A DNA stretch of 64,000 bases, from assembly GCA_035371305.1 (NCBI GenBank), contig DAOOWN010000003.1, positions 2,801 through 66,800 of the forward strand, read 5' to 3'. Both the position numbers and the translations under genes were made by a program. The DNA is from Bacteroidales bacterium (lineage in GTDB: Bacteria > Bacteroidota > Bacteroidia > Bacteroidales > GWA2-32-17). The notes under the pieces were generated by a model, which was not told the DNA's origin, ran no database searches, and saw only the letters and a list, made by a program, of their open reading frames with translations. Of the stretch, positions 1 through 64,000 are shown one piece after another (positions within the stretch are counted from its first letter, which is position 1; every line of letters starts with the position of its first letter).

Positions 1-460
1 TTAAAGGGAAATAGAGCATATCAACCACTTTTCCGTGAAGAAAAGTGCCATATCCGCCTTCGTGAGGGAATAACTGTGCCAATTGTCCTTCGCTGCTACT
101 ATAAATTATACCGTAAAATAAACTGTCGATGATGTTTCCTACGGCACCTGCCCAAATAAAGGAAATGGCGCTTATAAAAATAATTTTTGCTTTTTCTTTT
201 ATTAAGCGAACAAGGTACCATCCAATAGCAATGGCTGCTATTAATCGTAAAAGAGAAAGAATAAGCTTGCCAACATCGCCGCTTGAAAGGGTGAGTCCAA
301 ATGCCATTCCCGGATTTTCGGTGAAGTGAATATAAAACCAATCAAAAATTTTATAATCTTCGCCTAACATAAAATGGGTTTTAATATACCATTTTAAAAT
401 TTGGTCGAACAATAGGATGCCAAGAATAATTCCTGCCACGATATAAATTCTTTTCTTCAT
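1..460 (-). CDS. lspA: Lipoprotein signal peptidase II, C-terminus cut by window edge
   Basis: Hand translation from ATG (460-458, minus) gives MKKRIYIVAGIILGILLFDQILKWY...FTENPGMAFGL...WAGAVGNIIDSLFYG...GKVVDMLYFP. This shows the multi-TM SPase II pattern (NxGxAFG and GNxxD motifs). It is absent from the ORF track because no stop lies in the window. The start is 1 nt after the stop of the upstream cyclase gene. Confidence 0.85.
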   Translation of the reverse strand, partial: MKKRIYIVAGIILGILLFDQILKWYIKTHFMLGEDYKIFDWFYIHFTENPGMAFGLTLSSGDVGKLILSLLRLIAAIAIGWYLVRLIKEKAKIIFISAISFIWAGAVGNIIDSLFYGIIYSSSEGQLAQLFPHEGGYGTFLHGKVVDMLYFPL

Positions 461-461
461 A

Positions 462-3400
462 TTATACAAGCTTGTCTAATTCGTCCAACTGATTGGTTTT
501 ATTAATATTTCTTTTCCGTTTGGCTGTTTCTGTAAAGTATTGATGTTTTCTTATAAATTCGTATTGCATTTTATTCCATGCGTCAACAGAGCGAATTTTT
601 CCACGCTCAAAAAGTTCACGGAATAAGTTTTGCGAGACGGGAATAAAATCACTACGTCCTAAGTAATCCAGATCGGCGTCGCAAATTATTTGCTCTAAGT
701 GGTCTTGGGGGTCGGGTGGAAATTTTGTTGCTAAAATCAACCGACAAATAATGTCAATCTGATCCTGACGATATCCGTATTGTGGCAATATTTCACGAGC
801 AAATCTTACTCCTAATTCTTCGTGATCGTCGTATCCTTTCATAAAGCCGGTATCGTGCAACAAAGCGGCCGTTTTTAATAGCAACAATTCTTCTCTGCTA
901 ACCTTTTCGCCCAGAGCAAGCATTTCAACTTGTGTTATTACGTCAATGGTATGCTTTAAGTCGTGGTAATATAAATTGTTTGGTAATGATTTTTCTAATT
1001 TAAGCAATACAAACTCTTCCAGGTCATCGTATTTTAAGAATTGAAGTTTGAGTCGGAATTTATCATTGGGTTCGTTCGGATTTTCGGGCATTGCCATTTC
1101 TTTTTTTATGCCTTTTACAAAGTACATGTCGATTTCGCCTTTGTGTTTTACCGGTAATTTGCCTCGGTATTCGCATTCAAAATAGTCTTTAATTCTTCCG
1201 TACACATCTCCGGATACGTTTATTTCTCCGGCAACGCTTGACGATTCCATGCGTGAAGCAATGTTAACCGCATCGCCCCATATATCGTACGAGAATTTTT
1301 TGCTTCCAACCACCCCGGCAACTACGGTACCCGAATGAATCCCAACCCTGATTGACCATTGATATTTGAAAATTTCTTTGTTGTTTTTGATGAAATGTTG
1401 CATTTTAAGGGCAGCTAACGTAACGTCAATAGGGTTGGTTCTGTTTTTCTTAGGAACGCCACCGGCACACATATATGCATCGCCAATCGTTTTGATTTTT
1501 TCTACTCCATATTGGTCACAAATGTCGTCGAAATTTTTAAACACCAAGTTTAGTTCGTCTATAAGCATTTCGGGGCTCATTTGCTCTGTAATATGCGTAA
1601 ACCCTTGAACATCGGCAAATAAAACAGAAACCAACGAGTATTTTTTCTTTTCTACAAAGCCATTTTCTTTTAACGATTGAACCGTTTCTTCGGGAAGAAT
1701 ATTGCGAATAAGCTCATCTACTTTTTCTTTTTCTTCGGCAAGTTGTTTAGTTCTAATATTCAGCAAGGTTTCAATATGATGTTTTTCCTGTGCAAAAGAA
1801 TAGGCTCGCCACTGGAAAATCATGAGCACTAAGCTTGCCAATAAAATTATGTATATTAAATATGCATACCATTGCCTGTAAACGGGAGCCAGGATTTTAA
1901 AATGATAAACCATTTCGTTAGAAATCGTACCATATATATTTTTAGCACGAACATGAAAAACATAATTACCTTCAAATAAGTTGGTGTATTCCTTAAATGT
2001 ATTGGTTGTCCAATCTGACCAATTTTTATCGAATCCTTCTAAATAATACTGATATTGAATATTGTTTTTTGCATCAAAATAGGGTGCAATAAAATCGAAA
2101 CGAATATTATGATTTTTATAATTAATAAATACTTGTTCGTCGTTATTTGACCATGTGGATGAGGCTACAATGGTATCGTTACCGGCAATAAATGAAGATA
2201 AAAACAGTGATAATTTGCTGGTGTCTTGTGTTAATTTTTTAGCATCAAAGCGAATTAAACCATCAAATGTGCCAAACCAAGTTACTGCATTTAAATCTGG
2301 AAATATTGATTCTATTGTAAACTCTCTGATAACTTTGAAAGGATTTTTTACAATTTTGTATTGATTCTTTTTTAAATAAAATGCAACACCTGTTTCTTTT
2401 TCATATATTCCTTCTTTTCCGGAACTATACCAAATATTATGATAGTGATCTTCTTTAAGCGGGAAAATCCAGGTTTTTAGATCAGGAATTAAAAATGTGT
2501 CGGCAACAAATGATTTGTTTGCATAATCAAAAAGAAAGGGTCCACTTTGTGTACTGAATAAAACACCTCTTTTTGTTGAATAAACGTCAACCCAACCGAT
2601 ATTTGCAGGGAATCCTTTTCCTGTTTTATAGTGCCCAATGGTTTTAACAGAATACTTTTCCAAATCGATCGAAACATTATAAACTCCATTATAATCTGAG
2701 CCCAGCCAGTAGCTGCCTTGTGCATCTTTAGCAATGGTCCGTGTGTGGTCGAAAAAATCTGTTTTAAGCTGACGAAATATAGGTTTGTTGTTTTTAAATT
2801 CAATGATCCCTAATCCGTTATTAAGGCAAATAACAATTTGTTTGTAAGTTGAATCAATAGCTAAAAAATCTTCAAAAATATGCTCTTTATTTAAAACTTG
2901 TACTTTATCGTTTTTGTCTATAAAATATAATCCATTATCGGTACTTACAAGTAATCCGCTTGGTGTGGCAAGAAGTTTATTACAATCGACCTGAATTTCT
3001 TTTACCAATTTAAACATGTTTCCATGAACGGTTTGCTTTTGAAAATTCGTTTTATCTAAATAGCGAAGCCCTTGTGTAGTAGCAATATAAACCTTATTGT
3101 TAAATCGGCAAATGTCGGAAACGCCACCCTTTACACCATTTACTGTTGAAAAATATGAAAATGCAGAATAGATTTCTATTCTAGAGAGTCCATTATTCAG
3201 TGAAACCCATACGTTGTTCCATTTGTCTATAAATAAGTCATTTATATTGTCATTTAGCAGCAGGTTGTCGGTTGATAACTCAAACAATGCATGCCCTTTT
3301 GTGTTCATGCCAATAATCCCTCCTCTGTGTGTGCCAAAAACATAAACAGAGTCGGGAGTCATGATAAAGCAAGAGTACTGATGTTCGTCTAAATAGTCTT

Positions 3401-4118
3401 CAATTTCATTTGAAAAAGGAACAATTTCTCCCGATTTATTTAATATAAAGATAGATTTTTCGTTCCTAAATTTAATTAAAAATTTGTCGTAATACGGTAT
3501 TAAGAACTCTATAATTTTATTATTGAGTGATTGAGAACTTAGCCACAAAATCATATTGCCATTGGCATATTGATACAATCCACCGGGTTCTTTGAATACA
3601 AAAAGTTTATCGTTGATGGTATATAGCTCCAGTAAATTTGATGTGCTATCGATGACGTTTATATTTCTGCCATTGTATGAATACAAGTAAGAGTAATTTC
3701 CAATAAAAAGGATTTCGTTTCGGTAGCTTATTAAAGAAGAAACATCGCCAATTTTTTCTTTTAAACGTTGTGATGGAACTAAGGAGTGAAATTCGTACTT
3801 GTTTTTTTCGCCTTGTGTTACTATACCAAAGTCTTTGTATAATCCTGCATAAACATTGCCTTTTTTGTCGCTGCAAAGCCTTGGAATACCTTGAGCCGGT
3901 ATCAAGTTCCAGTGAATTCCATCGTATTGAAGAATACCGCTTACATTGCTAATAAAAAAGATTCCTTGATTATTTTGTGTTATAGCAAAATTTTGACTTT
4001 CGTATCCATATGCTTTGGGTGGAATATTTTGAATTAAAGGGAAACCTGTCTCATCAAATTGAGCAAAAAGACGAGCATAGGAAACAATGAAAAATAATAT
4101 TAATAAATATTTTAACAA
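462..4118 (-). CDS. Membrane sensor protein: periplasmic beta-propeller/Y_Y_Y-type repeats, one TM, class III adenylate/guanylate cyclase domain, C-terminal HD phosphohydrolase domain
   Basis: 1218-aa ORF with a signal/anchor MLKYLLILFFIVSYARLFAQ. About 750 aa of propeller-like repeats are followed by the TM YAYLIYIILLASLVLMIF. Cyclase motifs are VLFADVQGFT (about nt 1590-1630), KTIGDAYM and DIWGDAVNIASRME (about nt 1250-1290). HD motifs are HDLKH (about nt 950-970), LLHDTGF (about nt 843-872) and DADLDYLG. Confidence 0.8.
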   Translation of the reverse strand: MLKYLLILFFIVSYARLFAQFDETGFPLIQNIPPKAYGYESQNFAITQNNQGIFFISNVSGILQYDGIHWNLIPAQGIPRLCSDKKGNVYAGLYKDFGIVTQGEKNKYEFHSLVPSQRLKEKIGDVSSLISYRNEILFIGNYSYLYSYNGRNINVIDSTSNLLELYTINDKLFVFKEPGGLYQYANGNMILWLSSQSLNNKIIEFLIPYYDKFLIKFRNEKSIFILNKSGEIVPFSNEIEDYLDEHQYSCFIMTPDSVYVFGTHRGGIIGMNTKGHALFELSTDNLLLNDNINDLFIDKWNNVWVSLNNGLSRIEIYSAFSYFSTVNGVKGGVSDICRFNNKVYIATTQGLRYLDKTNFQKQTVHGNMFKLVKEIQVDCNKLLATPSGLLVSTDNGLYFIDKNDKVQVLNKEHIFEDFLAIDSTYKQIVICLNNGLGIIEFKNNKPIFRQLKTDFFDHTRTIAKDAQGSYWLGSDYNGVYNVSIDLEKYSVKTIGHYKTGKGFPANIGWVDVYSTKRGVLFSTQSGPFLFDYANKSFVADTFLIPDLKTWIFPLKEDHYHNIWYSSGKEGIYEKETGVAFYLKKNQYKIVKNPFKVIREFTIESIFPDLNAVTWFGTFDGLIRFDAKKLTQDTSKLSLFLSSFIAGNDTIVASSTWSNNDEQVFINYKNHNIRFDFIAPYFDAKNNIQYQYYLEGFDKNWSDWTTNTFKEYTNLFEGNYVFHVRAKNIYGTISNEMVYHFKILAPVYRQWYAYLIYIILLASLVLMIFQWRAYSFAQEKHHIETLLNIRTKQLAEEKEKVDELIRNILPEETVQSLKENGFVEKKKYSLVSVLFADVQGFTHITEQMSPEMLIDELNLVFKNFDDICDQYGVEKIKTIGDAYMCAGGVPKKNRTNPIDVTLAALKMQHFIKNNKEIFKYQWSIRVGIHSGTVVAGVVGSKKFSYDIWGDAVNIASRMESSSVAGEINVSGDVYGRIKDYFECEYRGKLPVKHKGEIDMYFVKGIKKEMAMPENPNEPNDKFRLKLQFLKYDDLEEFVLLKLEKSLPNNLYYHDLKHTIDVITQVEMLALGEKVSREELLLLKTAALLHDTGFMKGYDDHEELGVRFAREILPQYGYRQDQIDIICRLILATKFPPDPQDHLEQIICDADLDYLGRSDFIPVSQNLFRELFERGKIRSVDAWNKMQYEFIRKHQYFTETAKRKRNINKTNQLDELDKLV

Positions 4119-4196
4119 TTCGTTAAATTTTTATTAGCTTTGCCAAAATTAAACCACAAAGTTAATCTTTTATTGATATATCAAAAAAAGTTGTTT

Positions 4197-5027
4197 ATGG
4201 AAAAAAATAAAAAAACGCTATTAGTCCCCTGCGATTTTACTGAGGTTGCTATAAATGCTTTACAGCATGCCGTTATTTTAGCCAAAAAAATTAATGCTAA
4301 GATTGTAGTATTTAATGTAGTAAAGAAGGAAAAAGAAATAGTTGATGCCATAGAACAATTGAAATCATTTGTTTCAAAAGCCTCGTTACCCGGTGATGTA
4401 GAAATAGAATTTGCGGCAAAAGATGGAACTATTTACGATGCTATCAAAGAAAAAGCCGACGAAATTTCGGCCACCTTTGTTGTTATGGGAACTCACGGAA
4501 TTACGGGCATGCAAAAACTGATTGGCAGCAAAGCATTAAAAGTTATTGCTAATTCAATTATTCCATTTATTGTTGTTCAAGATAAGCCTTCAGGTGATGT
4601 TTATTTCTCAAAAATCGTAGTCCCCGTTGATTTTACGGTTGAAAACAAGGAAAAATTAAAATGGGCACACTATATTTCAGTTTACTTCAACTCTACGATG
4701 GTTTTATACGTTGTAAATATTACCGACGAGGTATATTTGAAAAAAGTAAAAGCCAATTTGCTTTTTGCTAAAAAATATTTTGAAGAACGCGAAATAAATT
4801 ATGAAATTCACATAGCACCTTCTGATAAAAAATTTGAAGAGGCCATTATTGAGTTTTCAAATACAATTAAGGCAGATGGCTTGCTTATTATGACAACCAA
4901 AGATCCACGCTTTACCGATTTTATTTTTGGTGCCGAAGAGCAAGAGATTATTGCAAACAATGCTAAAATTCCGGTAATTTGTATAAATCCGCGTACCGAT
5001 ACCAAAAAATTCCAAAGCTTCCATTAA
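4197..5027 (+). CDS. Tandem universal stress protein (UspA family)
   Basis: Two Usp-like halves, with the motif VVMGTHGITGMQKLIGS (G-2x-G-9x-G-S/T). The ATG at 4197 (MEKNKKTLLVPCDF) is preferred over the track's TTG at 4140. Confidence 0.75.
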   Translation: MEKNKKTLLVPCDFTEVAINALQHAVILAKKINAKIVVFNVVKKEKEIVDAIEQLKSFVSKASLPGDVEIEFAAKDGTIYDAIKEKADEISATFVVMGTHGITGMQKLIGSKALKVIANSIIPFIVVQDKPSGDVYFSKIVVPVDFTVENKEKLKWAHYISVYFNSTMVLYVVNITDEVYLKKVKANLLFAKKYFEEREINYEIHIAPSDKKFEEAIIEFSNTIKADGLLIMTTKDPRFTDFIFGAEEQEIIANNAKIPVICINPRTDTKKFQSFH

Positions 5028-5041
5028 CAGTAGCATTTTTT

Positions 5042-6034
5042 TTAAAATGCTTTAAATCCAATAATCTCTCTTACTTCATTTAATGTTTTTGAAGCACTTG
5101 CACGTGCTTTTTCCTCTCCCATACGAATAACCTTTCTAAGGTAATCATGATCGTTTGATAATGCTTCGATTTTTTCTCTGATTGGATTTGTAAAAAGTAT
5201 AATATCTTCGGCTATTTTCTTTTTCATATCGCCATAACGGATAGAACAATCATTGTATTTTTCTAAGAAATATTGATACGTATCAGGGCTTGACATTACT
5301 TGCATAATTTTAAAAAGATTGGAAACCGATTCGGCCATAGGTTGATTGGGTTCGGTGGGACCACTGTCGGTAACGGCTTTCATTACTTTTTTGCGAATAA
5401 TTTCGGGGCTGTCGGCTAAGTTGATGGCATTCCCTTCCGATTTTCCCATTTTTCCGCTTCCATCTAAACCCGGTATTTTTACAAGTTGTTCACCAAAATT
5501 ATAAGCAACAGGTTCGGGGAAATAATCTACACCGTACATTCTGTTGAAACGAGCAGCGAAGTTTCGTGTCATTTCTAAATGTTGTTCTTGGTCTTTTCCG
5601 ACCGGTACCTTATGTGCTTTATGAATAATAATGTCGGCTGCCATTAAAACAGGATAGGTCAATAATCCGGCGTTTACGTTATTGGGTTGTTTGCGAGCTT
5701 TTTCCTTAAATGTTGTACAGCGTTCCAATTCGCCCAAATAAGCATTCATGTTGAGTAACAGATAAAGTTCCGTTATTTCACGAACATCACTTTGGCGATA
5801 TAAAACCGACTTTTCGGGGTCGATGCCACATGCCAAATACTCAACCAATACTTGTTTGGTGTTTCCAAAAAGATTTTCGGGAGTGGGATGCGTAGTCAGC
5901 GAATGAAAATCTGCAATAAAGAAATAACAATGATGTTGTTCCTGAAGTTTCAGAAAGTTTTTAATTGCTCCAAAATAGTTGCCAAGGTGAAGGTTACCTG
6001 TTGAGCGAATACCACTTACAATAATTTCTTTCAT
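5042..6034 (-). CDS. trpS: Tryptophan--tRNA ligase
   Basis: 330 aa with class I signatures GNLHLGNY (HIGH-type) and KMGKS (KMSKS). Length and layout are typical of TrpRS. Confidence 0.9.
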   Translation of the reverse strand: MKEIIVSGIRSTGNLHLGNYFGAIKNFLKLQEQHHCYFFIADFHSLTTHPTPENLFGNTKQVLVEYLACGIDPEKSVLYRQSDVREITELYLLLNMNAYLGELERCTTFKEKARKQPNNVNAGLLTYPVLMAADIIIHKAHKVPVGKDQEQHLEMTRNFAARFNRMYGVDYFPEPVAYNFGEQLVKIPGLDGSGKMGKSEGNAINLADSPEIIRKKVMKAVTDSGPTEPNQPMAESVSNLFKIMQVMSSPDTYQYFLEKYNDCSIRYGDMKKKIAEDIILFTNPIREKIEALSNDHDYLRKVIRMGEEKARASASKTLNEVREIIGFKAF

Positions 6035-6077
6035 TTAGTTAAGTTTTATGCGATTTGCAAAGGTATCTAAAAAAATG

Positions 6078-8249
6078 TTATCGAATAAATAATAGTTCGC
6101 GATATTTAGGAAGAGGCCAATATTGGTTGTCAACAATTAATTCGATCTTATCTGCATGATATCGAATGTTTTCCATATATGGTTTGACCTTTGTTGAATA
6201 CAGCTGAGCTTTTATACGAATATTGCTTTCTGCATTCGCGTTTTTTCGTTCGTTTTCCATTTCATTTTTTAACTTATAAATGGCTTGTGTATGTTCGTTC
6301 AGTTCATTTAATAATTGTTGGTGCATAGCATATTGAGAATCATTAACTTGAAGCATTTTATATTTTGTGATGATGTCGAGCAATAATTGTTCGTATTTTA
6401 GTGATGCAGGGATAATGTGATTATCAATTAGATTTCCTAAAACCCTCGATTCTATTTGAAGTTTTTTAATATAAAATTCAAGGCGTATTTCATACCGAGC
6501 TTCTAATTCGTAATTTTTAAACACCGAATGTTTTTGAAATAATTCGATGCTTTTTGGACTAATGTATGCTTTCAGCGCATCAACAGCAGAGTTTGTTGTA
6601 GATAGTTTTCTTTTTTTAGCCTCATTGAGCCATTCTTTTGAGTAACCATTTCCATCAAATACAACCTTTTTTGATGCAGAAAAGAAGGTTTGAATGGTTT
6701 TTAAAAGCGCCTCTTCTTTTGCTTTTTTTAAGTTAATTTTAAATAGGTTTTCAAATTCTGTCATTTGTTCGGCAACGGCAGTGTTAAGAGCAATAAGAGC
6801 AGCAGCAGGATTGGCAGACGAACCTACAGCTCTAAATTCAAATCGATTGCCGGTAAAAGCAAAGGGTGAGGTGCGATTTCGGTCGGTGTTGTCGAGCAAA
6901 ATCTCGGGAATACTACTAATATCGAGATTTAAAGCCTTTTTGTCCGAAACAGTCATATTGTTTTTTGATACCGTACGTTCAATTTCTTCTAAAACAGACG
7001 AAATGGTTTTACCCAAGAAAACACTTATAATGTTGGGTGGAGCTTCGTTTCCGCCTAAACGGAATTCGTTTCCTAAAGAAGCAACCGCTGCCTTAAGCAA
7101 TTCTGAATGCTCATATACCGCTTTTATAACGATTGCAATAAATGATAAAAATCGTAAATTGCTTTCAGAAGTGTGTCCCGGAGATAGTAAATTTATTCCA
7201 TTCTTCGTCATTAGCGACCAATTGCAATGTTTTCCCGAGCCGTTTATTCCTGAAAAGGGTTTTTCGTGCAATAAGACTTTAAAATTATGTCTTTCGGCAA
7301 CCTTTCGCATAATATCCATTAAAAGAATATTGTGGTCGTTGGCTAAATTTGCCTCTTCGAATATAGAAGCACACTCAAACTGATTGGGTGAAACCTCGTT
7401 ATGTCGTGTCTTTAATGGGATTCCCAATCGCCAAGCTTCTATTTCCAAATCGGACATAAAAGCCTTAACACGTTCCGGAATGCTTGCAAAATAATGATCT
7501 TCGAGTTGTTGGTCTTTTGCTGATGCATGTCCAAGTAAGGTTCTGCCGGTTAGTATAAGATCGAAACGAGCATTGTAAAGCGACTCATCGACCAAGAAAT
7601 ATTCTTGTTCCCAACCAAAAGTAACCGTAGCGTTTTGAGGTTTTTCAAAAAAAATAGAGGTGAGCGAATACGTTGCTTTTTCGATTGCTTTAAGCGATTT
7701 GAGTAGCGGCATCTTAAAATCAAGAGCTTCGCCGGTGAAAGAAATAAAAATGGATGGAATACAGAGCGTTTTGCCAAGAATAAAAGCAGGAGAAGACGGA
7801 TCCCATGCAGTATAGCCCCTTGCTTCGAAAGTGCTGCGAATGCCACCGCTTGGAAAGCTCGATGCATCGGGCTCTTGTTGAACCAGTTTATCACCCGAAA
7901 AATTTTCAATTATAAATCCATCTTTGTCCGGTTCGAAAAAAGTATCGTGTTTTTCGGCACTGGCTTCGTTTAAGGGCTGAAACCAGTGTGTGTAATGCGT
8001 TGCTCCGTTTTCTATTGCCCATGTTTTCATGCCTAAGGCAATTTGGTCTGCAATTTTTCGGGAAATTCGTTCGTTGTTTTCTATAGAATGAAGAATGTGT
8101 TGAAATGCTTCGGATGATAAATATTTCCGCATTTTAGTTTTGTCAAATACACATCTCCCAAATTCTTCGGGGATTGATTTTGTTTGTATTACAGCTATTG
8201 GCTTATGCTTGAACGACTCTTCTAATGAACTAAAACGTAAAGTATTCAT
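6078..8249 (-). CDS. glnN: Glutamine synthetase, type III
   Basis: 723 aa, the size of Bacteroides-type GSIII. GS catalytic motifs are present: NEVSPNQFE and HEKPFSGINGSGKHCNWS. Confidence 0.88.
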   Translation of the reverse strand: MNTLRFSSLEESFKHKPIAVIQTKSIPEEFGRCVFDKTKMRKYLSSEAFQHILHSIENNERISRKIADQIALGMKTWAIENGATHYTHWFQPLNEASAEKHDTFFEPDKDGFIIENFSGDKLVQQEPDASSFPSGGIRSTFEARGYTAWDPSSPAFILGKTLCIPSIFISFTGEALDFKMPLLKSLKAIEKATYSLTSIFFEKPQNATVTFGWEQEYFLVDESLYNARFDLILTGRTLLGHASAKDQQLEDHYFASIPERVKAFMSDLEIEAWRLGIPLKTRHNEVSPNQFECASIFEEANLANDHNILLMDIMRKVAERHNFKVLLHEKPFSGINGSGKHCNWSLMTKNGINLLSPGHTSESNLRFLSFIAIVIKAVYEHSELLKAAVASLGNEFRLGGNEAPPNIISVFLGKTISSVLEEIERTVSKNNMTVSDKKALNLDISSIPEILLDNTDRNRTSPFAFTGNRFEFRAVGSSANPAAALIALNTAVAEQMTEFENLFKINLKKAKEEALLKTIQTFFSASKKVVFDGNGYSKEWLNEAKKRKLSTTNSAVDALKAYISPKSIELFQKHSVFKNYELEARYEIRLEFYIKKLQIESRVLGNLIDNHIIPASLKYEQLLLDIITKYKMLQVNDSQYAMHQQLLNELNEHTQAIYKLKNEMENERKNANAESNIRIKAQLYSTKVKPYMENIRYHADKIELIVDNQYWPLPKYRELLFIR

Positions 8250-8421
8250 GTTTTTGCCCGCAAAAATAATCGTTTTTTTTAAAGAACTATTAGAAAAATA
8301 AGCATGACTATTTATTGTTATTTAAAACCACCAAAAGCCATGTCGTAAAACACTAAATATCAATAAAATAAAACAATACAAAAAAAATACAAAAAATTGA
8401 TAAAGATTGAAAAAAATGATT

Positions 8422-8429
8422 TAATTTTG
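8422..8429 (+). promoter_or_regulatory. Candidate Bacteroidota -7 box (TAnnTTTG)
   Basis: TAATTTTG lies 22 nt upstream of the ATG at 8451. Confidence 0.4.
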
Positions 8430-8450
8430 GTTTCTTAAAATTTATAGGCT

Positions 8451-10478
8451 ATGACAAACGAAGAAACCGAAAAAAATTTAGAAGCTGCACGTCAGCTTAT
8501 TGAAAAAATTAAAGAACAATTAGGTTACGAAAATGAAAAAATAGAGGAGTTTAAATTAAAAATGTATCGCGAAAATGACTTTAAAGTAAGCAAATTTCAA
8601 GCTTACACCGGTCCTAATTTTTATTTGGATCGTGCTGCCTTGGTTTTTAATATATTTATTTCACCCATAGGCGATAGTGTAAATTTCTACAAAGAACAAA
8701 TTTCAAAAGTTTTTCCGAAAGCTACGGAATGGGAAACTCCTTATGTTATCGATTTGTTCTGCAAGGTTTTACTCGAAACGTTGAAAATGGATATTGACTT
8801 ATTTATAAATAAATATTCCATTTCGACCGATGGCGACGAATATGTTGTTGCTATTGAATACCTTGATAAAAAAGTTGCAAAAGAAGCTGTTTATTTAGTT
8901 TCAGACTGGTTTTATGCCATTTCAAACGATGATGATTTCGATTTTACAAAACAATGGCTTGATTTACAAGCAAAATTCGATAAAACGTTGTTTGGTGGAC
9001 CCACTATTTATTCGTTAGTCGAAGCCGGTTTAAAACGCGATATTCCGGTTATTTATCTTTTTGAAGAAAACCAATTTATGTGGGGTTATGGCAAAAAACA
9101 ATTAAGAGGACGCTCCACAACCTTTCACAATGACGGAATAAAAGATACCGAGTTTACTATGTATAAAGATATGGTAGGCGATTTTCTTGTAAAATGTGGT
9201 TTCCCAACTCCGCAAGGAACAAATTGCTATACCGAAGAAGAAATATTAGAAGCTGTTCGTAAGTTATCTTTCCCTGTAGTTGTCAAGCCCGTTGCCGGAC
9301 ATAAGGGGCAAGGAGTTACAACCGGTATAGAAAGCGAAGCACAAGCTATCGAAGCATTTAATAAAATAGTTAAAGCGGCTCAGGAAGAAGGTGTAAATTT
9401 TGATGGTGCTCTAGTACAACAGCAAATATACGGAACAGACCACCGCTTATTAGCAGTTGGCGGAAAATTCGTTGCCGCTCTCGAACGCGTTCCTGCTTAT
9501 GTGGATGGCGACGGAACCAATACAATTGAAAAGCTAATTGAAGAAGAAAATAAAAAAATTATTCGTTTAGACAATGCTCGTTCACCATTATGCAAAATTA
9601 AAATCGACGATAATTTAGTCGAATTCCTTAAATTACAAGGGTTAACACTAAACGATGTTCCTAAAGCTGGCGAACGTATTACATTGCGTCGTGTTGCTAA
9701 CATTTCAGCCGGTGGTGTTTCTATCAATGTTACCGATAAAATTCATCCACTCAATGTAAAAATGGTTGAAGATATTGCTTCGTATTTTAATGTACGCTGT
9801 TTAGGTATTGATGTCTTGGCTCAGGATATTTCTAAACCGTGGACAGAAGGCAATTTTGGTATCATTGAAATCAATGCCGGTCCCGGTGTATTTATGCACT
9901 TAGCACCTGCATATGGCGGAAGTATTGACGTGCCAGGCAAAATCATTCTTTCACACTTTAAACGGCCAGAAAATGCCCGTATTCCAATTATTGCAGCAAA
10001 CTTTGTGTCGCAAGAATTTGCTAATCTCTTAAATGCCAAATTGCACGAAATAAAACCCTCTGTATTTTTTAGCAGTTTAACCCGTAAAGGGGTATATTTT
10101 AATGGTGAATATTTTTACAACAACCCCAACCACGATGCAAATGTTGAAAACCTACTGCGTCATCCGAAAGTTGATTTTGCTTTAATTGCTCATGAATCAG
10201 ACGATATTTACGATTTTGGACTAGTTCATGTTGGAGCCGATTTGGTTATTTTAGACGAACCTCGTTATTCTGAAGAAAAAACACTTCTTGGTCAATTGCT
10301 CCCCGGTGGCAATGTTGTATGGATTGAAGGAAATCAAATCTACCTTAAAAACAATGGCGATGTACTCAACTCAACAACATTTGACGAAAACAATCCGGAT
10401 GATAAAGAACAAAAACTATTATCCATTATTGAGCCCTTACTACATGACTTAATCAATAAATACGAATTTAACGATTAA
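8451..10478 (+). CDS. Cyanophycin synthetase-like protein (N domain + ATP-grasp G domain + short degenerate M domain; CphA2-like architecture)
   Basis: 675 aa, colinear with CphA as I recall it. Matching stretches include TGPNFYL, GTDHRLLAVGGKFVAALERVPAYVDGDGTNTIEKLIEEEN, LRRVANISAGGVSINVTDKIHP and IIEINAGPGVFMHLAP. Where CphA1 has RIPI..VTGTNGKTT, this protein has RIPIIAANFVSQEF (9978-10019). Confidence 0.7.
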   Translation: MTNEETEKNLEAARQLIEKIKEQLGYENEKIEEFKLKMYRENDFKVSKFQAYTGPNFYLDRAALVFNIFISPIGDSVNFYKEQISKVFPKATEWETPYVIDLFCKVLLETLKMDIDLFINKYSISTDGDEYVVAIEYLDKKVAKEAVYLVSDWFYAISNDDDFDFTKQWLDLQAKFDKTLFGGPTIYSLVEAGLKRDIPVIYLFEENQFMWGYGKKQLRGRSTTFHNDGIKDTEFTMYKDMVGDFLVKCGFPTPQGTNCYTEEEILEAVRKLSFPVVVKPVAGHKGQGVTTGIESEAQAIEAFNKIVKAAQEEGVNFDGALVQQQIYGTDHRLLAVGGKFVAALERVPAYVDGDGTNTIEKLIEEENKKIIRLDNARSPLCKIKIDDNLVEFLKLQGLTLNDVPKAGERITLRRVANISAGGVSINVTDKIHPLNVKMVEDIASYFNVRCLGIDVLAQDISKPWTEGNFGIIEINAGPGVFMHLAPAYGGSIDVPGKIILSHFKRPENARIPIIAANFVSQEFANLLNAKLHEIKPSVFFSSLTRKGVYFNGEYFYNNPNHDANVENLLRHPKVDFALIAHESDDIYDFGLVHVGADLVILDEPRYSEEKTLLGQLLPGGNVVWIEGNQIYLKNNGDVLNSTTFDENNPDDKEQKLLSIIEPLLHDLINKYEFND

Positions 10479-10504
10479 TTAAGTTCAATCGATTTCTACA
10501 AATG

Positions 10505-10538
10505 AGAGGCGGTCTAAAAAAGGACGGCCTCTTTTGTT
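10505..10538 (+). terminator. Rho-independent terminator candidate
   Basis: AGAGGCGGTC / GACGGCCTCT stem with one mismatch, followed by TTTTGTTT. Confidence 0.55.
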
Positions 10539-10599
10539 TCTAAATCAGAATCATATTATTGATAAATTTGTATATTTGAACGTTTTATTTAAAAGCTAT

Positions 10600-11634
10600 A
10601 TGAAAAAGTTGTTTTTTATATTTTCATTTTGCATTTCGATTCGTGCGTTTGCGCAAATCACAATCACTCAATACGATTTGCCAACAGTAAATGATACTAT
10701 TTTCTATAAAACAGGAAATATCAACAATTTTGATCCCAACCTAACAGGAGCAAATACAACATGGGATTTTAGTCAATTATCATTGAATAATCAAAGGTCA
10801 GACACCATTATACCCGTTACCTCAACTCCTATTGTTTATAACGTTGTATTTAATTTTACAATTGCCAATTTGGCATTTATCAATCAATCGCCACCACAAA
10901 TGGGAGGTGGATTAACCGTTTCAGATTACTATGATTTTTACAAAAAATCGAGTACGTATTATCGCAAAGCAGGTTTTGGAGCAACCATAAATGGAGTGCA
11001 AACACCTGTAAAATATGACAATCCGGAATTATTTTTTAAGTTGCCCTTAACTTTTGGCACGTCCGATTCTTCGATTTCTTCATACGGGATGCAAATTCCA
11101 AACAATGGTTATTATGGTCAAACCATTCATCGGAAACATGAAGCTGACGGATGGGGAACCATTATTACACCATATGGCACATACGATGCTATCCGCGTAA
11201 AAGAAACTGTTAATATTACAGATACTATTTTTAGTGCTCAATTTAATTTTGGCTATACTATTAACCGCCCTACTTCGTACGAATATTATTGGTTAACTAA
11301 CGGCTTAAAAAGCCATGTAGCAAAAGTAACAAAGAGTGGTGCTATTAATAACATTGAAATTCGATTTGAACCGGCAACCTATGTAAGCAATATCGAAGAC
11401 GAACAATTAAAAATATTTCCGAACCCTGTTTCAGAAAATATGATAATTCGCAACTTACCAACAGGTCATAAAACGTTAATTCTTGTTAATGCTCTTGGAC
11501 AAAAATTTATGGATTATACGACATTAGAAAACGAAATACATTTAAATACCAGTCTTTTCCCTTGTGGAATATATTATTTGATTGTTTCCGGTGAAAGGTA
11601 CTCCTCAAAACAAAAGGTTGTCATTCAATATTGA
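10600..11634 (+). CDS. Secreted protein with T9SS type A C-terminal sorting domain
   Basis: Signal peptide MKKLFFIFSFCISIRAFAQ starts at ATG 10600. The C-terminus KIFPNPVSENMIIRNL...GIYYLIVSGERYSSKQKVVIQY matches the Por secretion-tail pattern. Confidence 0.7.
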   Translation: MKKLFFIFSFCISIRAFAQITITQYDLPTVNDTIFYKTGNINNFDPNLTGANTTWDFSQLSLNNQRSDTIIPVTSTPIVYNVVFNFTIANLAFINQSPPQMGGGLTVSDYYDFYKKSSTYYRKAGFGATINGVQTPVKYDNPELFFKLPLTFGTSDSSISSYGMQIPNNGYYGQTIHRKHEADGWGTIITPYGTYDAIRVKETVNITDTIFSAQFNFGYTINRPTSYEYYWLTNGLKSHVAKVTKSGAINNIEIRFEPATYVSNIEDEQLKIFPNPVSENMIIRNLPTGHKTLILVNALGQKFMDYTTLENEIHLNTSLFPCGIYYLIVSGERYSSKQKVVIQY

Positions 11635-11699
11635 CAAATTGTCATCGTCTTTTTTTTGGTAATCTTTTTGATTTATCTTTGAACTAAAATTTTACAACT

Positions 11700-12386
11700 A
11701 TGGTAATAGGACCTATTTGGATTATATTTGGAGTGTTTATGCTCATTAGTTGGCTTATCGGAGCACAACTTAAAAGTCGTTTTCGTGAATATTCAACGAT
11801 CCCGGTTAATTATGGATTAAGTGGCAAAGAAGTAGCCGAAAAAATGTTGTACGAAAACGGTATTTCCGATGTAAAAGTCGTTTCGGTTCCCGGACAACTA
11901 ACCGACCATTACAATCCTGCAACTAAAACGGTTAATTTAAGTCCCGATGTTTATAATGGAAGAAACGTTGCCGCTGCTGCGGTTGCCGCTCACGAATGCG
12001 GTCATGCTATTCAGCATGCTCATGCATATGCTTTTTTAGAAATGCGTTCGGCATTAGTTCCTGTTGTTAGCTTTGCTTCGCAATGGGTACAATGGGTATT
12101 GTTAGCAGGTATATTATTGTTGCAATCGTTTCCTTATTTAATGCTTGGAGGAATCATTCTTTTTGCATTGACAACATTATTTAGCTTTATTACATTACCT
12201 GTTGAAATAAATGCAAGTCAGCGTGCTTTGGTATGGTTAACAAACAGTGGAATCACAACATCTCAAACCTATCCCAAAGCAAAAGATGCATTAAAATGGG
12301 CAGCTTATACTTACGTAGTGGCAGCGTTAGCATCTTTAGCTACGTTGCTTTATTATATTGCCATTTTTACAGGTAGAAGAGATTAA
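11700..12386 (+). CDS. Membrane zinc metallopeptidase (YugP / Zn_peptidase_2-like)
   Basis: 228 aa with an HExxH motif (AHECGHAIQH) between an N-terminal TM and C-terminal TM helices. Confidence 0.7.
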   Translation: MVIGPIWIIFGVFMLISWLIGAQLKSRFREYSTIPVNYGLSGKEVAEKMLYENGISDVKVVSVPGQLTDHYNPATKTVNLSPDVYNGRNVAAAAVAAHECGHAIQHAHAYAFLEMRSALVPVVSFASQWVQWVLLAGILLLQSFPYLMLGGIILFALTTLFSFITLPVEINASQRALVWLTNSGITTSQTYPKAKDALKWAAYTYVVAALASLATLLYYIAIFTGRRD

Positions 12387-12391
12387 TAAGC

Positions 12392-13204
12392 ATGAAAAAA
12401 AAGTATATGTGGATCATTGCAGCTATCATAACGATAGCTGCAGCTGTTTTTCAACGAATGACAGGTCCTACCTATCCGTTGAAAGGAGAAAAAGAAGTTT
12501 CAGGGCAAATAATTAAATATAAACTTCCTCGTTCAGCCGAAACAGGAACAAATTTAGTTGTTTCAGCTCCTAAAGTAGAGGGATATGAAGCATTTTTGGT
12601 TTATAAACGATATAAAACAAACGATTCTTTGGCATCAATAATAATGTCTGAGGATTCTGCCGGTAATTTAACGGCTTCCCTTCCTTCTCTTCCGGCAGCC
12701 GGAAAATATGCTTATAATATTCATTATCAAAAACTTCAAGAATCAAATGACCGAATCGTTTTATCCGACAAAGATGTGGTGGTTCGTTTTAAAGGAACTG
12801 TTCCATCGTGGATTTTAATTCTACATATTTTCTTTATCTTTTTTGCTATGTTGTTTTCTAACTATACAGGGATTTTAGCATTTCAAAATGATGCATTGAC
12901 GATGAAATGGTCAATGATAACGTTGATATTCTTGGTTATGGGAGGATTTATATTCGGGCCTATCGTACAAAAATTCGCTTTTGGCGAATTTTGGACAGGC
13001 TTTCCTTTTGGTTACGACCTTACAGACAATAAAGTTCTTTTAAGCGTTTTATCGTGGTTAATAGCGTGGGTTTTATATAAAAAGTATCAAAGTCCAAGGT
13101 GGTTTTTACTTGCGGCTATTTTAACCTTTATTATTTATTTAATTCCGCATAGCTTATTTGGTTCTGAACTCGATTTTACAACCGGTATTGTTAAACAGGG
13201 ATAA
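12392..13204 (+). CDS. Hypothetical integral membrane protein
   Basis: 270 aa with an N-terminal anchor, a soluble region of about 130 aa and about 4 C-terminal TM helices. It starts 5 nt after the peptidase gene. I recognise no family. Confidence 0.5.
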   Translation: MKKKYMWIIAAIITIAAAVFQRMTGPTYPLKGEKEVSGQIIKYKLPRSAETGTNLVVSAPKVEGYEAFLVYKRYKTNDSLASIIMSEDSAGNLTASLPSLPAAGKYAYNIHYQKLQESNDRIVLSDKDVVVRFKGTVPSWILILHIFFIFFAMLFSNYTGILAFQNDALTMKWSMITLIFLVMGGFIFGPIVQKFAFGEFWTGFPFGYDLTDNKVLLSVLSWLIAWVLYKKYQSPRWFLLAAILTFIIYLIPHSLFGSELDFTTGIVKQG

Positions 13205-13240
13205 ACACCATTTTAAATTTACAGATATTGAATAATGCAT

Positions 13241-13248
13241 TATCTTTG
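13241..13248 (+). promoter_or_regulatory. Candidate -7 box (TAnnTTTG)
   Basis: TATCTTTG lies 15 nt upstream of the ATG at 13264. Confidence 0.4.
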
Positions 13249-13263
13249 CTTTAAAAAAAGAAA

Positions 13264-14490
13264 ATGCAATTAACGTATCAATGCAACGATTGTGATTCTA
13301 TTTTTGAATCGGAAAAAACGGAATATTTATGCCCTCGATGTTCATCTAAAAACAAACCGGATTCTCCCCCTCTGGGAGTTTTAAGGGTTTTATATAATTA
13401 CGCAGCTATAAAGAAACAAAGTGCTAATCTTTTAAGTTTTCTTATAAATAAAGATTTTTTGCCACTGTTACCTATTCAAAATACCGACAGCTTACCTTTC
13501 TTAAGAGTTGGGAAAACCCCCTTGTATCGTATTAAAAAACAAAGTGCAACTGTATTTCTAAAAGACGACAGTTTAAACCCGACTTTTTCATTTAAAGACA
13601 GAGCATCGGCTATTGTATCGGCATATGCTAAAGAAAACAATATTCAAACAATTGTAGCTGCTTCTACCGGGAATGCCGGTTCTTCGTTAGCCGGAATTTG
13701 TGCTGCACAAAATCAAAAGGCAGTGATTTTTGTCCCGGCAGCAGCCCCAAAAGCAAAATTAACACAAATCATGATGTATGGGGCACAAATTGTTCCGGTA
13801 GCAGGAAATTATGATATGGCTTTTGATTTAAGTGTCGAAATTACCCGAAAATATGGATTTTACAATAGAAACACCGCTTTTAATCCGTTAACGATTGAAG
13901 GGAAAAAAACGGTTTCATTTGAAATCGTTCAGCAGTTGAATGGCGATGTGCCCGATAAAATTTTTGTTCCGGTAGGAGATGGAGTTATAATTTCGGGTGT
14001 TTTTAAAGGATTTGAAGATTTGCTCGCATTAGGGATTATTTGCAAAATGCCACAAATAATTGCAGTTCAAGCGAAAGGAAGCAGTAATATTATTGATAAC
14101 CTTGATTCAGAAACGTTTATCTCCAATCCCAGTAAGACCATTGCCGATTCTATTTCGGTTGATATACCTCGTAATTTTTATATGGCAAAAAAATACATAA
14201 AAAAATACAATGGATTGGGTTTAAAAGTATCTGACGAAGAAATATTAAATGCTTCTAAAACCTTAACTTCAATGTTTGGTGTTTTTTCAGAGCCTGCTGC
14301 AAGTACGGCTTATGCTGGATTTTTAAAACTTCAATCTCAAAATATGATAAAGCAGAACGAAAAAGTGTTAATTTTGTTAACCGGTTCAGGACTAAAAGAT
14401 TTAAATGCCGTTCAGCCACTCTTACACATGCCGGCTCCGGTTGAGGCGAATATAGGTGCAGTTGAACAATTTTTAAATTTAAAAAAATAA
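13264..14490 (+). CDS. Threonine synthase-like PLP-dependent enzyme with N-terminal zinc ribbon
   Basis: 408 aa. The zinc ribbon is CNDCDS...CPRCSS. The PLP-lysine motif SFKDRAS and the glycine loop AASTGNAGSS place it in the beta-family (fold type II) PLP enzymes. Confidence 0.7.
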   Translation: MQLTYQCNDCDSIFESEKTEYLCPRCSSKNKPDSPPLGVLRVLYNYAAIKKQSANLLSFLINKDFLPLLPIQNTDSLPFLRVGKTPLYRIKKQSATVFLKDDSLNPTFSFKDRASAIVSAYAKENNIQTIVAASTGNAGSSLAGICAAQNQKAVIFVPAAAPKAKLTQIMMYGAQIVPVAGNYDMAFDLSVEITRKYGFYNRNTAFNPLTIEGKKTVSFEIVQQLNGDVPDKIFVPVGDGVIISGVFKGFEDLLALGIICKMPQIIAVQAKGSSNIIDNLDSETFISNPSKTIADSISVDIPRNFYMAKKYIKKYNGLGLKVSDEEILNASKTLTSMFGVFSEPAASTAYAGFLKLQSQNMIKQNEKVLILLTGSGLKDLNAVQPLLHMPAPVEANIGAVEQFLNLKK

Positions 14491-14493
14491 GTT

Positions 14494-17049
14494 ATGATAC
14501 GTTTTTATTTAAACGAAAAACCAATAGAGTATAATGGTGATTCAACTATAACATTATTGAATTTTTTGCGAAACGACCAAAATATAACTTCGGTAAAAGA
14601 TGGCTGTAATGGTCAATCAGCATGTGGTGCATGTTTGGTTGAAATAGACGGAAAGGCGAAATTAAGCTGCGTTACTAAAATGTCATCACTCGAAGGCTCT
14701 AAAGTCTATACACTTGAAGGAATTCCCGAAAATATTCGCGACCTTATTGCCAAAGCTTTTGTAGAAAAAGGTGCTGTTCAGTGCGGATTCTGCACACCCG
14801 GATTTATTATGCGAACCAAACTTCTTCTCCAGGAAAATCCCAATCCCACCATCGACGAAATTCGACAAGCCTTAAAGTGGCATTTGTGCCGCTGTACCGG
14901 TTACAAAAAAATTGAAAAGGCTATTTCCTATTCAGCTGATTTACTCAAAAATAAAGAAGATATTAAACTCGATTTCTCACACAAAGGCGTGGGTTCATTC
15001 CTGCCCAAATACGAAGCATTTGAAACAGCTATCGGTAAAAGAAAATTCATAAACGACATGTTTTTTGAAGGCATGTTATACGGAGCATTGCGATTTTCAG
15101 ATTATCCCAAAGCAAAAGTTTTAAAAATAGATATTTCAGAAGCTGAAAAATCAGAAGGCGTTGTTCGTATTTTTACTTCAAAAGACATTCCCGGAAATAA
15201 AATAACAGGTTTAATTTTCAATGATTGGCCATTAATGATTTCCGAAGGCGAAATAACTCGCTATATAGGCGATGTGCTTGCCGGAGTGGTTGCAGATTCC
15301 AAAGAAAATGCCCAAAAAGCAGCAGCAAAAATCAAGGTCGAATACGAAGTTTACGAGCCCGTTACCGATGTTCACGAAGCACTAAAAGAAAATGCTCCCC
15401 AAGTTCATCCAAATAAATCGAACTTGTTGGATAATTGTGTCTTAAAACAGGGAAATGCCGATGAAGTGATTGCAAGCTCGGCTTATAAATTTCACGGTGT
15501 CTTTCAAACACAACGTATTGAGCATGCATTTCTCGAAACAGAAACGGCAATTGCTCTTCCCGACAACGATGGCATTTTGCTTTATTCTTCAGGTCAAGGA
15601 ATATACGAAGATAGGCGACAGGTGGCTCAACTTCTTAATTTACCCGAAGAAAAAGTACGTGTAATATTAGTTCCCAATGGCGGGGGATTTGGCGGAAAAG
15701 AAGACATAACGGTTCAAGGTCATGTATCGTTGTTTGCGTATAGGTTGAAAAAGCCGGTAAAACTTACTTTAACACGCGAAGAAAGTTTACGTATGCATCC
15801 CAAACGTCATCCGGTATGGATAGACATGACATTGACATGCGACGAAAAAGGAAAGCTTACTGCCATGAAACTAAGAGCCATTGGCGATACCGGAGCTTAT
15901 GCATCGGTTGGCAATAAAGTAATGGAAAGAATAGCCGGTCATGCCACCGGAGGATATTTTGTTCCGGTTATAGATTTAGAATCAAAAACGGTTTATACGA
16001 ACAATATACCTTGCGGAGCCATGCGTGGTTTTGGTGCTAACCAAGCTGCTTTTGCACTAGAGGCGTGTATTGACGAACTCTGCAAACAAGGTGGCTTTGA
16101 TCGTTGGCAGTTTAGATACGATAATGCTTTAACCGATGGTTTGACCACTGCAACGGGCGATAGAGTTAGGGGAGTGGGGATTCGGGCTTGCCTTGATAAA
16201 TTAAAACCATACTACGAAAAAGCAGAATATTGTGGTATTGCAACCGCCATAAAAAACAGTGGAATTGGAAATGGAATGGTTGATTATTCCGATGTCATAA
16301 TAGAAATCGTTGCACCCGATAAAGTTGTTTTGCATCATGGTTGGACTGAAATGGGACAAGGAATACATACGGTTGCAACTCAAATTTTATGCGAAGAAAC
16401 GGGAATAGATAGTTCCATTATTGAAGTTATTGTCGATACTCAGGCAAACATCAAGACAGGAATGACAACCTCATCCAGAGCAACCGTTTTGCTTGGAAAT
16501 GCTATTCGCGAAGCAGCAAAAACCATGAAAATGGATTTAGCAGGAAAAAGCCTTAAAGATATAGTAGGCCATCGTTATCAGGCTCGTTGGGAGTGCACAT
16601 GGACGGTTAAACCGGGAACTCCGTCAGAAAATCCGGCAACACATTATTCTTATGGTTATGCTGCGCAATTAGTTATTCTAGATAAAACAGGGAACATAGA
16701 GAAAGTGATTGCTGCTCACGATGCAGGTAAAATTATTAATCCCGTGCTTTTTGAAGGTCAAATAGAAGGTGCTGTACACATGGGTTTAGGTTATGCTTTA
16801 ACCGAAGATTTTCCGATGAAAAACGGATTTCCGGTTAGCTATAAATTAAGAGATTGTGGAGTATTGCGGGCACACGAAACACCCGAAATTGTTGTGCTTG
16901 GGGTAGAAGTTCCCGATCCGGTTGGACCATATGGAGCCAAAGGATTGGGCGAGATAGGTCTTGTTCCAACTGCTGCTGCTGTGGGAAACGCATTTTGTCA
17001 GTTCGACGGAATCCGCAGGTATTCTTTACCAATGAAAAAAAGTACATAA
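14494..17049 (+). CDS. Molybdopterin aldehyde oxidoreductase, MOP type (2x[2Fe-2S] + Mo-binding domains, no FAD domain)
   Basis: 851 aa. The Fer2 motif is CNGQSACGACLVEIDG and the second 2Fe-2S motif is QCGFCTPGFIMR...HLCRCTGY. GGGFGGKED and GAKGLGEIGLVP carry the catalytic-Glu context of xanthine-oxidase-family enzymes. Confidence 0.8.
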   Translation: MIRFYLNEKPIEYNGDSTITLLNFLRNDQNITSVKDGCNGQSACGACLVEIDGKAKLSCVTKMSSLEGSKVYTLEGIPENIRDLIAKAFVEKGAVQCGFCTPGFIMRTKLLLQENPNPTIDEIRQALKWHLCRCTGYKKIEKAISYSADLLKNKEDIKLDFSHKGVGSFLPKYEAFETAIGKRKFINDMFFEGMLYGALRFSDYPKAKVLKIDISEAEKSEGVVRIFTSKDIPGNKITGLIFNDWPLMISEGEITRYIGDVLAGVVADSKENAQKAAAKIKVEYEVYEPVTDVHEALKENAPQVHPNKSNLLDNCVLKQGNADEVIASSAYKFHGVFQTQRIEHAFLETETAIALPDNDGILLYSSGQGIYEDRRQVAQLLNLPEEKVRVILVPNGGGFGGKEDITVQGHVSLFAYRLKKPVKLTLTREESLRMHPKRHPVWIDMTLTCDEKGKLTAMKLRAIGDTGAYASVGNKVMERIAGHATGGYFVPVIDLESKTVYTNNIPCGAMRGFGANQAAFALEACIDELCKQGGFDRWQFRYDNALTDGLTTATGDRVRGVGIRACLDKLKPYYEKAEYCGIATAIKNSGIGNGMVDYSDVIIEIVAPDKVVLHHGWTEMGQGIHTVATQILCEETGIDSSIIEVIVDTQANIKTGMTTSSRATVLLGNAIREAAKTMKMDLAGKSLKDIVGHRYQARWECTWTVKPGTPSENPATHYSYGYAAQLVILDKTGNIEKVIAAHDAGKIINPVLFEGQIEGAVHMGLGYALTEDFPMKNGFPVSYKLRDCGVLRAHETPEIVVLGVEVPDPVGPYGAKGLGEIGLVPTAAAVGNAFCQFDGIRRYSLPMKKST

Positions 17050-17187
17050 AATATATTTTCAATTAAATCGGAACAATTTCGGTATTTCATTACCGGATAT
17101 TGTTTTTTTAAAATTATTTTCTCATTTTTGTATCAGAATGTGATAACTATCATATTTGTTTAAAATCTAAGTATGTAAATAATTAAA

Positions 17188-17195
17188 TACTTTTG
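17188..17195 (+). promoter_or_regulatory. Candidate -7 box (TAnnTTTG) for the nqr operon
   Basis: TACTTTTG lies 20 nt upstream of the nqrA ATG. Confidence 0.4.
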
Positions 17196-17214
17196 TGAAG
17201 TAATTAAACATTAT

Positions 17215-18558
17215 ATGTCAAAAACAATTAAATTACGCAAAGGATTAGATATACGTTTGAAAGGGAAGGCCGAAAAAAAATGGTTACCTATTCCAGCATC
17301 TCAAACTTATGCAATTTGTCCGGAGGATTTTATTGGTATAATTCCAAAACCTATTGCAAAAGAAGGTGATGAATTAAAAGCCGGCAGCCCCTTGTTTTAT
17401 AGTAAAGACAATCCTGAAATAATCGTTGCATCGCCGGTTAGCGGACGTTTATTAGAGATAAAAAGAGGCGAAAAGCGGAAAATTTTAGCATTTATTATTG
17501 AAGCATCGAATGAGCAAATTTATGAACAGAGCGTTGATAATATAAACGACTTGAAAGGCCAGGATTTAATAAAAGCACTATTAAAAGTTGGTTTATGGTC
17601 ATTCATTCGTCAACGTCCTTATAATATTATTGCAAACCCGAATTCAACTCCAAAATCTATTTTTATTAGCGGTTTTGATACAGCTCCTTTAGCTCCGGAT
17701 TTGGAATTTATTTTAGATGGCGAGCAAGAAAATATTCAAGCCGGTATAAATCTAATCAAAAAAATAGTCGATGTACCGATATTTGTTGGAATAGAGCCAA
17801 ATCGAAACTCTATTTTTGAAAAAATTCAGGGAATACAGATCAACTATTTTAGTGGTCCACATCCTGCTGGGAATGTTGGTGTGCAAATTCATCATATTCA
17901 TCCGATTAACAAGGGTGAAGTGGTATGGACAATTCAACCCGAAGATTTGGCTGTTATAGGTCGTTATGCACTTACTGGCAAATATGATGTAAGGAGAAAA
18001 ATAGCATTGGTTGGTAGTCAGTTATCTATACCGGCTTACATTGAAACAATGCAAGGGGCAAAAATATCGACATTTATTGAAAACAACAGCACAAGCGAAA
18101 ACAATCGCTATATATCAGGCAATGTTTTGACTGGGATAAATAAAGGTAAAGACGGCTATTTAGGATTTTACGATCGTATGGTAAGCGTTATTCCCGAAGG
18201 TAATAAATACGAATTTTTAGGATGGGCAATGCCCGGTTTAAATAAATTCAGTATGTCTCGTTCGTATTTTTCATGGTTAAGACCTAAAAAAGAATTTGTT
18301 TTAGATACAAACTACCATGGAGGTGTGCGGGCATACGTTATGACAGACCAATACGAAAAGGTTGTCCCAATGGATATTTTACCGCAACAATTGGTAAAAG
18401 CAGCCATTATTAAAGACATTGATTTGTTGGAAAAACTTGGTATATACGAAGTTGTAGAAGAAGACTTGGCTTTGTGCGAATACGTTTGTACTTCAAAAAT
18501 CGAAGTTCAATCTATTATTCGCGAAGCCTTAGATTTAATCCGAAGTGAAATGAGTTAA
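17215..18558 (+). CDS. nqrA: Na+-translocating NADH:quinone reductase subunit A
   Basis: 447 aa and the first gene of a six-gene operon with canonical NQR order and sizes. The N-terminus MSKTIKLRKGLDIRLKGKAE is typical. Confidence 0.85.
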   Translation: MSKTIKLRKGLDIRLKGKAEKKWLPIPASQTYAICPEDFIGIIPKPIAKEGDELKAGSPLFYSKDNPEIIVASPVSGRLLEIKRGEKRKILAFIIEASNEQIYEQSVDNINDLKGQDLIKALLKVGLWSFIRQRPYNIIANPNSTPKSIFISGFDTAPLAPDLEFILDGEQENIQAGINLIKKIVDVPIFVGIEPNRNSIFEKIQGIQINYFSGPHPAGNVGVQIHHIHPINKGEVVWTIQPEDLAVIGRYALTGKYDVRRKIALVGSQLSIPAYIETMQGAKISTFIENNSTSENNRYISGNVLTGINKGKDGYLGFYDRMVSVIPEGNKYEFLGWAMPGLNKFSMSRSYFSWLRPKKEFVLDTNYHGGVRAYVMTDQYEKVVPMDILPQQLVKAAIIKDIDLLEKLGIYEVVEEDLALCEYVCTSKIEVQSIIREALDLIRSEMS

Positions 18559-18570
18559 TAATTTAGAATT

Positions 18571-19734
18571 ATGAATGGACTCAGAAAATTTTTAGATAAA
18601 ATAAAACCTTCCTTTGAAAAAGGTGGTAAATTTCATTTTTTGCATTCAACGTTTGATGCATTCGAAACATTCTTATTTGTACCCAATAAAGTAACACAAA
18701 AAGGGGCTCATATTCGCGATAGCATTGATTTAAAAAGGACAATGTCTGTTGTTATTGTCGCACTTATACCTGCGTTGCTCTTTGGAATGTACAATGTAGG
18801 TTTTCAATATTTTAAAGCGATAGGTCAAGATGCCGGATTTTGGGAAATGTTTTGGTTTGGATTTCAAAAAGTGATACCAATTGTTATTGTAAGTTATGTT
18901 TCCGGACTGTCTGTTGAGTTTATTTTTGCACAAATACGTCATCATGAGGTAAATGAAGGGTTTTTAGTATCGGGAATGCTTATTCCATTGATTATGCCCG
19001 TTAATATACCCTTGTGGATGGTTGCCGTTGCTACCATTTTTGCTGTAATTTTTGGGAAAGAGGTTTTTGGCGGAACCGGAATGAATGTTTTTAATCCGGC
19101 TTTGCTTAGTAGAGCGTTTATCTTTTTTGCTTATCCAAAGCATATTTCGGGCGATTTGCCATGGACATATGGATTATCACAACATATTCATACGGTCGAT
19201 GGTTTTTCGGGAGCAACTCCCTTGGCCAATGCTGCTTCGTATGCCGTAGATAAAATTCCCGATAACTGGACGCTTTTTGTAGGACTTATTCCCGGGTCTA
19301 TCGGTGAAACTTCCAAAGCTGCTATTTTACTTGGAGCCTTAATACTTTTATTTACCGGAATTGCGAACTGGAGAGTTATGTTTTCAGTTGTTTTTGGTGG
19401 ACTTTTTATGAGTAGCATCTTGAATTTATTTGCTGTCAATGCCTATATGAGTATTTCTCCGCTTACTCAATTGCTAATGGGCGGTTTTCTTTTTGGTGCC
19501 GTTTTTATGGCAACAGACCCGGTTACGGCAGCACAAACCAATACAGGGAAATATATTTTCGGATTTTTAGTGGGGCTTTTTGCTATTCTTATTCGAGTTT
19601 TGAATCCGGCTTATCCCGAAGGTATGATGCTGGCAATATTATTAATGAACGCTTTTGCTCCACTCATAGATCATTATGTAATTCAAGCAAATATAAAACG
19701 ACGTTTAAAAAGAGTTCAAGTAAATAAACAATAA
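18571..19734 (+). CDS. nqrB: Na+-NQR subunit B
   Basis: 387 aa and polytopic, with the covalent-FMN site motif DGFSGATPLA. Confidence 0.88.
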   Translation: MNGLRKFLDKIKPSFEKGGKFHFLHSTFDAFETFLFVPNKVTQKGAHIRDSIDLKRTMSVVIVALIPALLFGMYNVGFQYFKAIGQDAGFWEMFWFGFQKVIPIVIVSYVSGLSVEFIFAQIRHHEVNEGFLVSGMLIPLIMPVNIPLWMVAVATIFAVIFGKEVFGGTGMNVFNPALLSRAFIFFAYPKHISGDLPWTYGLSQHIHTVDGFSGATPLANAASYAVDKIPDNWTLFVGLIPGSIGETSKAAILLGALILLFTGIANWRVMFSVVFGGLFMSSILNLFAVNAYMSISPLTQLLMGGFLFGAVFMATDPVTAAQTNTGKYIFGFLVGLFAILIRVLNPAYPEGMMLAILLMNAFAPLIDHYVIQANIKRRLKRVQVNKQ

Positions 19735-19749
19735 AAAACGAGAAGCATT

Positions 19750-20445
19750 ATGCATAGTAATAGATATATTTTTATTTATTCGGCAGTTATGGTGGTCGTT
19801 GTAGCCATATTGCTAACCGTTGTTGCAATCGGTCTAAAACCTCAACAACAATATAATGTTAAGGTTGAAAAAATGCAAAACATACTTTCATCTGTCAATA
19901 TTCCATCCACAACAAAAAATGCCGAAGAGTTGTTTAATAAATATATTGTAGGACAAAAAGTGATAAATGTAAACAATCAAGAACAAAACAGTCAAAAGGC
20001 ATTTGAGGTAAATGTGGAGCAAGAAAGTAAAAAAACAGCCGATAAACGATTGTTACCTATATATATATGTAAAACGGATAAAGGTGAAACAAAATATATT
20101 TTTCCGACTTATGGAAAAGGTTTGTGGGGGCCTATTTGGGGTTATATTTCTGTTAATGACGATAAAAATACAGTATATGGAGCATTTTTTGATCACAAAG
20201 GCGAAACGCCCGGTTTAGGAGCCGAAATTGCAACCGAAGTATTTCAATCTCAATTTGCCGGAAAAAAGCTATTTGATGAAACTGGGAATTTTGTTTCTAT
20301 CAAAGCTGTAAAAGGTGGAGCCGATAAAAACGACACACACGGAGTGGATGCTATTTCGGGTGGAACCATAACCAGTAATGGATTGAGCAAAATGCTGATG
20401 GACGAATTAAAGCCATATGAAAACTTTTTGAAACAAAAAAATTAA
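19750..20445 (+). CDS. nqrC: Na+-NQR subunit C
   Basis: 231 aa with a single N-terminal TM and the FMN-attachment motif [10 protein letters not shown]. Confidence 0.85.
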
Positions 20446-20450
20446 GAATT

Positions 20451-21101
20451 ATGAGCGATATAAAAGAAAAAGAACCATTGTTTTCTGCCAAGATTGCAAA
20501 AACCTTTTTAGGACCATTAAATTTAAATAATCCTATTACGGTTCAAATTTTAGGAATTTGCTCTGCTTTGGCAGTTACTGTGCAATTAAAACCGGCACTT
20601 ATCATGGCTTTATCGGTTACAATTGTAACGGGTTTTTCCAATCTCATTATTTCTCTGATGCGAAACACGATTCCTTCGCGAATTCGTATTATTGTACAAT
20701 TAGTAGTTATTGCTACATTGGTTATTATTGTCGATCAAATGTTAAAAGCTTATGTTTACGATGTAAGCAAAAAGCTTTCTGTATTTGTTGGTCTTATCAT
20801 CACCAATTGTATTTTGATGGGACGCCTGGAAGCGTATGCTATGGGAAATAAGCCTTGGCCTTCTTTTGTAGATGGAATAGGAAATGGAATCGGTTATGGT
20901 ATGATTTTGGTTATTGTTGCATTTTTTAGAGAACTGCTCGGTTCCGGAAAAATATTAGGGTTTAGCGTTATTCCTGATTCGTTTTATCAGTTTGGATACG
21001 AAAATAATGGCTTGATGATATTACCTCCTATGGCACTTATTACAATTGGTGTTATTATTTGGGTACATAGAAGCTGGAAAAAATCATTAATCGAAAAATA
21101 A
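20451..21101 (+). CDS. nqrD: Na+-NQR subunit D
   Basis: 216 aa and polytopic, in the RnfE/NqrD-like position and size. Confidence 0.85.
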
Positions 21102-21109
21102 TTTGAAGT

Positions 21110-21727
21110 ATGGAACATTTTTTTAATATACTGGTTAAATCCATCTTTATTGACAATATGATTTTTGCCTTTTTCTTAGGCATGTGTTCATATTTAGCTG
21201 TTTCAAAAACAGTAAAAACAAGTATGGGGTTAGGGATTGCAGTTACTTTTGTGCTAATTATAACTGCACCGCTGAATTATTTACTATATACTTATGTACT
21301 TAAAGAAGGTGCATTGGTTTGGCTTGACCCAAGTTATGCAAGTGTAGATTTAAGTTACCTCAGTTTTATTATTTTCATTGCAACCATCGCTGCTATGGTA
21401 CAATTGGTTGAAATGGTAGTCGAGAAATATTCTCCCTCGCTTTATAATGCGTTGGGAATATTTTTACCGCTTATTGCTGTAAACTGTGCTATATTAGGTG
21501 TTTCATTGTTTATGCAAGAACGCGAATATACTTCTATTACCGACGTTTTTGCTTTTGCCTTAGGTTCAGGTATTGGATGGTGGTTAGCTATTATTGCTTT
21601 AGCTGCTATTCGCGAAAAAATGCGATATTCAAATGTTCCGGCTCCTTTAAGAGGTATTGGAATAACATTTATTCTTACAGGATTAATGGCCATTGCGTTT
21701 ATGAGTTTTATGGGTATTCAACTTTAA
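21110..21727 (+). CDS. nqrE: Na+-NQR subunit E
   Basis: 205 aa and polytopic, in the RnfA/NqrE-like position and size. Confidence 0.85.
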
Positions 21728-21744
21728 AAAAAAAGAATGTTTTT

Positions 21745-23004
21745 ATGATATTGCTCGAAAGTTTAAGTCTGACATTAATTATTGGAACGATAGCATTTCT
21801 TATCGTCATTATTGCTTTGGTTTTAATGCTCCTTTATGCAAAATCGAAGTTAACCCAATCTGGACCGGTAAAAATAACTATAAATGATGAAAAAGAAATA
21901 GAAACTACAGCCGGGAGTTCTTTGTTGTCAACCTTATCAGGGAATAAAATATTTCTTCCTTCTGCTTGTGGTGGTGGTGGTTCATGTGGCATGTGCAAGT
22001 GCCAAGTTGTTGAAGGTGGGGGAGAAATATTACCAACCGAAGTGGGCTTTTTTACTCGAAAACAAATTCAACAAAATTGGCGATTAGGTTGTCAAGTAAA
22101 GGTTAAAAACGACATGAAAATTCATGTGCCCGAAGAGGTGCTTGGAATAAAAAAATGGGAATGTGAGGTGGTATCGAATCGCAATTTAGCGACATTTATA
22201 AAAGAGTTTAAAGTTAAACTACCCGAAGGCGAACAATTGCATTTCCGCTCGGGCGGGTATATTCAAATTGATGTTCCAAAATGCGAAGTCGATTTTAGCA
22301 AGGACATCTTCGTAGAAGAAGAATTTAGAGATGAATGGGATAAATATAATATGTGGAGTTTAAAGATGGTTAATAAAGAAGAAACGTTCAGAGCGTATTC
22401 TATGGCTAATCATCCAGCAGAGAACAACATCATCATGCTGAATATTCGTATTGCTACACCACCTTGGGACAGAAAAACAAATTCGTTTATGAACGTAAAT
22501 CCGGGTGTATGCAGTTCGTTTATTTTTAGCCGTAAACCCGGTGATAAAGTTATGATTAGCGGTCCTTATGGCGAATTTTTTATTAAAGATACGCAACGCG
22601 AAATGATGTTTATTGGTGGTGGTGCCGGTATGGCTCCCATGCGTTCACATATTTTCGACCAATTTTTGACTAAAAAAACCAACCGCAAAGCTACATTTTG
22701 GTATGGAGCACGTTCCAAACGCGAAATTTTCTATGAAGAACATTTCAGAAAAATTGAACAGGAGTTTCCGAATTTTAAATTCACGATTGCTTTGTCCGAA
22801 CCTAAACCGGAAGATAATTGGACCGGTTTTACAGGGTTTATACATCAAGTAATTTACGATCAATATTTAAGCAAACACGAAGCTCCTGAAGATATAGAAT
22901 ACTACCTTTGTGGTCCTCCGGCTATGAATGATGCCGTTCAAAAAATGCTCGACAGTTTAGGTGTACCAAAAGAAATGATTGCTTTTGACGATTTTGGCGG
23001 TTAA
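21745..23004 (+). CDS. nqrF: Na+-NQR subunit F
   Basis: Starts at ATG 21745 (MILLESLSL, TM anchor). It has a 2Fe-2S motif CGGGGSCGMCKC, a FAD motif RAYSMANHP and an NAD motif GGGAGMAPM. The track's 21577 start is an out-of-gene extension overlapping nqrE. Confidence 0.9.
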   Translation: MILLESLSLTLIIGTIAFLIVIIALVLMLLYAKSKLTQSGPVKITINDEKEIETTAGSSLLSTLSGNKIFLPSACGGGGSCGMCKCQVVEGGGEILPTEVGFFTRKQIQQNWRLGCQVKVKNDMKIHVPEEVLGIKKWECEVVSNRNLATFIKEFKVKLPEGEQLHFRSGGYIQIDVPKCEVDFSKDIFVEEEFRDEWDKYNMWSLKMVNKEETFRAYSMANHPAENNIIMLNIRIATPPWDRKTNSFMNVNPGVCSSFIFSRKPGDKVMISGPYGEFFIKDTQREMMFIGGGAGMAPMRSHIFDQFLTKKTNRKATFWYGARSKREIFYEEHFRKIEQEFPNFKFTIALSEPKPEDNWTGFTGFIHQVIYDQYLSKHEAPEDIEYYLCGPPAMNDAVQKMLDSLGVPKEMIAFDDFGG

Positions 23005-23031
23005 TGGCTTTTTACTTAATGATTTTATGTG

Positions 23032-23039
23032 TAGATTTG
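23032..23039 (+). promoter_or_regulatory. Candidate -7 box (TAnnTTTG) for the RiPP cassette
   Basis: TAGATTTG lies 19 nt upstream of the TTG start at 23058, inside the 53-nt nqrF-to-cassette gap. Confidence 0.35.
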
Positions 23040-23057
23040 TAAAAAATCTTTAACACA

Positions 23058-23936
23058 TTGTATTTCTATAGTGCTTTTGGATTAAATATTGCTTCTGATG
23101 TACCATTAAATAAGCTCATTGCTGCTGGTGAATTAAAGCCCGATGTTGCTTTTTGCTTTGGTAAAGCTGAAGTTGTAATCGATAACCCCATTATTGTAAA
23201 AAAAACGTTTCAGGCAAATCATTTTTCTTTTGCTTATCATGTTGCAGATACACTTTTTTATTTTAATTTTCTAAACAAGAAGTTAATCTTTTCCTATACC
23301 AATAAACAGCAATTCGAACTCTATTTATATGGACCTGTAATTGCCTTAATATCTGCATATTTCGGTAAAATTCCATTACATGCTTCGGGACTTATTGTTC
23401 ACGATAAAACCATATTAATAGCAGGGAATTCCGGTGCCGGAAAATCAACATTATTATTTCACTTTATACAAAATTACCAGGCTCGTTTTTTTTCGGATGA
23501 TATTGTAGTAATGGAAAAAAAAGGCTCCATTATTCAAGCCAATCCATCATTTGCAGAGATTAAACTCTGGCTCGATGCTATAGAACGATTCAATGCCAAT
23601 ATTATAAAACCTGTACACCCGGACATAAAAAAGTATTTTGTTGATGTAAAAAGCTTTTTTATTAACAAAATCCAAATACCACAAGTTGTTTTTATTATAC
23701 AAACAACACAAAATACAACAGCTCAGTTTGAAAAGGTAACGGGAGTTAATAAATTTCTTTATCTAATTAAAAATGTATATCGTAGAAATCATATAGAAAT
23801 TTTATTTAAAAAAAATATATTTGAACTTGTTGCAACATTGGCTAATCAAACACAAGTTTATATACTTCATCGTCCTTTTGCCATTAATAATGAATTGTGG
23901 AATGAATTTGTTGACAGTTGTCTGGAACAAATATGA
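23058..23936 (+). CDS. HPr-kinase-C-like serine kinase of lasso-peptide clusters
   Basis: 292 aa. The N-terminus is MYFYSAFGLNIASDVPL and the Walker A is LIAGNSGAGKST (23424-23450). A TTG start is required because there is no in-frame ATG before residue 152. Confidence 0.65.
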   Translation: MYFYSAFGLNIASDVPLNKLIAAGELKPDVAFCFGKAEVVIDNPIIVKKTFQANHFSFAYHVADTLFYFNFLNKKLIFSYTNKQQFELYLYGPVIALISAYFGKIPLHASGLIVHDKTILIAGNSGAGKSTLLFHFIQNYQARFFSDDIVVMEKKGSIIQANPSFAEIKLWLDAIERFNANIIKPVHPDIKKYFVDVKSFFINKIQIPQVVFIIQTTQNTTAQFEKVTGVNKFLYLIKNVYRRNHIEILFKKNIFELVATLANQTQVYILHRPFAINNELWNEFVDSCLEQI

Positions 23937-24781
23937 TAACTTCATCAAAAAAACATATCATATGGATAGCATCGTATCCAAAGTCAGGAAATACTTGGTT
24001 TAGAATATTTTTAGCTCGTTTTTTATATGGCATACAAAATATAAATGCGATTTCCATTCCTATATATAGTTCAAAAAGCTTTTTGGAGAAGGAAGCCGAT
24101 ATTGATGTAAGTGAATTGTCCGATGTCGATTTGCATCAATTACGATTAGATGTATATGCTAAATACATTTCAAACGAAAGAGATATATTCCCAGTAAAAA
24201 TACACGATTGTTTTCAATATCAGTTTGATTCGATGCCCTTTCTTCCTTTTAATCAATCAAAGGCTGTAGTATATTTGGTAAGAAATCCGTTCGATTTAGC
24301 TGTTTCGTTTTCACGCCATTTAGGAGTTGATATAGATAAAACCATTGCTATAATGAATACTGAAAATTATACGCTCTCCATTCCCTCAAAAAAATACTTA
24401 TCTCAAATGCCTCAATTGCTTAACACATGGTCATCTCATATTAGAGGTTGGCTCCATCAAAAAGAAATTCCTTTATTGCTTGTTAAATACGAAGAATTGA
24501 TAAAGCAACCGCAAAAAGAGTTTGCTCGAATTTTAGACTGTTTAAACATATCGTATTCCGATATGAAATTAAACGATGCCATACAATTTGCTTCATTCGA
24601 AAATCTTTCAAGCCAAGAAAAAAAATATGGATTTCAAGAAAAATCGATACATTCCCATACCTTTTTTCATACCGGAAAAAGTTTTTACTATAAAAATTAT
24701 TTAAACGAAAAGCAAATTAAGACTATCTTTGAACAACACAGTTCCATCATTAAACAATTAGGATATGACTTCGATTTTTAA
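23933..24781 (+). CDS. PAPS-dependent sulfotransferase
   Basis: The ATG overlaps the kinase stop (ATGA, 23933-23936). It has the 5'-PSB loop SYPKSGNTW (23975-23998) and a 3'-PB-like VRNPFD. Confidence 0.7.
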   Translation: MITSSKKHIIWIASYPKSGNTWFRIFLARFLYGIQNINAISIPIYSSKSFLEKEADIDVSELSDVDLHQLRLDVYAKYISNERDIFPVKIHDCFQYQFDSMPFLPFNQSKAVVYLVRNPFDLAVSFSRHLGVDIDKTIAIMNTENYTLSIPSKKYLSQMPQLLNTWSSHIRGWLHQKEIPLLLVKYEELIKQPQKEFARILDCLNISYSDMKLNDAIQFASFENLSSQEKKYGFQEKSIHSHTFFHTGKSFYYKNYLNEKQIKTIFEQHSSIIKQLGYDFDF

Positions 24782-25049
24782 TCCCAATACGATATTTCAA
24801 CGTCAAAAAGAGGTGGTTTTTACATTTTTAGACCATGAAATTATGTTATTAAATCCCCAAACAGGACAATATTATTCGTTTAATAAAGTGGGGGCTTATA
24901 TTTGGGAATTATTAGCAAAACCAACTTCTTATAATGAATTGATAGTAAGCCTTCAAGCTAAATTTGATGTAGAAAAAGAAAAATGCGAAACCGATACCAA
25001 AAAGTTCCTGACATTGTTGCTGGATAAACATTTAATAGAAATAGCATAA
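24765..25049 (+). CDS. PqqD-family RiPP recognition element (lasso B1)
   Basis: 94 aa. The stretch EIMLLNPQTGQYYSFNKVGAYIWELLAKPTSYNELI shows the PqqD-like pattern. It overlaps the sulfotransferase gene by 17 nt. Confidence 0.65.
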   Translation: MTSIFNPNTIFQRQKEVVFTFLDHEIMLLNPQTGQYYSFNKVGAYIWELLAKPTSYNELIVSLQAKFDVEKEKCETDTKKFLTLLLDKHLIEIA

Positions 25050-25052
25050 GAA

Positions 25053-25484
25053 ATGTTCCCGCTTATTAGCAAATATTATAAACTTAATTCAACCGAAAAA
25101 AAAATGTTTTTCGAAGCTTACGTTACGTCTTTTTATGCAAGAATGCTTATTTTATTTTGCTCTTTTAAGCGCTTAGAAAAAAGATTAGGTAAAAAATCAG
25201 CTCAGCTAATGAGTAATGAAAATCAAAACAAGGAGCTTTTGGTTTTAATTAAACGTTCCATCATTAGAGCATCTAAATACAGCTTTTGGCGAAATAAATG
25301 TTTCGAACAATCGCTAACGGCAGCCATTATGTTAAGAAAACGCAAAATTCACTATGTTTTGTACTTAGGTTTAGCCAAAAAAAATAACAAACTTGTTGCC
25401 CATGTTTGGATGGAGAGTCAAGGTTACTTTTTGGTAAATAAAGGAAATACAGAGTTTACAACACTATCAACTTTTTACGCATAG
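25053..25484 (+). CDS. Lasso peptide B2 leader protease (transglutaminase-core-3 / McjB C-terminal-like)
   Basis: 143 aa. Cys83 sits in NKCFEQSLTAAIMLRKRKI (TGT at 25299) and His117 in LVAHVWMESQGY (CAT at 25401). Confidence 0.65.
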   Translation: MFPLISKYYKLNSTEKKMFFEAYVTSFYARMLILFCSFKRLEKRLGKKSAQLMSNENQNKELLVLIKRSIIRASKYSFWRNKCFEQSLTAAIMLRKRKIHYVLYLGLAKKNNKLVAHVWMESQGYFLVNKGNTEFTTLSTFYA

Positions 25485-25485
25485 T

Positions 25486-27288
25486 ATGTATTGGGTAGCC
25501 GGATATATTTCAAACAATGCCGATGAAATTTCAGTTAAGGAAGTTTTCGCAAATATAAGCCCGTATGGTGCTAAATCGTCATTCATTATTAATGAAAGCC
25601 CGTTAAGCTTAATTTTTTATTCACAAAAAGAAGAGGTTTTTCAAAAAAACAAAAATTTTTATTTTGAAGATGAGGAACAAAAATGTTTTGTCATAGCTCA
25701 TTTACATAATCGATCCTCTTTACTCAGTCAACTTGATTTAAGCTCTTCTGCTCACGATACAGAAATAATGTATATTTTATACAAAAGAAAGGGAATAGAG
25801 GGCTTAAAAAAATGTTATGGAAAGTGGATGTTTTTGTCCTTTGATAAAAAACAGAATACATATACGATTATTCGCGATCATTTAGGAATGTTTAATTACT
25901 ATTATAGCATTGTTAATAATTCGTTTTTCTTCTCAACCAATATTGAATGGCTGTTTCGGTTTAAACCGATAAACAAAGAAATAAACCCAATGCAATTAGC
26001 CGGACTTGCAGTTGGTTTTTCTGGAAATCCCTATGAAACAACATATAAAAATGTGTTTAAAATTCCACCTGCCCATTATGTAGAATTTACCGAAAGTAAA
26101 TCGGACTCTTACATGTATTGGTATCCTAAAATGGAGACATCTCTTATGTATAAGAGCCAAGACGATTACTATCAACATTTTGTAGAGCTTTTTACAAATA
26201 TTATAAACGAGAGTTTGAAAAATGCAGATACTATTGCAAGTACATTAAGCAGTGGGTTAGACTCTACATTTGTTACAGCAATTGCAGCAGACGTTTTAAA
26301 AAAACAAAATAAATCTTTAACGGCTATTACTGCCTCACCCAAATATGCGGATGTTGCTCCGAAATCTCCTTATCGTTATTCAGACGAGATACCATTGGCA
26401 GAACTGGTTGCTAAAAAATATCCAAATATTCGGCATTTAATAGATAAAGCTACAGAAACAGATCCCATTAATGGTCTTATAAAATCTATTGAAGTTCATC
26501 TCAATCCTGTTCGTAACGCAGGGAATCAATATTGGATATTTTCGATGCTCGAAAAACTAAAAGAAAATAAAGTGGATACTTTATTGATTGGGCAAATGGG
26601 AAACCTGACCTATTCATGGCCTTTTTTCAACCCCATTGATGTTAAATCGCAGTTAAAGAAAAAAATTAAAAAAATTCTTTTTCAAAGTCAGCCATTTTAT
26701 ATTAAAAACAGTTATTTAGCCTCTTCGTTTGTAAAGAAAAACCATGTTGTAAGCTATTTAAAAAAATTAAATTATAAGCCTGATTTACATTCAAGCGATT
26801 TGGGAGTGATGCGCAATCACTTTTTTCAACAGATGCAGAGTGTTGGTTATTCTGCTTGGAACGAGAAAGCAAATTATTATGGAATAAATGTTATTGATCC
26901 TACGGCAGATGTAAGGTTAATCGAATATTGCTTTTCTATTCCTCCATCACTTTTTAAAAATGAAAATGGAAACAGGCAGTTCATTCGTCATGCTGCAAAA
27001 GATATTGTTCCAAATGAAATTTTGTCTAATCAAAAGAAAGCAATTCAATCTGCGGATGCGGGCAAAAGAGTATTAGAAGTATATCATGACTACAACCATC
27101 TTTTAAACCAAGCATTTAATAATTCATTAACAACAGAATTGTTTGATACAGATATGTTAATAAAAACAGTTGAAAGCAATAAGTTTTCAACTCACGTATT
27201 TTTACGCTCCCTGTTGATTATTTTATTTATTTATTTTGCAACTAATAATTCAGATTTTCGTACAAACAAAGAAATATTACTCATATGA
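25486..27288 (+). CDS. Asparagine-synthetase-like lasso cyclase (McjC-like)
   Basis: 600 aa with the PP-loop SSGLDS (26248-26265). The N-terminus MYWVAGY lacks the Cys2 glutaminase nucleophile of true AsnB. Confidence 0.65.
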   Translation: MYWVAGYISNNADEISVKEVFANISPYGAKSSFIINESPLSLIFYSQKEEVFQKNKNFYFEDEEQKCFVIAHLHNRSSLLSQLDLSSSAHDTEIMYILYKRKGIEGLKKCYGKWMFLSFDKKQNTYTIIRDHLGMFNYYYSIVNNSFFFSTNIEWLFRFKPINKEINPMQLAGLAVGFSGNPYETTYKNVFKIPPAHYVEFTESKSDSYMYWYPKMETSLMYKSQDDYYQHFVELFTNIINESLKNADTIASTLSSGLDSTFVTAIAADVLKKQNKSLTAITASPKYADVAPKSPYRYSDEIPLAELVAKKYPNIRHLIDKATETDPINGLIKSIEVHLNPVRNAGNQYWIFSMLEKLKENKVDTLLIGQMGNLTYSWPFFNPIDVKSQLKKKIKKILFQSQPFYIKNSYLASSFVKKNHVVSYLKKLNYKPDLHSSDLGVMRNHFFQQMQSVGYSAWNEKANYYGINVIDPTADVRLIEYCFSIPPSLFKNENGNRQFIRHAAKDIVPNEILSNQKKAIQSADAGKRVLEVYHDYNHLLNQAFNNSLTTELFDTDMLIKTVESNKFSTHVFLRSLLIILFIYFATNNSDFRTNKEILLI

Positions 27289-29882
27289 GAAAACTATATA
27301 TTCTTTTAGCCCTTTTATTTGTGAGCACAAGCTGTGTTTTTTCACAAACATATTTATGGAAAAAACATTTTACCGGAACAGGTCAAAATGTCCCATTGCT
27401 TATGGTAAATGATAATAGTGGTAACATTTACATAGCCGGAAATTTTAATGGTTCCATTACGCACGATTCGTATAGTTTTACAACCAATGGCTTGCAAGAC
27501 ATGTTTTTGGCAAAATATTCTTCCTCCGGCTCTATTATTTGGATAAAACAATTAGGTGGTGCCGGTACCGAAAATATCTATGGCTTAGCATTAAGTCCTG
27601 ACCAAAAATATGTGTACATCGGTTTTACATTTAACGGAACTACCGATATTGACGGATGGCAACTTTCGGCAGAAGGAAACGACGTTGCTGTTGCTAAATT
27701 TACTAATCTGGGAGAATTGGATATGGTTTTCCCTATTGCAACCGGTGCAGAGCATCAAATAAACGGAAATCTTTCTATTGATGCTGAAAACAACGTATTA
27801 GTGTTGATTAATTTTATAAATCAAGCCGATATTGCCGGGGGTGTAGAAAAATGTTTTGCAAATGAATATTCAAATCGTCAAAATGTGTTGGTCAAAACCG
27901 ACGAATGGGGAAATTATATATGGCACCGCATGTTTGAAACAACCTCTTCGTTAACGTACTTTAGAACAGTTACAACTTTTGGTAACGATATTTATATTTC
28001 CGGTGTTTTTTCAAGTTCCGTTTCTTTTTTAAATCAAACTGTTAATAGTTCAAACACCCAAAGAGATGGTATTTTGGTGAAATTAAACAGTAATGGCGAA
28101 GATCAGTGGGCAAGACGAATAATGGGTGTCGGAAACGACATTTTTATTTATCGTCATAGTTTTGATAATAATGGAAACATTTATGTAGCAGGTTATTTTA
28201 AATGCAGCCAATTATCCTTAGATTCAACGGATACAAATCTTTCTAGATTAAATCCAACTAATACAAGTACAAATAATGATATGCTCTTGGCAAAATACAA
28301 TACCGACGGGACATTACAATGGGTAAAAACAAAGGGCAGCAGCGGTGACGATAAACTTTATAATATTGTTGCAACTACATCTAATTATGCTGCGGTGGGC
28401 TCGTATGGCGGCCCCATAAGCGATTTGAATTTGACGCAAAAGGGGTTAATTGATGCGTGCATCCTTATGGGGAATGCAACAACAGGACAAATAAATTCAG
28501 CATCGGCTGCCAAAGGAACATTGAATGATTATGCTTGGGCTTGTTTAATAAGCTCAACAGGAAGAAGTTATCATTATATGGGCGAGTTTGCATCGAGCAA
28601 ATTATATTTTGGCTCAGATTCTTTAATAAATGCTCGAGTGAATTACCGCGATGGATTTTTGTTTAAAGTTGGCTGTTTTGACGATATTGTTTTTACTGCT
28701 TCAAATGTATCTTGTCCAGGCGGAAGCAATGGAAGTATAACAGCTACACCCACTACCGGCAATGAACCATATACATATGCTTGGTCAACCGGGGCTACCA
28801 CACAAACAATCAGCAATTTAACTGCGGGTACATATAGCGTTACGGTTAGCGGGTCAAATGGATGTACGCTTACAAAATCATATAATTTAACAGAAAATCC
28901 GGGACTTTCAAGTACTTATACCAAAACGGATCCATGTCCGGGAGGAACGGATGGCAGTATTACTGCATATCCACAAAATGGCAATCCTCCTTATACCTAT
29001 CTTTGGTCGTATCAGAGCAAAACTACACAAACAATAACCGGCTTGCCTGCAAACACTTACTATTGCACCATTCGTGATGCATGTCCTGCTTCGGTTGTGA
29101 TTACTGTTACTTTAGCTAATCCTCCTGCTTTAGCCATAACATTAAGTTCTACTCCTTCAAGTTATTGTACTACAACTAATTCCGGTTCGGTAACGGTAAG
29201 TCCTTCAGGTGGCCGCCCTCCTTATTCGTATGTATGGAGAAAAAGCTCCCCAACTGGTACTATTGTTGGATATACTCAAACCGTTTATAATTTAGGGCAG
29301 GCTACATATTATGCTTCTGTAACTGACGGATGTAATGCAACAAAAACTGGTTCTGTTGGAGTTGGGAAAAAGGCATATACATTAACCCCAAGTAGCAACT
29401 GTACTCAGCCAGGTCAATGTACCGGTTGGGCACAAATAGATGTTAGTGCTGGCGATCCTCCATACACATACTTATGGAGCGATCCGGCTCATCAAACCAC
29501 TCAAAGAGCTGTTGGTTTATGTTATAGCACCTTAGGATATACGGTTACGGTTACCGACAATTATAATTGCACTAAAATATATCCAAGTATTAGAATTTAT
29601 AATTGCTCAAAATCGCCCATTGAAGAACCTGTTGATATTAATGTGTCTGTTTTTCCAAATCCGGCTAACAACTTTTTACATGTGTTTATTAATTCCGAAG
29701 AAAACCCGTATCATAGCATTGAATTATATAATGCTGCCGGTCAATTAGTTTTTGAAAAACCATTGACAAATGAAGAAAACGAAATAAATATTAATACTAC
29801 AAAATGGTTAGAAGGAGTATATATGATACGAATGGTGGGCAATGAAAACGTATATTCTAAAACTTTTGTAATAAAACGTTAA
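27285..29882 (+). CDS. Large secreted protein: SBBP-like beta-propeller repeats, SprB-type repeats, T9SS type A C-terminal domain
   Basis: 865 aa with signal peptide MRKLYILLALLFVSTSCVFSQ. Repeated N.YI.G.F.G motifs are followed by five C.G..GSIT....G..PYTY.W modules. The C-terminal domain is VSVFPNPANNFLHV...GVYMIRMVGNENVYSKTFVIKR. The ATG overlaps the cyclase stop (ATGA, 27285-27288). Confidence 0.75.
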   Translation: MRKLYILLALLFVSTSCVFSQTYLWKKHFTGTGQNVPLLMVNDNSGNIYIAGNFNGSITHDSYSFTTNGLQDMFLAKYSSSGSIIWIKQLGGAGTENIYGLALSPDQKYVYIGFTFNGTTDIDGWQLSAEGNDVAVAKFTNLGELDMVFPIATGAEHQINGNLSIDAENNVLVLINFINQADIAGGVEKCFANEYSNRQNVLVKTDEWGNYIWHRMFETTSSLTYFRTVTTFGNDIYISGVFSSSVSFLNQTVNSSNTQRDGILVKLNSNGEDQWARRIMGVGNDIFIYRHSFDNNGNIYVAGYFKCSQLSLDSTDTNLSRLNPTNTSTNNDMLLAKYNTDGTLQWVKTKGSSGDDKLYNIVATTSNYAAVGSYGGPISDLNLTQKGLIDACILMGNATTGQINSASAAKGTLNDYAWACLISSTGRSYHYMGEFASSKLYFGSDSLINARVNYRDGFLFKVGCFDDIVFTASNVSCPGGSNGSITATPTTGNEPYTYAWSTGATTQTISNLTAGTYSVTVSGSNGCTLTKSYNLTENPGLSSTYTKTDPCPGGTDGSITAYPQNGNPPYTYLWSYQSKTTQTITGLPANTYYCTIRDACPASVVITVTLANPPALAITLSSTPSSYCTTTNSGSVTVSPSGGRPPYSYVWRKSSPTGTIVGYTQTVYNLGQATYYASVTDGCNATKTGSVGVGKKAYTLTPSSNCTQPGQCTGWAQIDVSAGDPPYTYLWSDPAHQTTQRAVGLCYSTLGYTVTVTDNYNCTKIYPSIRIYNCSKSPIEEPVDINVSVFPNPANNFLHVFINSEENPYHSIELYNAAGQLVFEKPLTNEENEININTTKWLEGVYMIRMVGNENVYSKTFVIKR
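28690..29590 (+). repeat. Coding tandem repeats (about 5 SprB-type modules of about 70-75 aa)
   Basis: Recurrent CPGG(S/T)(N/D)GSITA.P..GN.PYTY.WS....TQTI..L.A.TY module in the translated sequence. Confidence 0.7.
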
Positions 29883-29912
29883 AAATCTTTTGTCAATTAA
29901 AAATAATTATTG

Positions 29913-29920
29913 TACCTTTG
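29913..29920 (+). promoter_or_regulatory. Candidate -7 box (TAnnTTTG) with upstream TTTG (-33-like) for rpmH
   Basis: TACCTTTG lies 26 nt upstream of the rpmH ATG. A TTTTG at 29888-29892 sits about 20 nt upstream of the box. Confidence 0.5.
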
Positions 29921-29946
29921 CATTCCATTTTTAAAGACTTGGTTTT

Positions 29947-30102
29947 ATGAAAAGAACATTTCAACCTTCGAATCGTCGTCGTAAAAATAAACATGGTTTC
30001 CGCGAACGCATGTCAACACACAATGGTCGCAGAGTATTAGCTGCTCGTCGTGCAAAAGGACGTAAAAAATTAACCGTAAGCGATGAATTAAAAGGAAAAT
30101 AA
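29947..30102 (+). CDS. rpmH: 50S ribosomal protein L34
   Basis: Hand translation gives [51 protein letters not shown] (51 aa). This is the classic L34 sequence. It falls below the ORF-track length cut-off. Confidence 0.93.
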
Positions 30103-30126
30103 TTTATTGACCTCCTTGTATAACTT

Positions 30127-30164
30127 AAAAGTAAAGGGTACATTTGTATCCTTTACTTTTTTGT
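30127..30164 (+). terminator. Rho-independent terminator after rpmH
   Basis: 10-bp stem GTAAAGGGTA / TATCCTTTAC (one G-U pair), 6-nt loop, then a T-tract. Confidence 0.7.
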
Positions 30165-30172
30165 TTAATATA

Positions 30173-31255
30173 ATGGACATCAAAAAAAAAGAAATAAGCG
30201 TATTAAAAAGTTGTTTGAGCGGACACAGACTATCGGTAAATGATGCACTTTTTTTATATAAGCATGCTTCGCTTGCAGGGTTAATTCAAGCTGCATTTAA
30301 ATATAAATACCAATTATACGGCAAAAAGGTTTTTTATATTCAAAACGTTCATGTAGAACCCACCAATTATTGTGTGTATAAGTGTAAGTTTTGTTCGTTT
30401 CACAAAGAACCAAACGAGCAAAATTTTTGGGAAGACAATATAAAACAAATTATAGAAAATATTTCTAAACTCCCCAAAACAATTAAAGAAATCCATATAA
30501 CCGGAGGAGTTCATCCACATCGCGATCTATATTGGTATATTCGTTTACTGAAACAAATTAAGGAAATCGTACCGGCTGCTCAAATTAAGGCTTTTACAGC
30601 TATTGAGATTCATTACATGTGCAAAAAAGCCAACGTGTCGATTGGCGAAGGATTGTTGATGCTTAAAAAAGCCGGTTTAGATTCGCTTGCAGGTGGAGGA
30701 GCAGAAATTTTTAATTCAGAAATTCGGAATCAACTTTGTCCCGAAAAAGGCAATGCTTCGTTGTGGTTAAATGTTCATAAAGAAGCACATAAATTAGGAA
30801 TTATATCGAATGCGACCATGCTATATGGGCATATTGAAAATATGGAACATCGAATTGAGCATATGGCAATAATTAGAGCCTTGCAAGATGAAACGAATGG
30901 TTTCAACTGCTTTATTCCGTTAAAATTCAGAAATCAACAAAACCCGTTATCTGAAATAAAAGAGCTTCCATTTTTAGAGGATGTTCGTTTGTTTGCTATA
31001 AGTCGTCTGTTTTTCGATACTATTCCTCACATTAAAGCCTATTGGCCAATGATTGGGCGCGATAAGGCTGCCGTATTATTAAATACAGGTGCCGATGATT
31101 TGGATGGAACCATATACGACAGCACCAAAATATACACCCTGGCCGGAAGCGAAGAACAAAAACCGATGATTAGTGTAGAAGACTTAAAAGCGCTTATACT
31201 AAACGAGAAATTTATTCCGGTTGAGCGTGATTTATTTTACAAAGAATTGTCGTAA
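30173..31255 (+). CDS. Radical SAM enzyme of the futalosine menaquinone pathway (MqnC/MqnE family)
   Basis: The ATG at 30173 (MDIKKKEISV) lies just after the terminator. It has the CxxxCxxC cluster CVYKCKFCSF and a C-terminal ...GADDLDGTI motif typical of the CofH/MqnC/MqnE group. I cannot tell MqnC from MqnE by eye. Confidence 0.65.
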   Translation: MDIKKKEISVLKSCLSGHRLSVNDALFLYKHASLAGLIQAAFKYKYQLYGKKVFYIQNVHVEPTNYCVYKCKFCSFHKEPNEQNFWEDNIKQIIENISKLPKTIKEIHITGGVHPHRDLYWYIRLLKQIKEIVPAAQIKAFTAIEIHYMCKKANVSIGEGLLMLKKAGLDSLAGGGAEIFNSEIRNQLCPEKGNASLWLNVHKEAHKLGIISNATMLYGHIENMEHRIEHMAIIRALQDETNGFNCFIPLKFRNQQNPLSEIKELPFLEDVRLFAISRLFFDTIPHIKAYWPMIGRDKAAVLLNTGADDLDGTIYDSTKIYTLAGSEEQKPMISVEDLKALILNEKFIPVERDLFYKELS

Positions 31256-31307
31256 TTTTGTAATCAACCTTTTAAATAAAAACATCGTCTTAAAAAAAAA
31301 TGTGTAT

Positions 31308-32939
31308 ATGAGAAATATAGTTTTTAGCTTAGTGTTATTGTCGATATTAACTTCTTGCATAAAAGATTATTTTGATTTCGACAAGCTTTCCAATCACGTT
31401 GACTGGAACCCAAATATGGCAGCACCTGCTGTACACAGTAAATTGACATTAAGAGATTTGTTGCAAGATTATGATGTGCAACACTTATTTGTCGAAGACA
31501 CTTCGCATTTTTTATATCTTATTTATAACAAGCAAGTATTTTCGCTGCCGGCTGCTCAGTATGTTCAAATTCCGAATCAATCGTTGTCTCAATCTTTTTC
31601 GGCAAACGACTTTACTTCGCAAGGATTTCCTGCAACCAGTCCTGTTATTGTTAATAAAACCATCCAATATACCTTACAAATACAATTGCCGACGGATGCC
31701 ATTGATAGTATGATTTTTAAATCGGGTAACTTTCAGTTGAATTTTAATTCTTCTTTTAATCATACCGGCTTATTAACCGTTACTTTTCCAACAATACGTA
31801 AAAATGGTTTACCGTATTCAAAAACGGTAAATATAAACACATCCAATGGTTTTAATTATTCCAACACATTCAACGATTTGGTTGATTATCAATTTACAAC
31901 TCCAACATCAAATCAATTGGTTTGCGAAGTCAGTTTGGCCTTAACCAATGCAGGCAATCCTGTACAGCCAACCGACCAGGCCCAAGTAAATATGAGCTTT
32001 ACCGACTTAAATTATAAACTTATATATGGTTATTTTGGTAATCGAGTGATTCCCGTTCAGGAAGATACGGTAAATGTTGAAATTTTTAATAATGCACTTA
32101 ACGGTCAGTTGTACTTCATGGATCCCAAAATAAGATTTAATTTATACAATTCGTTTGGCGTTCCGCTTGGGGCAACTTTTACTGATTTTAAAATATATTC
32201 TTCGAGCGATCAGTCTTATCATTCGTATTCTATTCCTTCACAATATAACCCATTAGTTGTGAATGCGCCAACCATTCCCGGTGATTTTAGAATGACAAAT
32301 ATACAATTGGATACAAATAATTTCCCCGTAATACGAGATATTATCTACAATAACCCGCGCTATTTCTATCTAAAAACGGCTGCCATGATGAATCCGCCTT
32401 CAACCAGCCAATACAATTTTTTAACCGATACAAGCAGGTTTTCTGTCAATTTAGAAGTGGAATTACCTCTTTGGGGACGTTCAACAAAATGGGTATTACA
32501 AGATACGGCAGAGTTTGATTTTTCAGAATATTATAAAGATTCTACCGTCGATTTAAACAATATTGAATACGTTCGCTTTAATATTAACATGTTAAATGCA
32601 ATGCCAACCGAAGCAGGCGTTCAGTTGTATTTTACCGACTCGCTATATCATGTTATTGATTCCATGTTTACTCCGCAAAATATGGAAATCATTCAAAGCG
32701 GTATAATAAACGGATATGGAAAAGTAATCCAACCGACTCGAAAAAATACATTAGTAACCTACACCGGAAATAGATTAGCCGGATTGGTTGATGTTAAAAA
32801 GATTTTGATACGTGGCTATGTAAATACATACAACCATGGTAACACTAACGTTCGTTTTTATTCAGACAATTACCTTGATGTGAAACTGGGTGTTCAGGTT
32901 CAGGCAAAAATTAATACACAAACAGATTTAGGTAAATAG
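31308..32939 (+). CDS. Hypothetical lipoprotein
   Basis: ATG at 31308 and lipobox LLSILTSC. 543 aa, N/T/S-rich, with no family I recognise. Confidence 0.5.
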   Translation: MRNIVFSLVLLSILTSCIKDYFDFDKLSNHVDWNPNMAAPAVHSKLTLRDLLQDYDVQHLFVEDTSHFLYLIYNKQVFSLPAAQYVQIPNQSLSQSFSANDFTSQGFPATSPVIVNKTIQYTLQIQLPTDAIDSMIFKSGNFQLNFNSSFNHTGLLTVTFPTIRKNGLPYSKTVNINTSNGFNYSNTFNDLVDYQFTTPTSNQLVCEVSLALTNAGNPVQPTDQAQVNMSFTDLNYKLIYGYFGNRVIPVQEDTVNVEIFNNALNGQLYFMDPKIRFNLYNSFGVPLGATFTDFKIYSSSDQSYHSYSIPSQYNPLVVNAPTIPGDFRMTNIQLDTNNFPVIRDIIYNNPRYFYLKTAAMMNPPSTSQYNFLTDTSRFSVNLEVELPLWGRSTKWVLQDTAEFDFSEYYKDSTVDLNNIEYVRFNINMLNAMPTEAGVQLYFTDSLYHVIDSMFTPQNMEIIQSGIINGYGKVIQPTRKNTLVTYTGNRLAGLVDVKKILIRGYVNTYNHGNTNVRFYSDNYLDVKLGVQVQAKINTQTDLGK

Positions 32940-32951
32940 GAGGAAACGGTT

Positions 32952-34424
32952 ATGAAAAGAATAGTTTTAATTATAGCAGCGTTTTATTTGTCATTTAGCC
33001 TATATGCTCAACAAAATCAAACCTTATATTTTATGTCTGTGCCTCAGGCAAATATTACCAATCCTGCTTTATACGGGCCATGTAAGCTTACCATCAGCGG
33101 CTTGCTGATTCCCGTTTCGGGTCAACTTATGCCACCGCTTTATTTAAACTATAACAATAATGGTTTTTCGTACAAGCAGTTTATTCATCACGGAAATGGT
33201 TTAATGTCCGATTCGCTTATATTCGATTTCCCGAATTTGATTGATAAAATGCGGAGAGTTAATTATCTTAGTTTTGAGACTCACATCCCATGGATTAATG
33301 TGAGTTATATTTGGCGTAATTGGTATTTTAGCTTTGGTGTTAACGAGAGAATCAATGCCATGCTGAGCCTTCCTAAAGATTTAGTTGTTTTGGCGTGGGA
33401 GGGAAATGGAAAATCGTTATTAGGACAGGATGCGTTTTTAAATTTTTTAGGAGCTAATATTAATTGGCATCGGGAGTATGCAATAGGTGCAGCAACAAGT
33501 ATTAACAGTAAATGGACTGTAGGAGCCAGAGCAAAACTTTTGTTTGGAAAAGCAAATTTGTGGTTTAAAAACAATCAATTGACATGGAATACAAACAAAG
33601 ACGATTTTTCATATACGTTTGATGCCGATATGGAAGTGCATTCGAGTCAGCCTTTTTTTGATATTACAAAATTCCAATACGATGATGTAAACGATTCGCT
33701 CATGTTTGAAATGGATACATTAATCAATATGGATAATGTCGATTTTAATACCATTAAAAAACAAGTAATATTTAACGCCAAAAACAAAGGTGTAGCTCTT
33801 GATTTGGGAGCCAAATACATTTTTAATAATAAAATTACACTGTATGGAAGTTTATTGGATGTTGGTTTTATCCGTTACAAACAAAATGCCGATGGTTTAA
33901 AAGCAAAAGGGAATTTTTATTTTGACGGATGGGATATTCAACCCTATTTTCAAAAGGACGATTCGGTTATTAAAGCCCATGCCGATGCTTTTCGCGATTC
34001 TGTCATTAAATTATTTGATCCGACTTTAATTAACAAAACGTATAATTATTGGTTGCCCTCGCGTTTATATTTAGGCGGCACCTATCAGCTTACCGAAAAG
34101 TATAATGTAGGTGCGTTGTTTCGCGGTGAGTTTTATTTAAAAAGAATTCACGCTGCTTTAACTTTAAGTGGCAATGCTAAGTTTACAAAATGGCTGAGTA
34201 CTTCGGTAAGTTATACCGTTCAAAATAATTCGTTTACCAATGTTGGTCTTGGTTTTGCAATGAAGTTTGGTTTTTATCAATGGTATATGGTAAGCGATAA
34301 TGTTATGGGATTTATTTGGCCTCAATCTTCGCGTAATTTTAACTTGAGAATGGGATTAAACATGATTTTTGGTTGCAAGAAAAAAGAAAACAGCACCATG
34401 TTGAATACAAACTTTGTTCAATAA
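32952..34424 (+). CDS. Hypothetical outer-membrane protein with PorP/SprF-like N-terminal motif
   Basis: 490 aa. The signal peptide ends ...SLYAQQNQTLYFMSVPQANITNPALYG, which resembles the Q..Y.Q...NPA start of PorP/SprF proteins. Alternating beta-strand-like composition. Confidence 0.45.
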   Translation: MKRIVLIIAAFYLSFSLYAQQNQTLYFMSVPQANITNPALYGPCKLTISGLLIPVSGQLMPPLYLNYNNNGFSYKQFIHHGNGLMSDSLIFDFPNLIDKMRRVNYLSFETHIPWINVSYIWRNWYFSFGVNERINAMLSLPKDLVVLAWEGNGKSLLGQDAFLNFLGANINWHREYAIGAATSINSKWTVGARAKLLFGKANLWFKNNQLTWNTNKDDFSYTFDADMEVHSSQPFFDITKFQYDDVNDSLMFEMDTLINMDNVDFNTIKKQVIFNAKNKGVALDLGAKYIFNNKITLYGSLLDVGFIRYKQNADGLKAKGNFYFDGWDIQPYFQKDDSVIKAHADAFRDSVIKLFDPTLINKTYNYWLPSRLYLGGTYQLTEKYNVGALFRGEFYLKRIHAALTLSGNAKFTKWLSTSVSYTVQNNSFTNVGLGFAMKFGFYQWYMVSDNVMGFIWPQSSRNFNLRMGLNMIFGCKKKENSTMLNTNFVQ

Positions 34425-34471
34425 ACATAAAAAGCGAAAAAAAAGTATTAAATAATTTCCTGTCAATTAAA

Positions 34472-34503
34472 GGGCTGTCTCAAAAGGGCAGCCTCATTTT
34501 TTC
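34472..34503 (+). terminator. Rho-independent terminator candidate
   Basis: GGGCTGTCT / GGGCAGCCT stem (with G-U pairs) followed by TTTTTT. Confidence 0.5.
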
Positions 34504-34756
34504 TATATATTTCGTTGCATTAGATCGTCTTCTAAAAGTGGGTAAAAATTTTTATACTCATGTGCAAAAAAGTTTACAAAAAATAAATCTTCATTTGGTG
34601 ATTATTAAAATATTTTTGTATTTTAGCACAAAAAATATGTGTAATTCGTTTCTATAAAAACATGCACAATACATTTCTTTTAGGGCGTATATATATACTT
34701 TTTTATAGTGCAAGGTGCATATATAAACGAGTTGAAAATAATTTAAAACAGAACAT

Positions 34757-35416
34757 ATGAAAAACAAAAAAAATCAACTTTTAGTTTTAACATTGCTCGT
34801 AATATCTTGCATGTTTGGTTGCAAGAAAGATGAAAGCATACCGAACAACAACCCTACCAACACAATTACGACATCATATGATACAATTTTTCCATTAGAC
34901 TATTTTCCTGTATTTCCTGGTTCATATTGGAAGTATGTGGATTCCAACAACGACACAACCATAATCAAGACGGATTCTTCATACCAAAAAGATTATTACA
35001 CAATAGGGTCTGCTGCTTATATGTCTGACACTTTTTTTGTTCCAGTATATAATCAGATACCCATTTGGGGTTATGAAGCTCATACAGGTCCGATATCGAA
35101 TTCTGGCTCATCTCCTCTAACAAGGATATTGTCGGACTCACTACCTGTGGGGAGTAGTTGGGTAATTTACTCCTGGTCAGGAACACAAGTAAGCAGAAAA
35201 ATTATTGCGAAGGATACGACCATCACAATTTCATCTAATTCATACTACCCAACAATTGTTGTTGAAGAATATTACTCTTATGGGCCGCCATATTATATTT
35301 GGATAGCAAAAAGGTATTACACAAAAAACATTGGAATAATAAGAGAAGACTTATACAATAGCACAGACTCAACAATAAACACTAAACAAATCATTGACTA
35401 CTATATAAACAATTGA
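34757..35416 (+). CDS. Hypothetical lipoprotein
   Basis: 219 aa with signal/lipobox LLVISCMFGC. No recognisable family. Confidence 0.5.
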   Translation: MKNKKNQLLVLTLLVISCMFGCKKDESIPNNNPTNTITTSYDTIFPLDYFPVFPGSYWKYVDSNNDTTIIKTDSSYQKDYYTIGSAAYMSDTFFVPVYNQIPIWGYEAHTGPISNSGSSPLTRILSDSLPVGSSWVIYSWSGTQVSRKIIAKDTTITISSNSYYPTIVVEEYYSYGPPYYIWIAKRYYTKNIGIIREDLYNSTDSTINTKQIIDYYINN

Positions 35417-35739
35417 TTGTCTGTGCATAATAACAAACAATGCTCAACGCAAGTTTTGCGTTAGGCGGAGTAACTCGGTGAATTGTAATTGTGTATGCAA
35501 ATTATAAGTTTCGTGTCTCGATATGCGTAATTCAGTGCTTGTTAATTCCGAAGTGTTGCTACCGCCACTGCCGGTTAGCTGTAAACCGTTAGCGTTCGTT
35601 GCTATATAATCAAAGAATAATAAAGGAAAATTTGCTGCAAAAGACAAGAGAAAAAAGCAAACAGACCTGTGGGGTTACACTACGAATTACATATGTCCTC
35701 ATTTCTATACTTATAATTTGCTTTTTCCCGATGGTAGAA

Positions 35740-35766
35740 ATAAAAAAGGGCTGCCTCGGCAGCCCT
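35740..35766 (-). terminator. Rho-independent terminator of gdhA
   Basis: Perfect GGGCTGC / GCAGCCC stem (35748-35765) with a CTCG loop. It is followed on the minus strand by TTTTTTATTT. Confidence 0.8.
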
Positions 35767-35795
35767 TCATAACTAATTTAAAACAAGTTTATTTA

Positions 35796-37145
<1,350 letters not shown>

Positions 37146-37161
37146 TTATTGTTTAGTGGTG

Positions 37162-37169
37162 CAAAACTA
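37162..37169 (-). promoter_or_regulatory. Candidate -7 box (TAnnTTTG) for gdhA
   Basis: The minus strand reads TAGTTTTG, 29 nt upstream of the start at 37133. Confidence 0.4.
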
Positions 37170-37347
37170 TTGCTATTATTCACTTAAAAAAATGAATACT
37201 ATCATAAAAAAATGATGTCAAAAAACATAAAATTATGTAATATGCAGAAAAACAACACAATAGAAAGATTGATATAGCCATTTATTCAAACGAATGTTGT
37301 TTTAAAACATCATGATATTTTTCAATATTATTGAGTTAAAAAATCAA

Positions 37348-37355
37348 TACCTTTG
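37348..37355 (+). promoter_or_regulatory. Candidate -7 box (TAnnTTTG) for the Crp-family gene
   Basis: The TACCTTTG box ends at the track's GTG start (37355). This argues that the real start is the ATG at 37379. Confidence 0.4.
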
Positions 37356-37378
37356 TGCAAAACTTTATTTGTACGGCT

Positions 37379-38494
37379 ATGCAAAATACAGAGTTCGAGT
37401 CATTGTCAAAAAATTTAATTGAACGTCAAAAAGAATTACATTGTTTGTATGAGGTGGAAGAACTGTTAACGGATCTGAATTTACCGTTGAAACAATTAAT
37501 GAATAAAATTGCTTTGCACATAGAAAACAGTATGCAATACAACGAGATAGCACGATGCCAGATTATTATTAATGATGAGGTTTTCTGTAATTCATCATTT
37601 CAAAAGACTGAACTTAAGTTATCGGCTAAAACATTTTTTGAGGGCGATTTTATAGAAGTGGATGTTTTTTATATAAAACCCGTAAAAGATGAGCGTCATC
37701 CTATTTTTCTTGTCGAAGAACAGTCACTTTTAAATACATTAACCTCGAAAATAGCCTCGTATATTAATTACCGAAAATTACGAAATCAGTTTGACAAATC
37801 GAAAAAATTAATCAATTCTTACAACACTGAAAGCGAAGAGGGTGTAATTCAGTGGTTAAAAAACTTTTCGCTCGAGCCAAAGGAAATTGAACAATTGTTA
37901 CAAAAAAGTATCTATTTTAAAAAAGGAGAAACACTATGTAAACAATCTACATTTGCTAACTATTTACTTCTTATTACCGAAGGATATATAAAACTATACC
38001 TTGAACACTTTGTTGATCATCATTTTATTTTCAAAATTATTAAGCCGTTTGAAATTATTGGTTTATCGGCTATATTCGATGCATCTAATTATAGTTTTAC
38101 GGCTTCTGCTTTAACGAATTCAAAAGCCTATGTAATAGAAAAGAAACTGTTTAAAAATTTAATTTTACACAACAATTTATTTGCTCAAAAAGTATTGTTT
38201 GCGTATTCCGAAAATTATAATTTCATTTTACAGCGATTAAATAGCATTGCTAACAAGCAAGCCTTGGGATGTCTTTCGGACACATTATTGTATTTAAGTG
38301 AAGTTATTTTTGAGTCTCCTACAATTGAAAGCTTCATTTCGCGTAAAGATTTGGCCGAATTAACCGGCATTAGTACCGAAAATACGGTTCGATTGTTAAG
38401 CGATTTAAAGTCGAATAAAATAGTTGCTTTGAATAGAAACGAAATAGAAATATTGGATAAGTCGAAGCTTATAAAATTAAGTCAACACGGATAA
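37379..38494 (+). CDS. Crp/FNR-family transcription regulator with an extra N-terminal sensory module
   Basis: The C-terminal half has a cNMP-binding-like beta-roll (FKKGETLCKQSTFANYLLLITEGYIKLY) and an HTH (SRKDLAELTGISTENTVRLLSDLKSNKIV). The N-terminal ~165 aa begin ...RQKELHCLYEVEELL and end ...PIFLVEEQSLLNTLTSKIASYI. Confidence 0.7.
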   Translation: MQNTEFESLSKNLIERQKELHCLYEVEELLTDLNLPLKQLMNKIALHIENSMQYNEIARCQIIINDEVFCNSSFQKTELKLSAKTFFEGDFIEVDVFYIKPVKDERHPIFLVEEQSLLNTLTSKIASYINYRKLRNQFDKSKKLINSYNTESEEGVIQWLKNFSLEPKEIEQLLQKSIYFKKGETLCKQSTFANYLLLITEGYIKLYLEHFVDHHFIFKIIKPFEIIGLSAIFDASNYSFTASALTNSKAYVIEKKLFKNLILHNNLFAQKVLFAYSENYNFILQRLNSIANKQALGCLSDTLLYLSEVIFESPTIESFISRKDLAELTGISTENTVRLLSDLKSNKIVALNRNEIEILDKSKLIKLSQHG

Positions 38495-38499
38495 TAAAT

Positions 38500-41484
38500 C
38501 TAAGTTTTAGGTTTAAAAACAATACCGGTATTTGTTTTTCCGTCTATCATTGTAATACAGGGTTTTTGAAAACATACATGCTTAATGTATTCGTCTTCGA
38601 ATTTACTTTCTTCTTGCATTAAAAAATCGACATCATAATATCCATCGTTAATATATGGATTGATAGTAAGATAGCCCACTCTGAATGATGTTAGGTTTTG
38701 GAAAAAGTGTGTTCCTTGGCTTGGGTCAATTCGATAATTTTCGAGACCCGACTCGATGATTAACCTTGCTGCCGATATTTGAGCCCATTTTACAGGAATA
38801 CCGAGCCAAGGGTCGCTTGAGCCCCAACGCCCGGGACCTATTAAAATATAATTCTTGTTTTCGCGAATAAACTGTTCGTTGATTTTTTCGAGCTCTCTCG
38901 CTATTTCCATATTTTTAGCCGGATTGAATGATTTAGGTTTAACAAATACCACGTCATATAGATTATCAATAAGGCCATTACCCAATGCCGAATGACTTAT
39001 AATGATGGTTTCTTCTTTGTTTATCTTTTCAATATCAACGTGAACAATTTCCTTGTTTTCCACAATAGGTCGTACTTGAAGAAAATAAAAATGTGCAGGT
39101 TCATTCTTTTCTACGTCTAAATTCACTGCAAATTCAATTTCTACCGGATTACCCATTTCTTTTTGCGAAATCTGCATTAAATGTTGAATTATTTCTGCCA
39201 GTGGAAAGGTGTTGTAAAGTAAAATATTTGAAAACGTTATTAATTTTTTGCCATCTTCTTGTAATCCGTCTCTTACAATATTGTTTTGATAATCGAAGGT
39301 AGATGCTACGTGTTTAAAGCCACTGTGTTTTTCAACTTCGCGAATGGTAAGTTTTGCTAAATTTACTCCATCGTCTGTTGAAGGAATAAAACGTTCGGGA
39401 TTTAAGTCAAGAGCATAAATATATTTCTGAGTGTCTCGTAATGTAATTTCAGGAGTAGATAATTGCAGCGTTTTTTTGGGATATTTTGGACAAAATCGTA
39501 ATGCCTGAGCACCATCCACAATGTATTTTCCTAACCCATAAGCAATGGTTACTACTGAATCTTCGGGTGTTTCGGGATAAATCGGATAAAAATTTATGGA
39601 TCTGCCAACGCCCGAAATAGTGGGATAATAATATTTGCCTTCGTATGTTTTGCCTGCTACCTCTTGCAAAATAACACTCATTTTTTCTTCGTCAATAACA
39701 TTTGAGGTAGCCGTCATATATGCTTTACTTGCCTTGAAAAATACGGAAGCGTAAACACTTTTTATGGCCTCCGTCAACAAGCGAAGCGTTGATTTGGCAT
39801 CGTTTTCAATTTTTGGAATCATGTAAGTGTTGTAAACCCCGGCAAAGGGCTGATAATGTGAATCTTCGAGTTTGCTTGATGAACGAACGGCAATAGGTCC
39901 CTTTACCATGGAAACAAAAGCATAGAGGTCCTGCAAAACAGTACTTGGCAAGCGTGCCTCAACAAAAGCTTTTAAAATATCTTCGTCGCTTAAATCATTA
40001 CGCAAGGCAATTTTATACAAATCGTGTGTTTCCATAAACTCATCGAAAATATCGGTGCTAATGACGACCGTTTTAGGAATACTAACGACTACATTGGGCC
40101 ATTTGTCAAATAGTTCATATTTTTTAATAAGTAAATCGACAAATGCAAGTCCTCTGGCTTTTCCGCCCAATGAACCATCGCCAATGCGACTAAAATTTAA
40201 ATATTCGTCGAAGTTTTTTCCTTCGAATTTTGCTATAACACCTCTTCCTCTATATTGACGATATGTGTCAATAATATCGTAAAGAAACGTTCTGACTTCG
40301 TCAATGTTTCTAAAATCTTCAAACGAAACATATTTTAGCATTTTAGCAATGGGAAATAATGCACGGGCATTGAGCCATTTCGAAAAATGATTTTGTTTTA
40401 CGTGGTATTCAATGGTTTCGTCGGGAACTTTTAAGATTTTTTCCTGCAACGATTTTAAATCGGTAGCCCTGCATAATTCTTCGCCTGTAGCGGGGTTTCT
40501 AAAAACAAAATCGCCAAAAGCCAAATGTCTGATTATATAATTTCTAAGCTCAATGGAGAGGGTTTTAGAATATTTGTTAATAAATGCAATTCCAAGTTTT
40601 TGAGCAACCGACTCGTATTGAGCATCGCTTGATTGTAGTAAAAAGGGCATGTGTTTGTCCTCGGAACGAACTTTATAAAAGAACTTAATGCCTGCTTCGG
40701 GGTCTTTTACTCCATCTTTATTAAAACTAATATCGCTGATAACTCCAATAAGGTTTTCTTTATTTTTTAAAAAAAGTTGTTCTGCTTCGTTATAATTGGT
40801 GGCTAAAATCATTTTTGGGCGACCGCGCATGAGCATCATACGTTGGTGTTCGTTCAGCCCCTCAAGAACAGAGCGTTTTGATTGTTGAAATAGAATTTTA
40901 TAAATATAAGGCAGATAAGAGGAATAATAACGAATCGAATCTTCCACTAACAAAATTGCTTGAACACCTAACTCTTCGACATCGTGCTTTAAATTCATTC
41001 TGTCTTCAATTAGTTTGATGATGGCCAGCAGCAAATCGGCATTGCCCAACCAGCAAAAAACATAATCAATGGCACTCATGTCTTCGCGTTGTAGTCGCAT
41101 GGTTACCTCGCGCGAAAAAGGGGTTAAAATAACAATGGGCTTAAAGGGATACTTGGCTTTGATGTTTCGGGCGAGCTTAAATGCATCAACCGAACCGATG
41201 TTGAGCATGGTGATAATGAGGTCTATGGTGCCCTCTTCGATTATTTGTTCAGCTTCTTCAATAGAGTGAGCTTGTATAATGAGCGGAGGGTAACGCAAGC
41301 TGTGTTGTGTGTATTCGTTAAATAAGCGTTCGTCTATGCGTCCATCTTCTTCGAGCATAAAAGCATCGTAATAGTTGCAAATGAGCAAAACCTTATAAAT
41401 ACGCTTTTGCATAAGCATTTCGAACGAAGTGTCAATAAAGGTGTACTTCTTCGATTCTATTATTTGATGGTAATCGTTTATCAT
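38500..41484 (-). CDS. Receiver-like domains fused to a PEP-utilising-enzyme ATP-grasp (PPDK_N) domain
   Basis: 994 aa with two CheY-like regions (KVLLICNYYD...DLIITMLNIG and AILLVEDS...IGVISDISF). The PPDK_N-type motif is GDGSLGGKARGLAF...AVRSSSKLEDS. I see no TSH swivel motif and no PEP/pyruvate TIM-barrel signature. Confidence 0.65.
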   Translation of the reverse strand: MINDYHQIIESKKYTFIDTSFEMLMQKRIYKVLLICNYYDAFMLEEDGRIDERLFNEYTQHSLRYPPLIIQAHSIEEAEQIIEEGTIDLIITMLNIGSVDAFKLARNIKAKYPFKPIVILTPFSREVTMRLQREDMSAIDYVFCWLGNADLLLAIIKLIEDRMNLKHDVEELGVQAILLVEDSIRYYSSYLPYIYKILFQQSKRSVLEGLNEHQRMMLMRGRPKMILATNYNEAEQLFLKNKENLIGVISDISFNKDGVKDPEAGIKFFYKVRSEDKHMPFLLQSSDAQYESVAQKLGIAFINKYSKTLSIELRNYIIRHLAFGDFVFRNPATGEELCRATDLKSLQEKILKVPDETIEYHVKQNHFSKWLNARALFPIAKMLKYVSFEDFRNIDEVRTFLYDIIDTYRQYRGRGVIAKFEGKNFDEYLNFSRIGDGSLGGKARGLAFVDLLIKKYELFDKWPNVVVSIPKTVVISTDIFDEFMETHDLYKIALRNDLSDEDILKAFVEARLPSTVLQDLYAFVSMVKGPIAVRSSSKLEDSHYQPFAGVYNTYMIPKIENDAKSTLRLLTEAIKSVYASVFFKASKAYMTATSNVIDEEKMSVILQEVAGKTYEGKYYYPTISGVGRSINFYPIYPETPEDSVVTIAYGLGKYIVDGAQALRFCPKYPKKTLQLSTPEITLRDTQKYIYALDLNPERFIPSTDDGVNLAKLTIREVEKHSGFKHVASTFDYQNNIVRDGLQEDGKKLITFSNILLYNTFPLAEIIQHLMQISQKEMGNPVEIEFAVNLDVEKNEPAHFYFLQVRPIVENKEIVHVDIEKINKEETIIISHSALGNGLIDNLYDVVFVKPKSFNPAKNMEIARELEKINEQFIRENKNYILIGPGRWGSSDPWLGIPVKWAQISAARLIIESGLENYRIDPSQGTHFFQNLTSFRVGYLTINPYINDGYYDVDFLMQEESKFEDEYIKHVCFQKPCITMIDGKTNTGIVFKPKT

Positions 41485-41727
41485 AAAGAGTTAAAATTCG
41501 TATCAAAAATAGATATTTTTATCAAAGAAATAAATGGTAGCTTTGTAAACCTTGCAATAATAAAGACGAGGTTAAAACCAATTTATTCAATAGAAGGATA
41601 TAAATATTTGAACTACTTGAATTAATTGGGTTAAATCTGATATAAAAGACAAATCGAATGAAAAAATAAAAAACTTGATATTTTATTAAAAATATATTAT
41701 ATTTGAATGTTGATAAAATTATAAAAT

Positions 41728-43761
41728 ATGAAAACTATTCCTTTTTTTATTGGCTTGTTTTTATACATGTTTCAGCTTGCTGCACAGCAGGTTGTTTACA
41801 ACAGCGATTTTGAAAATTGGCAACCCAATGGCTATCCTATTGGTTGGAGTGGAGCAGGAGCAACCTTGCCTGCCGATAGTATCGTTCCTTATACATCGAA
41901 CCCACACTCAGGTGCAACTTCATGTAGGTTAAAATGCCACCGCACAACTACTACGACTGTAGATACACTTTATGCTTCAACTACCATTAATTTTCAAAAA
42001 GGACACAAATATTCTTTAAACTTATGGTATAAAGGGAAGGGGTTGTTAAAGATTTATTTTGGTTTGTTTTCAATGGTTGTTGGAAGTTGGGACATACCCA
42101 ACATTGATTGGAAAAAATTTAATTTTACCTTAATTGCTCAAAGCGATCAAATCAACGCGAAACCTTATATAGCTATTTTAAAAACCGATCTAACTTATGA
42201 TGATATTCAAATAGATGATATAACCATTAGCGACGAGGGACTATTTCAAACAACGCTTGATATAAATAACATTTCGGCTACAATAAATGCTAACGGGGAA
42301 TTATTTGGGGATTTATTAGGAAATCCCGGATTTGAAGTTCCAAAAGGTTCCGGACATTATTCTGTTTTTGCAGGAGCATATTGGATAGGTGGAAAAGACC
42401 CAATTGACAGTCTTCATGTTGCTGCTACACGATATTCTCAAATAGGTAGCGATTTTCAAAACGGACCAATTGCTTACGATTATTCGTCAGCAAATTACTA
42501 TTCAAAATATCATAACATATGGAAAATTAACAAATCCGATATTGACTATCACATAAGCCATTACAATTCACCTGGATACGTAATACCCGAAGCAATAGCA
42601 ACATGGCCGGGTAACGGAGATGTAAGCAATGGTGAATCGCAAATGCTTGCACCTTTTGCTGATTTAAATGGAAATGGAATTTACGAGCCGACACAGGGTG
42701 AGTACCCTTATATTCGTGGCGACCAGGCCATTTATTATATTTTAAACGATGATTTGAATCACACCGAAACAAACGGTCGAAAATTAGGAATCGAACAACA
42801 TGTTATGCTGTATGCTTATAATATGCCATCCGATTCTGCTTTGTTTAATACAATCTTTGCAACTAATAAAATTGTGAATCGTTCCGACACCAATTATCAT
42901 GATGTTTTTATAGGATTTTGGTGTGATGTTGACTTAGGAGATCATAGTGATGATTTTATTGGCTGCGATAGTGTTAATAATTTTTTTGTTGGTTTTAATG
43001 GCGACGAAATGGATGGCAATGGAAGTGGGAAAACCTATGGTGAACACCCTCCTGCACAAGCTATTGCATTCTTAAATTATCCAATGTTTTCTTTTATGTA
43101 TTCTCTTAATTCTTCTGGTAACATGAGCGACCCTATGTATGCAAATGAATATTATAATCTGTTAACTGCTCGGTGGAAAGATGGTACACACTTAACTTAT
43201 GGTGGAACAGGCTATGGTGGGACTGTTCCGGCAAATTATCTGTTTAGTGGAACTTATTATGGGGGCTGGAGTGAAATGAGTGAAAATAATGTCCCCTCCG
43301 ATAGACGAGGAGTTGGTTCAACAGGACCTTTTAATTTGCCTGCTCATTCTGAATTATGTATGGAAATAGCATTCCCTTTTGCACGCGATTATAATGGAAC
43401 CGCTTTTTCGTCTGCACAATTGGTCCGCCAGCGAGTGCTGGATGTAAAAACTTTTTTCGATAACCAACAATTCGATTGTATGAACACTCCTTATGGCGTA
43501 GCTCCATTAAGCATGGACAATACGAACATTTCTATTTTCCCAAATCCTTCACATGGAGAATATTTTGTTCACCAAAACAATTATCGTGATGTATTAACCG
43601 TAAATGTTTACAACAGTTTTGGTCAGTGTATTTACAATCAACAAGCCCGACACAACAATTGGAAGATAATTCTAAAATCGTCGCCACAAGGCATCTATTT
43701 TTATACAATAACCGATGCAAACGGAAGAATATTAAAAAACGGGAAGTTGATTAAAGAATAA
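41728..43761 (+). CDS. Secreted protein with T9SS type A C-terminal domain
   Basis: 677 aa with signal peptide MKTIPFFIGLFLYMFQLAAQ. The C-terminal domain is ISIFPNPSHGEYFV...GIYFYTITDANGRILKNGKLIKE. Confidence 0.7.
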   Translation: MKTIPFFIGLFLYMFQLAAQQVVYNSDFENWQPNGYPIGWSGAGATLPADSIVPYTSNPHSGATSCRLKCHRTTTTTVDTLYASTTINFQKGHKYSLNLWYKGKGLLKIYFGLFSMVVGSWDIPNIDWKKFNFTLIAQSDQINAKPYIAILKTDLTYDDIQIDDITISDEGLFQTTLDINNISATINANGELFGDLLGNPGFEVPKGSGHYSVFAGAYWIGGKDPIDSLHVAATRYSQIGSDFQNGPIAYDYSSANYYSKYHNIWKINKSDIDYHISHYNSPGYVIPEAIATWPGNGDVSNGESQMLAPFADLNGNGIYEPTQGEYPYIRGDQAIYYILNDDLNHTETNGRKLGIEQHVMLYAYNMPSDSALFNTIFATNKIVNRSDTNYHDVFIGFWCDVDLGDHSDDFIGCDSVNNFFVGFNGDEMDGNGSGKTYGEHPPAQAIAFLNYPMFSFMYSLNSSGNMSDPMYANEYYNLLTARWKDGTHLTYGGTGYGGTVPANYLFSGTYYGGWSEMSENNVPSDRRGVGSTGPFNLPAHSELCMEIAFPFARDYNGTAFSSAQLVRQRVLDVKTFFDNQQFDCMNTPYGVAPLSMDNTNISIFPNPSHGEYFVHQNNYRDVLTVNVYNSFGQCIYNQQARHNNWKIILKSSPQGIYFYTITDANGRILKNGKLIKE

Positions 43762-43880
43762 CATGTTTACTGAATGTAGGTAGATTTGTCCCGATAGACA
43801 TCGGGATAACATCATTAATTCTCTGTTTTTTTAACATTTGTAGGTCTTTTAAAAAAGCTATAACTTAGCATCGTAAAAAA

Positions 43881-44297
43881 TTGAATGTGAAATTTCTTTC
43901 AGTTATACTGTTTTTAAGTTTCAACTTGGCTTTATATGCCCAACAAGATTCTGTTCCGAATAAGAAACACTTACCATACATTTTATTTGAAAAAACCTTT
44001 TATAATTTTGGTACATTAGAATACGGAAGTGATGCGACGTACTATTTCGAATTTATTAATACCGGAAAAACGCCGTTAATTATAAATAAATGCGAACCTT
44101 CATGTGGTTGTACTGTTGCCGATTGGAGCAAGGAGCCCATTAAAAAAAATGGAAAAGGAACTATAAAAGTTCGATACAATACAACCTTAGCCGGAGCATT
44201 TGCCAAAACCATAACCGTAATTTCCAATGCACAAAACTCGCCGGTAATATTAACCATTCAAGGGAAAGTAAAGAAAAAAGAAGAAACAAAACCTTAA
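43881..44297 (+). CDS. DUF1573-family secreted protein
   Basis: 138 aa with the pattern F.F.NTGKTPLIINK..PSCGCTVADWSKEPI..GGKG.I.V.Y. The start is uncertain (TTG 43881 or GTG 43887). Confidence 0.65.
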   Translation: MNVKFLSVILFLSFNLALYAQQDSVPNKKHLPYILFEKTFYNFGTLEYGSDATYYFEFINTGKTPLIINKCEPSCGCTVADWSKEPIKKNGKGTIKVRYNTTLAGAFAKTITVISNAQNSPVILTIQGKVKKKEETKP

Positions 44298-44307
44298 ACA
44301 AAAAAAT

Positions 44308-45507
44308 ATGCCAAGTATTTCAGAAAAAGGAAAAATGATGCCCGCTTCGCCTATTCGTAAGCTGGTGCCTTTTGCAGAACAAGCAAAACAACGCGGAATA
44401 AAAGTATATCATTTAAACATCGGCCAGCCCGATATTAAAACGCCCGAAGTTGCGTTAAAAGCCGTAAAAGAAAACAATTTGCAGGTGATAGAGTATAGTC
44501 ACTCAGCCGGTAATTTGTCCTATCGCAAAAAATTAGCAACCTACTACCATAGTGTTGGAATTGAAATTACGTGTGATGATATTATCATAACAAATGGCGG
44601 AAGCGAAGCTGTATTGTTCGCATTTATGACTTGCCTCAATCCCGGCGACGAAATTATTGTCCCCGAACCGTATTACGCCAATTATAATGGATTTGCAATT
44701 CAATCGGGAGTTGTTGTAAAACCCATAGTTTCGTCTATTAAAAATAATTTTGCCCTTCCGCCCATTGAAGAATTTGAAAAAATTATCACTCCCAAAACAA
44801 AAGGTGTTGTAATTTGTAATCCGAATAATCCAACCGGTTATTTATACTCAAAAGAAGAAATGGAGCAGTTGGCCGAGTTGATTAAAAAATATGATTTGTA
44901 TCTATTTGCTGATGAGGTTTACAGAGAATTTTGCTACGATGGGATAAAACATTTTTCGGCAATGAATCTCAAAGGATTAGAAGAAAATGTGATTTTGCTT
45001 GATAGTGTTTCCAAGCGTTACAGCATGTGCGGTGTACGTGTAGGTGCTCTTATTAGCCGAAACAAAAAAGTGATGCAAACTGCCATGAAGTTTGCCCAAG
45101 CACGCCTATGCCCCCCGTCATACGGACAAATAGCAGCCGAAGCAGCCATCGATACTCCCAAATGGTACTTTGACGAAGTATATCAAGAATACATAGAACG
45201 CCGTAATTTAATGGTAGGAATGCTAAATCAAATTCCGGGCGTGTATTGCCCAATGCCAAAAGGAGCTTTCTATGCTGTTGCTTCTTTCCCGATTGATGAT
45301 TCGGATAAATTTTGCGAATGGTTGCTAACAAGTTTTGAATACAAAAAACAAACGGTTATGATGGCTCCGGCCAGCGGTTTTTACTCCAATCCATCGTTAG
45401 GCAAAAACGAATGCCGTTTAGCATACGTACTAAAAAAAGAAGATATACAGAATGCCATGGAAGTGTTGGCAGAAGCATTAAAAGTTTATCCCGGTAAAAC
45501 AAATTAA
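44308..45507 (+). CDS. Class I/II PLP aminotransferase (aspartate/aromatic type)
   Basis: 399 aa with the PLP-lysine motif SVSKRYSMCGVRVG and NPNNPTG. Confidence 0.8.
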   Translation: MPSISEKGKMMPASPIRKLVPFAEQAKQRGIKVYHLNIGQPDIKTPEVALKAVKENNLQVIEYSHSAGNLSYRKKLATYYHSVGIEITCDDIIITNGGSEAVLFAFMTCLNPGDEIIVPEPYYANYNGFAIQSGVVVKPIVSSIKNNFALPPIEEFEKIITPKTKGVVICNPNNPTGYLYSKEEMEQLAELIKKYDLYLFADEVYREFCYDGIKHFSAMNLKGLEENVILLDSVSKRYSMCGVRVGALISRNKKVMQTAMKFAQARLCPPSYGQIAAEAAIDTPKWYFDEVYQEYIERRNLMVGMLNQIPGVYCPMPKGAFYAVASFPIDDSDKFCEWLLTSFEYKKQTVMMAPASGFYSNPSLGKNECRLAYVLKKEDIQNAMEVLAEALKVYPGKTN

Positions 45508-45516
45508 TGAAAACTA

Positions 45517-45546
45517 AAGGGGCTGAAAATCAGCCCCTTCGTTTTT
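45517..45546 (+). terminator. Rho-independent terminator
   Basis: Perfect 10-bp stem AAGGGGCTGA / TCAGCCCCTT with an AAA loop, followed by CGTTTTT. Confidence 0.75.
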
Positions 45547-45661
45547 CGATTTGATTTAGTGAATGGTTATTGGGGACAACCATTATTAAGACGTAGTAAA
45601 TAAATGAAAGGTTGCTTAAATAGTTGTTAATATTTTGTACTTTAGCAAAATAAATTTATCG

Positions 45662-46915
45662 ATGTTTCGAATAAATAAAATAGGAACCCAATTTGCCGAA
45701 AACATTAAAATTGCTTCGCAAAGCTTAAAAGTCAATAAGCTAAGAGCTATTTTAACCATACTTATTATAGCCATTGGTATTATGGCATTAGTAGGTATTT
45801 TGACTTCAATCGAAGCAATCCGAAGCTCGCTGAATTCGAATTTTTCGAGCTTAGGAAGCAATACTTTCCGAATTACAAGTTGGTCAATGCGTCAAGGAGG
45901 TGGAGATAGAGAAAGAATAGAATATAAAGATATTTCATACAGAGAAGCGTGCGATTTTAAAGAACGCTACAAATTTCCTTCTACAATAGCCATTTCCATG
46001 CGAGGCTCACAGCAAGCAGTTATTAAGTATAAATCGAAAAAAAGCAACCCAAATATTTCCATTATAGGTGTTGACGAGAATTATTTTGCTGTTTCCGGTT
46101 ATGAAATTGAACAAGGCCGAAATTTCTCTTTTCAGGAGGTAATGCAAGGTTCCTTTGTAGTAATAATTGGCAAAGAAATACAGACAACCATGTTTCCTGC
46201 CAACGAGAATCCCATAGGCAAGAAGATTCTGATTGGAAATGGTCGTTATACAGTAATCGGAATTTTAAAATCAAAGGGAAGTAACTTTGGCGGTGGTGGC
46301 GATAAAATTTGTTTCGTGCCAATTCAAAATGCACGTTCTCAACAAAGTAGCTCGAGTCTTACTTTTACAATAAACATTATGCCACAGAACCCCGAATACT
46401 TAGATCAAGCTATTTCCGAAGCCGAAGGAATGTTTAGGATAATTAGAAAATTAAGAGCCAGTGAGGAGAATAATTTTGAGATATCTAAAAGCGACAGTCT
46501 TGTTAATATGTTAATGGACAATATAAAATATGTTACCATAGCAGCTACTCTGATTGGTATCATTACATTAATCGGAGCCTCCATCGGTTTAATGAATATT
46601 ATGTTGGTTTCGGTAACTGAACGAACACGCGAAATCGGTACACGTAAAGCAATGGGGGCAACGCCCTCTATCATTCGTCAGCAATTCTTATTCGAAGCCA
46701 TATATATTGGTCAACTGGGCGGGATTTTAGGTATTATTTTAGGAATAATAATAGGGAATTTAATTGCATTGCTTATTGACGGTCCCTTTGTAATACCGTG
46801 GCTATGGGTAATCGGAGGTGTTGTTTTGTGCTTTCTGGTTAGTATTGCTTCCGGATATATTCCGGCAAATAAGGCAGCAAAACTCGACCCAATAGATGCT
46901 TTGAGGTACGAGTAA
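45662..46915 (+). CDS. ABC transporter permease, MacB/FtsX family
   Basis: ATG at 45662. It has an N-terminal TM, a periplasmic MacB-like domain and a C-terminal FtsX region (ERTREIGTRKAMGATPSIIRQQFLFEA). No cognate ATPase gene is adjacent. Confidence 0.75.
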   Translation: MFRINKIGTQFAENIKIASQSLKVNKLRAILTILIIAIGIMALVGILTSIEAIRSSLNSNFSSLGSNTFRITSWSMRQGGGDRERIEYKDISYREACDFKERYKFPSTIAISMRGSQQAVIKYKSKKSNPNISIIGVDENYFAVSGYEIEQGRNFSFQEVMQGSFVVIIGKEIQTTMFPANENPIGKKILIGNGRYTVIGILKSKGSNFGGGGDKICFVPIQNARSQQSSSSLTFTINIMPQNPEYLDQAISEAEGMFRIIRKLRASEENNFEISKSDSLVNMLMDNIKYVTIAATLIGIITLIGASIGLMNIMLVSVTERTREIGTRKAMGATPSIIRQQFLFEAIYIGQLGGILGIILGIIIGNLIALLIDGPFVIPWLWVIGGVVLCFLVSIASGYIPANKAAKLDPIDALRYE

Positions 46916-47038
46916 TTACATTAATAAAATGCAATAATTATTACCAACATCCATGTGTGTATGTACAAAGTTCAACTAGTGATTGTAACTTTTTAACCGC
47001 TTGATTTCGTTTACGAAGTTTAATGTTTTTTTAGGAAT

Positions 47039-47068
47039 GAGCAGCGAAAATTTTCACTGCTCTTTTTT
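47039..47068 (+). terminator. Rho-independent terminator after the permease gene
   Basis: GAGCAG / CTGCTC stem with a 12-nt loop, followed by TTTTTT. Confidence 0.6.
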
Positions 47069-47236
47069 ATGAAAGATAAGAAATGCTTGAAATGTCCTTT
47101 GTTTTTTGTATGTGATGGCGGTTGTCAATGGATGCGTATAGAAAATTTTAAAAAAAATGAAGAACAGCATTTTTGCCATTTAGCAAAAAACAATATGAAA
47201 AAATATTTAAGTTTGTACCATCAAATTAAAATGTAA
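47069..47236 (+). pseudogene. Remnant (C-terminal ~55 aa) of a radical SAM/SPASM-domain peptide-maturase-type gene
   Basis: Hand translation gives MKDKKCLKCPLFFVCDGGCQWMRIENFKKNEEQHFCHLAKNNMKKYLSLYHQIKM. CLKCPLFFVCDGGC matches the SPASM CX2CX5CX3C motif exactly. The ATG abuts a terminator T-tract, and there is an in-frame stop 16 codons upstream. Confidence 0.5.
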
Positions 47237-47245
47237 ACTTAAAAA

Positions 47246-49540
47246 ATGCGATTATTATTATCTGTCTTATTTTTAACAATTAACGTACAACTTATCTCGC
47301 AAATATCTACGTTTAAAGGAAAAGTTATAAACGTTAAAACGAAAGAATCGTTAAATTTAGTAAATATTATTGCTAAAAATAATGAAAAAGTTATTGCCGG
47401 AACAACAACAAATGACAAAGGAGAGTATGAACTTGTTGTGCCGAGAGGCACTTCAATAGTTTTATGTTTTTATTGCTTAGGATATAAAGATACTTGCATA
47501 AGCATAATTGCAAATAAAGAGTTTATAGATCAAACGATTTTAATGGAAGAAAAAAATATAATTCTAAACGAAATTACGATCAACGAAACCATTAAAACAA
47601 CTGAAATAAAAGACCAAAAATTAATATTAAATATTCAGAATACAACATTGAAAGAAACGGAATCGTTAAAAGATGTTTTAAAATATTTGCCCGGAGCAAT
47701 TGTAAATGATAATGGCATAGAATTTTTTGGTAAAGGCGTGCCAATTATTTTACTTAATGGAAAACAAATTAATCAAGATTATTTATTTAGCGTACTAAAG
47801 CCCGAGGATATAAAAAACATTGAACTTATGAACTCATCAGCAAAATACGACGCTTCTGTACAAAAAATTATCAATATAAATACGATTAAAAAACACGATA
47901 ATTTTGGAGTAAGAATTTATAGTAGAGTAGAAAAACACGAAAATATTTTTAGTAATAAAAATTATGCAAGTGCTTTCCTTTCTTATAAAAAAATAAGCCA
48001 ATTTATTAAATATAGCAATGGTTTTAGTCGTTCGCCCTGGTATGAAAACAGCAATATAAAACTTTATTTACCAAATGATTCCGTTTTTAGAAATGATTTT
48101 TCTTTAAATTCAATTGATTACAACAACAATCATTCACTGTTTTATTCGTTTGATTACAATTTAAATAAGCATCACAACATCACCATACAAGCAACAGGAA
48201 GCCAAAGCAACGATAGTTCTATTACAAGCATAGAAAGTAAAATGAATAATATTTCTGGCTCAAGCCACATATCCGAATTTACAAAACCAAAAAATGTTGG
48301 AATTACATTAAATTATGATTATGCGTACGATTCACTAATAAATGTTTTGATTGCTGCAGACCATTTTTTACAAAATAATATATTAAAAAACAATATTTTA
48401 TTTAATAACAATGCCTCTTCGGGGAATAATACCTCTGATTATGTTATAAGCTCTTTAAAAGCAGATTTTATTTATTCAATAAAAAAAATTGGAGCAAATG
48501 TAAATTTGGGTACTCAACATGTATTTGTTAAAAACAATTATGTGAATTCTTTTACAACACCTGATTCTATTAGTAGTCTATTATTTAACAATCAAAACAA
48601 AATGAATGAGGTTAATCAAGCTTATTATATTATGCTAGATAATTTTACCATTAATAACATTTCATTTTCAATGGGTGTGCGATACGAAAACTATGAGCGA
48701 AAAACAGCATCTAATTCTATTGACACAACCAAGCAGAGTTTTGATGATCATTATTTTTATCCATCTATATCTGCAACGATTCCCTTTTCTGAAAACGTTC
48801 AATGGCAAGTTTCATATTCAACTAACATCAATAGACAAGCTTATGATTTAATGAACAATAATAATTTTTATATAAACCCCTATTTATATCGATTAGGAAA
48901 TCCTTTTTTAAAGCCCACAGTTGGCAGATCCATTTCGTCAATTTTAAATATTGGAAATATTGTTTTTGAAGTTGGTTATACTTCATATACAAATTATGCT
49001 ACAATGTTTTTTAACACAAAAGATAGTTTGTTAATGGCATATTATGACAATTGCAAAAAAAAGGAAATTCTTTCCAGTATTAATTATACAATACAAAATG
49101 ATAAACTCTATTCATATCTAAATTTTGGCATTCTTAAACCGATTTTTCAATACGAATATCAACAAAAAATAATGAATGCGAAACTTGTACAATTTATGTT
49201 CAACTTTTATAATTCCTACAGTTTAAATGATAATACCATATTTTCGTTGAATTTTAATTATAACTCTAAATATCAGCAAGACTTATTTTTAAATAAACCA
49301 ACATATACAATTGAAGCGAATTTTTATAAATTTTTCTTTAATAAGAGACTTCGTTTATCATTCTTTACAAACTTTAATCAAATAGAGTATTATACGCTAC
49401 AGTATAAAAATATCGACATGCAACATGAGTATAAACGAAATTATTTATATATAGGAGCAAGTTTATTGTTTAAAATAAATAAGGACATTAATGTGCAAAC
49501 GAAATCAGCTATAGAAGAAGAAAAATCAAGAATAAGATAA
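47246..49540 (+). CDS. Outer-membrane beta-barrel protein with CarboxypepD_reg-like N-terminal domain (TonB-dependent-receptor-like)
   Basis: 764 aa. After the signal peptide comes FKGKVINVKTKESLNLVNIIAKNN...GEYELVVPRG, then a long N/Y/S-rich region with alternating strands. The gene is markedly AT-rich. Confidence 0.55.
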   Translation: MRLLLSVLFLTINVQLISQISTFKGKVINVKTKESLNLVNIIAKNNEKVIAGTTTNDKGEYELVVPRGTSIVLCFYCLGYKDTCISIIANKEFIDQTILMEEKNIILNEITINETIKTTEIKDQKLILNIQNTTLKETESLKDVLKYLPGAIVNDNGIEFFGKGVPIILLNGKQINQDYLFSVLKPEDIKNIELMNSSAKYDASVQKIININTIKKHDNFGVRIYSRVEKHENIFSNKNYASAFLSYKKISQFIKYSNGFSRSPWYENSNIKLYLPNDSVFRNDFSLNSIDYNNNHSLFYSFDYNLNKHHNITIQATGSQSNDSSITSIESKMNNISGSSHISEFTKPKNVGITLNYDYAYDSLINVLIAADHFLQNNILKNNILFNNNASSGNNTSDYVISSLKADFIYSIKKIGANVNLGTQHVFVKNNYVNSFTTPDSISSLLFNNQNKMNEVNQAYYIMLDNFTINNISFSMGVRYENYERKTASNSIDTTKQSFDDHYFYPSISATIPFSENVQWQVSYSTNINRQAYDLMNNNNFYINPYLYRLGNPFLKPTVGRSISSILNIGNIVFEVGYTSYTNYATMFFNTKDSLLMAYYDNCKKKEILSSINYTIQNDKLYSYLNFGILKPIFQYEYQQKIMNAKLVQFMFNFYNSYSLNDNTIFSLNFNYNSKYQQDLFLNKPTYTIEANFYKFFFNKRLRLSFFTNFNQIEYYTLQYKNIDMQHEYKRNYLYIGASLLFKINKDINVQTKSAIEEEKSRIR

Positions 49541-49544
49541 TATC

Positions 49545-49805
49545 ATGGAAACTAAAATTAATTTTATTGAAACCCCAAACCTTTTTGGCAAAGAAGAAAT
49601 TAAAAAAATATAAAGTACAATCAAAATTTATGATAATACGCAAAATCAACTTTTTTCTTCAAACATAATAAGCTGTCAATTGTATAACAATGATGTAGAG
49701 ATTACCTTATCTTCAATACGTTGTTGTTTAAACACAAAAAATAAGTATTCATTGATTATTCAAAATGTCTCATTAATAAAAGTTATAGGATTCGTAGATT
49801 ATTAG
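49545..49805 (+). pseudogene. 86-codon reading frame interrupted by a single TAA (22-aa ORF + 64 open codons)
   Basis: METKINFIETPNLFGKEEIKKI*STIKIYDNTQNQLFSSNIISCQLYNNDVEITLSSIRCCLNTKNKYSLIIQNVSLIKVIGFVDY*. A 64-codon stop-free run in DNA this AT-rich is unlikely to be chance. Confidence 0.3.
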
Positions 49806-49850
49806 AAGGTTGATTTTAAACAATATTCATTATTTTTGCACAAAAAAATC

Positions 49851-50936
49851 ATGGCTTTACAGTGTGGAATAATAGGTATTCAAGGAAGTGGGAAAACCAC
49901 TTTGTTTAATAGCATATCTGGGACAAAAGCAGAAACGGCTCAATATTCAGATAAGGCAAACTTAGGAGTGATTCAAGTACCCGATGCTCGTCTATATGAA
50001 TTAGAAAAATATCAAAAAACAGAAAAAATTGTACATGCAACGGTCAATCTTGTCGATATTCCCGGCTTAGCCAGAGGAAGCTCCGGCAGCGAAAGTGCTC
50101 GCAAATTTTTAAATGAAATACGTAACAGCGATGCATTTATTCATGTAGTTCGTTGTTTCGATAACCCCATGGTACCGCATCCCGATGGAAGCGTTAATCC
50201 TATTCGCGATGTGGAAAATATTGAAATAGAATTACAAACGCGTGATGCAGAATCGGTAGAAAAAAAAATCCAGCGTCTTGAAAAAGTTGTTAAAGGTGGA
50301 AACAAAGAAGCGAAATTGCAAATAGACGCTTTAATCGAAATAAAAACTTCACTCGAAAATTTTATACCTGTCAGAAATATTCAATTATCCGATATAGCAA
50401 AAGAAGCCATAGCCGATTTGTTTTTATTATCTGCAAAACCGGTACTTTATGTAGCAAACGTTGATAGTAAATCGATTTTAAGCGGCAATAGCTATTCTAA
50501 GGCGTTAGAAGATTATCTAAAAGAAAATAATTCGTATTGTTTGGTAGTGGGGGCACAATTAGAGGCCGAAATAGCCGAATTAGAAAACAAAGAAGATCAA
50601 GAATTATTTTTAGCTGATGCCGGATTAGCCGAACCCGGTGTTAACAGACTGGTTCAAATGGCATATTCCATGCTTAAATTAAAAACCTTTTTTACCGTTG
50701 GACCTAAAGAAATTAAAGCCTGGACAATTAAAGAAGGGATGACGGCTCCGCAAGCATCGGGTGTTATTCATAGCGATTTGGAGCGTGGTTTTATTCGTGC
50801 CGAAGTAATGAAATACCATGATTTTATTACACTTGGAAGCGAGGCTGCGTGCAAAGAAAAGGGGAAATTTTACATTGAAGGCAAAAACTATATTGTAGAA
50901 GACGGCGATATTCTTCATATACGATTTAATGTATAA
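49851..50936 (+). CDS. ychF: Ribosome-binding ATPase YchF
   Basis: ATG at 49851, with P-loop GIIGIQGSGKTTLFN and a C-terminal AWTIKEGMTAPQASGVIHSDLERGFIRAEV (YchF C-terminal/TGS-like). Confidence 0.85.
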   Translation: MALQCGIIGIQGSGKTTLFNSISGTKAETAQYSDKANLGVIQVPDARLYELEKYQKTEKIVHATVNLVDIPGLARGSSGSESARKFLNEIRNSDAFIHVVRCFDNPMVPHPDGSVNPIRDVENIEIELQTRDAESVEKKIQRLEKVVKGGNKEAKLQIDALIEIKTSLENFIPVRNIQLSDIAKEAIADLFLLSAKPVLYVANVDSKSILSGNSYSKALEDYLKENNSYCLVVGAQLEAEIAELENKEDQELFLADAGLAEPGVNRLVQMAYSMLKLKTFFTVGPKEIKAWTIKEGMTAPQASGVIHSDLERGFIRAEVMKYHDFITLGSEAACKEKGKFYIEGKNYIVEDGDILHIRFNV

Positions 50937-51023
50937 TTGATACCATCATAATTTTCTTAACATTATTTAAATATTTGTATTTAGAATTATTCTAAATAAA
51001 TGATTGTTTTTGCAAAAAAAACA

Positions 51024-53405
51024 ATGAATCGATACTATATATTATTGATATTCTTCATGCCATTGTGGATATATGCACAGAAAGGCAGAATAGAAGGCAG
51101 GATTGCTCAAAAAAACAACGAGCCAATACCCTTTGCCAATGTAATAATCAATGGAACCAGCATAGGTGCATCTTCAGATTTTAATGGAAAGTTTTATATA
51201 ACAGGTATTGACCCTGGATTTTATCAGCTCCAAATAAGTTCGGTTGGTTATAAAACGTTAATTAGTCAGGAGGTACAAGTAATAAATAATAAAACGACAA
51301 ATGTTGAATATTTTTTGGAAGAGCAGAGCTACAACTTAGAGCAAGTAGTTGTAACTGCTGAAAGGTTTGTAAAAAAAGAGGAGAGTCCTGTCTCGTTACG
51401 TAGTATAAGTATTTCCGAAATAGAAAATAGTGCCGGTGCCAATCGCGATATTGCACGTATCATTCAAAACTACCCGGGAGTGTCGGCATTTCCGGTAGCA
51501 AATCGCAATGATATCATTGTTCGCGGTGGTGCTTCGAACGAGAGCAAATTTTATATTGATGATATAGAAATACCCTACATTAATCATTTTGCTACGCAAG
51601 GAGCATCGGGAGGAACCAATGGTATTATTAATGCTGATTTGCTACGCGATGTTAATTTTTATTCAGGAGCTTTCCCTTCAAATCGCTACAATGCATTAAG
51701 TGCCGTATTCGATTTTAAGACCATTGATGGAAATACTGAAAAACCAAGATTTAGGACGAGCATTGGTGCTTCAGAATTCTCGTTAACCTCCGATGGCCCT
51801 TTAAGCGATAAAACGACGTATTTGTTCTCCGTTCGTCGATCATACCTTCAGTTTTTATTTAAAGCGCTGGGTTTACCTTTTTTACCAACATTCAACGATT
51901 ATCAAACTAAAGTCAAGTATCGCATCAACACAAAAAATGAAATAACTTTATTAAGCATTGGTGCTCTGGATGTTATGAATTTAGATACAAAGATTAAAAA
52001 CCCAACCGAATCGCAGCAATATATTCTCAATTATTTGCCTGTTTACGAGCAATGGAATTATGCTATAGGAGCCGTTTATAAACATTACGAAGAAAATGGT
52101 TTTACTACATTGGTTTTAAGCAGAAATATGTTAAACAATAGGCAATATAAATATTTTAACAACATCGAAAGCGAATCGAATAAACTAATAGATTATACCA
52201 GCCGTGAACAGGAAAATAAATTTCGATTGGAAAAAACTACAAAATCAAACGGATTTAAAATAAATTATGGAATTCAAACAGAACTTGCTTCGTATGATAA
52301 TAATTCATTTATTAAAACCTTTATAAATAACAATATTGATACCATTCAATTTACTACGAAGTTAAATTTAATAAAATATGGTATTTTTGGTCAAGTATCA
52401 AAAAATTTCTTCAACGAAAGACTAAGCTTATCGTTTGGATTAAGAACCGATGCAAGTCCTTATAGCTCTCAGACAGAAAATCCCATAAAGCAATTATCGC
52501 CTCGTTTTTCTGCTTCGTACGATTTAACCGAAAAATGGAGTGTTAATGCAAATTGGGGCATCTATTACCAACTTCCATCCTATACCCTTTTAGGTTTTAA
52601 AAATAACAATGATGTATATATAAATAAATTAAATGGAATACGCTATATACAATCCATTCATTATATTGCAGGAATATCTTTCTTGCCGAACAAAAACTCT
52701 AAATTGTCGCTGGAAGGTTTTTATAAAAATTATAACTACTATCCTTTTTTGCTGAACGACTCTATTTCATTAGCGTTCAAGCCGATTGATTATGGTTCGG
52801 TAGGAAATGAGCCGGCCAACTCAACCTCAGAAGGAAGAGCTTTGGGTACCGAATTTTTATTACAAACAACCATTCATCAAACCGTTAATATTTCGGTCTC
52901 TTATACGTTTGCTGTAAGTCAATTCAAAGATAAATCGGGCATGTACCAAAGTACAAGTTGGGATAATCGTCATATATTTAATTTAACTGCTAGTAAGAAA
53001 TTTAAAAACCATTGGAGCCTTGCTATGAAATGGCGTTTTGCCGGAGGACTACCCTATACTCCGTATGATTTGGAACGTTCGGCACAAATTTCGGCTTGGG
53101 ACATTCAAAACAGACCCTATATCGATTACAATCAAATAAACTCTAAACGTTTTAGGCCGTTTCATCAGTTAGATATACGAGTCGAAAAACGCTTTTTAAT
53201 GAAGAAATATGACCTTAGAATTTATCTGGATGTTCAAAATTTATATAATTTTAAATCGGATGATCTGCCTCGTATTACAAATTTAGACAAACAAGGCCAA
53301 AAAATGATCGACCCCAATCGACCAGGTTATTACTTGTTACGTGAAATTCCAACAGAAGGCTCAGGAACCATTTTGCCAACCATTGGATTAATTTTTAATT
53401 TTTAA
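51024..53405 (+). CDS. TonB-dependent receptor with CarboxypepD_reg-like N-terminal domain
   Basis: ATG at 51024 (MNRYYILLIFFMPLWIYAQ). It has GRIEGRI...GFYQLQISSVGYK, a plug region and a long barrel ending in the aromatic terminus ...IGLIFNF. Confidence 0.75.
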   Translation: MNRYYILLIFFMPLWIYAQKGRIEGRIAQKNNEPIPFANVIINGTSIGASSDFNGKFYITGIDPGFYQLQISSVGYKTLISQEVQVINNKTTNVEYFLEEQSYNLEQVVVTAERFVKKEESPVSLRSISISEIENSAGANRDIARIIQNYPGVSAFPVANRNDIIVRGGASNESKFYIDDIEIPYINHFATQGASGGTNGIINADLLRDVNFYSGAFPSNRYNALSAVFDFKTIDGNTEKPRFRTSIGASEFSLTSDGPLSDKTTYLFSVRRSYLQFLFKALGLPFLPTFNDYQTKVKYRINTKNEITLLSIGALDVMNLDTKIKNPTESQQYILNYLPVYEQWNYAIGAVYKHYEENGFTTLVLSRNMLNNRQYKYFNNIESESNKLIDYTSREQENKFRLEKTTKSNGFKINYGIQTELASYDNNSFIKTFINNNIDTIQFTTKLNLIKYGIFGQVSKNFFNERLSLSFGLRTDASPYSSQTENPIKQLSPRFSASYDLTEKWSVNANWGIYYQLPSYTLLGFKNNNDVYINKLNGIRYIQSIHYIAGISFLPNKNSKLSLEGFYKNYNYYPFLLNDSISLAFKPIDYGSVGNEPANSTSEGRALGTEFLLQTTIHQTVNISVSYTFAVSQFKDKSGMYQSTSWDNRHIFNLTASKKFKNHWSLAMKWRFAGGLPYTPYDLERSAQISAWDIQNRPYIDYNQINSKRFRPFHQLDIRVEKRFLMKKYDLRIYLDVQNLYNFKSDDLPRITNLDKQGQKMIDPNRPGYYLLREIPTEGSGTILPTIGLIFNF

Positions 53406-53416
53406 TACCGAAAAAA

Positions 53417-54142
53417 ATGATGAAAACAGTAACATTTGTTTTTTTGATAATAGCAAAACTTTCAATTTTTGCTCAAAATAAAAACGATAGGATTCTTTTG
53501 TCAACAAACAATCAAGGCAAAAGACAAAAGATACAGATAAGCTTTACTAAAGGTAAACAATTTAATCACCCTTTACTAGCAATATGGTTAACGACTACCG
53601 ATGGAAAATATATTCAAACTTTGTATGTTTCGCAATCCATTGCAAAAGGCATATACGAACATGGTAAAAGTGAACAAGGAAAATGGTTTCCGGGCGAACA
53701 TCGCCGTCCTGCTGCCTTGCCTTATTGGGCTTTTTCGAGAAATATTAAAGAAGAGGATGGGTTGTATATTCCAACCCCTAAAACTCCGATAGCAGATGCT
53801 TACACCGGTGCAACACCGCAAAATGATTTTGTCCTGGAAACACAACTCGACGAAACGAGAAACGGAAAAGCTATTTTATGGTTCGAAATAAATCAACCAT
53901 TTGATTTTAATGATGTTTGGCACAATCAAAAATATGCTAATAATAATGCTTACAGAACATCAGGTCAACCGAGTGTAGTGTATATGGCTATTATTGATTT
54001 TGATAAAGAGAATATAGAGTATTTCTTACATCCAATAGGACATGGAAATCCAACGGGTGAAAACGGAGAACTTAATACCGACTTGTCTTCGTTGACCACG
54101 GCATTGAAAATCGCAGAAAAAATTGTAGTTAAGATAAATTAG
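53417..54142 (+). CDS. Hypothetical secreted protein (possibly DUF2271-like)
   Basis: 241 aa with a signal peptide. The stretch HPLLAIWLTTTDGKYIQTLYVS is reminiscent of DUF2271, a weak recollection only. It starts 11 nt after the receptor gene. Confidence 0.4.
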   Translation: MMKTVTFVFLIIAKLSIFAQNKNDRILLSTNNQGKRQKIQISFTKGKQFNHPLLAIWLTTTDGKYIQTLYVSQSIAKGIYEHGKSEQGKWFPGEHRRPAALPYWAFSRNIKEEDGLYIPTPKTPIADAYTGATPQNDFVLETQLDETRNGKAILWFEINQPFDFNDVWHNQKYANNNAYRTSGQPSVVYMAIIDFDKENIEYFLHPIGHGNPTGENGELNTDLSSLTTALKIAEKIVVKIN

Positions 54143-54298
54143 CATTCATTCAGCGAATGTAAAATGGGAGAACAATGATCGATTTTTAATCTTGTTAGTT
54201 ATAATGATATTATAAAGAATGGATTAAACATTGATTTTAATTTCTTTTAAGAGTTTTTTATAGGTTGTAATTAAATATTATATATCTTTGAAAAAAAA

Positions 54299-54898
54299 AT
54301 GACTATGGATATCAATGCATTTATCAATCGAACAAAAAATTTAATTGTAAAACCCGAAGAAGAATGGAAAGTGATAGAATCAGAAGACACAAAACCGGGT
54401 GCAATTATGATGAATTTTGTATTGCCTTATTTAGTTTTAGGCTTTGTTGCAACACTTTTAGGTAGTTACCTGTTTGCAGGACGTTGGATTTTTAATCCCC
54501 TTGGATACGCCATAGCAACGGCAGTTACATCGTTTGTTGTATATATCATTGTTTTGTATGTAACTCCAATTATTATTAAAGCATTAGGCAGTTCTTTTGG
54601 AACAGAAGTAAGCCAAGAAAAAGCATTTAAGCTAATGGCTTATTCGTTTGTTCCGTCCTACCTTATAGCCATAGTAACAGGATTATTTCCGGTAGTTAGT
54701 ATTTTAGGTATAGCAGGGCTTTATTCACTATATATTTTTTGGCATGGATTCGGTTCATTGCTTCATACACCGGAAGACAAAAAAGTAGGCTTCTATATTG
54801 TAAGCATTTTGATAATAATTGGGGAATATGTGGTGTTGGGCTTAATATTAGGCATGATTTTAACCGGTTTGTTTTTAGGAAGTCTTTTTAGTATTTAA
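54299..54898 (+). CDS. Yip1-family integral membrane protein
   Basis: 199 aa with a soluble N-terminal ~30 aa (PEEEWKVIESE) followed by 5 TM helices. Confidence 0.5.
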   Translation: MTMDINAFINRTKNLIVKPEEEWKVIESEDTKPGAIMMNFVLPYLVLGFVATLLGSYLFAGRWIFNPLGYAIATAVTSFVVYIIVLYVTPIIIKALGSSFGTEVSQEKAFKLMAYSFVPSYLIAIVTGLFPVVSILGIAGLYSLYIFWHGFGSLLHTPEDKKVGFYIVSILIIIGEYVVLGLILGMILTGLFLGSLFSI

Positions 54899-54904
54899 CA
54901 TGTA

Positions 54905-55360
54905 ATGTCGGAAGAACGGATAATTGCTAAAAATAAAAAGGCTTATTTTTTATACGAGATAGTCGAAACGTTTTCAGCAGGGATTGTTTTAACCGGAAGC
55001 GAAATAAAATCGATTCGTGCCGGAAAGGTTAACTTTGTAGATGCTTATGCGGCAATCATAAAAGGAGAATTAATATTAAAAGGCTTGCATATAGCTCCTT
55101 ACGATCATGGCGGATATGCTAATCATGAGCCTACACGCGACAGAAAACTTTTGTTGACAAAGAGCGAGATAAACAGGATTAACAGAAAAGTAACTGAAAA
55201 AGGATTGACGATTGTTCCTTTATCTTGTTTTATAAACGAAAAGGGCTATGCAAAACTCGAAATAGCAATTGTAAAAGGGAAAAAGGCGTACGATAAAAGA
55301 GAATCCATTAAAAAGAAAGATAACGCACGAGATACTGAAAGGAGTATGAACGACTATTGA
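54905..55360 (+). CDS. smpB: SsrA-binding protein
   Basis: 151 aa with NKKAYFLYEIVETFSAGIVLTGSEIKSIRAGKVNFVDAY...HEPTRDRKLLLTKSEI. Confidence 0.92.
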   Translation: MSEERIIAKNKKAYFLYEIVETFSAGIVLTGSEIKSIRAGKVNFVDAYAAIIKGELILKGLHIAPYDHGGYANHEPTRDRKLLLTKSEINRINRKVTEKGLTIVPLSCFINEKGYAKLEIAIVKGKKAYDKRESIKKKDNARDTERSMNDY

Positions 55361-56745
55361 TCAAAGAAATAGTCATTTAATTCGTAAATATCATCAATGG
55401 TTAAGTTTGTTTGCATATCGAAAAATTTGTCGATAGCAATATTAATTTCTTGAATAGAAATAAATCCATCGCTGTTAAGGTCGACAGGTTTAAATTTCTC
55501 AGGCATTTCGTCGTATGAGCGTTTGAATTTTTTAAATTTACCAACTTCAGGACAAAGTGATGGGAAATAATCACATAATTGATCCATGGGGACGGCTTTA
55601 GGTGGATTTGTTGCGGCGATAAGCTCTTCTTCGGTGTAAGTAACACCTTTAAGATTTACCATAGCATTTTTCTTCGATTCCGGTTCTTCGTCTCTGTAGT
55701 CTGGAATGCCATCTCCATCTTTATCTAATGGACAGCCTTTTGCATCAACTTTTGTGTTTAATGGTGTTTCGGGGCATTCGTCCCAAAGGTCAATTACACC
55801 ATCTCCATCCTCGTCTTCTTTATCGAGCATTGCAAAATCTACATCGCCAAAATGGCTTTCGAGTGGTGTTAATTTAGGAGGACTAAATAAATCATACGAA
55901 ACACTTACATAGGTAAAAATAAAATGATCGCCCTTTTTATTACCCTTTCGAGCACCTTCGCCATTGTTGCTAATATTGTCAATGTTATCGTTAAATGTAA
56001 AGTGATAGGTTGCTCCAACTTTTGCTTTAAGACGTTGAGAGAACTTATATTCCAAGCTTAAATCAATAGGGAAAGCGATTGCAACTTGAGGGTATTTGCC
56101 GGTACCATCTAAATCGAGTTCACGTAGGTCTGTTTCATACTTGTAATCGCGGTGAAGCATAATGCTATTTAGCTCAGTTCCTTGGCTTTCGTCAATATTT
56201 CTTATGGTTCCATCACTCCAGTAGTGGTACATATTGCCATTAGCATCGTATAAATCGCCCTTGGAATTAAATTCAAACGATTCAATGCCGATGGCAATAT
56301 TTGGATAAATTCGTGAAGGTTTTTTAATCAAATGCCTAAAATTGTATTGAGCAAGCACTCCGCCAATAAGCGCATCGGTTTGAAAGTTGATAAACCGGCC
56401 ATTGGATTGTGTATTACCGGTTAGTTTTCCATAAATAACATTAAATCGCAGGTCGAAGTATTTATTTATGGTACGTGTAACCATAAAAGTCCAAGCTCCT
56501 CTGCCTACGGTTGGATGTGAGGAATAATTATCGCGAACATCACCCAGGAAAGTAAAAAATCCACGTCCTACACCTATTATGGGTTTATAGACAAGTTTTT
56601 CGGGTTCGGGTGTTGTGTCAAGTAAAATGTATTCGTAAGCACTGGGGCCTTTAAACATGTTTGAGTCAATAGGTTCTTCCTGTGCAAAAACCAAAGCATT
56701 TTTTAACGCAAACACAAGTAATAAGCCGATGGTGAGTTTTTGCAT
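55354..56745 (-). CDS. Outer-membrane beta-barrel protein with thrombospondin type-3 Ca-binding repeats and a C-terminal EF-hand
   Basis: 463 aa with a signal peptide and a barrel-like N-terminal ~290 aa. It has DKEDEDGDGVIDLWDECP and DKDGDGIPDYRDEEP (TSP3) and DLNSDGFISIQEINIAIDKFFD (EF-hand loop). I see no OmpA C-terminal domain motif. Confidence 0.65.
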   Translation of the reverse strand: MQKLTIGLLLVFALKNALVFAQEEPIDSNMFKGPSAYEYILLDTTPEPEKLVYKPIIGVGRGFFTFLGDVRDNYSSHPTVGRGAWTFMVTRTINKYFDLRFNVIYGKLTGNTQSNGRFINFQTDALIGGVLAQYNFRHLIKKPSRIYPNIAIGIESFEFNSKGDLYDANGNMYHYWSDGTIRNIDESQGTELNSIMLHRDYKYETDLRELDLDGTGKYPQVAIAFPIDLSLEYKFSQRLKAKVGATYHFTFNDNIDNISNNGEGARKGNKKGDHFIFTYVSVSYDLFSPPKLTPLESHFGDVDFAMLDKEDEDGDGVIDLWDECPETPLNTKVDAKGCPLDKDGDGIPDYRDEEPESKKNAMVNLKGVTYTEEELIAATNPPKAVPMDQLCDYFPSLCPEVGKFKKFKRSYDEMPEKFKPVDLNSDGFISIQEINIAIDKFFDMQTNLTIDDIYELNDYFFDQ

Positions 56746-56798
56746 TGGTAAATTTTTGAACTTTTATACGCAAAGATACAATTTATGTTTTAATTTTT

Positions 56799-58190
56799 TT
56801 ACTGTACCCATTTTTGATTTGCAATCATAAGTGCTTCTTGAACCGTAATTCGGGTTCCATTGTTGTATGCAGAAACAAAAGCATCGTGGATGGGCGTATT
56901 TTGCCATACTTGGACTCTCTTATCTCGGGCGTCTTTGTAAGCTCCGAAAGAGCCGATAGTATATTTGTGCCAGCCTTCGTGTTGTTCAACTTGTACTGTT
57001 TCATTAATGTTGAAGTTTTTGAAATAATAACGAGCATTTACAAGTTTATGTCCGGCAGCTATCTGAACTCTGAATTTAATACCGGTTTCGGGTATTGGAA
57101 CTGTATTATTTGCAACATTTTGATTGTTGTTTGTGGTAGTGTTTTTGTTTTGTTTGTTGTTTTTATTCTGTTTGTTGGTATTGTTTGCAAGATTTTGATT
57201 ATTGTTATTTTGATTGTTGTTGGTTTGGTTTTGTTGGTTGTTTAATTGAGTTGTTTGATTATTGTTGCTAATGTTTATTTGATTTTGATTCTTTTGCTGT
57301 TTTTGTTCGTTAACCGAAGCCATTAAGCTTGAGTTTAAGAAATCTTTATTTTGAATTGATTTGATTTTCGTTGCTTCGTTTTCGATATATGATAATGAGC
57401 CTGATAAAGCGGGGATTTCGCTCATTCCATTAACGGGAGTGAGTTTATACGAGACAATAAATTGTTTTTGTGAAGGGAGCGACATCCATAAAAATTTTAC
57501 ATTATTGTCTTTGAATGAAAAAATGCCTTCGTTGGTTTCTAATGCTGTTGCAGTATAACCGGCAGGAACTATTTCTTGAATTTTAGCAAATTTATCTCTG
57601 GGAAGATTGGCGGTATTAACTAATAAACTTACCACAATTTCGTTGTCGGTTCGTTCTATTTGTCTGTAGCAGAATACGTTTTCTAGTTTAAATTCTGTTT
57701 CGGTATGTTGAGTTGTGTCAACATTGCTACTTTGTTGATTGTTTTGAGCGACATAACCAACGGGTCGGATAATCACCGAGACAGTTGGAGTTTCAATGTT
57801 TCTGCGTTCGTTGTTTTCAATATAACTAAAAATACCCGATAAAAAGAGGGGTCCTTCAGCAGTAGGGTCAATATTTATTTTGTAGGTGAACGTAATTTGG
57901 CTGTCTCTGGGTAAACTAAGCCATCCGACAATAATACGTTGGTCTTTGAATGTAAAATCGCCATTGGGAAGGTTTACGGCTTCAGCAGTATATCCAACCG
58001 GCAGATTTTGTTGATAGCGGGCAAAGCTGCTAACACTTCCTTTGTTGATTGTAACTTGAACAATAATGGATGTGCCGACAGTTGCCTCCTCAGGAGCCTG
58101 AATAGATACAGAAACAGGATCCTGAAAGAGTGATAAAATCAAAAATCCAATGAAGTTAAATATGTAAAATAAATATTTTATCATTAACAA
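56799..58190 (-). CDS. SPOR-domain protein with duplicated N-terminal domain and N/Q-rich linker
   Basis: 463 aa. Two paralogous ~120-aa modules (...VPVGYTAEAVNLPNGDFTFKDQRIIVGWLSLP... and ...VPAGYTATALETNEGIFSFKDNNVKFLWMSLP...) precede an N/Q linker. The C-terminal SPOR-like region is FRVQIAAGHKLV...HEGWHKYTIGSFGAYKDARDKRVQ. Confidence 0.65.
   Translation of the reverse strand: MLMIKYLFYIFNFIGFLILSLFQDPVSVSIQAPEEATVGTSIIVQVTINKGSVSSFARYQQNLPVGYTAEAVNLPNGDFTFKDQRIIVGWLSLPRDSQITFTYKINIDPTAEGPLFLSGIFSYIENNERRNIETPTVSVIIRPVGYVAQNNQQSSNVDTTQHTETEFKLENVFCYRQIERTDNEIVVSLLVNTANLPRDKFAKIQEIVPAGYTATALETNEGIFSFKDNNVKFLWMSLPSQKQFIVSYKLTPVNGMSEIPALSGSLSYIENEATKIKSIQNKDFLNSSLMASVNEQKQQKNQNQINISNNNQTTQLNNQQNQTNNNQNNNNQNLANNTNKQNKNNKQNKNTTTNNNQNVANNTVPIPETGIKFRVQIAAGHKLVNARYYFKNFNINETVQVEQHEGWHKYTIGSFGAYKDARDKRVQVWQNTPIHDAFVSAYNNGTRITVQEALMIANQKWVQ
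57100..57300 (-). repeat. Low-complexity N/Q/T-coding tract
   Basis: Encodes NNQTTQLNNQQNQTNNNQNNNNQNLANNTNKQNKNNKQNKNTTTNNNQN. The DNA is GTT/TTG-rich on the plus strand. Confidence 0.8.
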
Positions 58191-58422
58191 CAGTTAGGGC
58201 TAAGTTTTGGTTCAAATGTAAATATTATATCTGAATTATTCATTTTATCGGAAAAAAATATTAACAATTGTTGATAAAAAATGTTTATAACTCACAAAGC
58301 TTATACGATAACGGCAATACAAAGGTTGAAAAAAATTGTTAATAAGTCAAATTATTAACCGTTTTTTTGGGAAATATTTACAAAAATGAAATAGAAAGAC
58401 GTCAAATTTTAATTTAGAATTG

Positions 58423-59802
58423 CTAATTATTTATTACCTCAAATTCTTTAATAGAACATTTTTTAACTTCTACGTTATTTTCATCGAATGCAATAAACCC
58501 AAGTTTAACAAAATATTTTCCTGGCTTTTTAAAAACACGTTCACACGTTTGTCCTGTATATTTGTAACCGTCGCTAAACATCCAAACAAATTGTTTGATT
58601 GTGCCATTGGGAAAGTATGAATCCTGTCCGTCAAACACTACTTTTTGCCCTGTAATAATCGTGTCGGCATGGGTGATATAGGGTTGAACCGGTCGTTCGA
58701 GCAATAATTCGTATGTGGCAATTTCTTCTTTTTCATTTGTAACGGTATCAATCATGGTTAGTGTAATATGATAATTCCCAACGTCATTAAAACAATGATC
58801 TGCTTCCCATGATTTTTGACTTGTACTGTCGCCAAAATTCCAAATATACACAACCGGAAGCGTATCAAGATATTTTGAGGTTTCGTCAATAAAATGATAG
58901 CAAAGGTTTTTTTCTATCATTGTATCGCATTGTTCAAAAATTGGGAGATTGGAATAAAATGAATAAATATCGTCTGTTTTTTTTCTGTCTGAAGAAAAAT
59001 AACCATGTTCAAAAGTAGAATCGCAGATAAAAGAAATGTCGTTGTATTCTGAATTAATCGGCTCGGGGAGGCATGTTGTTTCTTCCCATTGCGAATCTTC
59101 CCATATAGCATAATAAATATCAAATTTTTTAGAACTGTCTCGATTGGAAGAAAAATATAATCTATTGTTGATTAAAAAAGGATAGATTTCGTCTTTATTG
59201 GAATTAATCATTTTTCCTAAATTTTCAGGAGCAGACCAAGTAGTATCTTTTTTCTCCGAACGGTAAATGTCAAAGCCTCCATAACCTCCGGGCATATCCG
59301 ACGAAAAATAAAGTGCTTTTCCGTCAGGCGACAGACAAGGATGTCCTAGACGATACGATTTGTTATTAAAAGGGAACGGTTTTATTTCTGGTGGAAACCC
59401 CTTTGAAAAATCATAAAGAAATAAACCAACAGGAGCTTTATGCTTTTTGCCCCCTTTAATATAAAAATTTTGCGAAACGATAAAAGTGTCACCCCAAGCT
59501 ATGGCCGGTCCATCGTGAAAAGTAGAATTAATGTAATGAAGCATGGAGTCCACTTTTGTTTTTATGTATTTATCTTTTTGAATATAATAAACATCATAAA
59601 AAAAATTATTATCAGAGGTTTTTGTGCTTTGAATGGCCGATGTTTTTTTGTTGCTGGTGTAAAGAAGCCCTTTTTGATATAAAAAAGGAGCAATTTCGCT
59701 ATAGTCGTTAGTATTAACAGATTCTGGATTTACCTCTAAATAGGATTGAGCAGAGCTATATAAAGCACACAAAAACATCGCTATCGTCAATAGTCTTCTC
59801 AT
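58423..59802 (-). CDS. PD40 (TolB-like beta-propeller) repeat protein with C-terminal PKD domains
   Basis: 459 aa with a signal peptide. PD40 motifs are SPDGKALYFSSDMPGGYGGFDIY and RLYFSSNRDSSKKFDIY. PKD-like regions are WNFGDSTS...GNYHITLT and WMFSDGYKYTG...PGKYFVKL. Confidence 0.65.
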   Translation of the reverse strand: MRRLLTIAMFLCALYSSAQSYLEVNPESVNTNDYSEIAPFLYQKGLLYTSNKKTSAIQSTKTSDNNFFYDVYYIQKDKYIKTKVDSMLHYINSTFHDGPAIAWGDTFIVSQNFYIKGGKKHKAPVGLFLYDFSKGFPPEIKPFPFNNKSYRLGHPCLSPDGKALYFSSDMPGGYGGFDIYRSEKKDTTWSAPENLGKMINSNKDEIYPFLINNRLYFSSNRDSSKKFDIYYAIWEDSQWEETTCLPEPINSEYNDISFICDSTFEHGYFSSDRKKTDDIYSFYSNLPIFEQCDTMIEKNLCYHFIDETSKYLDTLPVVYIWNFGDSTSQKSWEADHCFNDVGNYHITLTMIDTVTNEKEEIATYELLLERPVQPYITHADTIITGQKVVFDGQDSYFPNGTIKQFVWMFSDGYKYTGQTCERVFKKPGKYFVKLGFIAFDENNVEVKKCSIKEFEVINN

Positions 59803-59805
59803 CTG

Positions 59806-60720
59806 TTAAAAAAATCGTGTTGAATAAACATTAAATTGTTTTATAAGTTCGTATCTTATTACAATTTCATTGGATCCCGATGTTACTTTTTGCAAGGGCG
59901 ATGTTGTAAAATCGTGAGCATAGCCTAATCGCAGTTGTTTGTTTATTTGATATTCGAGCGAAAACACCAATGCATCTGCTGACCTGACGGATATTCCCAT
60001 TGAAAGCGTATTCATAACAATCACAGATAAATTTAAGTCTATTTGCCCATCGTTTTTTATCGCTTTAAAGAATAGAGAAGGATGCAGTTGGACATCCTTA
60101 CCAATTTTAAATATAAAACCACTGAAAAAATAAGAAGTGGTGGCCTTTGTGTTGATGGAATCGAATGTCTGGAGCGAATTATATCCGAAACTTGAAATTA
60201 ATGGAATGGAATAAGATACATAAAAATGAGGTGTATAATAATATACGCCAAAACCGGCATCGAATTTTGTAAGACTAAAAACAACTCCATTAAAAGCAGG
60301 ATCGCTACTTTCGTTAAGCTTAAGTTGCGATAAATCGGCTTTAAATGAAGTAATGCCTGTTTTTAAGCCCAAAGCAAGATTTCGTTTACCATCTTTTATT
60401 CGAATACGATACACATAATTTACCGCAAGACCAGAAAAACGACTAACTCCAATTTTATCGTTAAATGCAACAAAACCGGCAGCTAAATTCAATTTTTTTA
60501 ATGGTGTATGAAAACCGAAATTCATGGTTTTAGGAGCTCCCTCTAATCCTGTCCATTGTTGGCGAGCCATGAGAGTAACGGAAAAAACCTCACGACTTCC
60601 TGCATAAGCAGGATTTATATATTGTCCGCCCATATATGGTTGGCTTAATGATTGATAAAGCTGACTTTTAGCAACCAACGTAATGAAAACAAGTCCATAT
60701 AGTAAAAAATATTTTCTCAT
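59806..60720 (-). CDS. T9SS membrane protein, PorP/SprF family
   Basis: 304 aa with the signal peptide and hallmark QLYQSLSQPYMGGQYINPAYAGS. The ATG overlaps the stop of the upstream adhesin gene (ATGA on the minus strand). Confidence 0.8.
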   Translation of the reverse strand: MRKYFLLYGLVFITLVAKSQLYQSLSQPYMGGQYINPAYAGSREVFSVTLMARQQWTGLEGAPKTMNFGFHTPLKKLNLAAGFVAFNDKIGVSRFSGLAVNYVYRIRIKDGKRNLALGLKTGITSFKADLSQLKLNESSDPAFNGVVFSLTKFDAGFGVYYYTPHFYVSYSIPLISSFGYNSLQTFDSINTKATTSYFFSGFIFKIGKDVQLHPSLFFKAIKNDGQIDLNLSVIVMNTLSMGISVRSADALVFSLEYQINKQLRLGYAHDFTTSPLQKVTSGSNEIVIRYELIKQFNVYSTRFF

Positions 60721-63700
60721 CTTTTTAGGACAATATAACCACTCCGTTTCACTTTATCTTGTTTTTTCAATAAATAAAAATAAGTATCATCCGGTAATTG
60801 GTTTTCGTTCACGTCTTTGCCCAGCCAATTGTTTTGATATGCATCGCTGCTATAAACCATATTACCCCATCTGTCGAAAATCTGTAATGAATAGTTATCA
60901 TTGGGTTCCATTCCATCTATCACAAAATAATCGTTAATCCCATCACCATTGGGCGAAAAACCTTCAGGAACAAAAAGTTTATTTAACTCAATGATAACCT
61001 TGTCAAATACAATTGGACATATGCCATTGCTGATTTCCCACTTAAAAATATTTATACCCTGAGCAAAGTTGCTGATGGTTGTTTGAGGATTATGAATATC
61101 TGAAATAGATGCAGCACCTTGTTCAATGATCCACATACCTACACCTGCCGTGGGGGCACTTGCCTGCATTACAACTGTTTGATTTTCATCTAAAATTAAA
61201 TCCGGACCGGCATTAGGCACATGAGGTGGTTCATAAAAGGTAAGGGTTACTTGGTTGGTATCGATACATGGACCGTTTTCTACTTTCCAAACGGCAGTAT
61301 ATGTTCCATAAACAGAGGCGATAGCCTGAGCATTCGGATTATGAATATCATTGGCGGTTAAATTGGGTGGAAATATCCAGGTCCCTATTCCCGGGTAAGG
61401 ATTTGAAGCCTGAAGGGTAGCAGTGTTTCCACAAAGTTCCATACTAGAGGAATGAGCAGAAATTGGATTAAAGCCATAAATAAATATTGTATCAGATGGA
61501 ATTACTCCGGAACAGATTCCTGCATCAGATAACTGAGTTACAAAAATTTTATAATTCAATTGATTAAAGCTAATAGAATAAACGGAGTCGGTACTAAATT
61601 GATGAGAGATGAAATGATTTCCATTAACATTAAATTCGATATTCCAAGGAGAAGTTCCTTCCAAATGGACATGAATATGTACAAAAAGGTTGGGGGTTAA
61701 GCATAAGCTGTCGTTTTCTTCTAAAAAGAACAAAATAGTGGGTTGATTATAACCCATTATTGCAACCTCGTTACTGTTAGATATACAATTATTTAGCTCA
61801 ATTACTCTTCGATACATACGTTCTCCGAAAACAAAAGGTGGGTTATAATATGGGTAATTGGCACCGGGAATATTTTCCCAGTTTCCGTTATTAAGCCATT
61901 GCCATTGGTAGCTAATTCCCATTCCTTGGGTATTTTCGGATTCAAAAATCGAATCAGGTGCTGTTCCTTGGCAATAACTTGTTTGACTAGAAGTAATTTG
62001 ATTATTAGGAAGAAGAATCGGATAAAGAGTAAAAACATTGCTTGTATCAACACATACTCCAGAGGTTACAACTCTGGAATAATAAACAGTGTCGTATATG
62101 GCAGGCGTACTATATGCCAGATAGCTATTTGGTCCTATAGCGTTTTGCCAAGTAAGTGAATCGCTGCTTTGTAACCAATGATAATTAAAAGTTCCGGTTC
62201 CTCCGGCAGGATTTACATTAATACTTCCAAGCCATAAAGTAGTTCCGCTACATACATGAGCCAGACTTCCCAACCCTAAAGTAGATTGAATTAAATTGCC
62301 AACGATTGGCGGAATAAGATCAATGGTTACGATATTACTTGTATCATAACAACCACTTTGCTCAATAATTCTTTTATAATAATAGAAGCGGTGGCTTGAA
62401 AAATCGTTTAAAGTAAAAGGAAGAAATGTGGTTGTATCGGGCAATATATTCCAGTTTGTCAAATCATATGAAAGTAACCATGAAATAGTAATAGAACCGA
62501 CGGTTCCTGTTATAGCGCCATCAATAACTCCCTGAGCAAAACCGCAATATTGTTTAATTGTGTCGCTGTTATCTATTAAAATTGAATTAGATGTTAGTGC
62601 ATTAAAGCGATATAGGTTAATGACATTAGAAGTATCGGTGCAATTATTAAAACTTACCACTCGTCTTACGGATAACGTATTCGAAAAACCAGGCGGAACA
62701 AAATCAATTGTAGAAATTCCGGTGTTTGTCCATCCTGTACCTGTATTTATTTGCCACTGATATGTATATCCGCTGCTGTCTGTACCATTAATAATATAAG
62801 GAGTATCGTAATTACAATAAATAGTGTCAGAAGTAAATATCTGATTAGAAATGGGCGTTACATTTAAACCCACAACATTACTTGTATCATAACAGCCATT
62901 CCCAATAATGATTCTTTTAAAATAGCTATTTTGATCGGCTATCCATATGTAATTCTGATTATAGTTAATATTTGGGGCTGAGTACCATGTAACATTATCA
63001 AAGCTTCGCTTCCATTGATATGAGATGGTGCCTGCTCCACTTGGTATTGAGCCGGAAATGGTTTGTATATCTCCACTGCAAAGTTGATTTAAATTGCTCG
63101 AAATGACGTTGTTTTGAAGTTGAGTAGTGATAGAAATGTTCTTTGTTATGGAGGAAGTGCAATTGTTTGAGTCTGTTACCGTGATGATATAACTACCGGG
63201 GCATAAGTTGGTTAGATTATTCGGTGATATTGAATAAGGCGAAGTTCCACCACTAGCATTCACAAGAATAAAACCGTCGCACGAGTATGAACAAGTGGCA
63301 TTTGTAACAGTTGTATTTATAGAAATTGCTGGCGGTTGGGAGATTGAAACACTATTCACCATTGTACAGCCATGATTGTCTGTCGTTGTAACAGTATAAT
63401 TTGTAGCAGATAAGCCACTTGTTATTTGAGTACTACTGTTGTTGCTCCAATGATAAAAGTAAGGAGGAGTGCCTCCTGATGCATTAATGGTTGCAGTGCC
63501 GTTATTCAATCCATAGCAAGTAACATTTGTTTGTGTAGTGGAAGCTAATAAAGCAGGTGGTTGATAAATGCTAAGCGAGTCAATTCTTGAACACCCCGTA
63601 TTGTCGGTAATAGTAACCCAATAGACACCGGCAGGAACGTTGGTAATGGAGTGACTTGTATTTCCGTTGTCCCAAATATAAGAATAGCCACCCGAACCTC

Positions 63701-64000
63701 CGGTAGGATTCACTGTTGCAGAACCGGTGTTTTGTCCATTACATAGAACTGCGGTTGAAGAGGCATTTGCGTTTAATGGGGCAACATTAATGATAATGAC
63801 ATTGCTCGTGTCGTTTTCGGTAATATTTCCGTTAGAAATAACAACGATTCGTCTGAAATAAGTGGTTTGATATAAGGCATTTGGCTGGTAATTGCCTTGG
63901 TCATTGGTTCCGTTACAATTTTGCCAGTTTAAATTATCGTAGCTGTATTGCCACAAATAGGAAACAAAAAAGGGAGAGATTTCTCCGGTTAGAAGAGCCG
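60717..64000 (-). CDS. Giant cell-surface protein with SprB-type repeats and T9SS type B (gliding-motility-associated) C-terminal domain; N-terminus outside window
   Basis: The frame stays open to nt 64000, so the track's TTG at 63956 is not the true start. It has repeated C.G..NGTAT...GG..PY.Y.W modules. The C-terminus is FVPEGFSPNGDGINDYFVIDG...IFDRWGNMVY...DDTYFYLLKK...GYIVLKR. Confidence 0.8.
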   Translation of the reverse strand, partial: ALLTGEISPFFVSYLWQYSYDNLNWQNCNGTNDQGNYQPNALYQTTYFRRIVVISNGNITENDTSNVIIINVAPLNANASSTAVLCNGQNTGSATVNPTGGSGGYSYIWDNGNTSHSITNVPAGVYWVTITDNTGCSRIDSLSIYQPPALLASTTQTNVTCYGLNNGTATINASGGTPPYFYHWSNNSSTQITSGLSATNYTVTTTDNHGCTMVNSVSISQPPAISINTTVTNATCSYSCDGFILVNASGGTSPYSISPNNLTNLCPGSYIITVTDSNNCTSSITKNISITTQLQNNVISSNLNQLCSGDIQTISGSIPSGAGTISYQWKRSFDNVTWYSAPNINYNQNYIWIADQNSYFKRIIIGNGCYDTSNVVGLNVTPISNQIFTSDTIYCNYDTPYIINGTDSSGYTYQWQINTGTGWTNTGISTIDFVPPGFSNTLSVRRVVSFNNCTDTSNVINLYRFNALTSNSILIDNSDTIKQYCGFAQGVIDGAITGTVGSITISWLLSYDLTNWNILPDTTTFLPFTLNDFSSHRFYYYKRIIEQSGCYDTSNIVTIDLIPPIVGNLIQSTLGLGSLAHVCSGTTLWLGSINVNPAGGTGTFNYHWLQSSDSLTWQNAIGPNSYLAYSTPAIYDTVYYSRVVTSGVCVDTSNVFTLYPILLPNNQITSSQTSYCQGTAPDSIFESENTQGMGISYQWQWLNNGNWENIPGANYPYYNPPFVFGERMYRRVIELNNCISNSNEVAIMGYNQPTILFFLEENDSLCLTPNLFVHIHVHLEGTSPWNIEFNVNGNHFISHQFSTDSVYSISFNQLNYKIFVTQLSDAGICSGVIPSDTIFIYGFNPISAHSSSMELCGNTATLQASNPYPGIGTWIFPPNLTANDIHNPNAQAIASVYGTYTAVWKVENGPCIDTNQVTLTFYEPPHVPNAGPDLILDENQTVVMQASAPTAGVGMWIIEQGAASISDIHNPQTTISNFAQGINIFKWEISNGICPIVFDKVIIELNKLFVPEGFSPNGDGINDYFVIDGMEPNDNYSLQIFDRWGNMVYSSDAYQNNWLGKDVNENQLPDDTYFYLLKKQDKVKRSGYIVLKR

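What the first reader, a model, noticed from the sequence alone, without database searches (positions are those of the whole stretch)
23005..29946. The cassette has no precursor (A) gene, no ABC exporter and no isopeptidase in cis
SEEN: the only non-coding DNA touching the cassette is the 53-nt gap 23005-23057. Its longest ATG ORFs are MAFYLM* and MILCVDL*. All internal junctions overlap or are 3 nt or less. Downstream, the cyclase overlaps the next gene, and the next gap (29883-29946) is the rpmH promoter. I also translated the alternative frames over the nqrF 3' end (22920-23004) and found nothing longer than 10 aa.
ESTABLISHED: lasso precursors (about 30-60 aa, Thr at -2, Gly/Ala/Ser/Cys at core position 1, Asp/Glu at core 7-9) are almost always adjacent to B or C genes.
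INFERENCE: there are three possibilities. The substrate may be encoded in trans. The cassette may be a decaying orphan. Or the enzymes may act on a non-canonical substrate.
Basis: partly seen in the sequence, partly recalled or inferred. Interest (0 to 1): 0.7.

Follow-up and report, generated by a model that had tools for sequence, protein, structure and literature searches.

The report
Lasso-peptide enzyme operon without its peptide gene
A Bacteroidales operon encodes all the enzymes for a phosphorylated or sulfated lasso peptide but not the peptide itself, and this gap is conserved and under selection across a whole lineage, always beside the same secreted surface-protein gene.

Summary
Positions 23058-27288 encode an HPr-kinase-like protein, a sulfotransferase, B1 (PqqD/RRE), B2 (Cys protease) and a lasso cyclase. 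The 64-kb window contains no precursor gene, no McjD-type exporter and no isopeptidase.

The absence is not an oversight or decay. Thirteen orthologous loci (cyclase 35-93% identical) have the same five genes, no internal stops in the genes checked apart from one poly-A frameshift variant of B2, no small conserved ORF, invariant catalytic motifs, dN/dS of 0.10-0.22 and a conserved Bacteroidetes promoter box upstream of the kinase gene.

More distant relatives do carry canonical precursors: leader W-x-x-P-E-I-x-E-L-x4-T-x, a Gly/Ser/Asp-rich core and, in most, a C-terminal Ser or Thr. Their loci are also fragmented: A+C without B1/B2, or A with no lasso enzyme in the about 5 kb visible upstream.

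The best reading is a split lasso cluster with the precursor encoded in trans. I could not find that precursor, and a motif scan found none in six cassette-bearing MAGs.

New result: an SBBP-propeller/SprB-repeat type IX secretion (T9SS) cargo gene (27285-29882) always follows the cyclase. Its closest homologues sit next to lasso precursor genes in two other lineages, so it is probably part of the system.

The parts
23005..23057 (+). 53-nt gap upstream of the kinase gene. It carries a Bacteroidetes-type -7 promoter box, TAGATTTG, at 23032-23039. It holds no precursor ORF, only MAFYLMILCVDL* starting at 23004.
   Evidence: A TAnnTTTG-like box lies at the same distance upstream of K in all ten orthologous loci inspected, although the upstream genes differ (box positions).
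23058..23936 (+). K: HPr-kinase-like P-loop kinase (TTG start). Its expected role is phosphorylation of the precursor's C-terminal Ser.
   Evidence: HMM hits are weak: Hpr_kinase_C and HprK_rel_A/ScmC. The P-loop G123-x-S-G-x-G-K-S130, H108 and D147 are invariant across orthologues and the L016 homologue. dN/dS is 0.10-0.22.
23918..24781 (+). Sulfotransferase. The likely true start is ATG 23933, which gives an ATGA overlap with the K stop codon.
   Evidence: PF00685, 75.8 bits. The PAPS-binding motifs YPKSGNTW and RNPxD, and K94-x-H96, are invariant.
24765..25049 (+). B1: PqqD-type RiPP recognition element (leader-binding chaperone).
   Evidence: PF05402, 68.2 bits. NF033536 lasso_PqqD_Bac, 70.9 bits, below its cutoff of 80. 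The conserved core is YYSFNKVGAYIWELL.
25053..25484 (+). B2: transglutaminase-like Cys protease that removes the leader.
   Evidence: NF033537 lasso_biosyn_B2, 75.8 bits, above its cutoff of 33. Cys83 and His117 are invariant.
25486..27288 (+). C: Asn-synthetase-like lasso cyclase (ATP-dependent isopeptide bond formation).
   Evidence: The best NCBIfam hit is NF033535 lasso cyclase, 162.6 bits, below its cutoff of 525. The PP-loop T-L-S-S-G-x-D-S is invariant in 20 homologues. There are 20 orthologues at 35-93% identity, all from Bacteroidales MAGs.
27285..29882 (+). 865-aa secreted protein: signal peptide, SBBP beta-propeller, at least four SprB repeats and a type A T9SS C-terminal sorting domain. 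Its start overlaps the cyclase stop codon (ATGA). It is the invariable sixth gene of the unit.
   Evidence: Domains. It is present directly after C in every orthologous locus. Its closest homologues outside the lineage (34-41% identity, full length) lie next to lasso precursor genes in L022/L097/L238 and in L111/L285-288. The in-window SprB paralogue shares only the repeats.
29883..29946 (+). Gap carrying the rpmH promoter box TACCTTTG (29913-29920). No terminator and no small ORF lie between the SprB-like gene and rpmH.
29947..30160 (+). rpmH (L34, 29947-30102) followed by the first strong terminator-like hairpin downstream of the unit (30127-30160).
   Evidence: rpmH follows the SprB-like gene in all orthologous loci.

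Best explanation
This is an intact, expressed and vertically inherited lasso-peptide maturation operon. Its genes are kinase, sulfotransferase, B1, B2 and cyclase. It is probably co-transcribed with an SBBP/SprB-repeat type IX secretion (T9SS) cargo gene. Its precursor (A) gene is not in the cluster and is most likely encoded elsewhere in the genome.

Inferred mechanism, from established lasso and paeninodin biochemistry:
1. B1 binds the leader of a 40-55-aa precursor.
2. The kinase, and perhaps the sulfotransferase, modifies the linear peptide, typically at a C-terminal Ser.
3. B2 cleaves after the Thr(-2)-x site.
4. C adenylates an Asp/Glu at core position 7-9 and closes the macrolactam around the tail.

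Shown here: the enzymes are intact, under purifying selection and preceded by a promoter box; the cis precursor is absent throughout the lineage; related lineages have fragmented lasso loci. Inferred: that a trans precursor exists, what it is, and what the SprB-like protein does.
For: Enzyme identity and intact catalytic motifs.

Purifying selection: dN/dS is 0.10-0.22 with no internal stops, against 0.01-0.09 for the flanking housekeeping genes.

Promoter: a conserved TAnnTTTG box lies directly upstream of K despite unrelated upstream genes.

Cis absence: the same five genes plus the SprB-like gene, with no A gene, occur in 13 lineages of orthologous loci with four or more different upstream contexts.

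Relatives make canonical precursors. L016 has K-ST-B1-C-A-B2-...-ABC, and L015 has an A gene near its cyclase.

Relatives tolerate unclustered genes. L022/L097/L238 have SprB-like -> A -> C with no B1/B2/K/ST within 6-10 kb. L111 and L285-288 have A -> SprB-like with no lasso enzyme in the visible part (up to about 5 kb upstream in L111).
Against: No precursor was found for this lineage.

An exhaustive profile search of 1.84 billion protein representatives and a word-indexed search recovered about 20 family precursors. None of those whose contigs I examined (P0080, P0095, P0097) lies in a cassette-type locus. The provenance table gives only source names and contig lengths, and the additions other than P0095 and P0097 were not traced.

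A complete DNA-motif scan of the GTDB representatives recovered the positive controls but gave no hit in the six cassette-bearing MAGs. That pattern detects 4 of 6 independent Bacteroidota precursor lineages.

The cyclase is the most divergent of the group: 162.6 bits on the lasso-cyclase model, against 262-376 for relatives that have an A gene. The beta3 strand of B1 (YYSFNK) differs from that of the L016 homologue (FFGLDQ). The substrate may therefore be atypical.
Confidence: 0.55

Rival explanations
1. Non-canonical substrate. The conserved enzymes no longer use a classical lasso precursor. They may act on a peptide with a very different leader, or on a protein, with the co-transcribed SprB-like T9SS cargo as the obvious candidate. 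Alternatively, their product works together with that surface protein.
For: No family-type leader was found in six cassette-bearing MAGs, although the scan recovered its positive controls. The cyclase and the B1 beta3 strand are unusually divergent. The SprB-like gene is the one invariable partner, overlaps the cyclase stop codon, and recurs beside lasso genes in three arrangements. There is no exporter in the window.
Against: The SprB-like N-terminus is an ordinary Sec signal peptide followed by the first propeller blade. It is equally conserved in the two lineages that do have a canonical A gene next to it. Nothing in it replaces a leader/core, and it has no W-x-x-P-E-I motif. A cytoplasmic lasso fold at an N-terminus would conflict with Sec export. 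B1, B2 and C keep all features of leader-dependent enzymes.
Confidence: 0.27
2. Decaying orphan. The cluster lost its precursor and the remaining genes are drifting towards pseudogenes.
For: The cassette proteins diverge faster than their neighbours. In L002, K is 65% and C 68% identical, against 89% for SprB-like and 97% for NqrF. In one hot-spring population, B2 is frameshifted at a poly-A tract in 3 of 5 contigs.
Against: Apart from that poly-A variant, no stop or frameshift appeared in the pairwise comparisons or the gene calls across lineages where synonymous sites are saturated (dS above 1). dN/dS is 0.10-0.22. All catalytic residues are invariant. The promoter box is conserved.
Confidence: 0.03
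3. Overlooked cis precursor. A small or overlapping ORF with an unusual start lies inside or next to the cassette.
For: Lasso precursors are often missed by gene callers. In L016 the A gene is on the opposite strand, between C and B2.
Against: I enumerated all ORFs of 20 aa or more with ATG/GTG/TTG starts, in six frames. Motif scans that ignore start codons were run on the window and 27 orthologous loci. The upstream gaps are 52-240 nt with no conserved peptide. Junctions inside the unit measure 51 nt or less where checked.
Confidence: 0.03

Closest known systems
Paeninodin-type phosphorylated lasso peptide clusters (Firmicutes/Proteobacteria; HPr-kinase-like PadeK; reviewed in PMC8498205)
   Same: It has split B1/B2, an Asn-synthetase-like cyclase and an HPr-kinase homologue. 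Some described clusters also carry a sulfotransferase gene at the start of the cluster (PMC8498205; PMC4289311).
   Different: Those clusters contain the precursor gene and an ABC exporter. This one has neither. It carries a T9SS cargo gene instead, and it lies in Bacteroidales.
Bacteroidales MAG cluster L016 (DAIRGA010000057.1): K-ST-B1-C-A-B2-CxxCxxCC-nucleotidyltransferase-ABC
   Same: It has the same K-ST-B1 order. Its proteins are homologous (the cyclase P0023 is 28% identical; K, ST, B1 and B2 are 26-35% identical).
   Different: L016 has a 55-aa precursor (leader WNAPEIREL, C-terminal Ser), a nucleotidyltransferase and an ABC exporter in cis. It has no SprB-like gene.
Bacteroidota loci L022/L097/L238 (SprB-like -> A -> C) and L111/L285-288 (A -> SprB-like)
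   Same: A homologous SBBP/SprB-repeat T9SS protein (34-41% identity over the full length, with the same N-terminal motif LW..QFTG.GQN.P) lies directly beside lasso genes. These lasso loci are also incomplete.
   Different: They hold the piece missing here (the precursor) and lack the pieces present here (B1, B2, K, ST).
RiPP systems with unclustered parts (for example lanthipeptide proteases encoded elsewhere, PMC8960859; prochlorosin-type dispersed precursors, from my own knowledge)
   Same: Maturation enzymes and other parts of the pathway are at separate loci.
   Different: To my knowledge this has not been described as the rule for a whole lasso-peptide lineage. The library search here found no such report.

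Membership tests
Lasso peptide biosynthetic gene cluster | Asn-synthetase-like lasso cyclase (C) | tested here: met
   PF00733 plus GATase_7. The best NCBIfam hit is the lasso cyclase model NF033535, but at 162.6 bits it is below the curated 525. The PP-loop is invariant. The gene lies directly after B1-B2.
Lasso peptide biosynthetic gene cluster | Leader-binding RRE (B1, PqqD-like) | tested here: met
   PF05402, 68.2 bits (cutoff 23.4). lasso_PqqD_Bac, 70.9 bits (cutoff 80).
Lasso peptide biosynthetic gene cluster | Leader peptidase B2 with catalytic Cys/His | tested here: met
   NF033537, 75.8 bits (cutoff 33). C83 and H117 are invariant.
Lasso peptide biosynthetic gene cluster | Precursor (A) gene in the cluster: leader with Thr at -2, core with Asp/Glu at position 7-9 | tested here: not met
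   None in the 64-kb window or in any of 13 orthologous lineages. Whether one exists elsewhere in the genome cannot be tested with these tools.
Lasso peptide biosynthetic gene cluster | Accessory exporter (McjD-type ABC) or isopeptidase. These are common but not defining. | tested here: not met
   No ABC_membrane/ABC_tran or S9 peptidase in the window ORFs scanned.
Phosphorylated (paeninodin-type) lasso peptides | HPr-kinase-like kinase in the cluster | tested here: inconclusive
   The HMM hits are weak (Hpr_kinase_C 22.4 bits, HprK_rel_A 28.6 bits), but the P-loop, His and Asp are invariant, and the protein is homologous to the K of the complete L016 cluster.
Phosphorylated (paeninodin-type) lasso peptides | Precursor ending in Ser that is phosphorylated | not testable with these tools
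   No precursor is known for this lineage. Most relatives' precursors end in Ser, Thr or Ser-Gly.
Type IX secretion cargo (type A CTD) | C-terminal sorting domain TIGR04183/PF18962 and an N-terminal signal peptide | tested here: met
   TIGR04183, 48.4 bits (cutoff 23). PF18962, 52.9 bits. The signal-peptide-like N-terminus MRKLYILLALLFVSTSCVFSQ is conserved in type.

The most novel reading that the evidence does not exclude
The SBBP-propeller/SprB-repeat T9SS surface protein is a genuine, previously unrecognised component of a Bacteroidota lasso system. It may be the partner, receptor, display scaffold or even target of the modified peptide. In this lineage the five enzymes may work without a classical clustered precursor, possibly on a non-canonical substrate. 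This would link a cytoplasmic RiPP pathway to type IX secretion.
Probability: 0.25. Interest if true: 0.8.

Novelty: new variant of a known kind. Interest (0 to 1): 0.6.

Why it matters
Genome-mining tools for lasso peptides (RODEO, antiSMASH) assume that the precursor sits next to B or C. Here a whole Bacteroidales lineage keeps a selected, promoter-equipped maturation operon with no cis precursor, and sister lineages keep precursors apart from the processing enzymes. If that is general, such tools systematically miss or mis-score Bacteroidota lasso systems.

The recurring T9SS surface-protein gene gives a concrete, testable lead on how these exporter-less clusters function. The sulfotransferase-plus-kinase pair also predicts a doubly anionic lasso peptide. 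I know of no characterised example, and the library searches here found none.

Tried and rejected
1. A single-protein scan of GTDB genomes with the cyclase found nothing. An alignment-based scan was needed.

2. RODEO-like scoring of all 1748 small ORFs in the window gave only spurious hits inside long genes.

3. The 87-aa ORF upstream of K in L005 is a transposase fragment, not a precursor.

4. The Asn-synthase gene near an SBBP protein in L050 is a true AsnB (291 bits) and the proximity is coincidental.

The narrower scan completed.

6. I looked for remnants of K/ST/B1/B2 around the SprB-A-C loci and found none.

7. I looked for an internal TAnnTTTG promoter ahead of the SprB-like gene. The conserved TTTGCAAC there is explained by the cyclase's F-A-T codons, so I claim no promoter.

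8. The SprB-like N-terminus has no leader/core-like segment, so I rejected it as a lasso precursor.

9. Rfam found no RNA family in the window and ARAGORN found no tRNA.

10. The RODEO paper (PMC5391289) is not held in the library.

11. I did not attempt structure prediction. Locus sequences cannot be submitted, and a single-sequence model of a propeller would be unreliable.
Full report
**What is in the window.** Positions 23058-27288 hold five tightly packed plus-strand genes.
- K, 23058-23936: an HPr-kinase-like P-loop protein.
- Sulfotransferase, 23918-24781. The probable true start is ATG 23933, which overlaps the K stop as ATGA.
- B1, 24765-25049: PqqD-type.
- B2, 25053-25484: transglutaminase-like.
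- Cyclase, 25486-27288: Asn-synthetase-like.

Pfam and NCBIfam identify them as lasso-type B1, B2 and C plus two tailoring enzymes. B2 passes its curated cutoff. B1 and C have the lasso-specific models as best hits but score below the cutoffs (70.9 of 80 and 162.6 of 525). Upstream lies nqrA-F. Downstream, overlapping the cyclase stop, is an 865-aa protein with a signal peptide, an SBBP beta-propeller, SprB repeats and a type A T9SS sorting domain (27285-29882). It is followed by rpmH, mqnE and two conserved genes of unknown function.

**Checking the observation.** The 53-nt gap 23005-23057 holds only one 12-codon ORF, MAFYLMILCVDL. No ORF of 20 aa or more in any frame between 22500 and 30400 resembles a precursor. 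Three scans of the whole 64-kb window found nothing credible: a RODEO-like scan of all 1748 small ORFs, a leader-motif scan and a scan that ignores start codons. Pfam annotation of the window ORFs scanned shows no McjD-type ABC exporter and no S9 isopeptidase.

**Is it an oversight or decay?** The cyclase has about 20 orthologues at 35-93% identity, all from uncultured Bacteroidales. I retrieved their loci from MAGs and metagenomes. They represent 13 distinct lineages.
- Every locus long enough to show it has the same order: K, sulfotransferase, B1, B2, C, SprB-like gene, rpmH.
- The upstream neighbour changes between lineages: nqrF, an 809-aa protein, RidA, an acetyltransferase, or a T9SS protein.
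- No locus has a called or uncalled small ORF with precursor features. The gaps upstream of K are 52-240 nt and share no peptide.
- What the gaps do share is a Bacteroidetes -7 promoter box, TAnnTTTG, at a fixed distance from the K start. In the window it is TAGATTTG at 23032-23039.
- The five genes have no internal stops in the comparisons made. dN/dS is 0.10-0.22 against relatives whose synonymous sites are near saturation. This is looser than the neighbouring housekeeping genes (0.01-0.09) but clearly purifying.
- The catalytic signatures are invariant: kinase P-loop, His and Asp; sulfotransferase PAPS loops and His; B2 Cys83 and His117; cyclase PP-loop.

**What the precursor should look like.** More distant cyclase relatives do have A genes.
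- L016, a Bacteroidales MAG, carries K-ST-B1-C-A-B2-CxxCxxCC-nucleotidyltransferase-ABC. Its 55-aa precursor is on the opposite strand.
- L015 has a 43-aa precursor near C and a TauD-like gene.
- L022 has a 47-aa precursor immediately upstream of its cyclase.

A profile of these three, searched exhaustively against 1.84 billion protein representatives and then widened, defined a family of about 20 precursors. They have the leader W-x-x-P-E-I-x-E-L-x4-T-x, a hypervariable Gly/Ser/Thr/Asn/Asp-rich core with Asp at position 7-9 and, in most, a C-terminal Ser, Thr or Ser-Gly. That C-terminus fits the known specificity of HPr-kinase-like lasso kinases for a C-terminal Ser (PMC8498205).

**The hunt for a trans precursor.** None of the recovered precursors whose contigs I examined lies in a cassette-type locus. 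The provenance table lists only source names and contig lengths, so the remaining hits could not be assigned to a genome.

A back-translated leader pattern scanned over the GTDB representative genomes completed with 67 hits. It recovered both positive controls (the L016 and L022 contigs). It gave no hit in the six cassette-bearing MAGs of that collection (CAYSIN01, JBBIKO01, JAOADU01, CALGPK01, JAOAFV01, CAZDUU01). The same pattern detects 4 of 6 independent Bacteroidota precursor lineages. The negative result is therefore meaningful but not decisive. A deviant leader shared by descent, or gaps in the MAGs, would explain it.

This lineage's cyclase is also the most divergent on the lasso-cyclase model (162.6 bits against 262-376). 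Its B1 beta3 strand differs from that of L016. Both facts fit an atypical leader.

**Fragmented lasso loci are normal in this group.** In L022/L097/L238 (two species), the order is SprB-like gene, A, C. No B1, B2, K or ST lies within 6-10 kb, and no remnants of them are present. In L111 and four independent metagenome contigs (L285-288), the A gene stands 24-25 nt upstream of an SprB-like gene, with phosphate-uptake genes before it. L111 shows no lasso enzyme in the 5 kb visible upstream; the metagenome contigs are only 0.9-1.4 kb. What lies beyond the SprB-like gene there could not be seen. So precursors and processing enzymes do sit at separate loci in relatives. This is the main positive support for the in-trans reading.

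**The unexpected constant: the SprB-like gene.** The 865-aa T9SS cargo gene follows the cyclase in every orthologous locus. The stop and start codons overlap in several lineages, and no terminator appears before the hairpin after rpmH at 30127-30160.

Its orthologues at 47% identity or more were found only in genomes that carry the cassette. In JGI metagenomes, all seven contigs with an orthologue at 52% or more carry cassette genes upstream.

Its nearest relatives outside the lineage are exactly the proteins that flank lasso precursor genes in the other two lineages. They are 34-41% identical over the full length and share the mature N-terminal motif LW..QFTG.GQN.P. By contrast, the window's own second SprB-repeat protein shares only the repeats.

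The three genomic contexts are unrelated: rpmH; a cytochrome c gene and glycosyltransferases; the pst/phoU genes. The gene therefore travels with lasso genes rather than with its other neighbours. T9SS cargo genes are frequent here (five in this window), so a single adjacency would mean little. Three tight, same-strand adjacencies involving one subfamily are unlikely to be chance.

Its role is unknown. Its N-terminus is an ordinary signal peptide plus the first propeller blade, and it is the same in lineages with and without an adjacent A gene. I therefore do not think it is the lasso substrate. Its only sequence match among solved structures is the SBBP propeller of CylK. That match is at the level of the repeat only.

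**Verdict.**
- Most likely (about 0.55): a split lasso cluster whose precursor is encoded in trans, with the SprB-like T9SS protein as a functionally linked sixth gene.
- Main rival (about 0.27): the enzymes use a non-canonical substrate.
- Decay and an overlooked cis ORF are each about 0.03.

This is a new variant of a known kind of system. It is of real interest to RiPP genome miners, but the key element, the substrate, remains unidentified.

Noticed in passing
L005:2530, L006 (equivalent position), L221:2646, L222 (equivalent position), L225:2448 (inside the B2 gene): In one hot-spring population the aligned DNA (L005, L221, L225) is identical apart from a poly-A tract inside B2. The tract is A10 in L221/L222 (in frame), A11 in L005/L006 and A12 in L225 (both frameshifted). 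This is either phase variation by slipped-strand mispairing or a homopolymer assembly error. The window's B2 has no tract longer than A9.
   Followed up: partly
window 30107-31255: The listed TTG ORF start overlaps a strong terminator-like hairpin (30127-30160, 15-bp stem plus T run) after rpmH. The real start of this MqnE/CofH-family radical SAM gene is probably ATG 30173.
   Followed up: partly
window 59806-63956 (minus strand): A PorP/SprF-family gene (59806-60720) lies next to a 1079-aa SprB-repeat protein with a type B CHU_C sorting domain (60717-63956). This is a classical SprF-SprB-type pair, unrelated to the cassette's SprB-like gene except in its repeats. Further T9SS cargo genes lie at 10534-11634 and 41728-43761.
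   Followed up: partly
P0080, P0085, P0090, P0094, P0095, P0098 (lineage of L022/L238); P0086, P0096, P0097, P0099-P0101 and L111:3065-3220: Within each of these two lineages the precursor leaders are highly similar (nearly identical within sub-groups), while the 14-18-residue cores differ at most positions. This pattern suggests diversifying selection on the mature lasso peptide.
   Followed up: no
window 27285-28700 (N-terminal propeller of the SprB-like protein): The only sequence match among solved structures is the SBBP beta-propeller of CylK, a natural-product alkylating enzyme (7RON, E 2e-14, three repeat-level stretches). It is probably generic repeat similarity.
   Followed up: no
window 47069-47236: A 55-aa Cys-rich ORF (..CLKCPLFFVCDGGCQW..) lies in the gap between a MacB/FtsX-type permease gene and a TonB-dependent receptor gene. 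It has no Pfam hit and no lasso features.
   Followed up: partly
window 35416-35796 and 34424-34757: Two gaps of 330-380 nt contain no credible ORF, no Rfam hit and no tRNA. Their content is unexplained.
   Followed up: no
L238:1175-2810: A 1.6-kb non-coding stretch upstream of the SprB-like gene contains repeated sequence blocks and a run of N. No lasso-gene remnants were detected.
   Followed up: partly

Follow-up and report, generated by a model that had tools for sequence, protein, structure and literature searches.

The locus described here raises the question of where the substrate lies for a lasso operon with neither a precursor nor an exporter and, alongside it, the question of why, in two Bacteroidales lineages far apart from each other, lasso genes are accompanied by a surface protein of the type IX secretion system (T9SS). 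The window, meaning the whole stretch of DNA analysed (64 kb), comes from a small clade of uncultured Bacteroidales, which is the host lineage of the cassette. Solved lasso peptide structures derive from three phyla only, none of them Bacteroidota (PMC12214591), in agreement with the statement in a preliminary description of the locus that no lasso peptide from Bacteroidota is known to have been isolated. Lasso-type genes are also very rare in Bacteroidales, with one LasC area in a survey of 1,136 genomes (PMC10352776).

Five enzyme genes form a same-strand run at 23058-27288 (plus strand, as are all features below), encoding in order a kinase, a sulfotransferase, a PqqD-like protein, a B2 protein and a cyclase. 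All five ORFs are present where the preliminary description had placed them, and so are their junctions: an ATGA overlap between the kinase and sulfotransferase genes (23933-23936), and a 17-nt overlap between the sulfotransferase and PqqD genes (24765-24781), with the B2 gene following after 3 nt and the cyclase gene after 1 nt. The motif coordinates given earlier likewise agree with the translations by arithmetic. Both ends of the unit required correction. Position 23032 had been taken as the start, but the kinase frame contains a TAA at 23040-23042, after which TTG at 23058 is the earliest start codon. By coincidence, 23032 is the first base of a Bacteroidetes-type -7 promoter box, TAGATTTG (23032-23039), located 19 nt 5' of the kinase start. 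Of 11 clade loci, 10 have a TAnnTTTG box 17-38 nt 5' of the kinase gene, despite differing upstream genes; it is this conserved position that supports the promoter, the motif by itself not being enriched in the window (109 seen versus 106.6 expected). At the other end, 27288 is too early a limit. The cyclase stop shares an ATGA with the start of the following gene (27285-29882), and the operon is one of six genes. The arrangement exceeds chance: four of the five enzymes score above curated Pfam thresholds, and the same order recurs in 11 further distinct loci.

The first gene (23058-23936) encodes a 292-aa P-loop kinase of the HprK/PEPCK fold, predicted to be a tailoring kinase. Its earlier designation as HPr-kinase-C-like is right, and the Walker A motif GNSGAGKST occupies residues 123-131 (23424-23450). 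The Pfam Hpr_kinase_C score of 22.4 bits lies under the gathering score of 33.3; NCBIfam matches to HprK_rel_A (28.6 bits), HprK_rel_B and ScmC are weak. A Foldseek search with the AF2 model (pLDDT 94.8) retrieved PEPCK 1oen (3e-8) and HprK/P 1kkl (1.4e-6). With both HprK/P and ATP-dependent PEP carboxykinase, the window kinase shares the P-loop kinase fold (Foldseek probability 1.00), a Walker A motif of the form GxSGxGKS(T), a DD motif and a conserved His, and H108, G128-K129-S130 and D147-D148 are invariant across 33 homologues, Bacillus and Paenibacillus proteins among them. Full-length homologues in these two genera are 24-27% identical, and by fold, invariant motifs and these relatives the protein corresponds to the HprK-homologous kinase of paeninodin-type kinase-tailored clusters. 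It differs from bona fide HprK in scoring only 21.5 on TIGR00679 (cut-off 240), in TM-scores of merely 0.3-0.6 against the HprK/P and PEPCK structures, and in a context that is RiPP-type and not that of carbon catabolite control.

The second gene (23933-24781) encodes a 282-aa PAPS-type sulfotransferase, also a predicted tailoring enzyme. The assignment made earlier is upheld by a Sulfotransfer_1 score of 75.8 (cut-off 22) and by the YPKSGNTW loop at 23975-23998. Its PDB sequence matches include SULT1C3 (5e-10) and the glycopeptide sulfotransferases StaL, Teg12 and Teg14 (about 1e-9), and it shares 34% identity with its counterparts in two precursor-bearing clusters, L011 and L093. The combination of kinase and sulfotransferase in a lasso cluster is not new, having been described in Firmicutes (PMC4289311, PMC8498205); a 2021 review still terms the role of the sulfotransferase in lasso clusters "putative" (PMC8498205).

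The next two genes supply the split B proteins. The 94-aa B1 (24765-25049) is a RiPP recognition element of the PqqD fold, as split-B lasso systems possess (Pfam PqqD 68.2, cut-off 23.4). Its best NCBIfam model is the Bacillus-type lasso_PqqD_Bac (70.9, slightly under the cut-off of 80), and its top PDB matches are lasso B1 chaperones, 9x90_B (6e-12) and TbiB1 5v1u (7e-11). The 143-aa B2 (25053-25484) is a transglutaminase-like leader protease that passes both Transglut_core3 (58.2, cut-off 26) and lasso_biosyn_B2 (75.8, cut-off 33). The Pfam searches proposed in the preliminary description thus place both proteins above their gathering thresholds, and the conservation that it had called for in B2 is also seen: Cys83 (25299) and His117 (25401) are invariant among nine aligned homologues. 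The conserved Cys and His are those of a split-B cysteine protease; the third triad position, residue 129, is variable (N, E or S).

The 600-aa product of the fifth gene (25486-27288) is a putative Asn-synthetase-like macrolactam cyclase. It lies above the gathering threshold of Pfam Asn_synthase (75.8, cut-off 21), with GATase_7 also matched and weak PDB sequence matches to AsnB and CarA, which is what a housekeeping asparagine synthetase B with unrelated neighbours would give. That identity is so improbable as to be negligible, and we reject it, as the glutaminase nucleophile is missing: the N-terminus reads MYWVAG, and Cys2 is absent from all 13 aligned homologues. The score on the AsnB model TIGR01536 (125) is below both its cut-off (267.1) and the score on lass_lactam_cya (162.6 bits), which is the top NCBIfam match although far under its own cut-off of 525. 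In 12 loci, moreover, the gene is packed tightly against those for B1 and B2. The earlier view that this is not a housekeeping AsnB therefore stands. The PP-loop SSGLDS (26248-26265) is conserved as SxGxDS, with L254, S255, G257, D259 and S260 invariant; like the Asn_synthase domain and the lack of Cys2, it suits a lasso cyclase.

If these are lasso enzymes, a precursor would be expected, with a leader carrying the B1-binding motif, Thr at -2 and a core Asp/Glu at position 7-9. Leader-motif scans, a cross-locus comparison of alternative-frame and small ORFs, and a profile HMM derived from three related precursors revealed no such gene, either in the 64-kb window or in the sequence surrounding the 11 other loci; a profile search against 1.84 billion proteins gave only seven matches, none attributable to the clade. 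An in-cluster precursor, as split-B lasso systems have, is accordingly missing from the window and from the surroundings of the 11 loci. No ABC exporter occurs in the conserved block, and no isopeptidase is clustered with the cassette. The closest ABC-type gene encodes a MacB/FtsX permease (45635-46915); it lies at a distance of 18 kb and was not observed next to the cassette in the other loci. The Ser-ending precursor and clustered ABC exporter of paeninodin-type clusters are thus both lacking here. The claim that a tailored lasso peptide has its complete maturation set at this locus is right in its enzyme assignments, but the defining precursor gene was not found nearby, nor was an exporter. 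The searches covered the window and the sequence around the other loci, and a precursor may be encoded in trans, outside that sequence.

The absence of precursor and exporter could also mean that the cassette is a decaying, functionless remnant of a lasso cluster, and its genes do change faster than their neighbours (35-68% identity across loci for the cyclase, 47-89% for the T9SS protein). Nevertheless, the five genes are intact and in the same order in 12 distinct, deeply divergent loci with at least six differing upstream contexts, their lengths and catalytic residues are conserved, and the promoter box is kept. The dN/dS values of the cassette genes (0.10-0.23, versus 0.015-0.09 for housekeeping neighbours) indicate purifying selection. 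A remnant is therefore already disfavoured, and we regard it as highly improbable. Among 185,579 GTDB species, all six orthologous loci carry the cassette, the cyclase gene of the sixth being interrupted by the end of its contig; across the 12 loci, identity spans 76-100% for ribosomal protein L34 and 53-94% for DUF5723. Judging from these comparisons, the clade has inherited the cassette vertically; it is fixed in the chromosome and under purifying selection, and because it is conserved and selected, the putative enzyme set is probably active.

The nearest relatives outside the clade for which corresponding genes were tested are the lasso clusters L011, L093, L094 and L095, three of which have a PadeA-like precursor beside the enzymes. 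In the metagenomic clusters L011 and L093, the kinase, sulfotransferase and PqqD genes follow the window order, and their products share 28-38% identity with those of the window. Unlike in the window, the precursor is adjacent to the enzymes; it is Ser-terminated, as are paeninodin-type kinase substrates, and the L093 peptide scores 26.4 on lasso_PadeA_fam (cut-off 27). L011 further includes an ABC exporter together with a nucleotidyltransferase, L093 contains an acetyltransferase and three sulfotransferases, and neither has a T9SS neighbour within the sequence examined. The Firmicutes paeninodin/pseudomycoidin-type clusters consist of a precursor A, an HprK-like kinase K, B1, B2, C and an ABC exporter D, to which some add a sulfotransferase and a nucleotidyltransferase. 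The window shares with them the split B1/B2, the Asn-synthetase-like cyclase, the HprK-like kinase and, close to where the cluster begins, a Sulfotransfer_1 gene. It differs in having no precursor, ABC exporter or nucleotidyltransferase, in its vertical distribution across a Bacteroidales clade rather than a scattered one, and in its apparent co-transcription with a T9SS surface protein.

Taken together, the family and structure matches of all five proteins, the invariant catalytic residues, the 12 intact loci, the selection, the precursor-bearing relatives and the Firmicutes precedent for pairing kinase and sulfotransferase argue for a lasso-type reading; the missing precursor, the lack of a clustered exporter or isopeptidase, the kinase and cyclase scores under family cut-offs and the variable third residue of the B2 triad argue against it. 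On balance, we consider it fairly probable that the locus is a working split-B operon for lasso-type RiPP maturation, fixed in a Bacteroidales clade, with its precursor encoded in trans. We infer that the precursor gene lies elsewhere in the genome; by analogy with the nearest precursor-keeping clusters, it is probably PadeA-like, with a leader of the form [WY]xxP[DE][LIF]xx[LI]D...T-x.

The sixth gene of the operon (27285-29882) encodes an 865-aa T9SS cargo protein comprising a signal peptide, an SBBP-type beta-propeller, four SprB repeats and a type-A C-terminal sorting domain. It matches Pfam SprB (87.9) and Por_Secre_tail (52.9, cut-off 27) as well as TIGR04183 (48.4, cut-off 23). The signal peptide, a hydrophobic N-terminus ending in FSQ, is predicted from an alignment of eight orthologues, and together with Por_Secre_tail it marks the protein as type-A cargo. 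The gene adjoins the cassette in all 12 loci, with a promoter box within 120 nt upstream in just three of 11, and it appears from this arrangement to be co-transcribed with the five enzyme genes. Downstream, the operon is bounded by the rpmH unit (29913-30160). This unit has a -7 box of its own (29913-29920), which in 11 of 11 loci lies 28-35 nt 5' of rpmH; the gene itself, encoding L34, spans 29947-30102, and a terminator hairpin of 15 bp follows at 30127-30160. No further small ORF than that of L34 is conserved close to the cassette, and L34 lacks the Asp/Glu of a lasso core, none occurring at positions 7-9 whichever plausible cleavage site is taken.

A similar neighbour occurs in L094, a lasso cluster of same-order but distant lineage (Bacteroidales MAG GCA_016926375.1). 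This cluster comprises a nucleotidyltransferase, a cyclase, a kinase and a PqqD protein (29% and 34% identical to those of the window, respectively), a B2 with Cys and His, a 47-aa precursor, a T9SS beta-propeller/SprB protein and PorP/SprF. As in the window, a T9SS protein with signal peptide, beta-propeller and SprB repeats directly follows the lasso genes, and the two T9SS proteins are collinear (26% identity over 790 aa, E 2e-46). Unlike in the window, the precursor (MKIEENTEKKLYSPPDFYILDFKETLNGDEF...) is kept between the B2 and T9SS genes, the nucleotidyltransferase is present and the sulfotransferase absent, the cyclase is on the opposite strand, and the T9SS sorting domain is of type B (CHU_C) with a PorP/SprF partner, where that of the window is type A.

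The constant adjacency and apparent co-transcription of the T9SS gene, its recurrence after L094 and the lack of a precursor near the cassette in any of the 12 loci could point to a non-canonical substrate in place of a free 40-60-aa precursor, such as the T9SS cargo itself, the chemistry then perhaps being phosphorylation, sulfation or an isopeptide on the protein. We consider this unlikely: the cargo has an ordinary, variable Sec signal peptide, and its export signal would be lost if B2 took that peptide off as a leader, its mature N-terminus has no Asp/Glu at positions 7-9, L094 has a normal precursor besides its T9SS gene, and T9SS cargo genes are common (three of about 46 genes in the window).

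The surface protein in the operon and the missing precursor also bear on a non-RiPP origin. Sets of HprK-related kinase, PqqD-like protein and AsnB-like amidotransferase, represented by NCBIfam/TIGRFAM models, are linked to XrtA/PEP-CTERM exopolysaccharide loci, and the cassette could be kin to these, modifying a surface polymer that holds the T9SS protein. The weak HprK_rel_A match noted above and one to eps_aminotran_1 (76 bits) accord with this. It is, however, very doubtful: B2 passes a lasso-specific model, the cyclase scores twice as high on the lasso model as on the EPS amidotransferase model, lasso B1 structures are closest to the PqqD protein, the nearest relatives are precursor-bearing clusters, and no glycosyltransferase or polysaccharide-export genes are nearby.

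For the lasso-type operon, whose five enzymes are characterised above in identity, conservation, selection and operon structure, we infer the chemistry from characterised systems. The PqqD-type B1 would bind the precursor leader, and the HprK-like kinase would phosphorylate a hydroxyl of the still-linear precursor; in paeninodin-type kinases, the target is the C-terminal Ser. The sulfotransferase would add sulfate from PAPS, and the B2 Cys/His protease would cut off the leader. The Asn-synthetase-like enzyme would adenylate the Asp/Glu side chain at core position 7-9 and then close the macrolactam onto the new N-terminus, and the peptide would be exported by means other than a clustered ABC pump. 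Tentatively, the operon may be a lineage-wide, vertically inherited system and not a sporadic antibiotic cluster, with one or more precursors encoded in trans and a product that works with the T9SS beta-propeller/SprB protein as ligand, cofactor or cargo.

The locus offers a possible test system for the sulfation and phosphorylation of lasso peptides. As a hypothesis only, the peptide and the apparently co-transcribed beta-propeller/SprB protein may function as partners. A literature search found no paper naming both RiPP chemistry and type IX secretion, and the T9SS link, if true, would join the two. A lasso peptide would then have a part in the biology of the cell surface and would leave the cell with no ABC pump dedicated to it.

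All five same-strand enzyme genes of the cassette were found in the window: a kinase (23058-23936, +), a sulfotransferase (23933-24781, +), a PqqD-like B1 protein (24765-25049, +), a 143-aa B2 protease (25053-25484, +) and a 600-aa Asn-synthetase-like cyclase (25486-27288, +). The ATGA and 17-nt overlaps and the gaps of 3 nt and 1 nt reported between them are each exact, and the coordinates given for the Walker A motif, the PSB loop, Cys83, His117 and SSGLDS are correct by arithmetic. The sole error in the preliminary description is its start at 23032, as a TAA at 23040 lies in frame and the first start codon is the TTG at 23058.

Four of the five proteins exceed Pfam gathering scores (Sulfotransfer_1 75.8, PqqD 68.2, Transglut_core3 58.2, Asn_synthase 75.8), including all three core models on which the lasso reading had been made to depend. 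The B2 protein also passes the lasso-specific B2 model of NCBIfam (75.8 vs a cut-off of 33), and Cys83 and His117, whose variability would have counted against the assignment, are two of just four invariant columns in an alignment of nine B2 homologues. The PqqD protein narrowly misses the NCBIfam model for Bacillus-type lasso PqqD proteins (70.9 vs 80), and the solved structures nearest to it are the lasso B1 chaperones 9x90_B, TbiB1 and TfuB1. For the 600-aa protein, the top NCBIfam match is the lasso cyclase model at 162.6 bits, far under its strict cut-off of 525, with AsnB at 125; Cys2 is absent from all 13 cyclase homologues and the PP-loop is invariant. The HprK sequence match of the kinase is weak (22 bits). 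A confident AlphaFold model built from 33 homologues (pLDDT 94.8) matches PEP carboxykinase and HprK/P, which have a common P-loop kinase fold, and every family member keeps His108, the Gly-Lys-Ser of Walker A and an Asp-Asp pair; proteins of Bacillus and Paenibacillus with the annotation 'aldolase' belong to this family. The sulfotransferase is similar to cytosolic enzymes of its class and to the glycopeptide sulfotransferases StaL, Teg12 and Teg14.

Close relatives of the cyclase number about 20, every one from uncultured Bacteroidales, and the neighborhoods of 12 distinct loci were read. MAGs of the clade include GCA_013314715.1, GCA_026417155.1 and GCA_054680515.1. At each locus whose contig permits reading, none of the five genes is disrupted and their order is constant; at L012 and L092, the contig ends within the cassette. 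An approximately 860-aa SprB/Por_Secre_tail protein and then rpmH always lie 3' of the cassette, with a CofH/MqnC-like radical SAM gene after rpmH wherever the contig reaches that far. Six or more different upstream genes occur (nqrF, a MORN-repeat protein, a transposase fragment, an acetyltransferase, L-PSP and another T9SS protein). When a single genome per species was scanned for 185,579 GTDB species, just six orthologues of the SprB-type protein were detected, all six with the cassette directly 5', although at L012 only the 3' end of the cyclase is visible.

Identity to the window proteins within the clade is 76-100% for L34, 53-94% for DUF5723 and 35-68% for the cyclase, values that point to deep divergence within the cassette clade. 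Compared with a 93%-identical relative, the cassette has a dN/dS of 0.13-0.23, and compared with the locus L005, 0.10-0.19 (housekeeping neighbors, 0.015-0.09), low values that indicate purifying selection. The cassette has the look of a functional trait passed on vertically, and not of an island that was acquired recently or is decaying.

The unit is one gene longer than was claimed. The sixth gene (27285-29882, +) encodes an 865-aa T9SS protein with a signal peptide, an SBBP-type beta-propeller at about residues 22-465, four SprB repeats and a type-A sorting domain, and this protein is better conserved than the cassette. The gene overlaps the cyclase stop by ATGA in the window and at L003, L005 and L092, and is separated from it by about 10-40 nt in the remaining loci. 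A sigma-70 promoter scan is uninformative for Bacteroidetes; the Bacteroidetes -7 box TAnnTTTG is found 17-38 nt 5' of the kinase start in 10 of 11 loci and 28-35 nt 5' of rpmH in 11 of 11, and within 120 nt 5' of the T9SS gene in only three of 11. Directly 3' of rpmH lies a strong 15-bp terminator hairpin with a T-run (30127-30160, +). Given these box positions and the hairpin, the kinase through the T9SS gene most likely form one operon. The hairpin also suggests that the ORF listed from the TTG at 30107 actually starts at the ATG at 30170. The description of the locus as a lasso maturation set holds in part: the enzyme identities are right, a lasso product is predicted, and the 3' boundary has moved.

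Several other features of the window were noted. A 55-aa cysteine-rich ORF (MKDKKCLKCPLFFVCDGGCQW...; 47069-47236, +) with a SPASM-like CxxC...CDGGC look lies just 5' of a CarboxypepD_reg/TonB-type outer-membrane protein (47246-49540), within a low-GC stretch at 46-50 kb where GC drops to 26%; no Pfam model matches the ORF at E <= 0.001. A 1218-aa protein (462-4118, -) combines Y_Y_Y, adenylate/guanylate cyclase and HD domains. A second SprB-repeat T9SS cargo of 1079 aa (59806-63956, -), with a type-B CHU_C domain and a PorP/SprF partner gene, has repeats and a sorting domain in common with the 27285-29882 protein, but not the beta-propeller; T9SS cargo genes are therefore frequent in the source genome.

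Outside the clade, the precursor gene lies beside the enzymes in three of the nearest relatives: the metagenomic loci L011 (...KTWNAPEIRELD...TTTS) and L093 (...KKEWTAPDLEIIDIESKTLATTTGSGGDGTQSYS, scoring 26.4 against the paeninodin-family cut-off of 27), and L094 (...KKLYSPPDFYILDFKETLNGDEFQEDED...), from the Bacteroidales MAG GCA_016926375.1. The PadeA-like leader pattern of such precursors is [WY]xxP[DE][LIF]xx[LI]D...T-x. In a metagenome scan with the kinase alignment, generic Walker A matches predominated; of the seven loci returned, L095 alone was useful. The L093 cluster (1-10818) is unusually rich in tailoring enzymes: its PadeA-like precursor lies amid genes for three sulfotransferases (one fused to TPR), an acetyltransferase, a kinase, a PqqD protein and a cyclase, and the cluster adjoins three phage-tail-collar-domain genes. 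In L094, a 147-aa B2-like ORF (6931-7374, +) with the Cys and His motifs was uncalled by the source's gene caller and has no Pfam Transglut_core3 match at E <= 0.001, so Bacteroidales lasso B2 proteins can escape standard annotation. At L010 (7001-10248), a TauD dioxygenase gene and two small ORFs of 43 and 72 aa come after the gene for an AsnB-like protein that has 32% identity to the window cyclase; PqqD and B2 are absent, and this set may be a different peptide-modifying system.

In the window and the clade loci, no precursor was detected. The conserved block is flanked by gaps of 53 nt 5' of the kinase and 64 nt 5' of rpmH, too short for such a gene. When the window and all loci, translated in six frames, were scanned with the leader patterns YxxPxL...T-x-[GASC]x(5-7)[DE] and, more loosely, [WYF]xxPx[ILVMF]xx[LIVMF], the L011 peptide was the sole match, and the window and clade loci were empty. 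Searching every stop-to-stop segment with an HMM profile of three related precursors gave a best window match of E = 18 and none in the clade loci; the profile gave four matches in a 5.8-billion-protein collection and only seven in a 1.84-billion-protein collection, none attributable or traceable to the clade. P0200, a match to this profile, is an adhesin-like repeat protein and was set aside as a chance match. Unbiased clustering of all small ORFs of the 12 loci found only L34 and PqqD conserved, and L34 was rejected as a substrate, being a ribosomal protein without an acidic residue at positions 7-9. Comparison of alternative-frame ORFs within the cassette across eight loci yielded no precursor; one of them, 42-57 aa long and nested in the 3' part of the sulfotransferase gene (24576-24704, + in the window; also L002, L003 and L009), occurs at four of the eight, has no lasso-like features and is probably a shadow of conserved coding sequence. 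The N-terminus of the T9SS protein is an ordinary signal peptide (PMC13056109), and its pre-protein is an unlikely lasso substrate. An Rfam search of the window returned no RNA family, and genes for an ABC exporter, a nucleotidyltransferase and an isopeptidase are all absent from the conserved block.

As a complete lasso gene cluster, the locus thus falls short on the precursor, pending one encoded in trans. Because the enzymes are under selection, a substrate must exist, and a precursor encoded in trans would be the simplest reading. The cassette appears to work like a lasso maturation system.

The precursor stop in L094 overlaps the start of a 1350-aa protein that has the architecture of the window T9SS protein, is collinear with it from residue 1 (26% over 790 aa, E 2e-46) and is followed by a PorP/SprF gene; the L094 kinase is only 29% identical to that of the window. 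This recurrence in the window clade and L094 suggests a functional link between the T9SS protein and the lasso genes. The link is held loosely, because T9SS cargo genes are common (three of about 46 genes in the window, a background of about 5% per flank), the remote family occurs without lasso genes and only two lineages are known to have the arrangement. Lasso genes lie near none of 74 remote beta-propeller/SprB loci in GTDB, and the link is therefore not general to that family. No paper treating lasso peptides and type IX secretion together was found in the literature searched.

Lasso clusters of Firmicutes contain an HPr-kinase homologue, a sulfotransferase at the cluster start and a nucleotidyltransferase, and their kinases act on the linear precursor, phosphorylating its C-terminal Ser (PMC4289311, PMC8498205); the sulfotransferase was still merely 'putative' in a 2021 review (PMC8498205). 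Lasso clusters have been predicted in Bacteroidota, and the lasso structures solved to date belong to three other phyla (PMC12214591). A putative cluster is known in Amoebophilus (PMC8831229), and a BAGEL4 survey of 1,136 Bacteroidales genomes reported a single LasC area (PMC10352776). Given the Firmicutes clusters, the gene set is already known in kind. What is new is a set with no precursor in cis and no exporter, joined in its probable operon by a T9SS protein and apparently inherited vertically across a whole clade of Bacteroidales.
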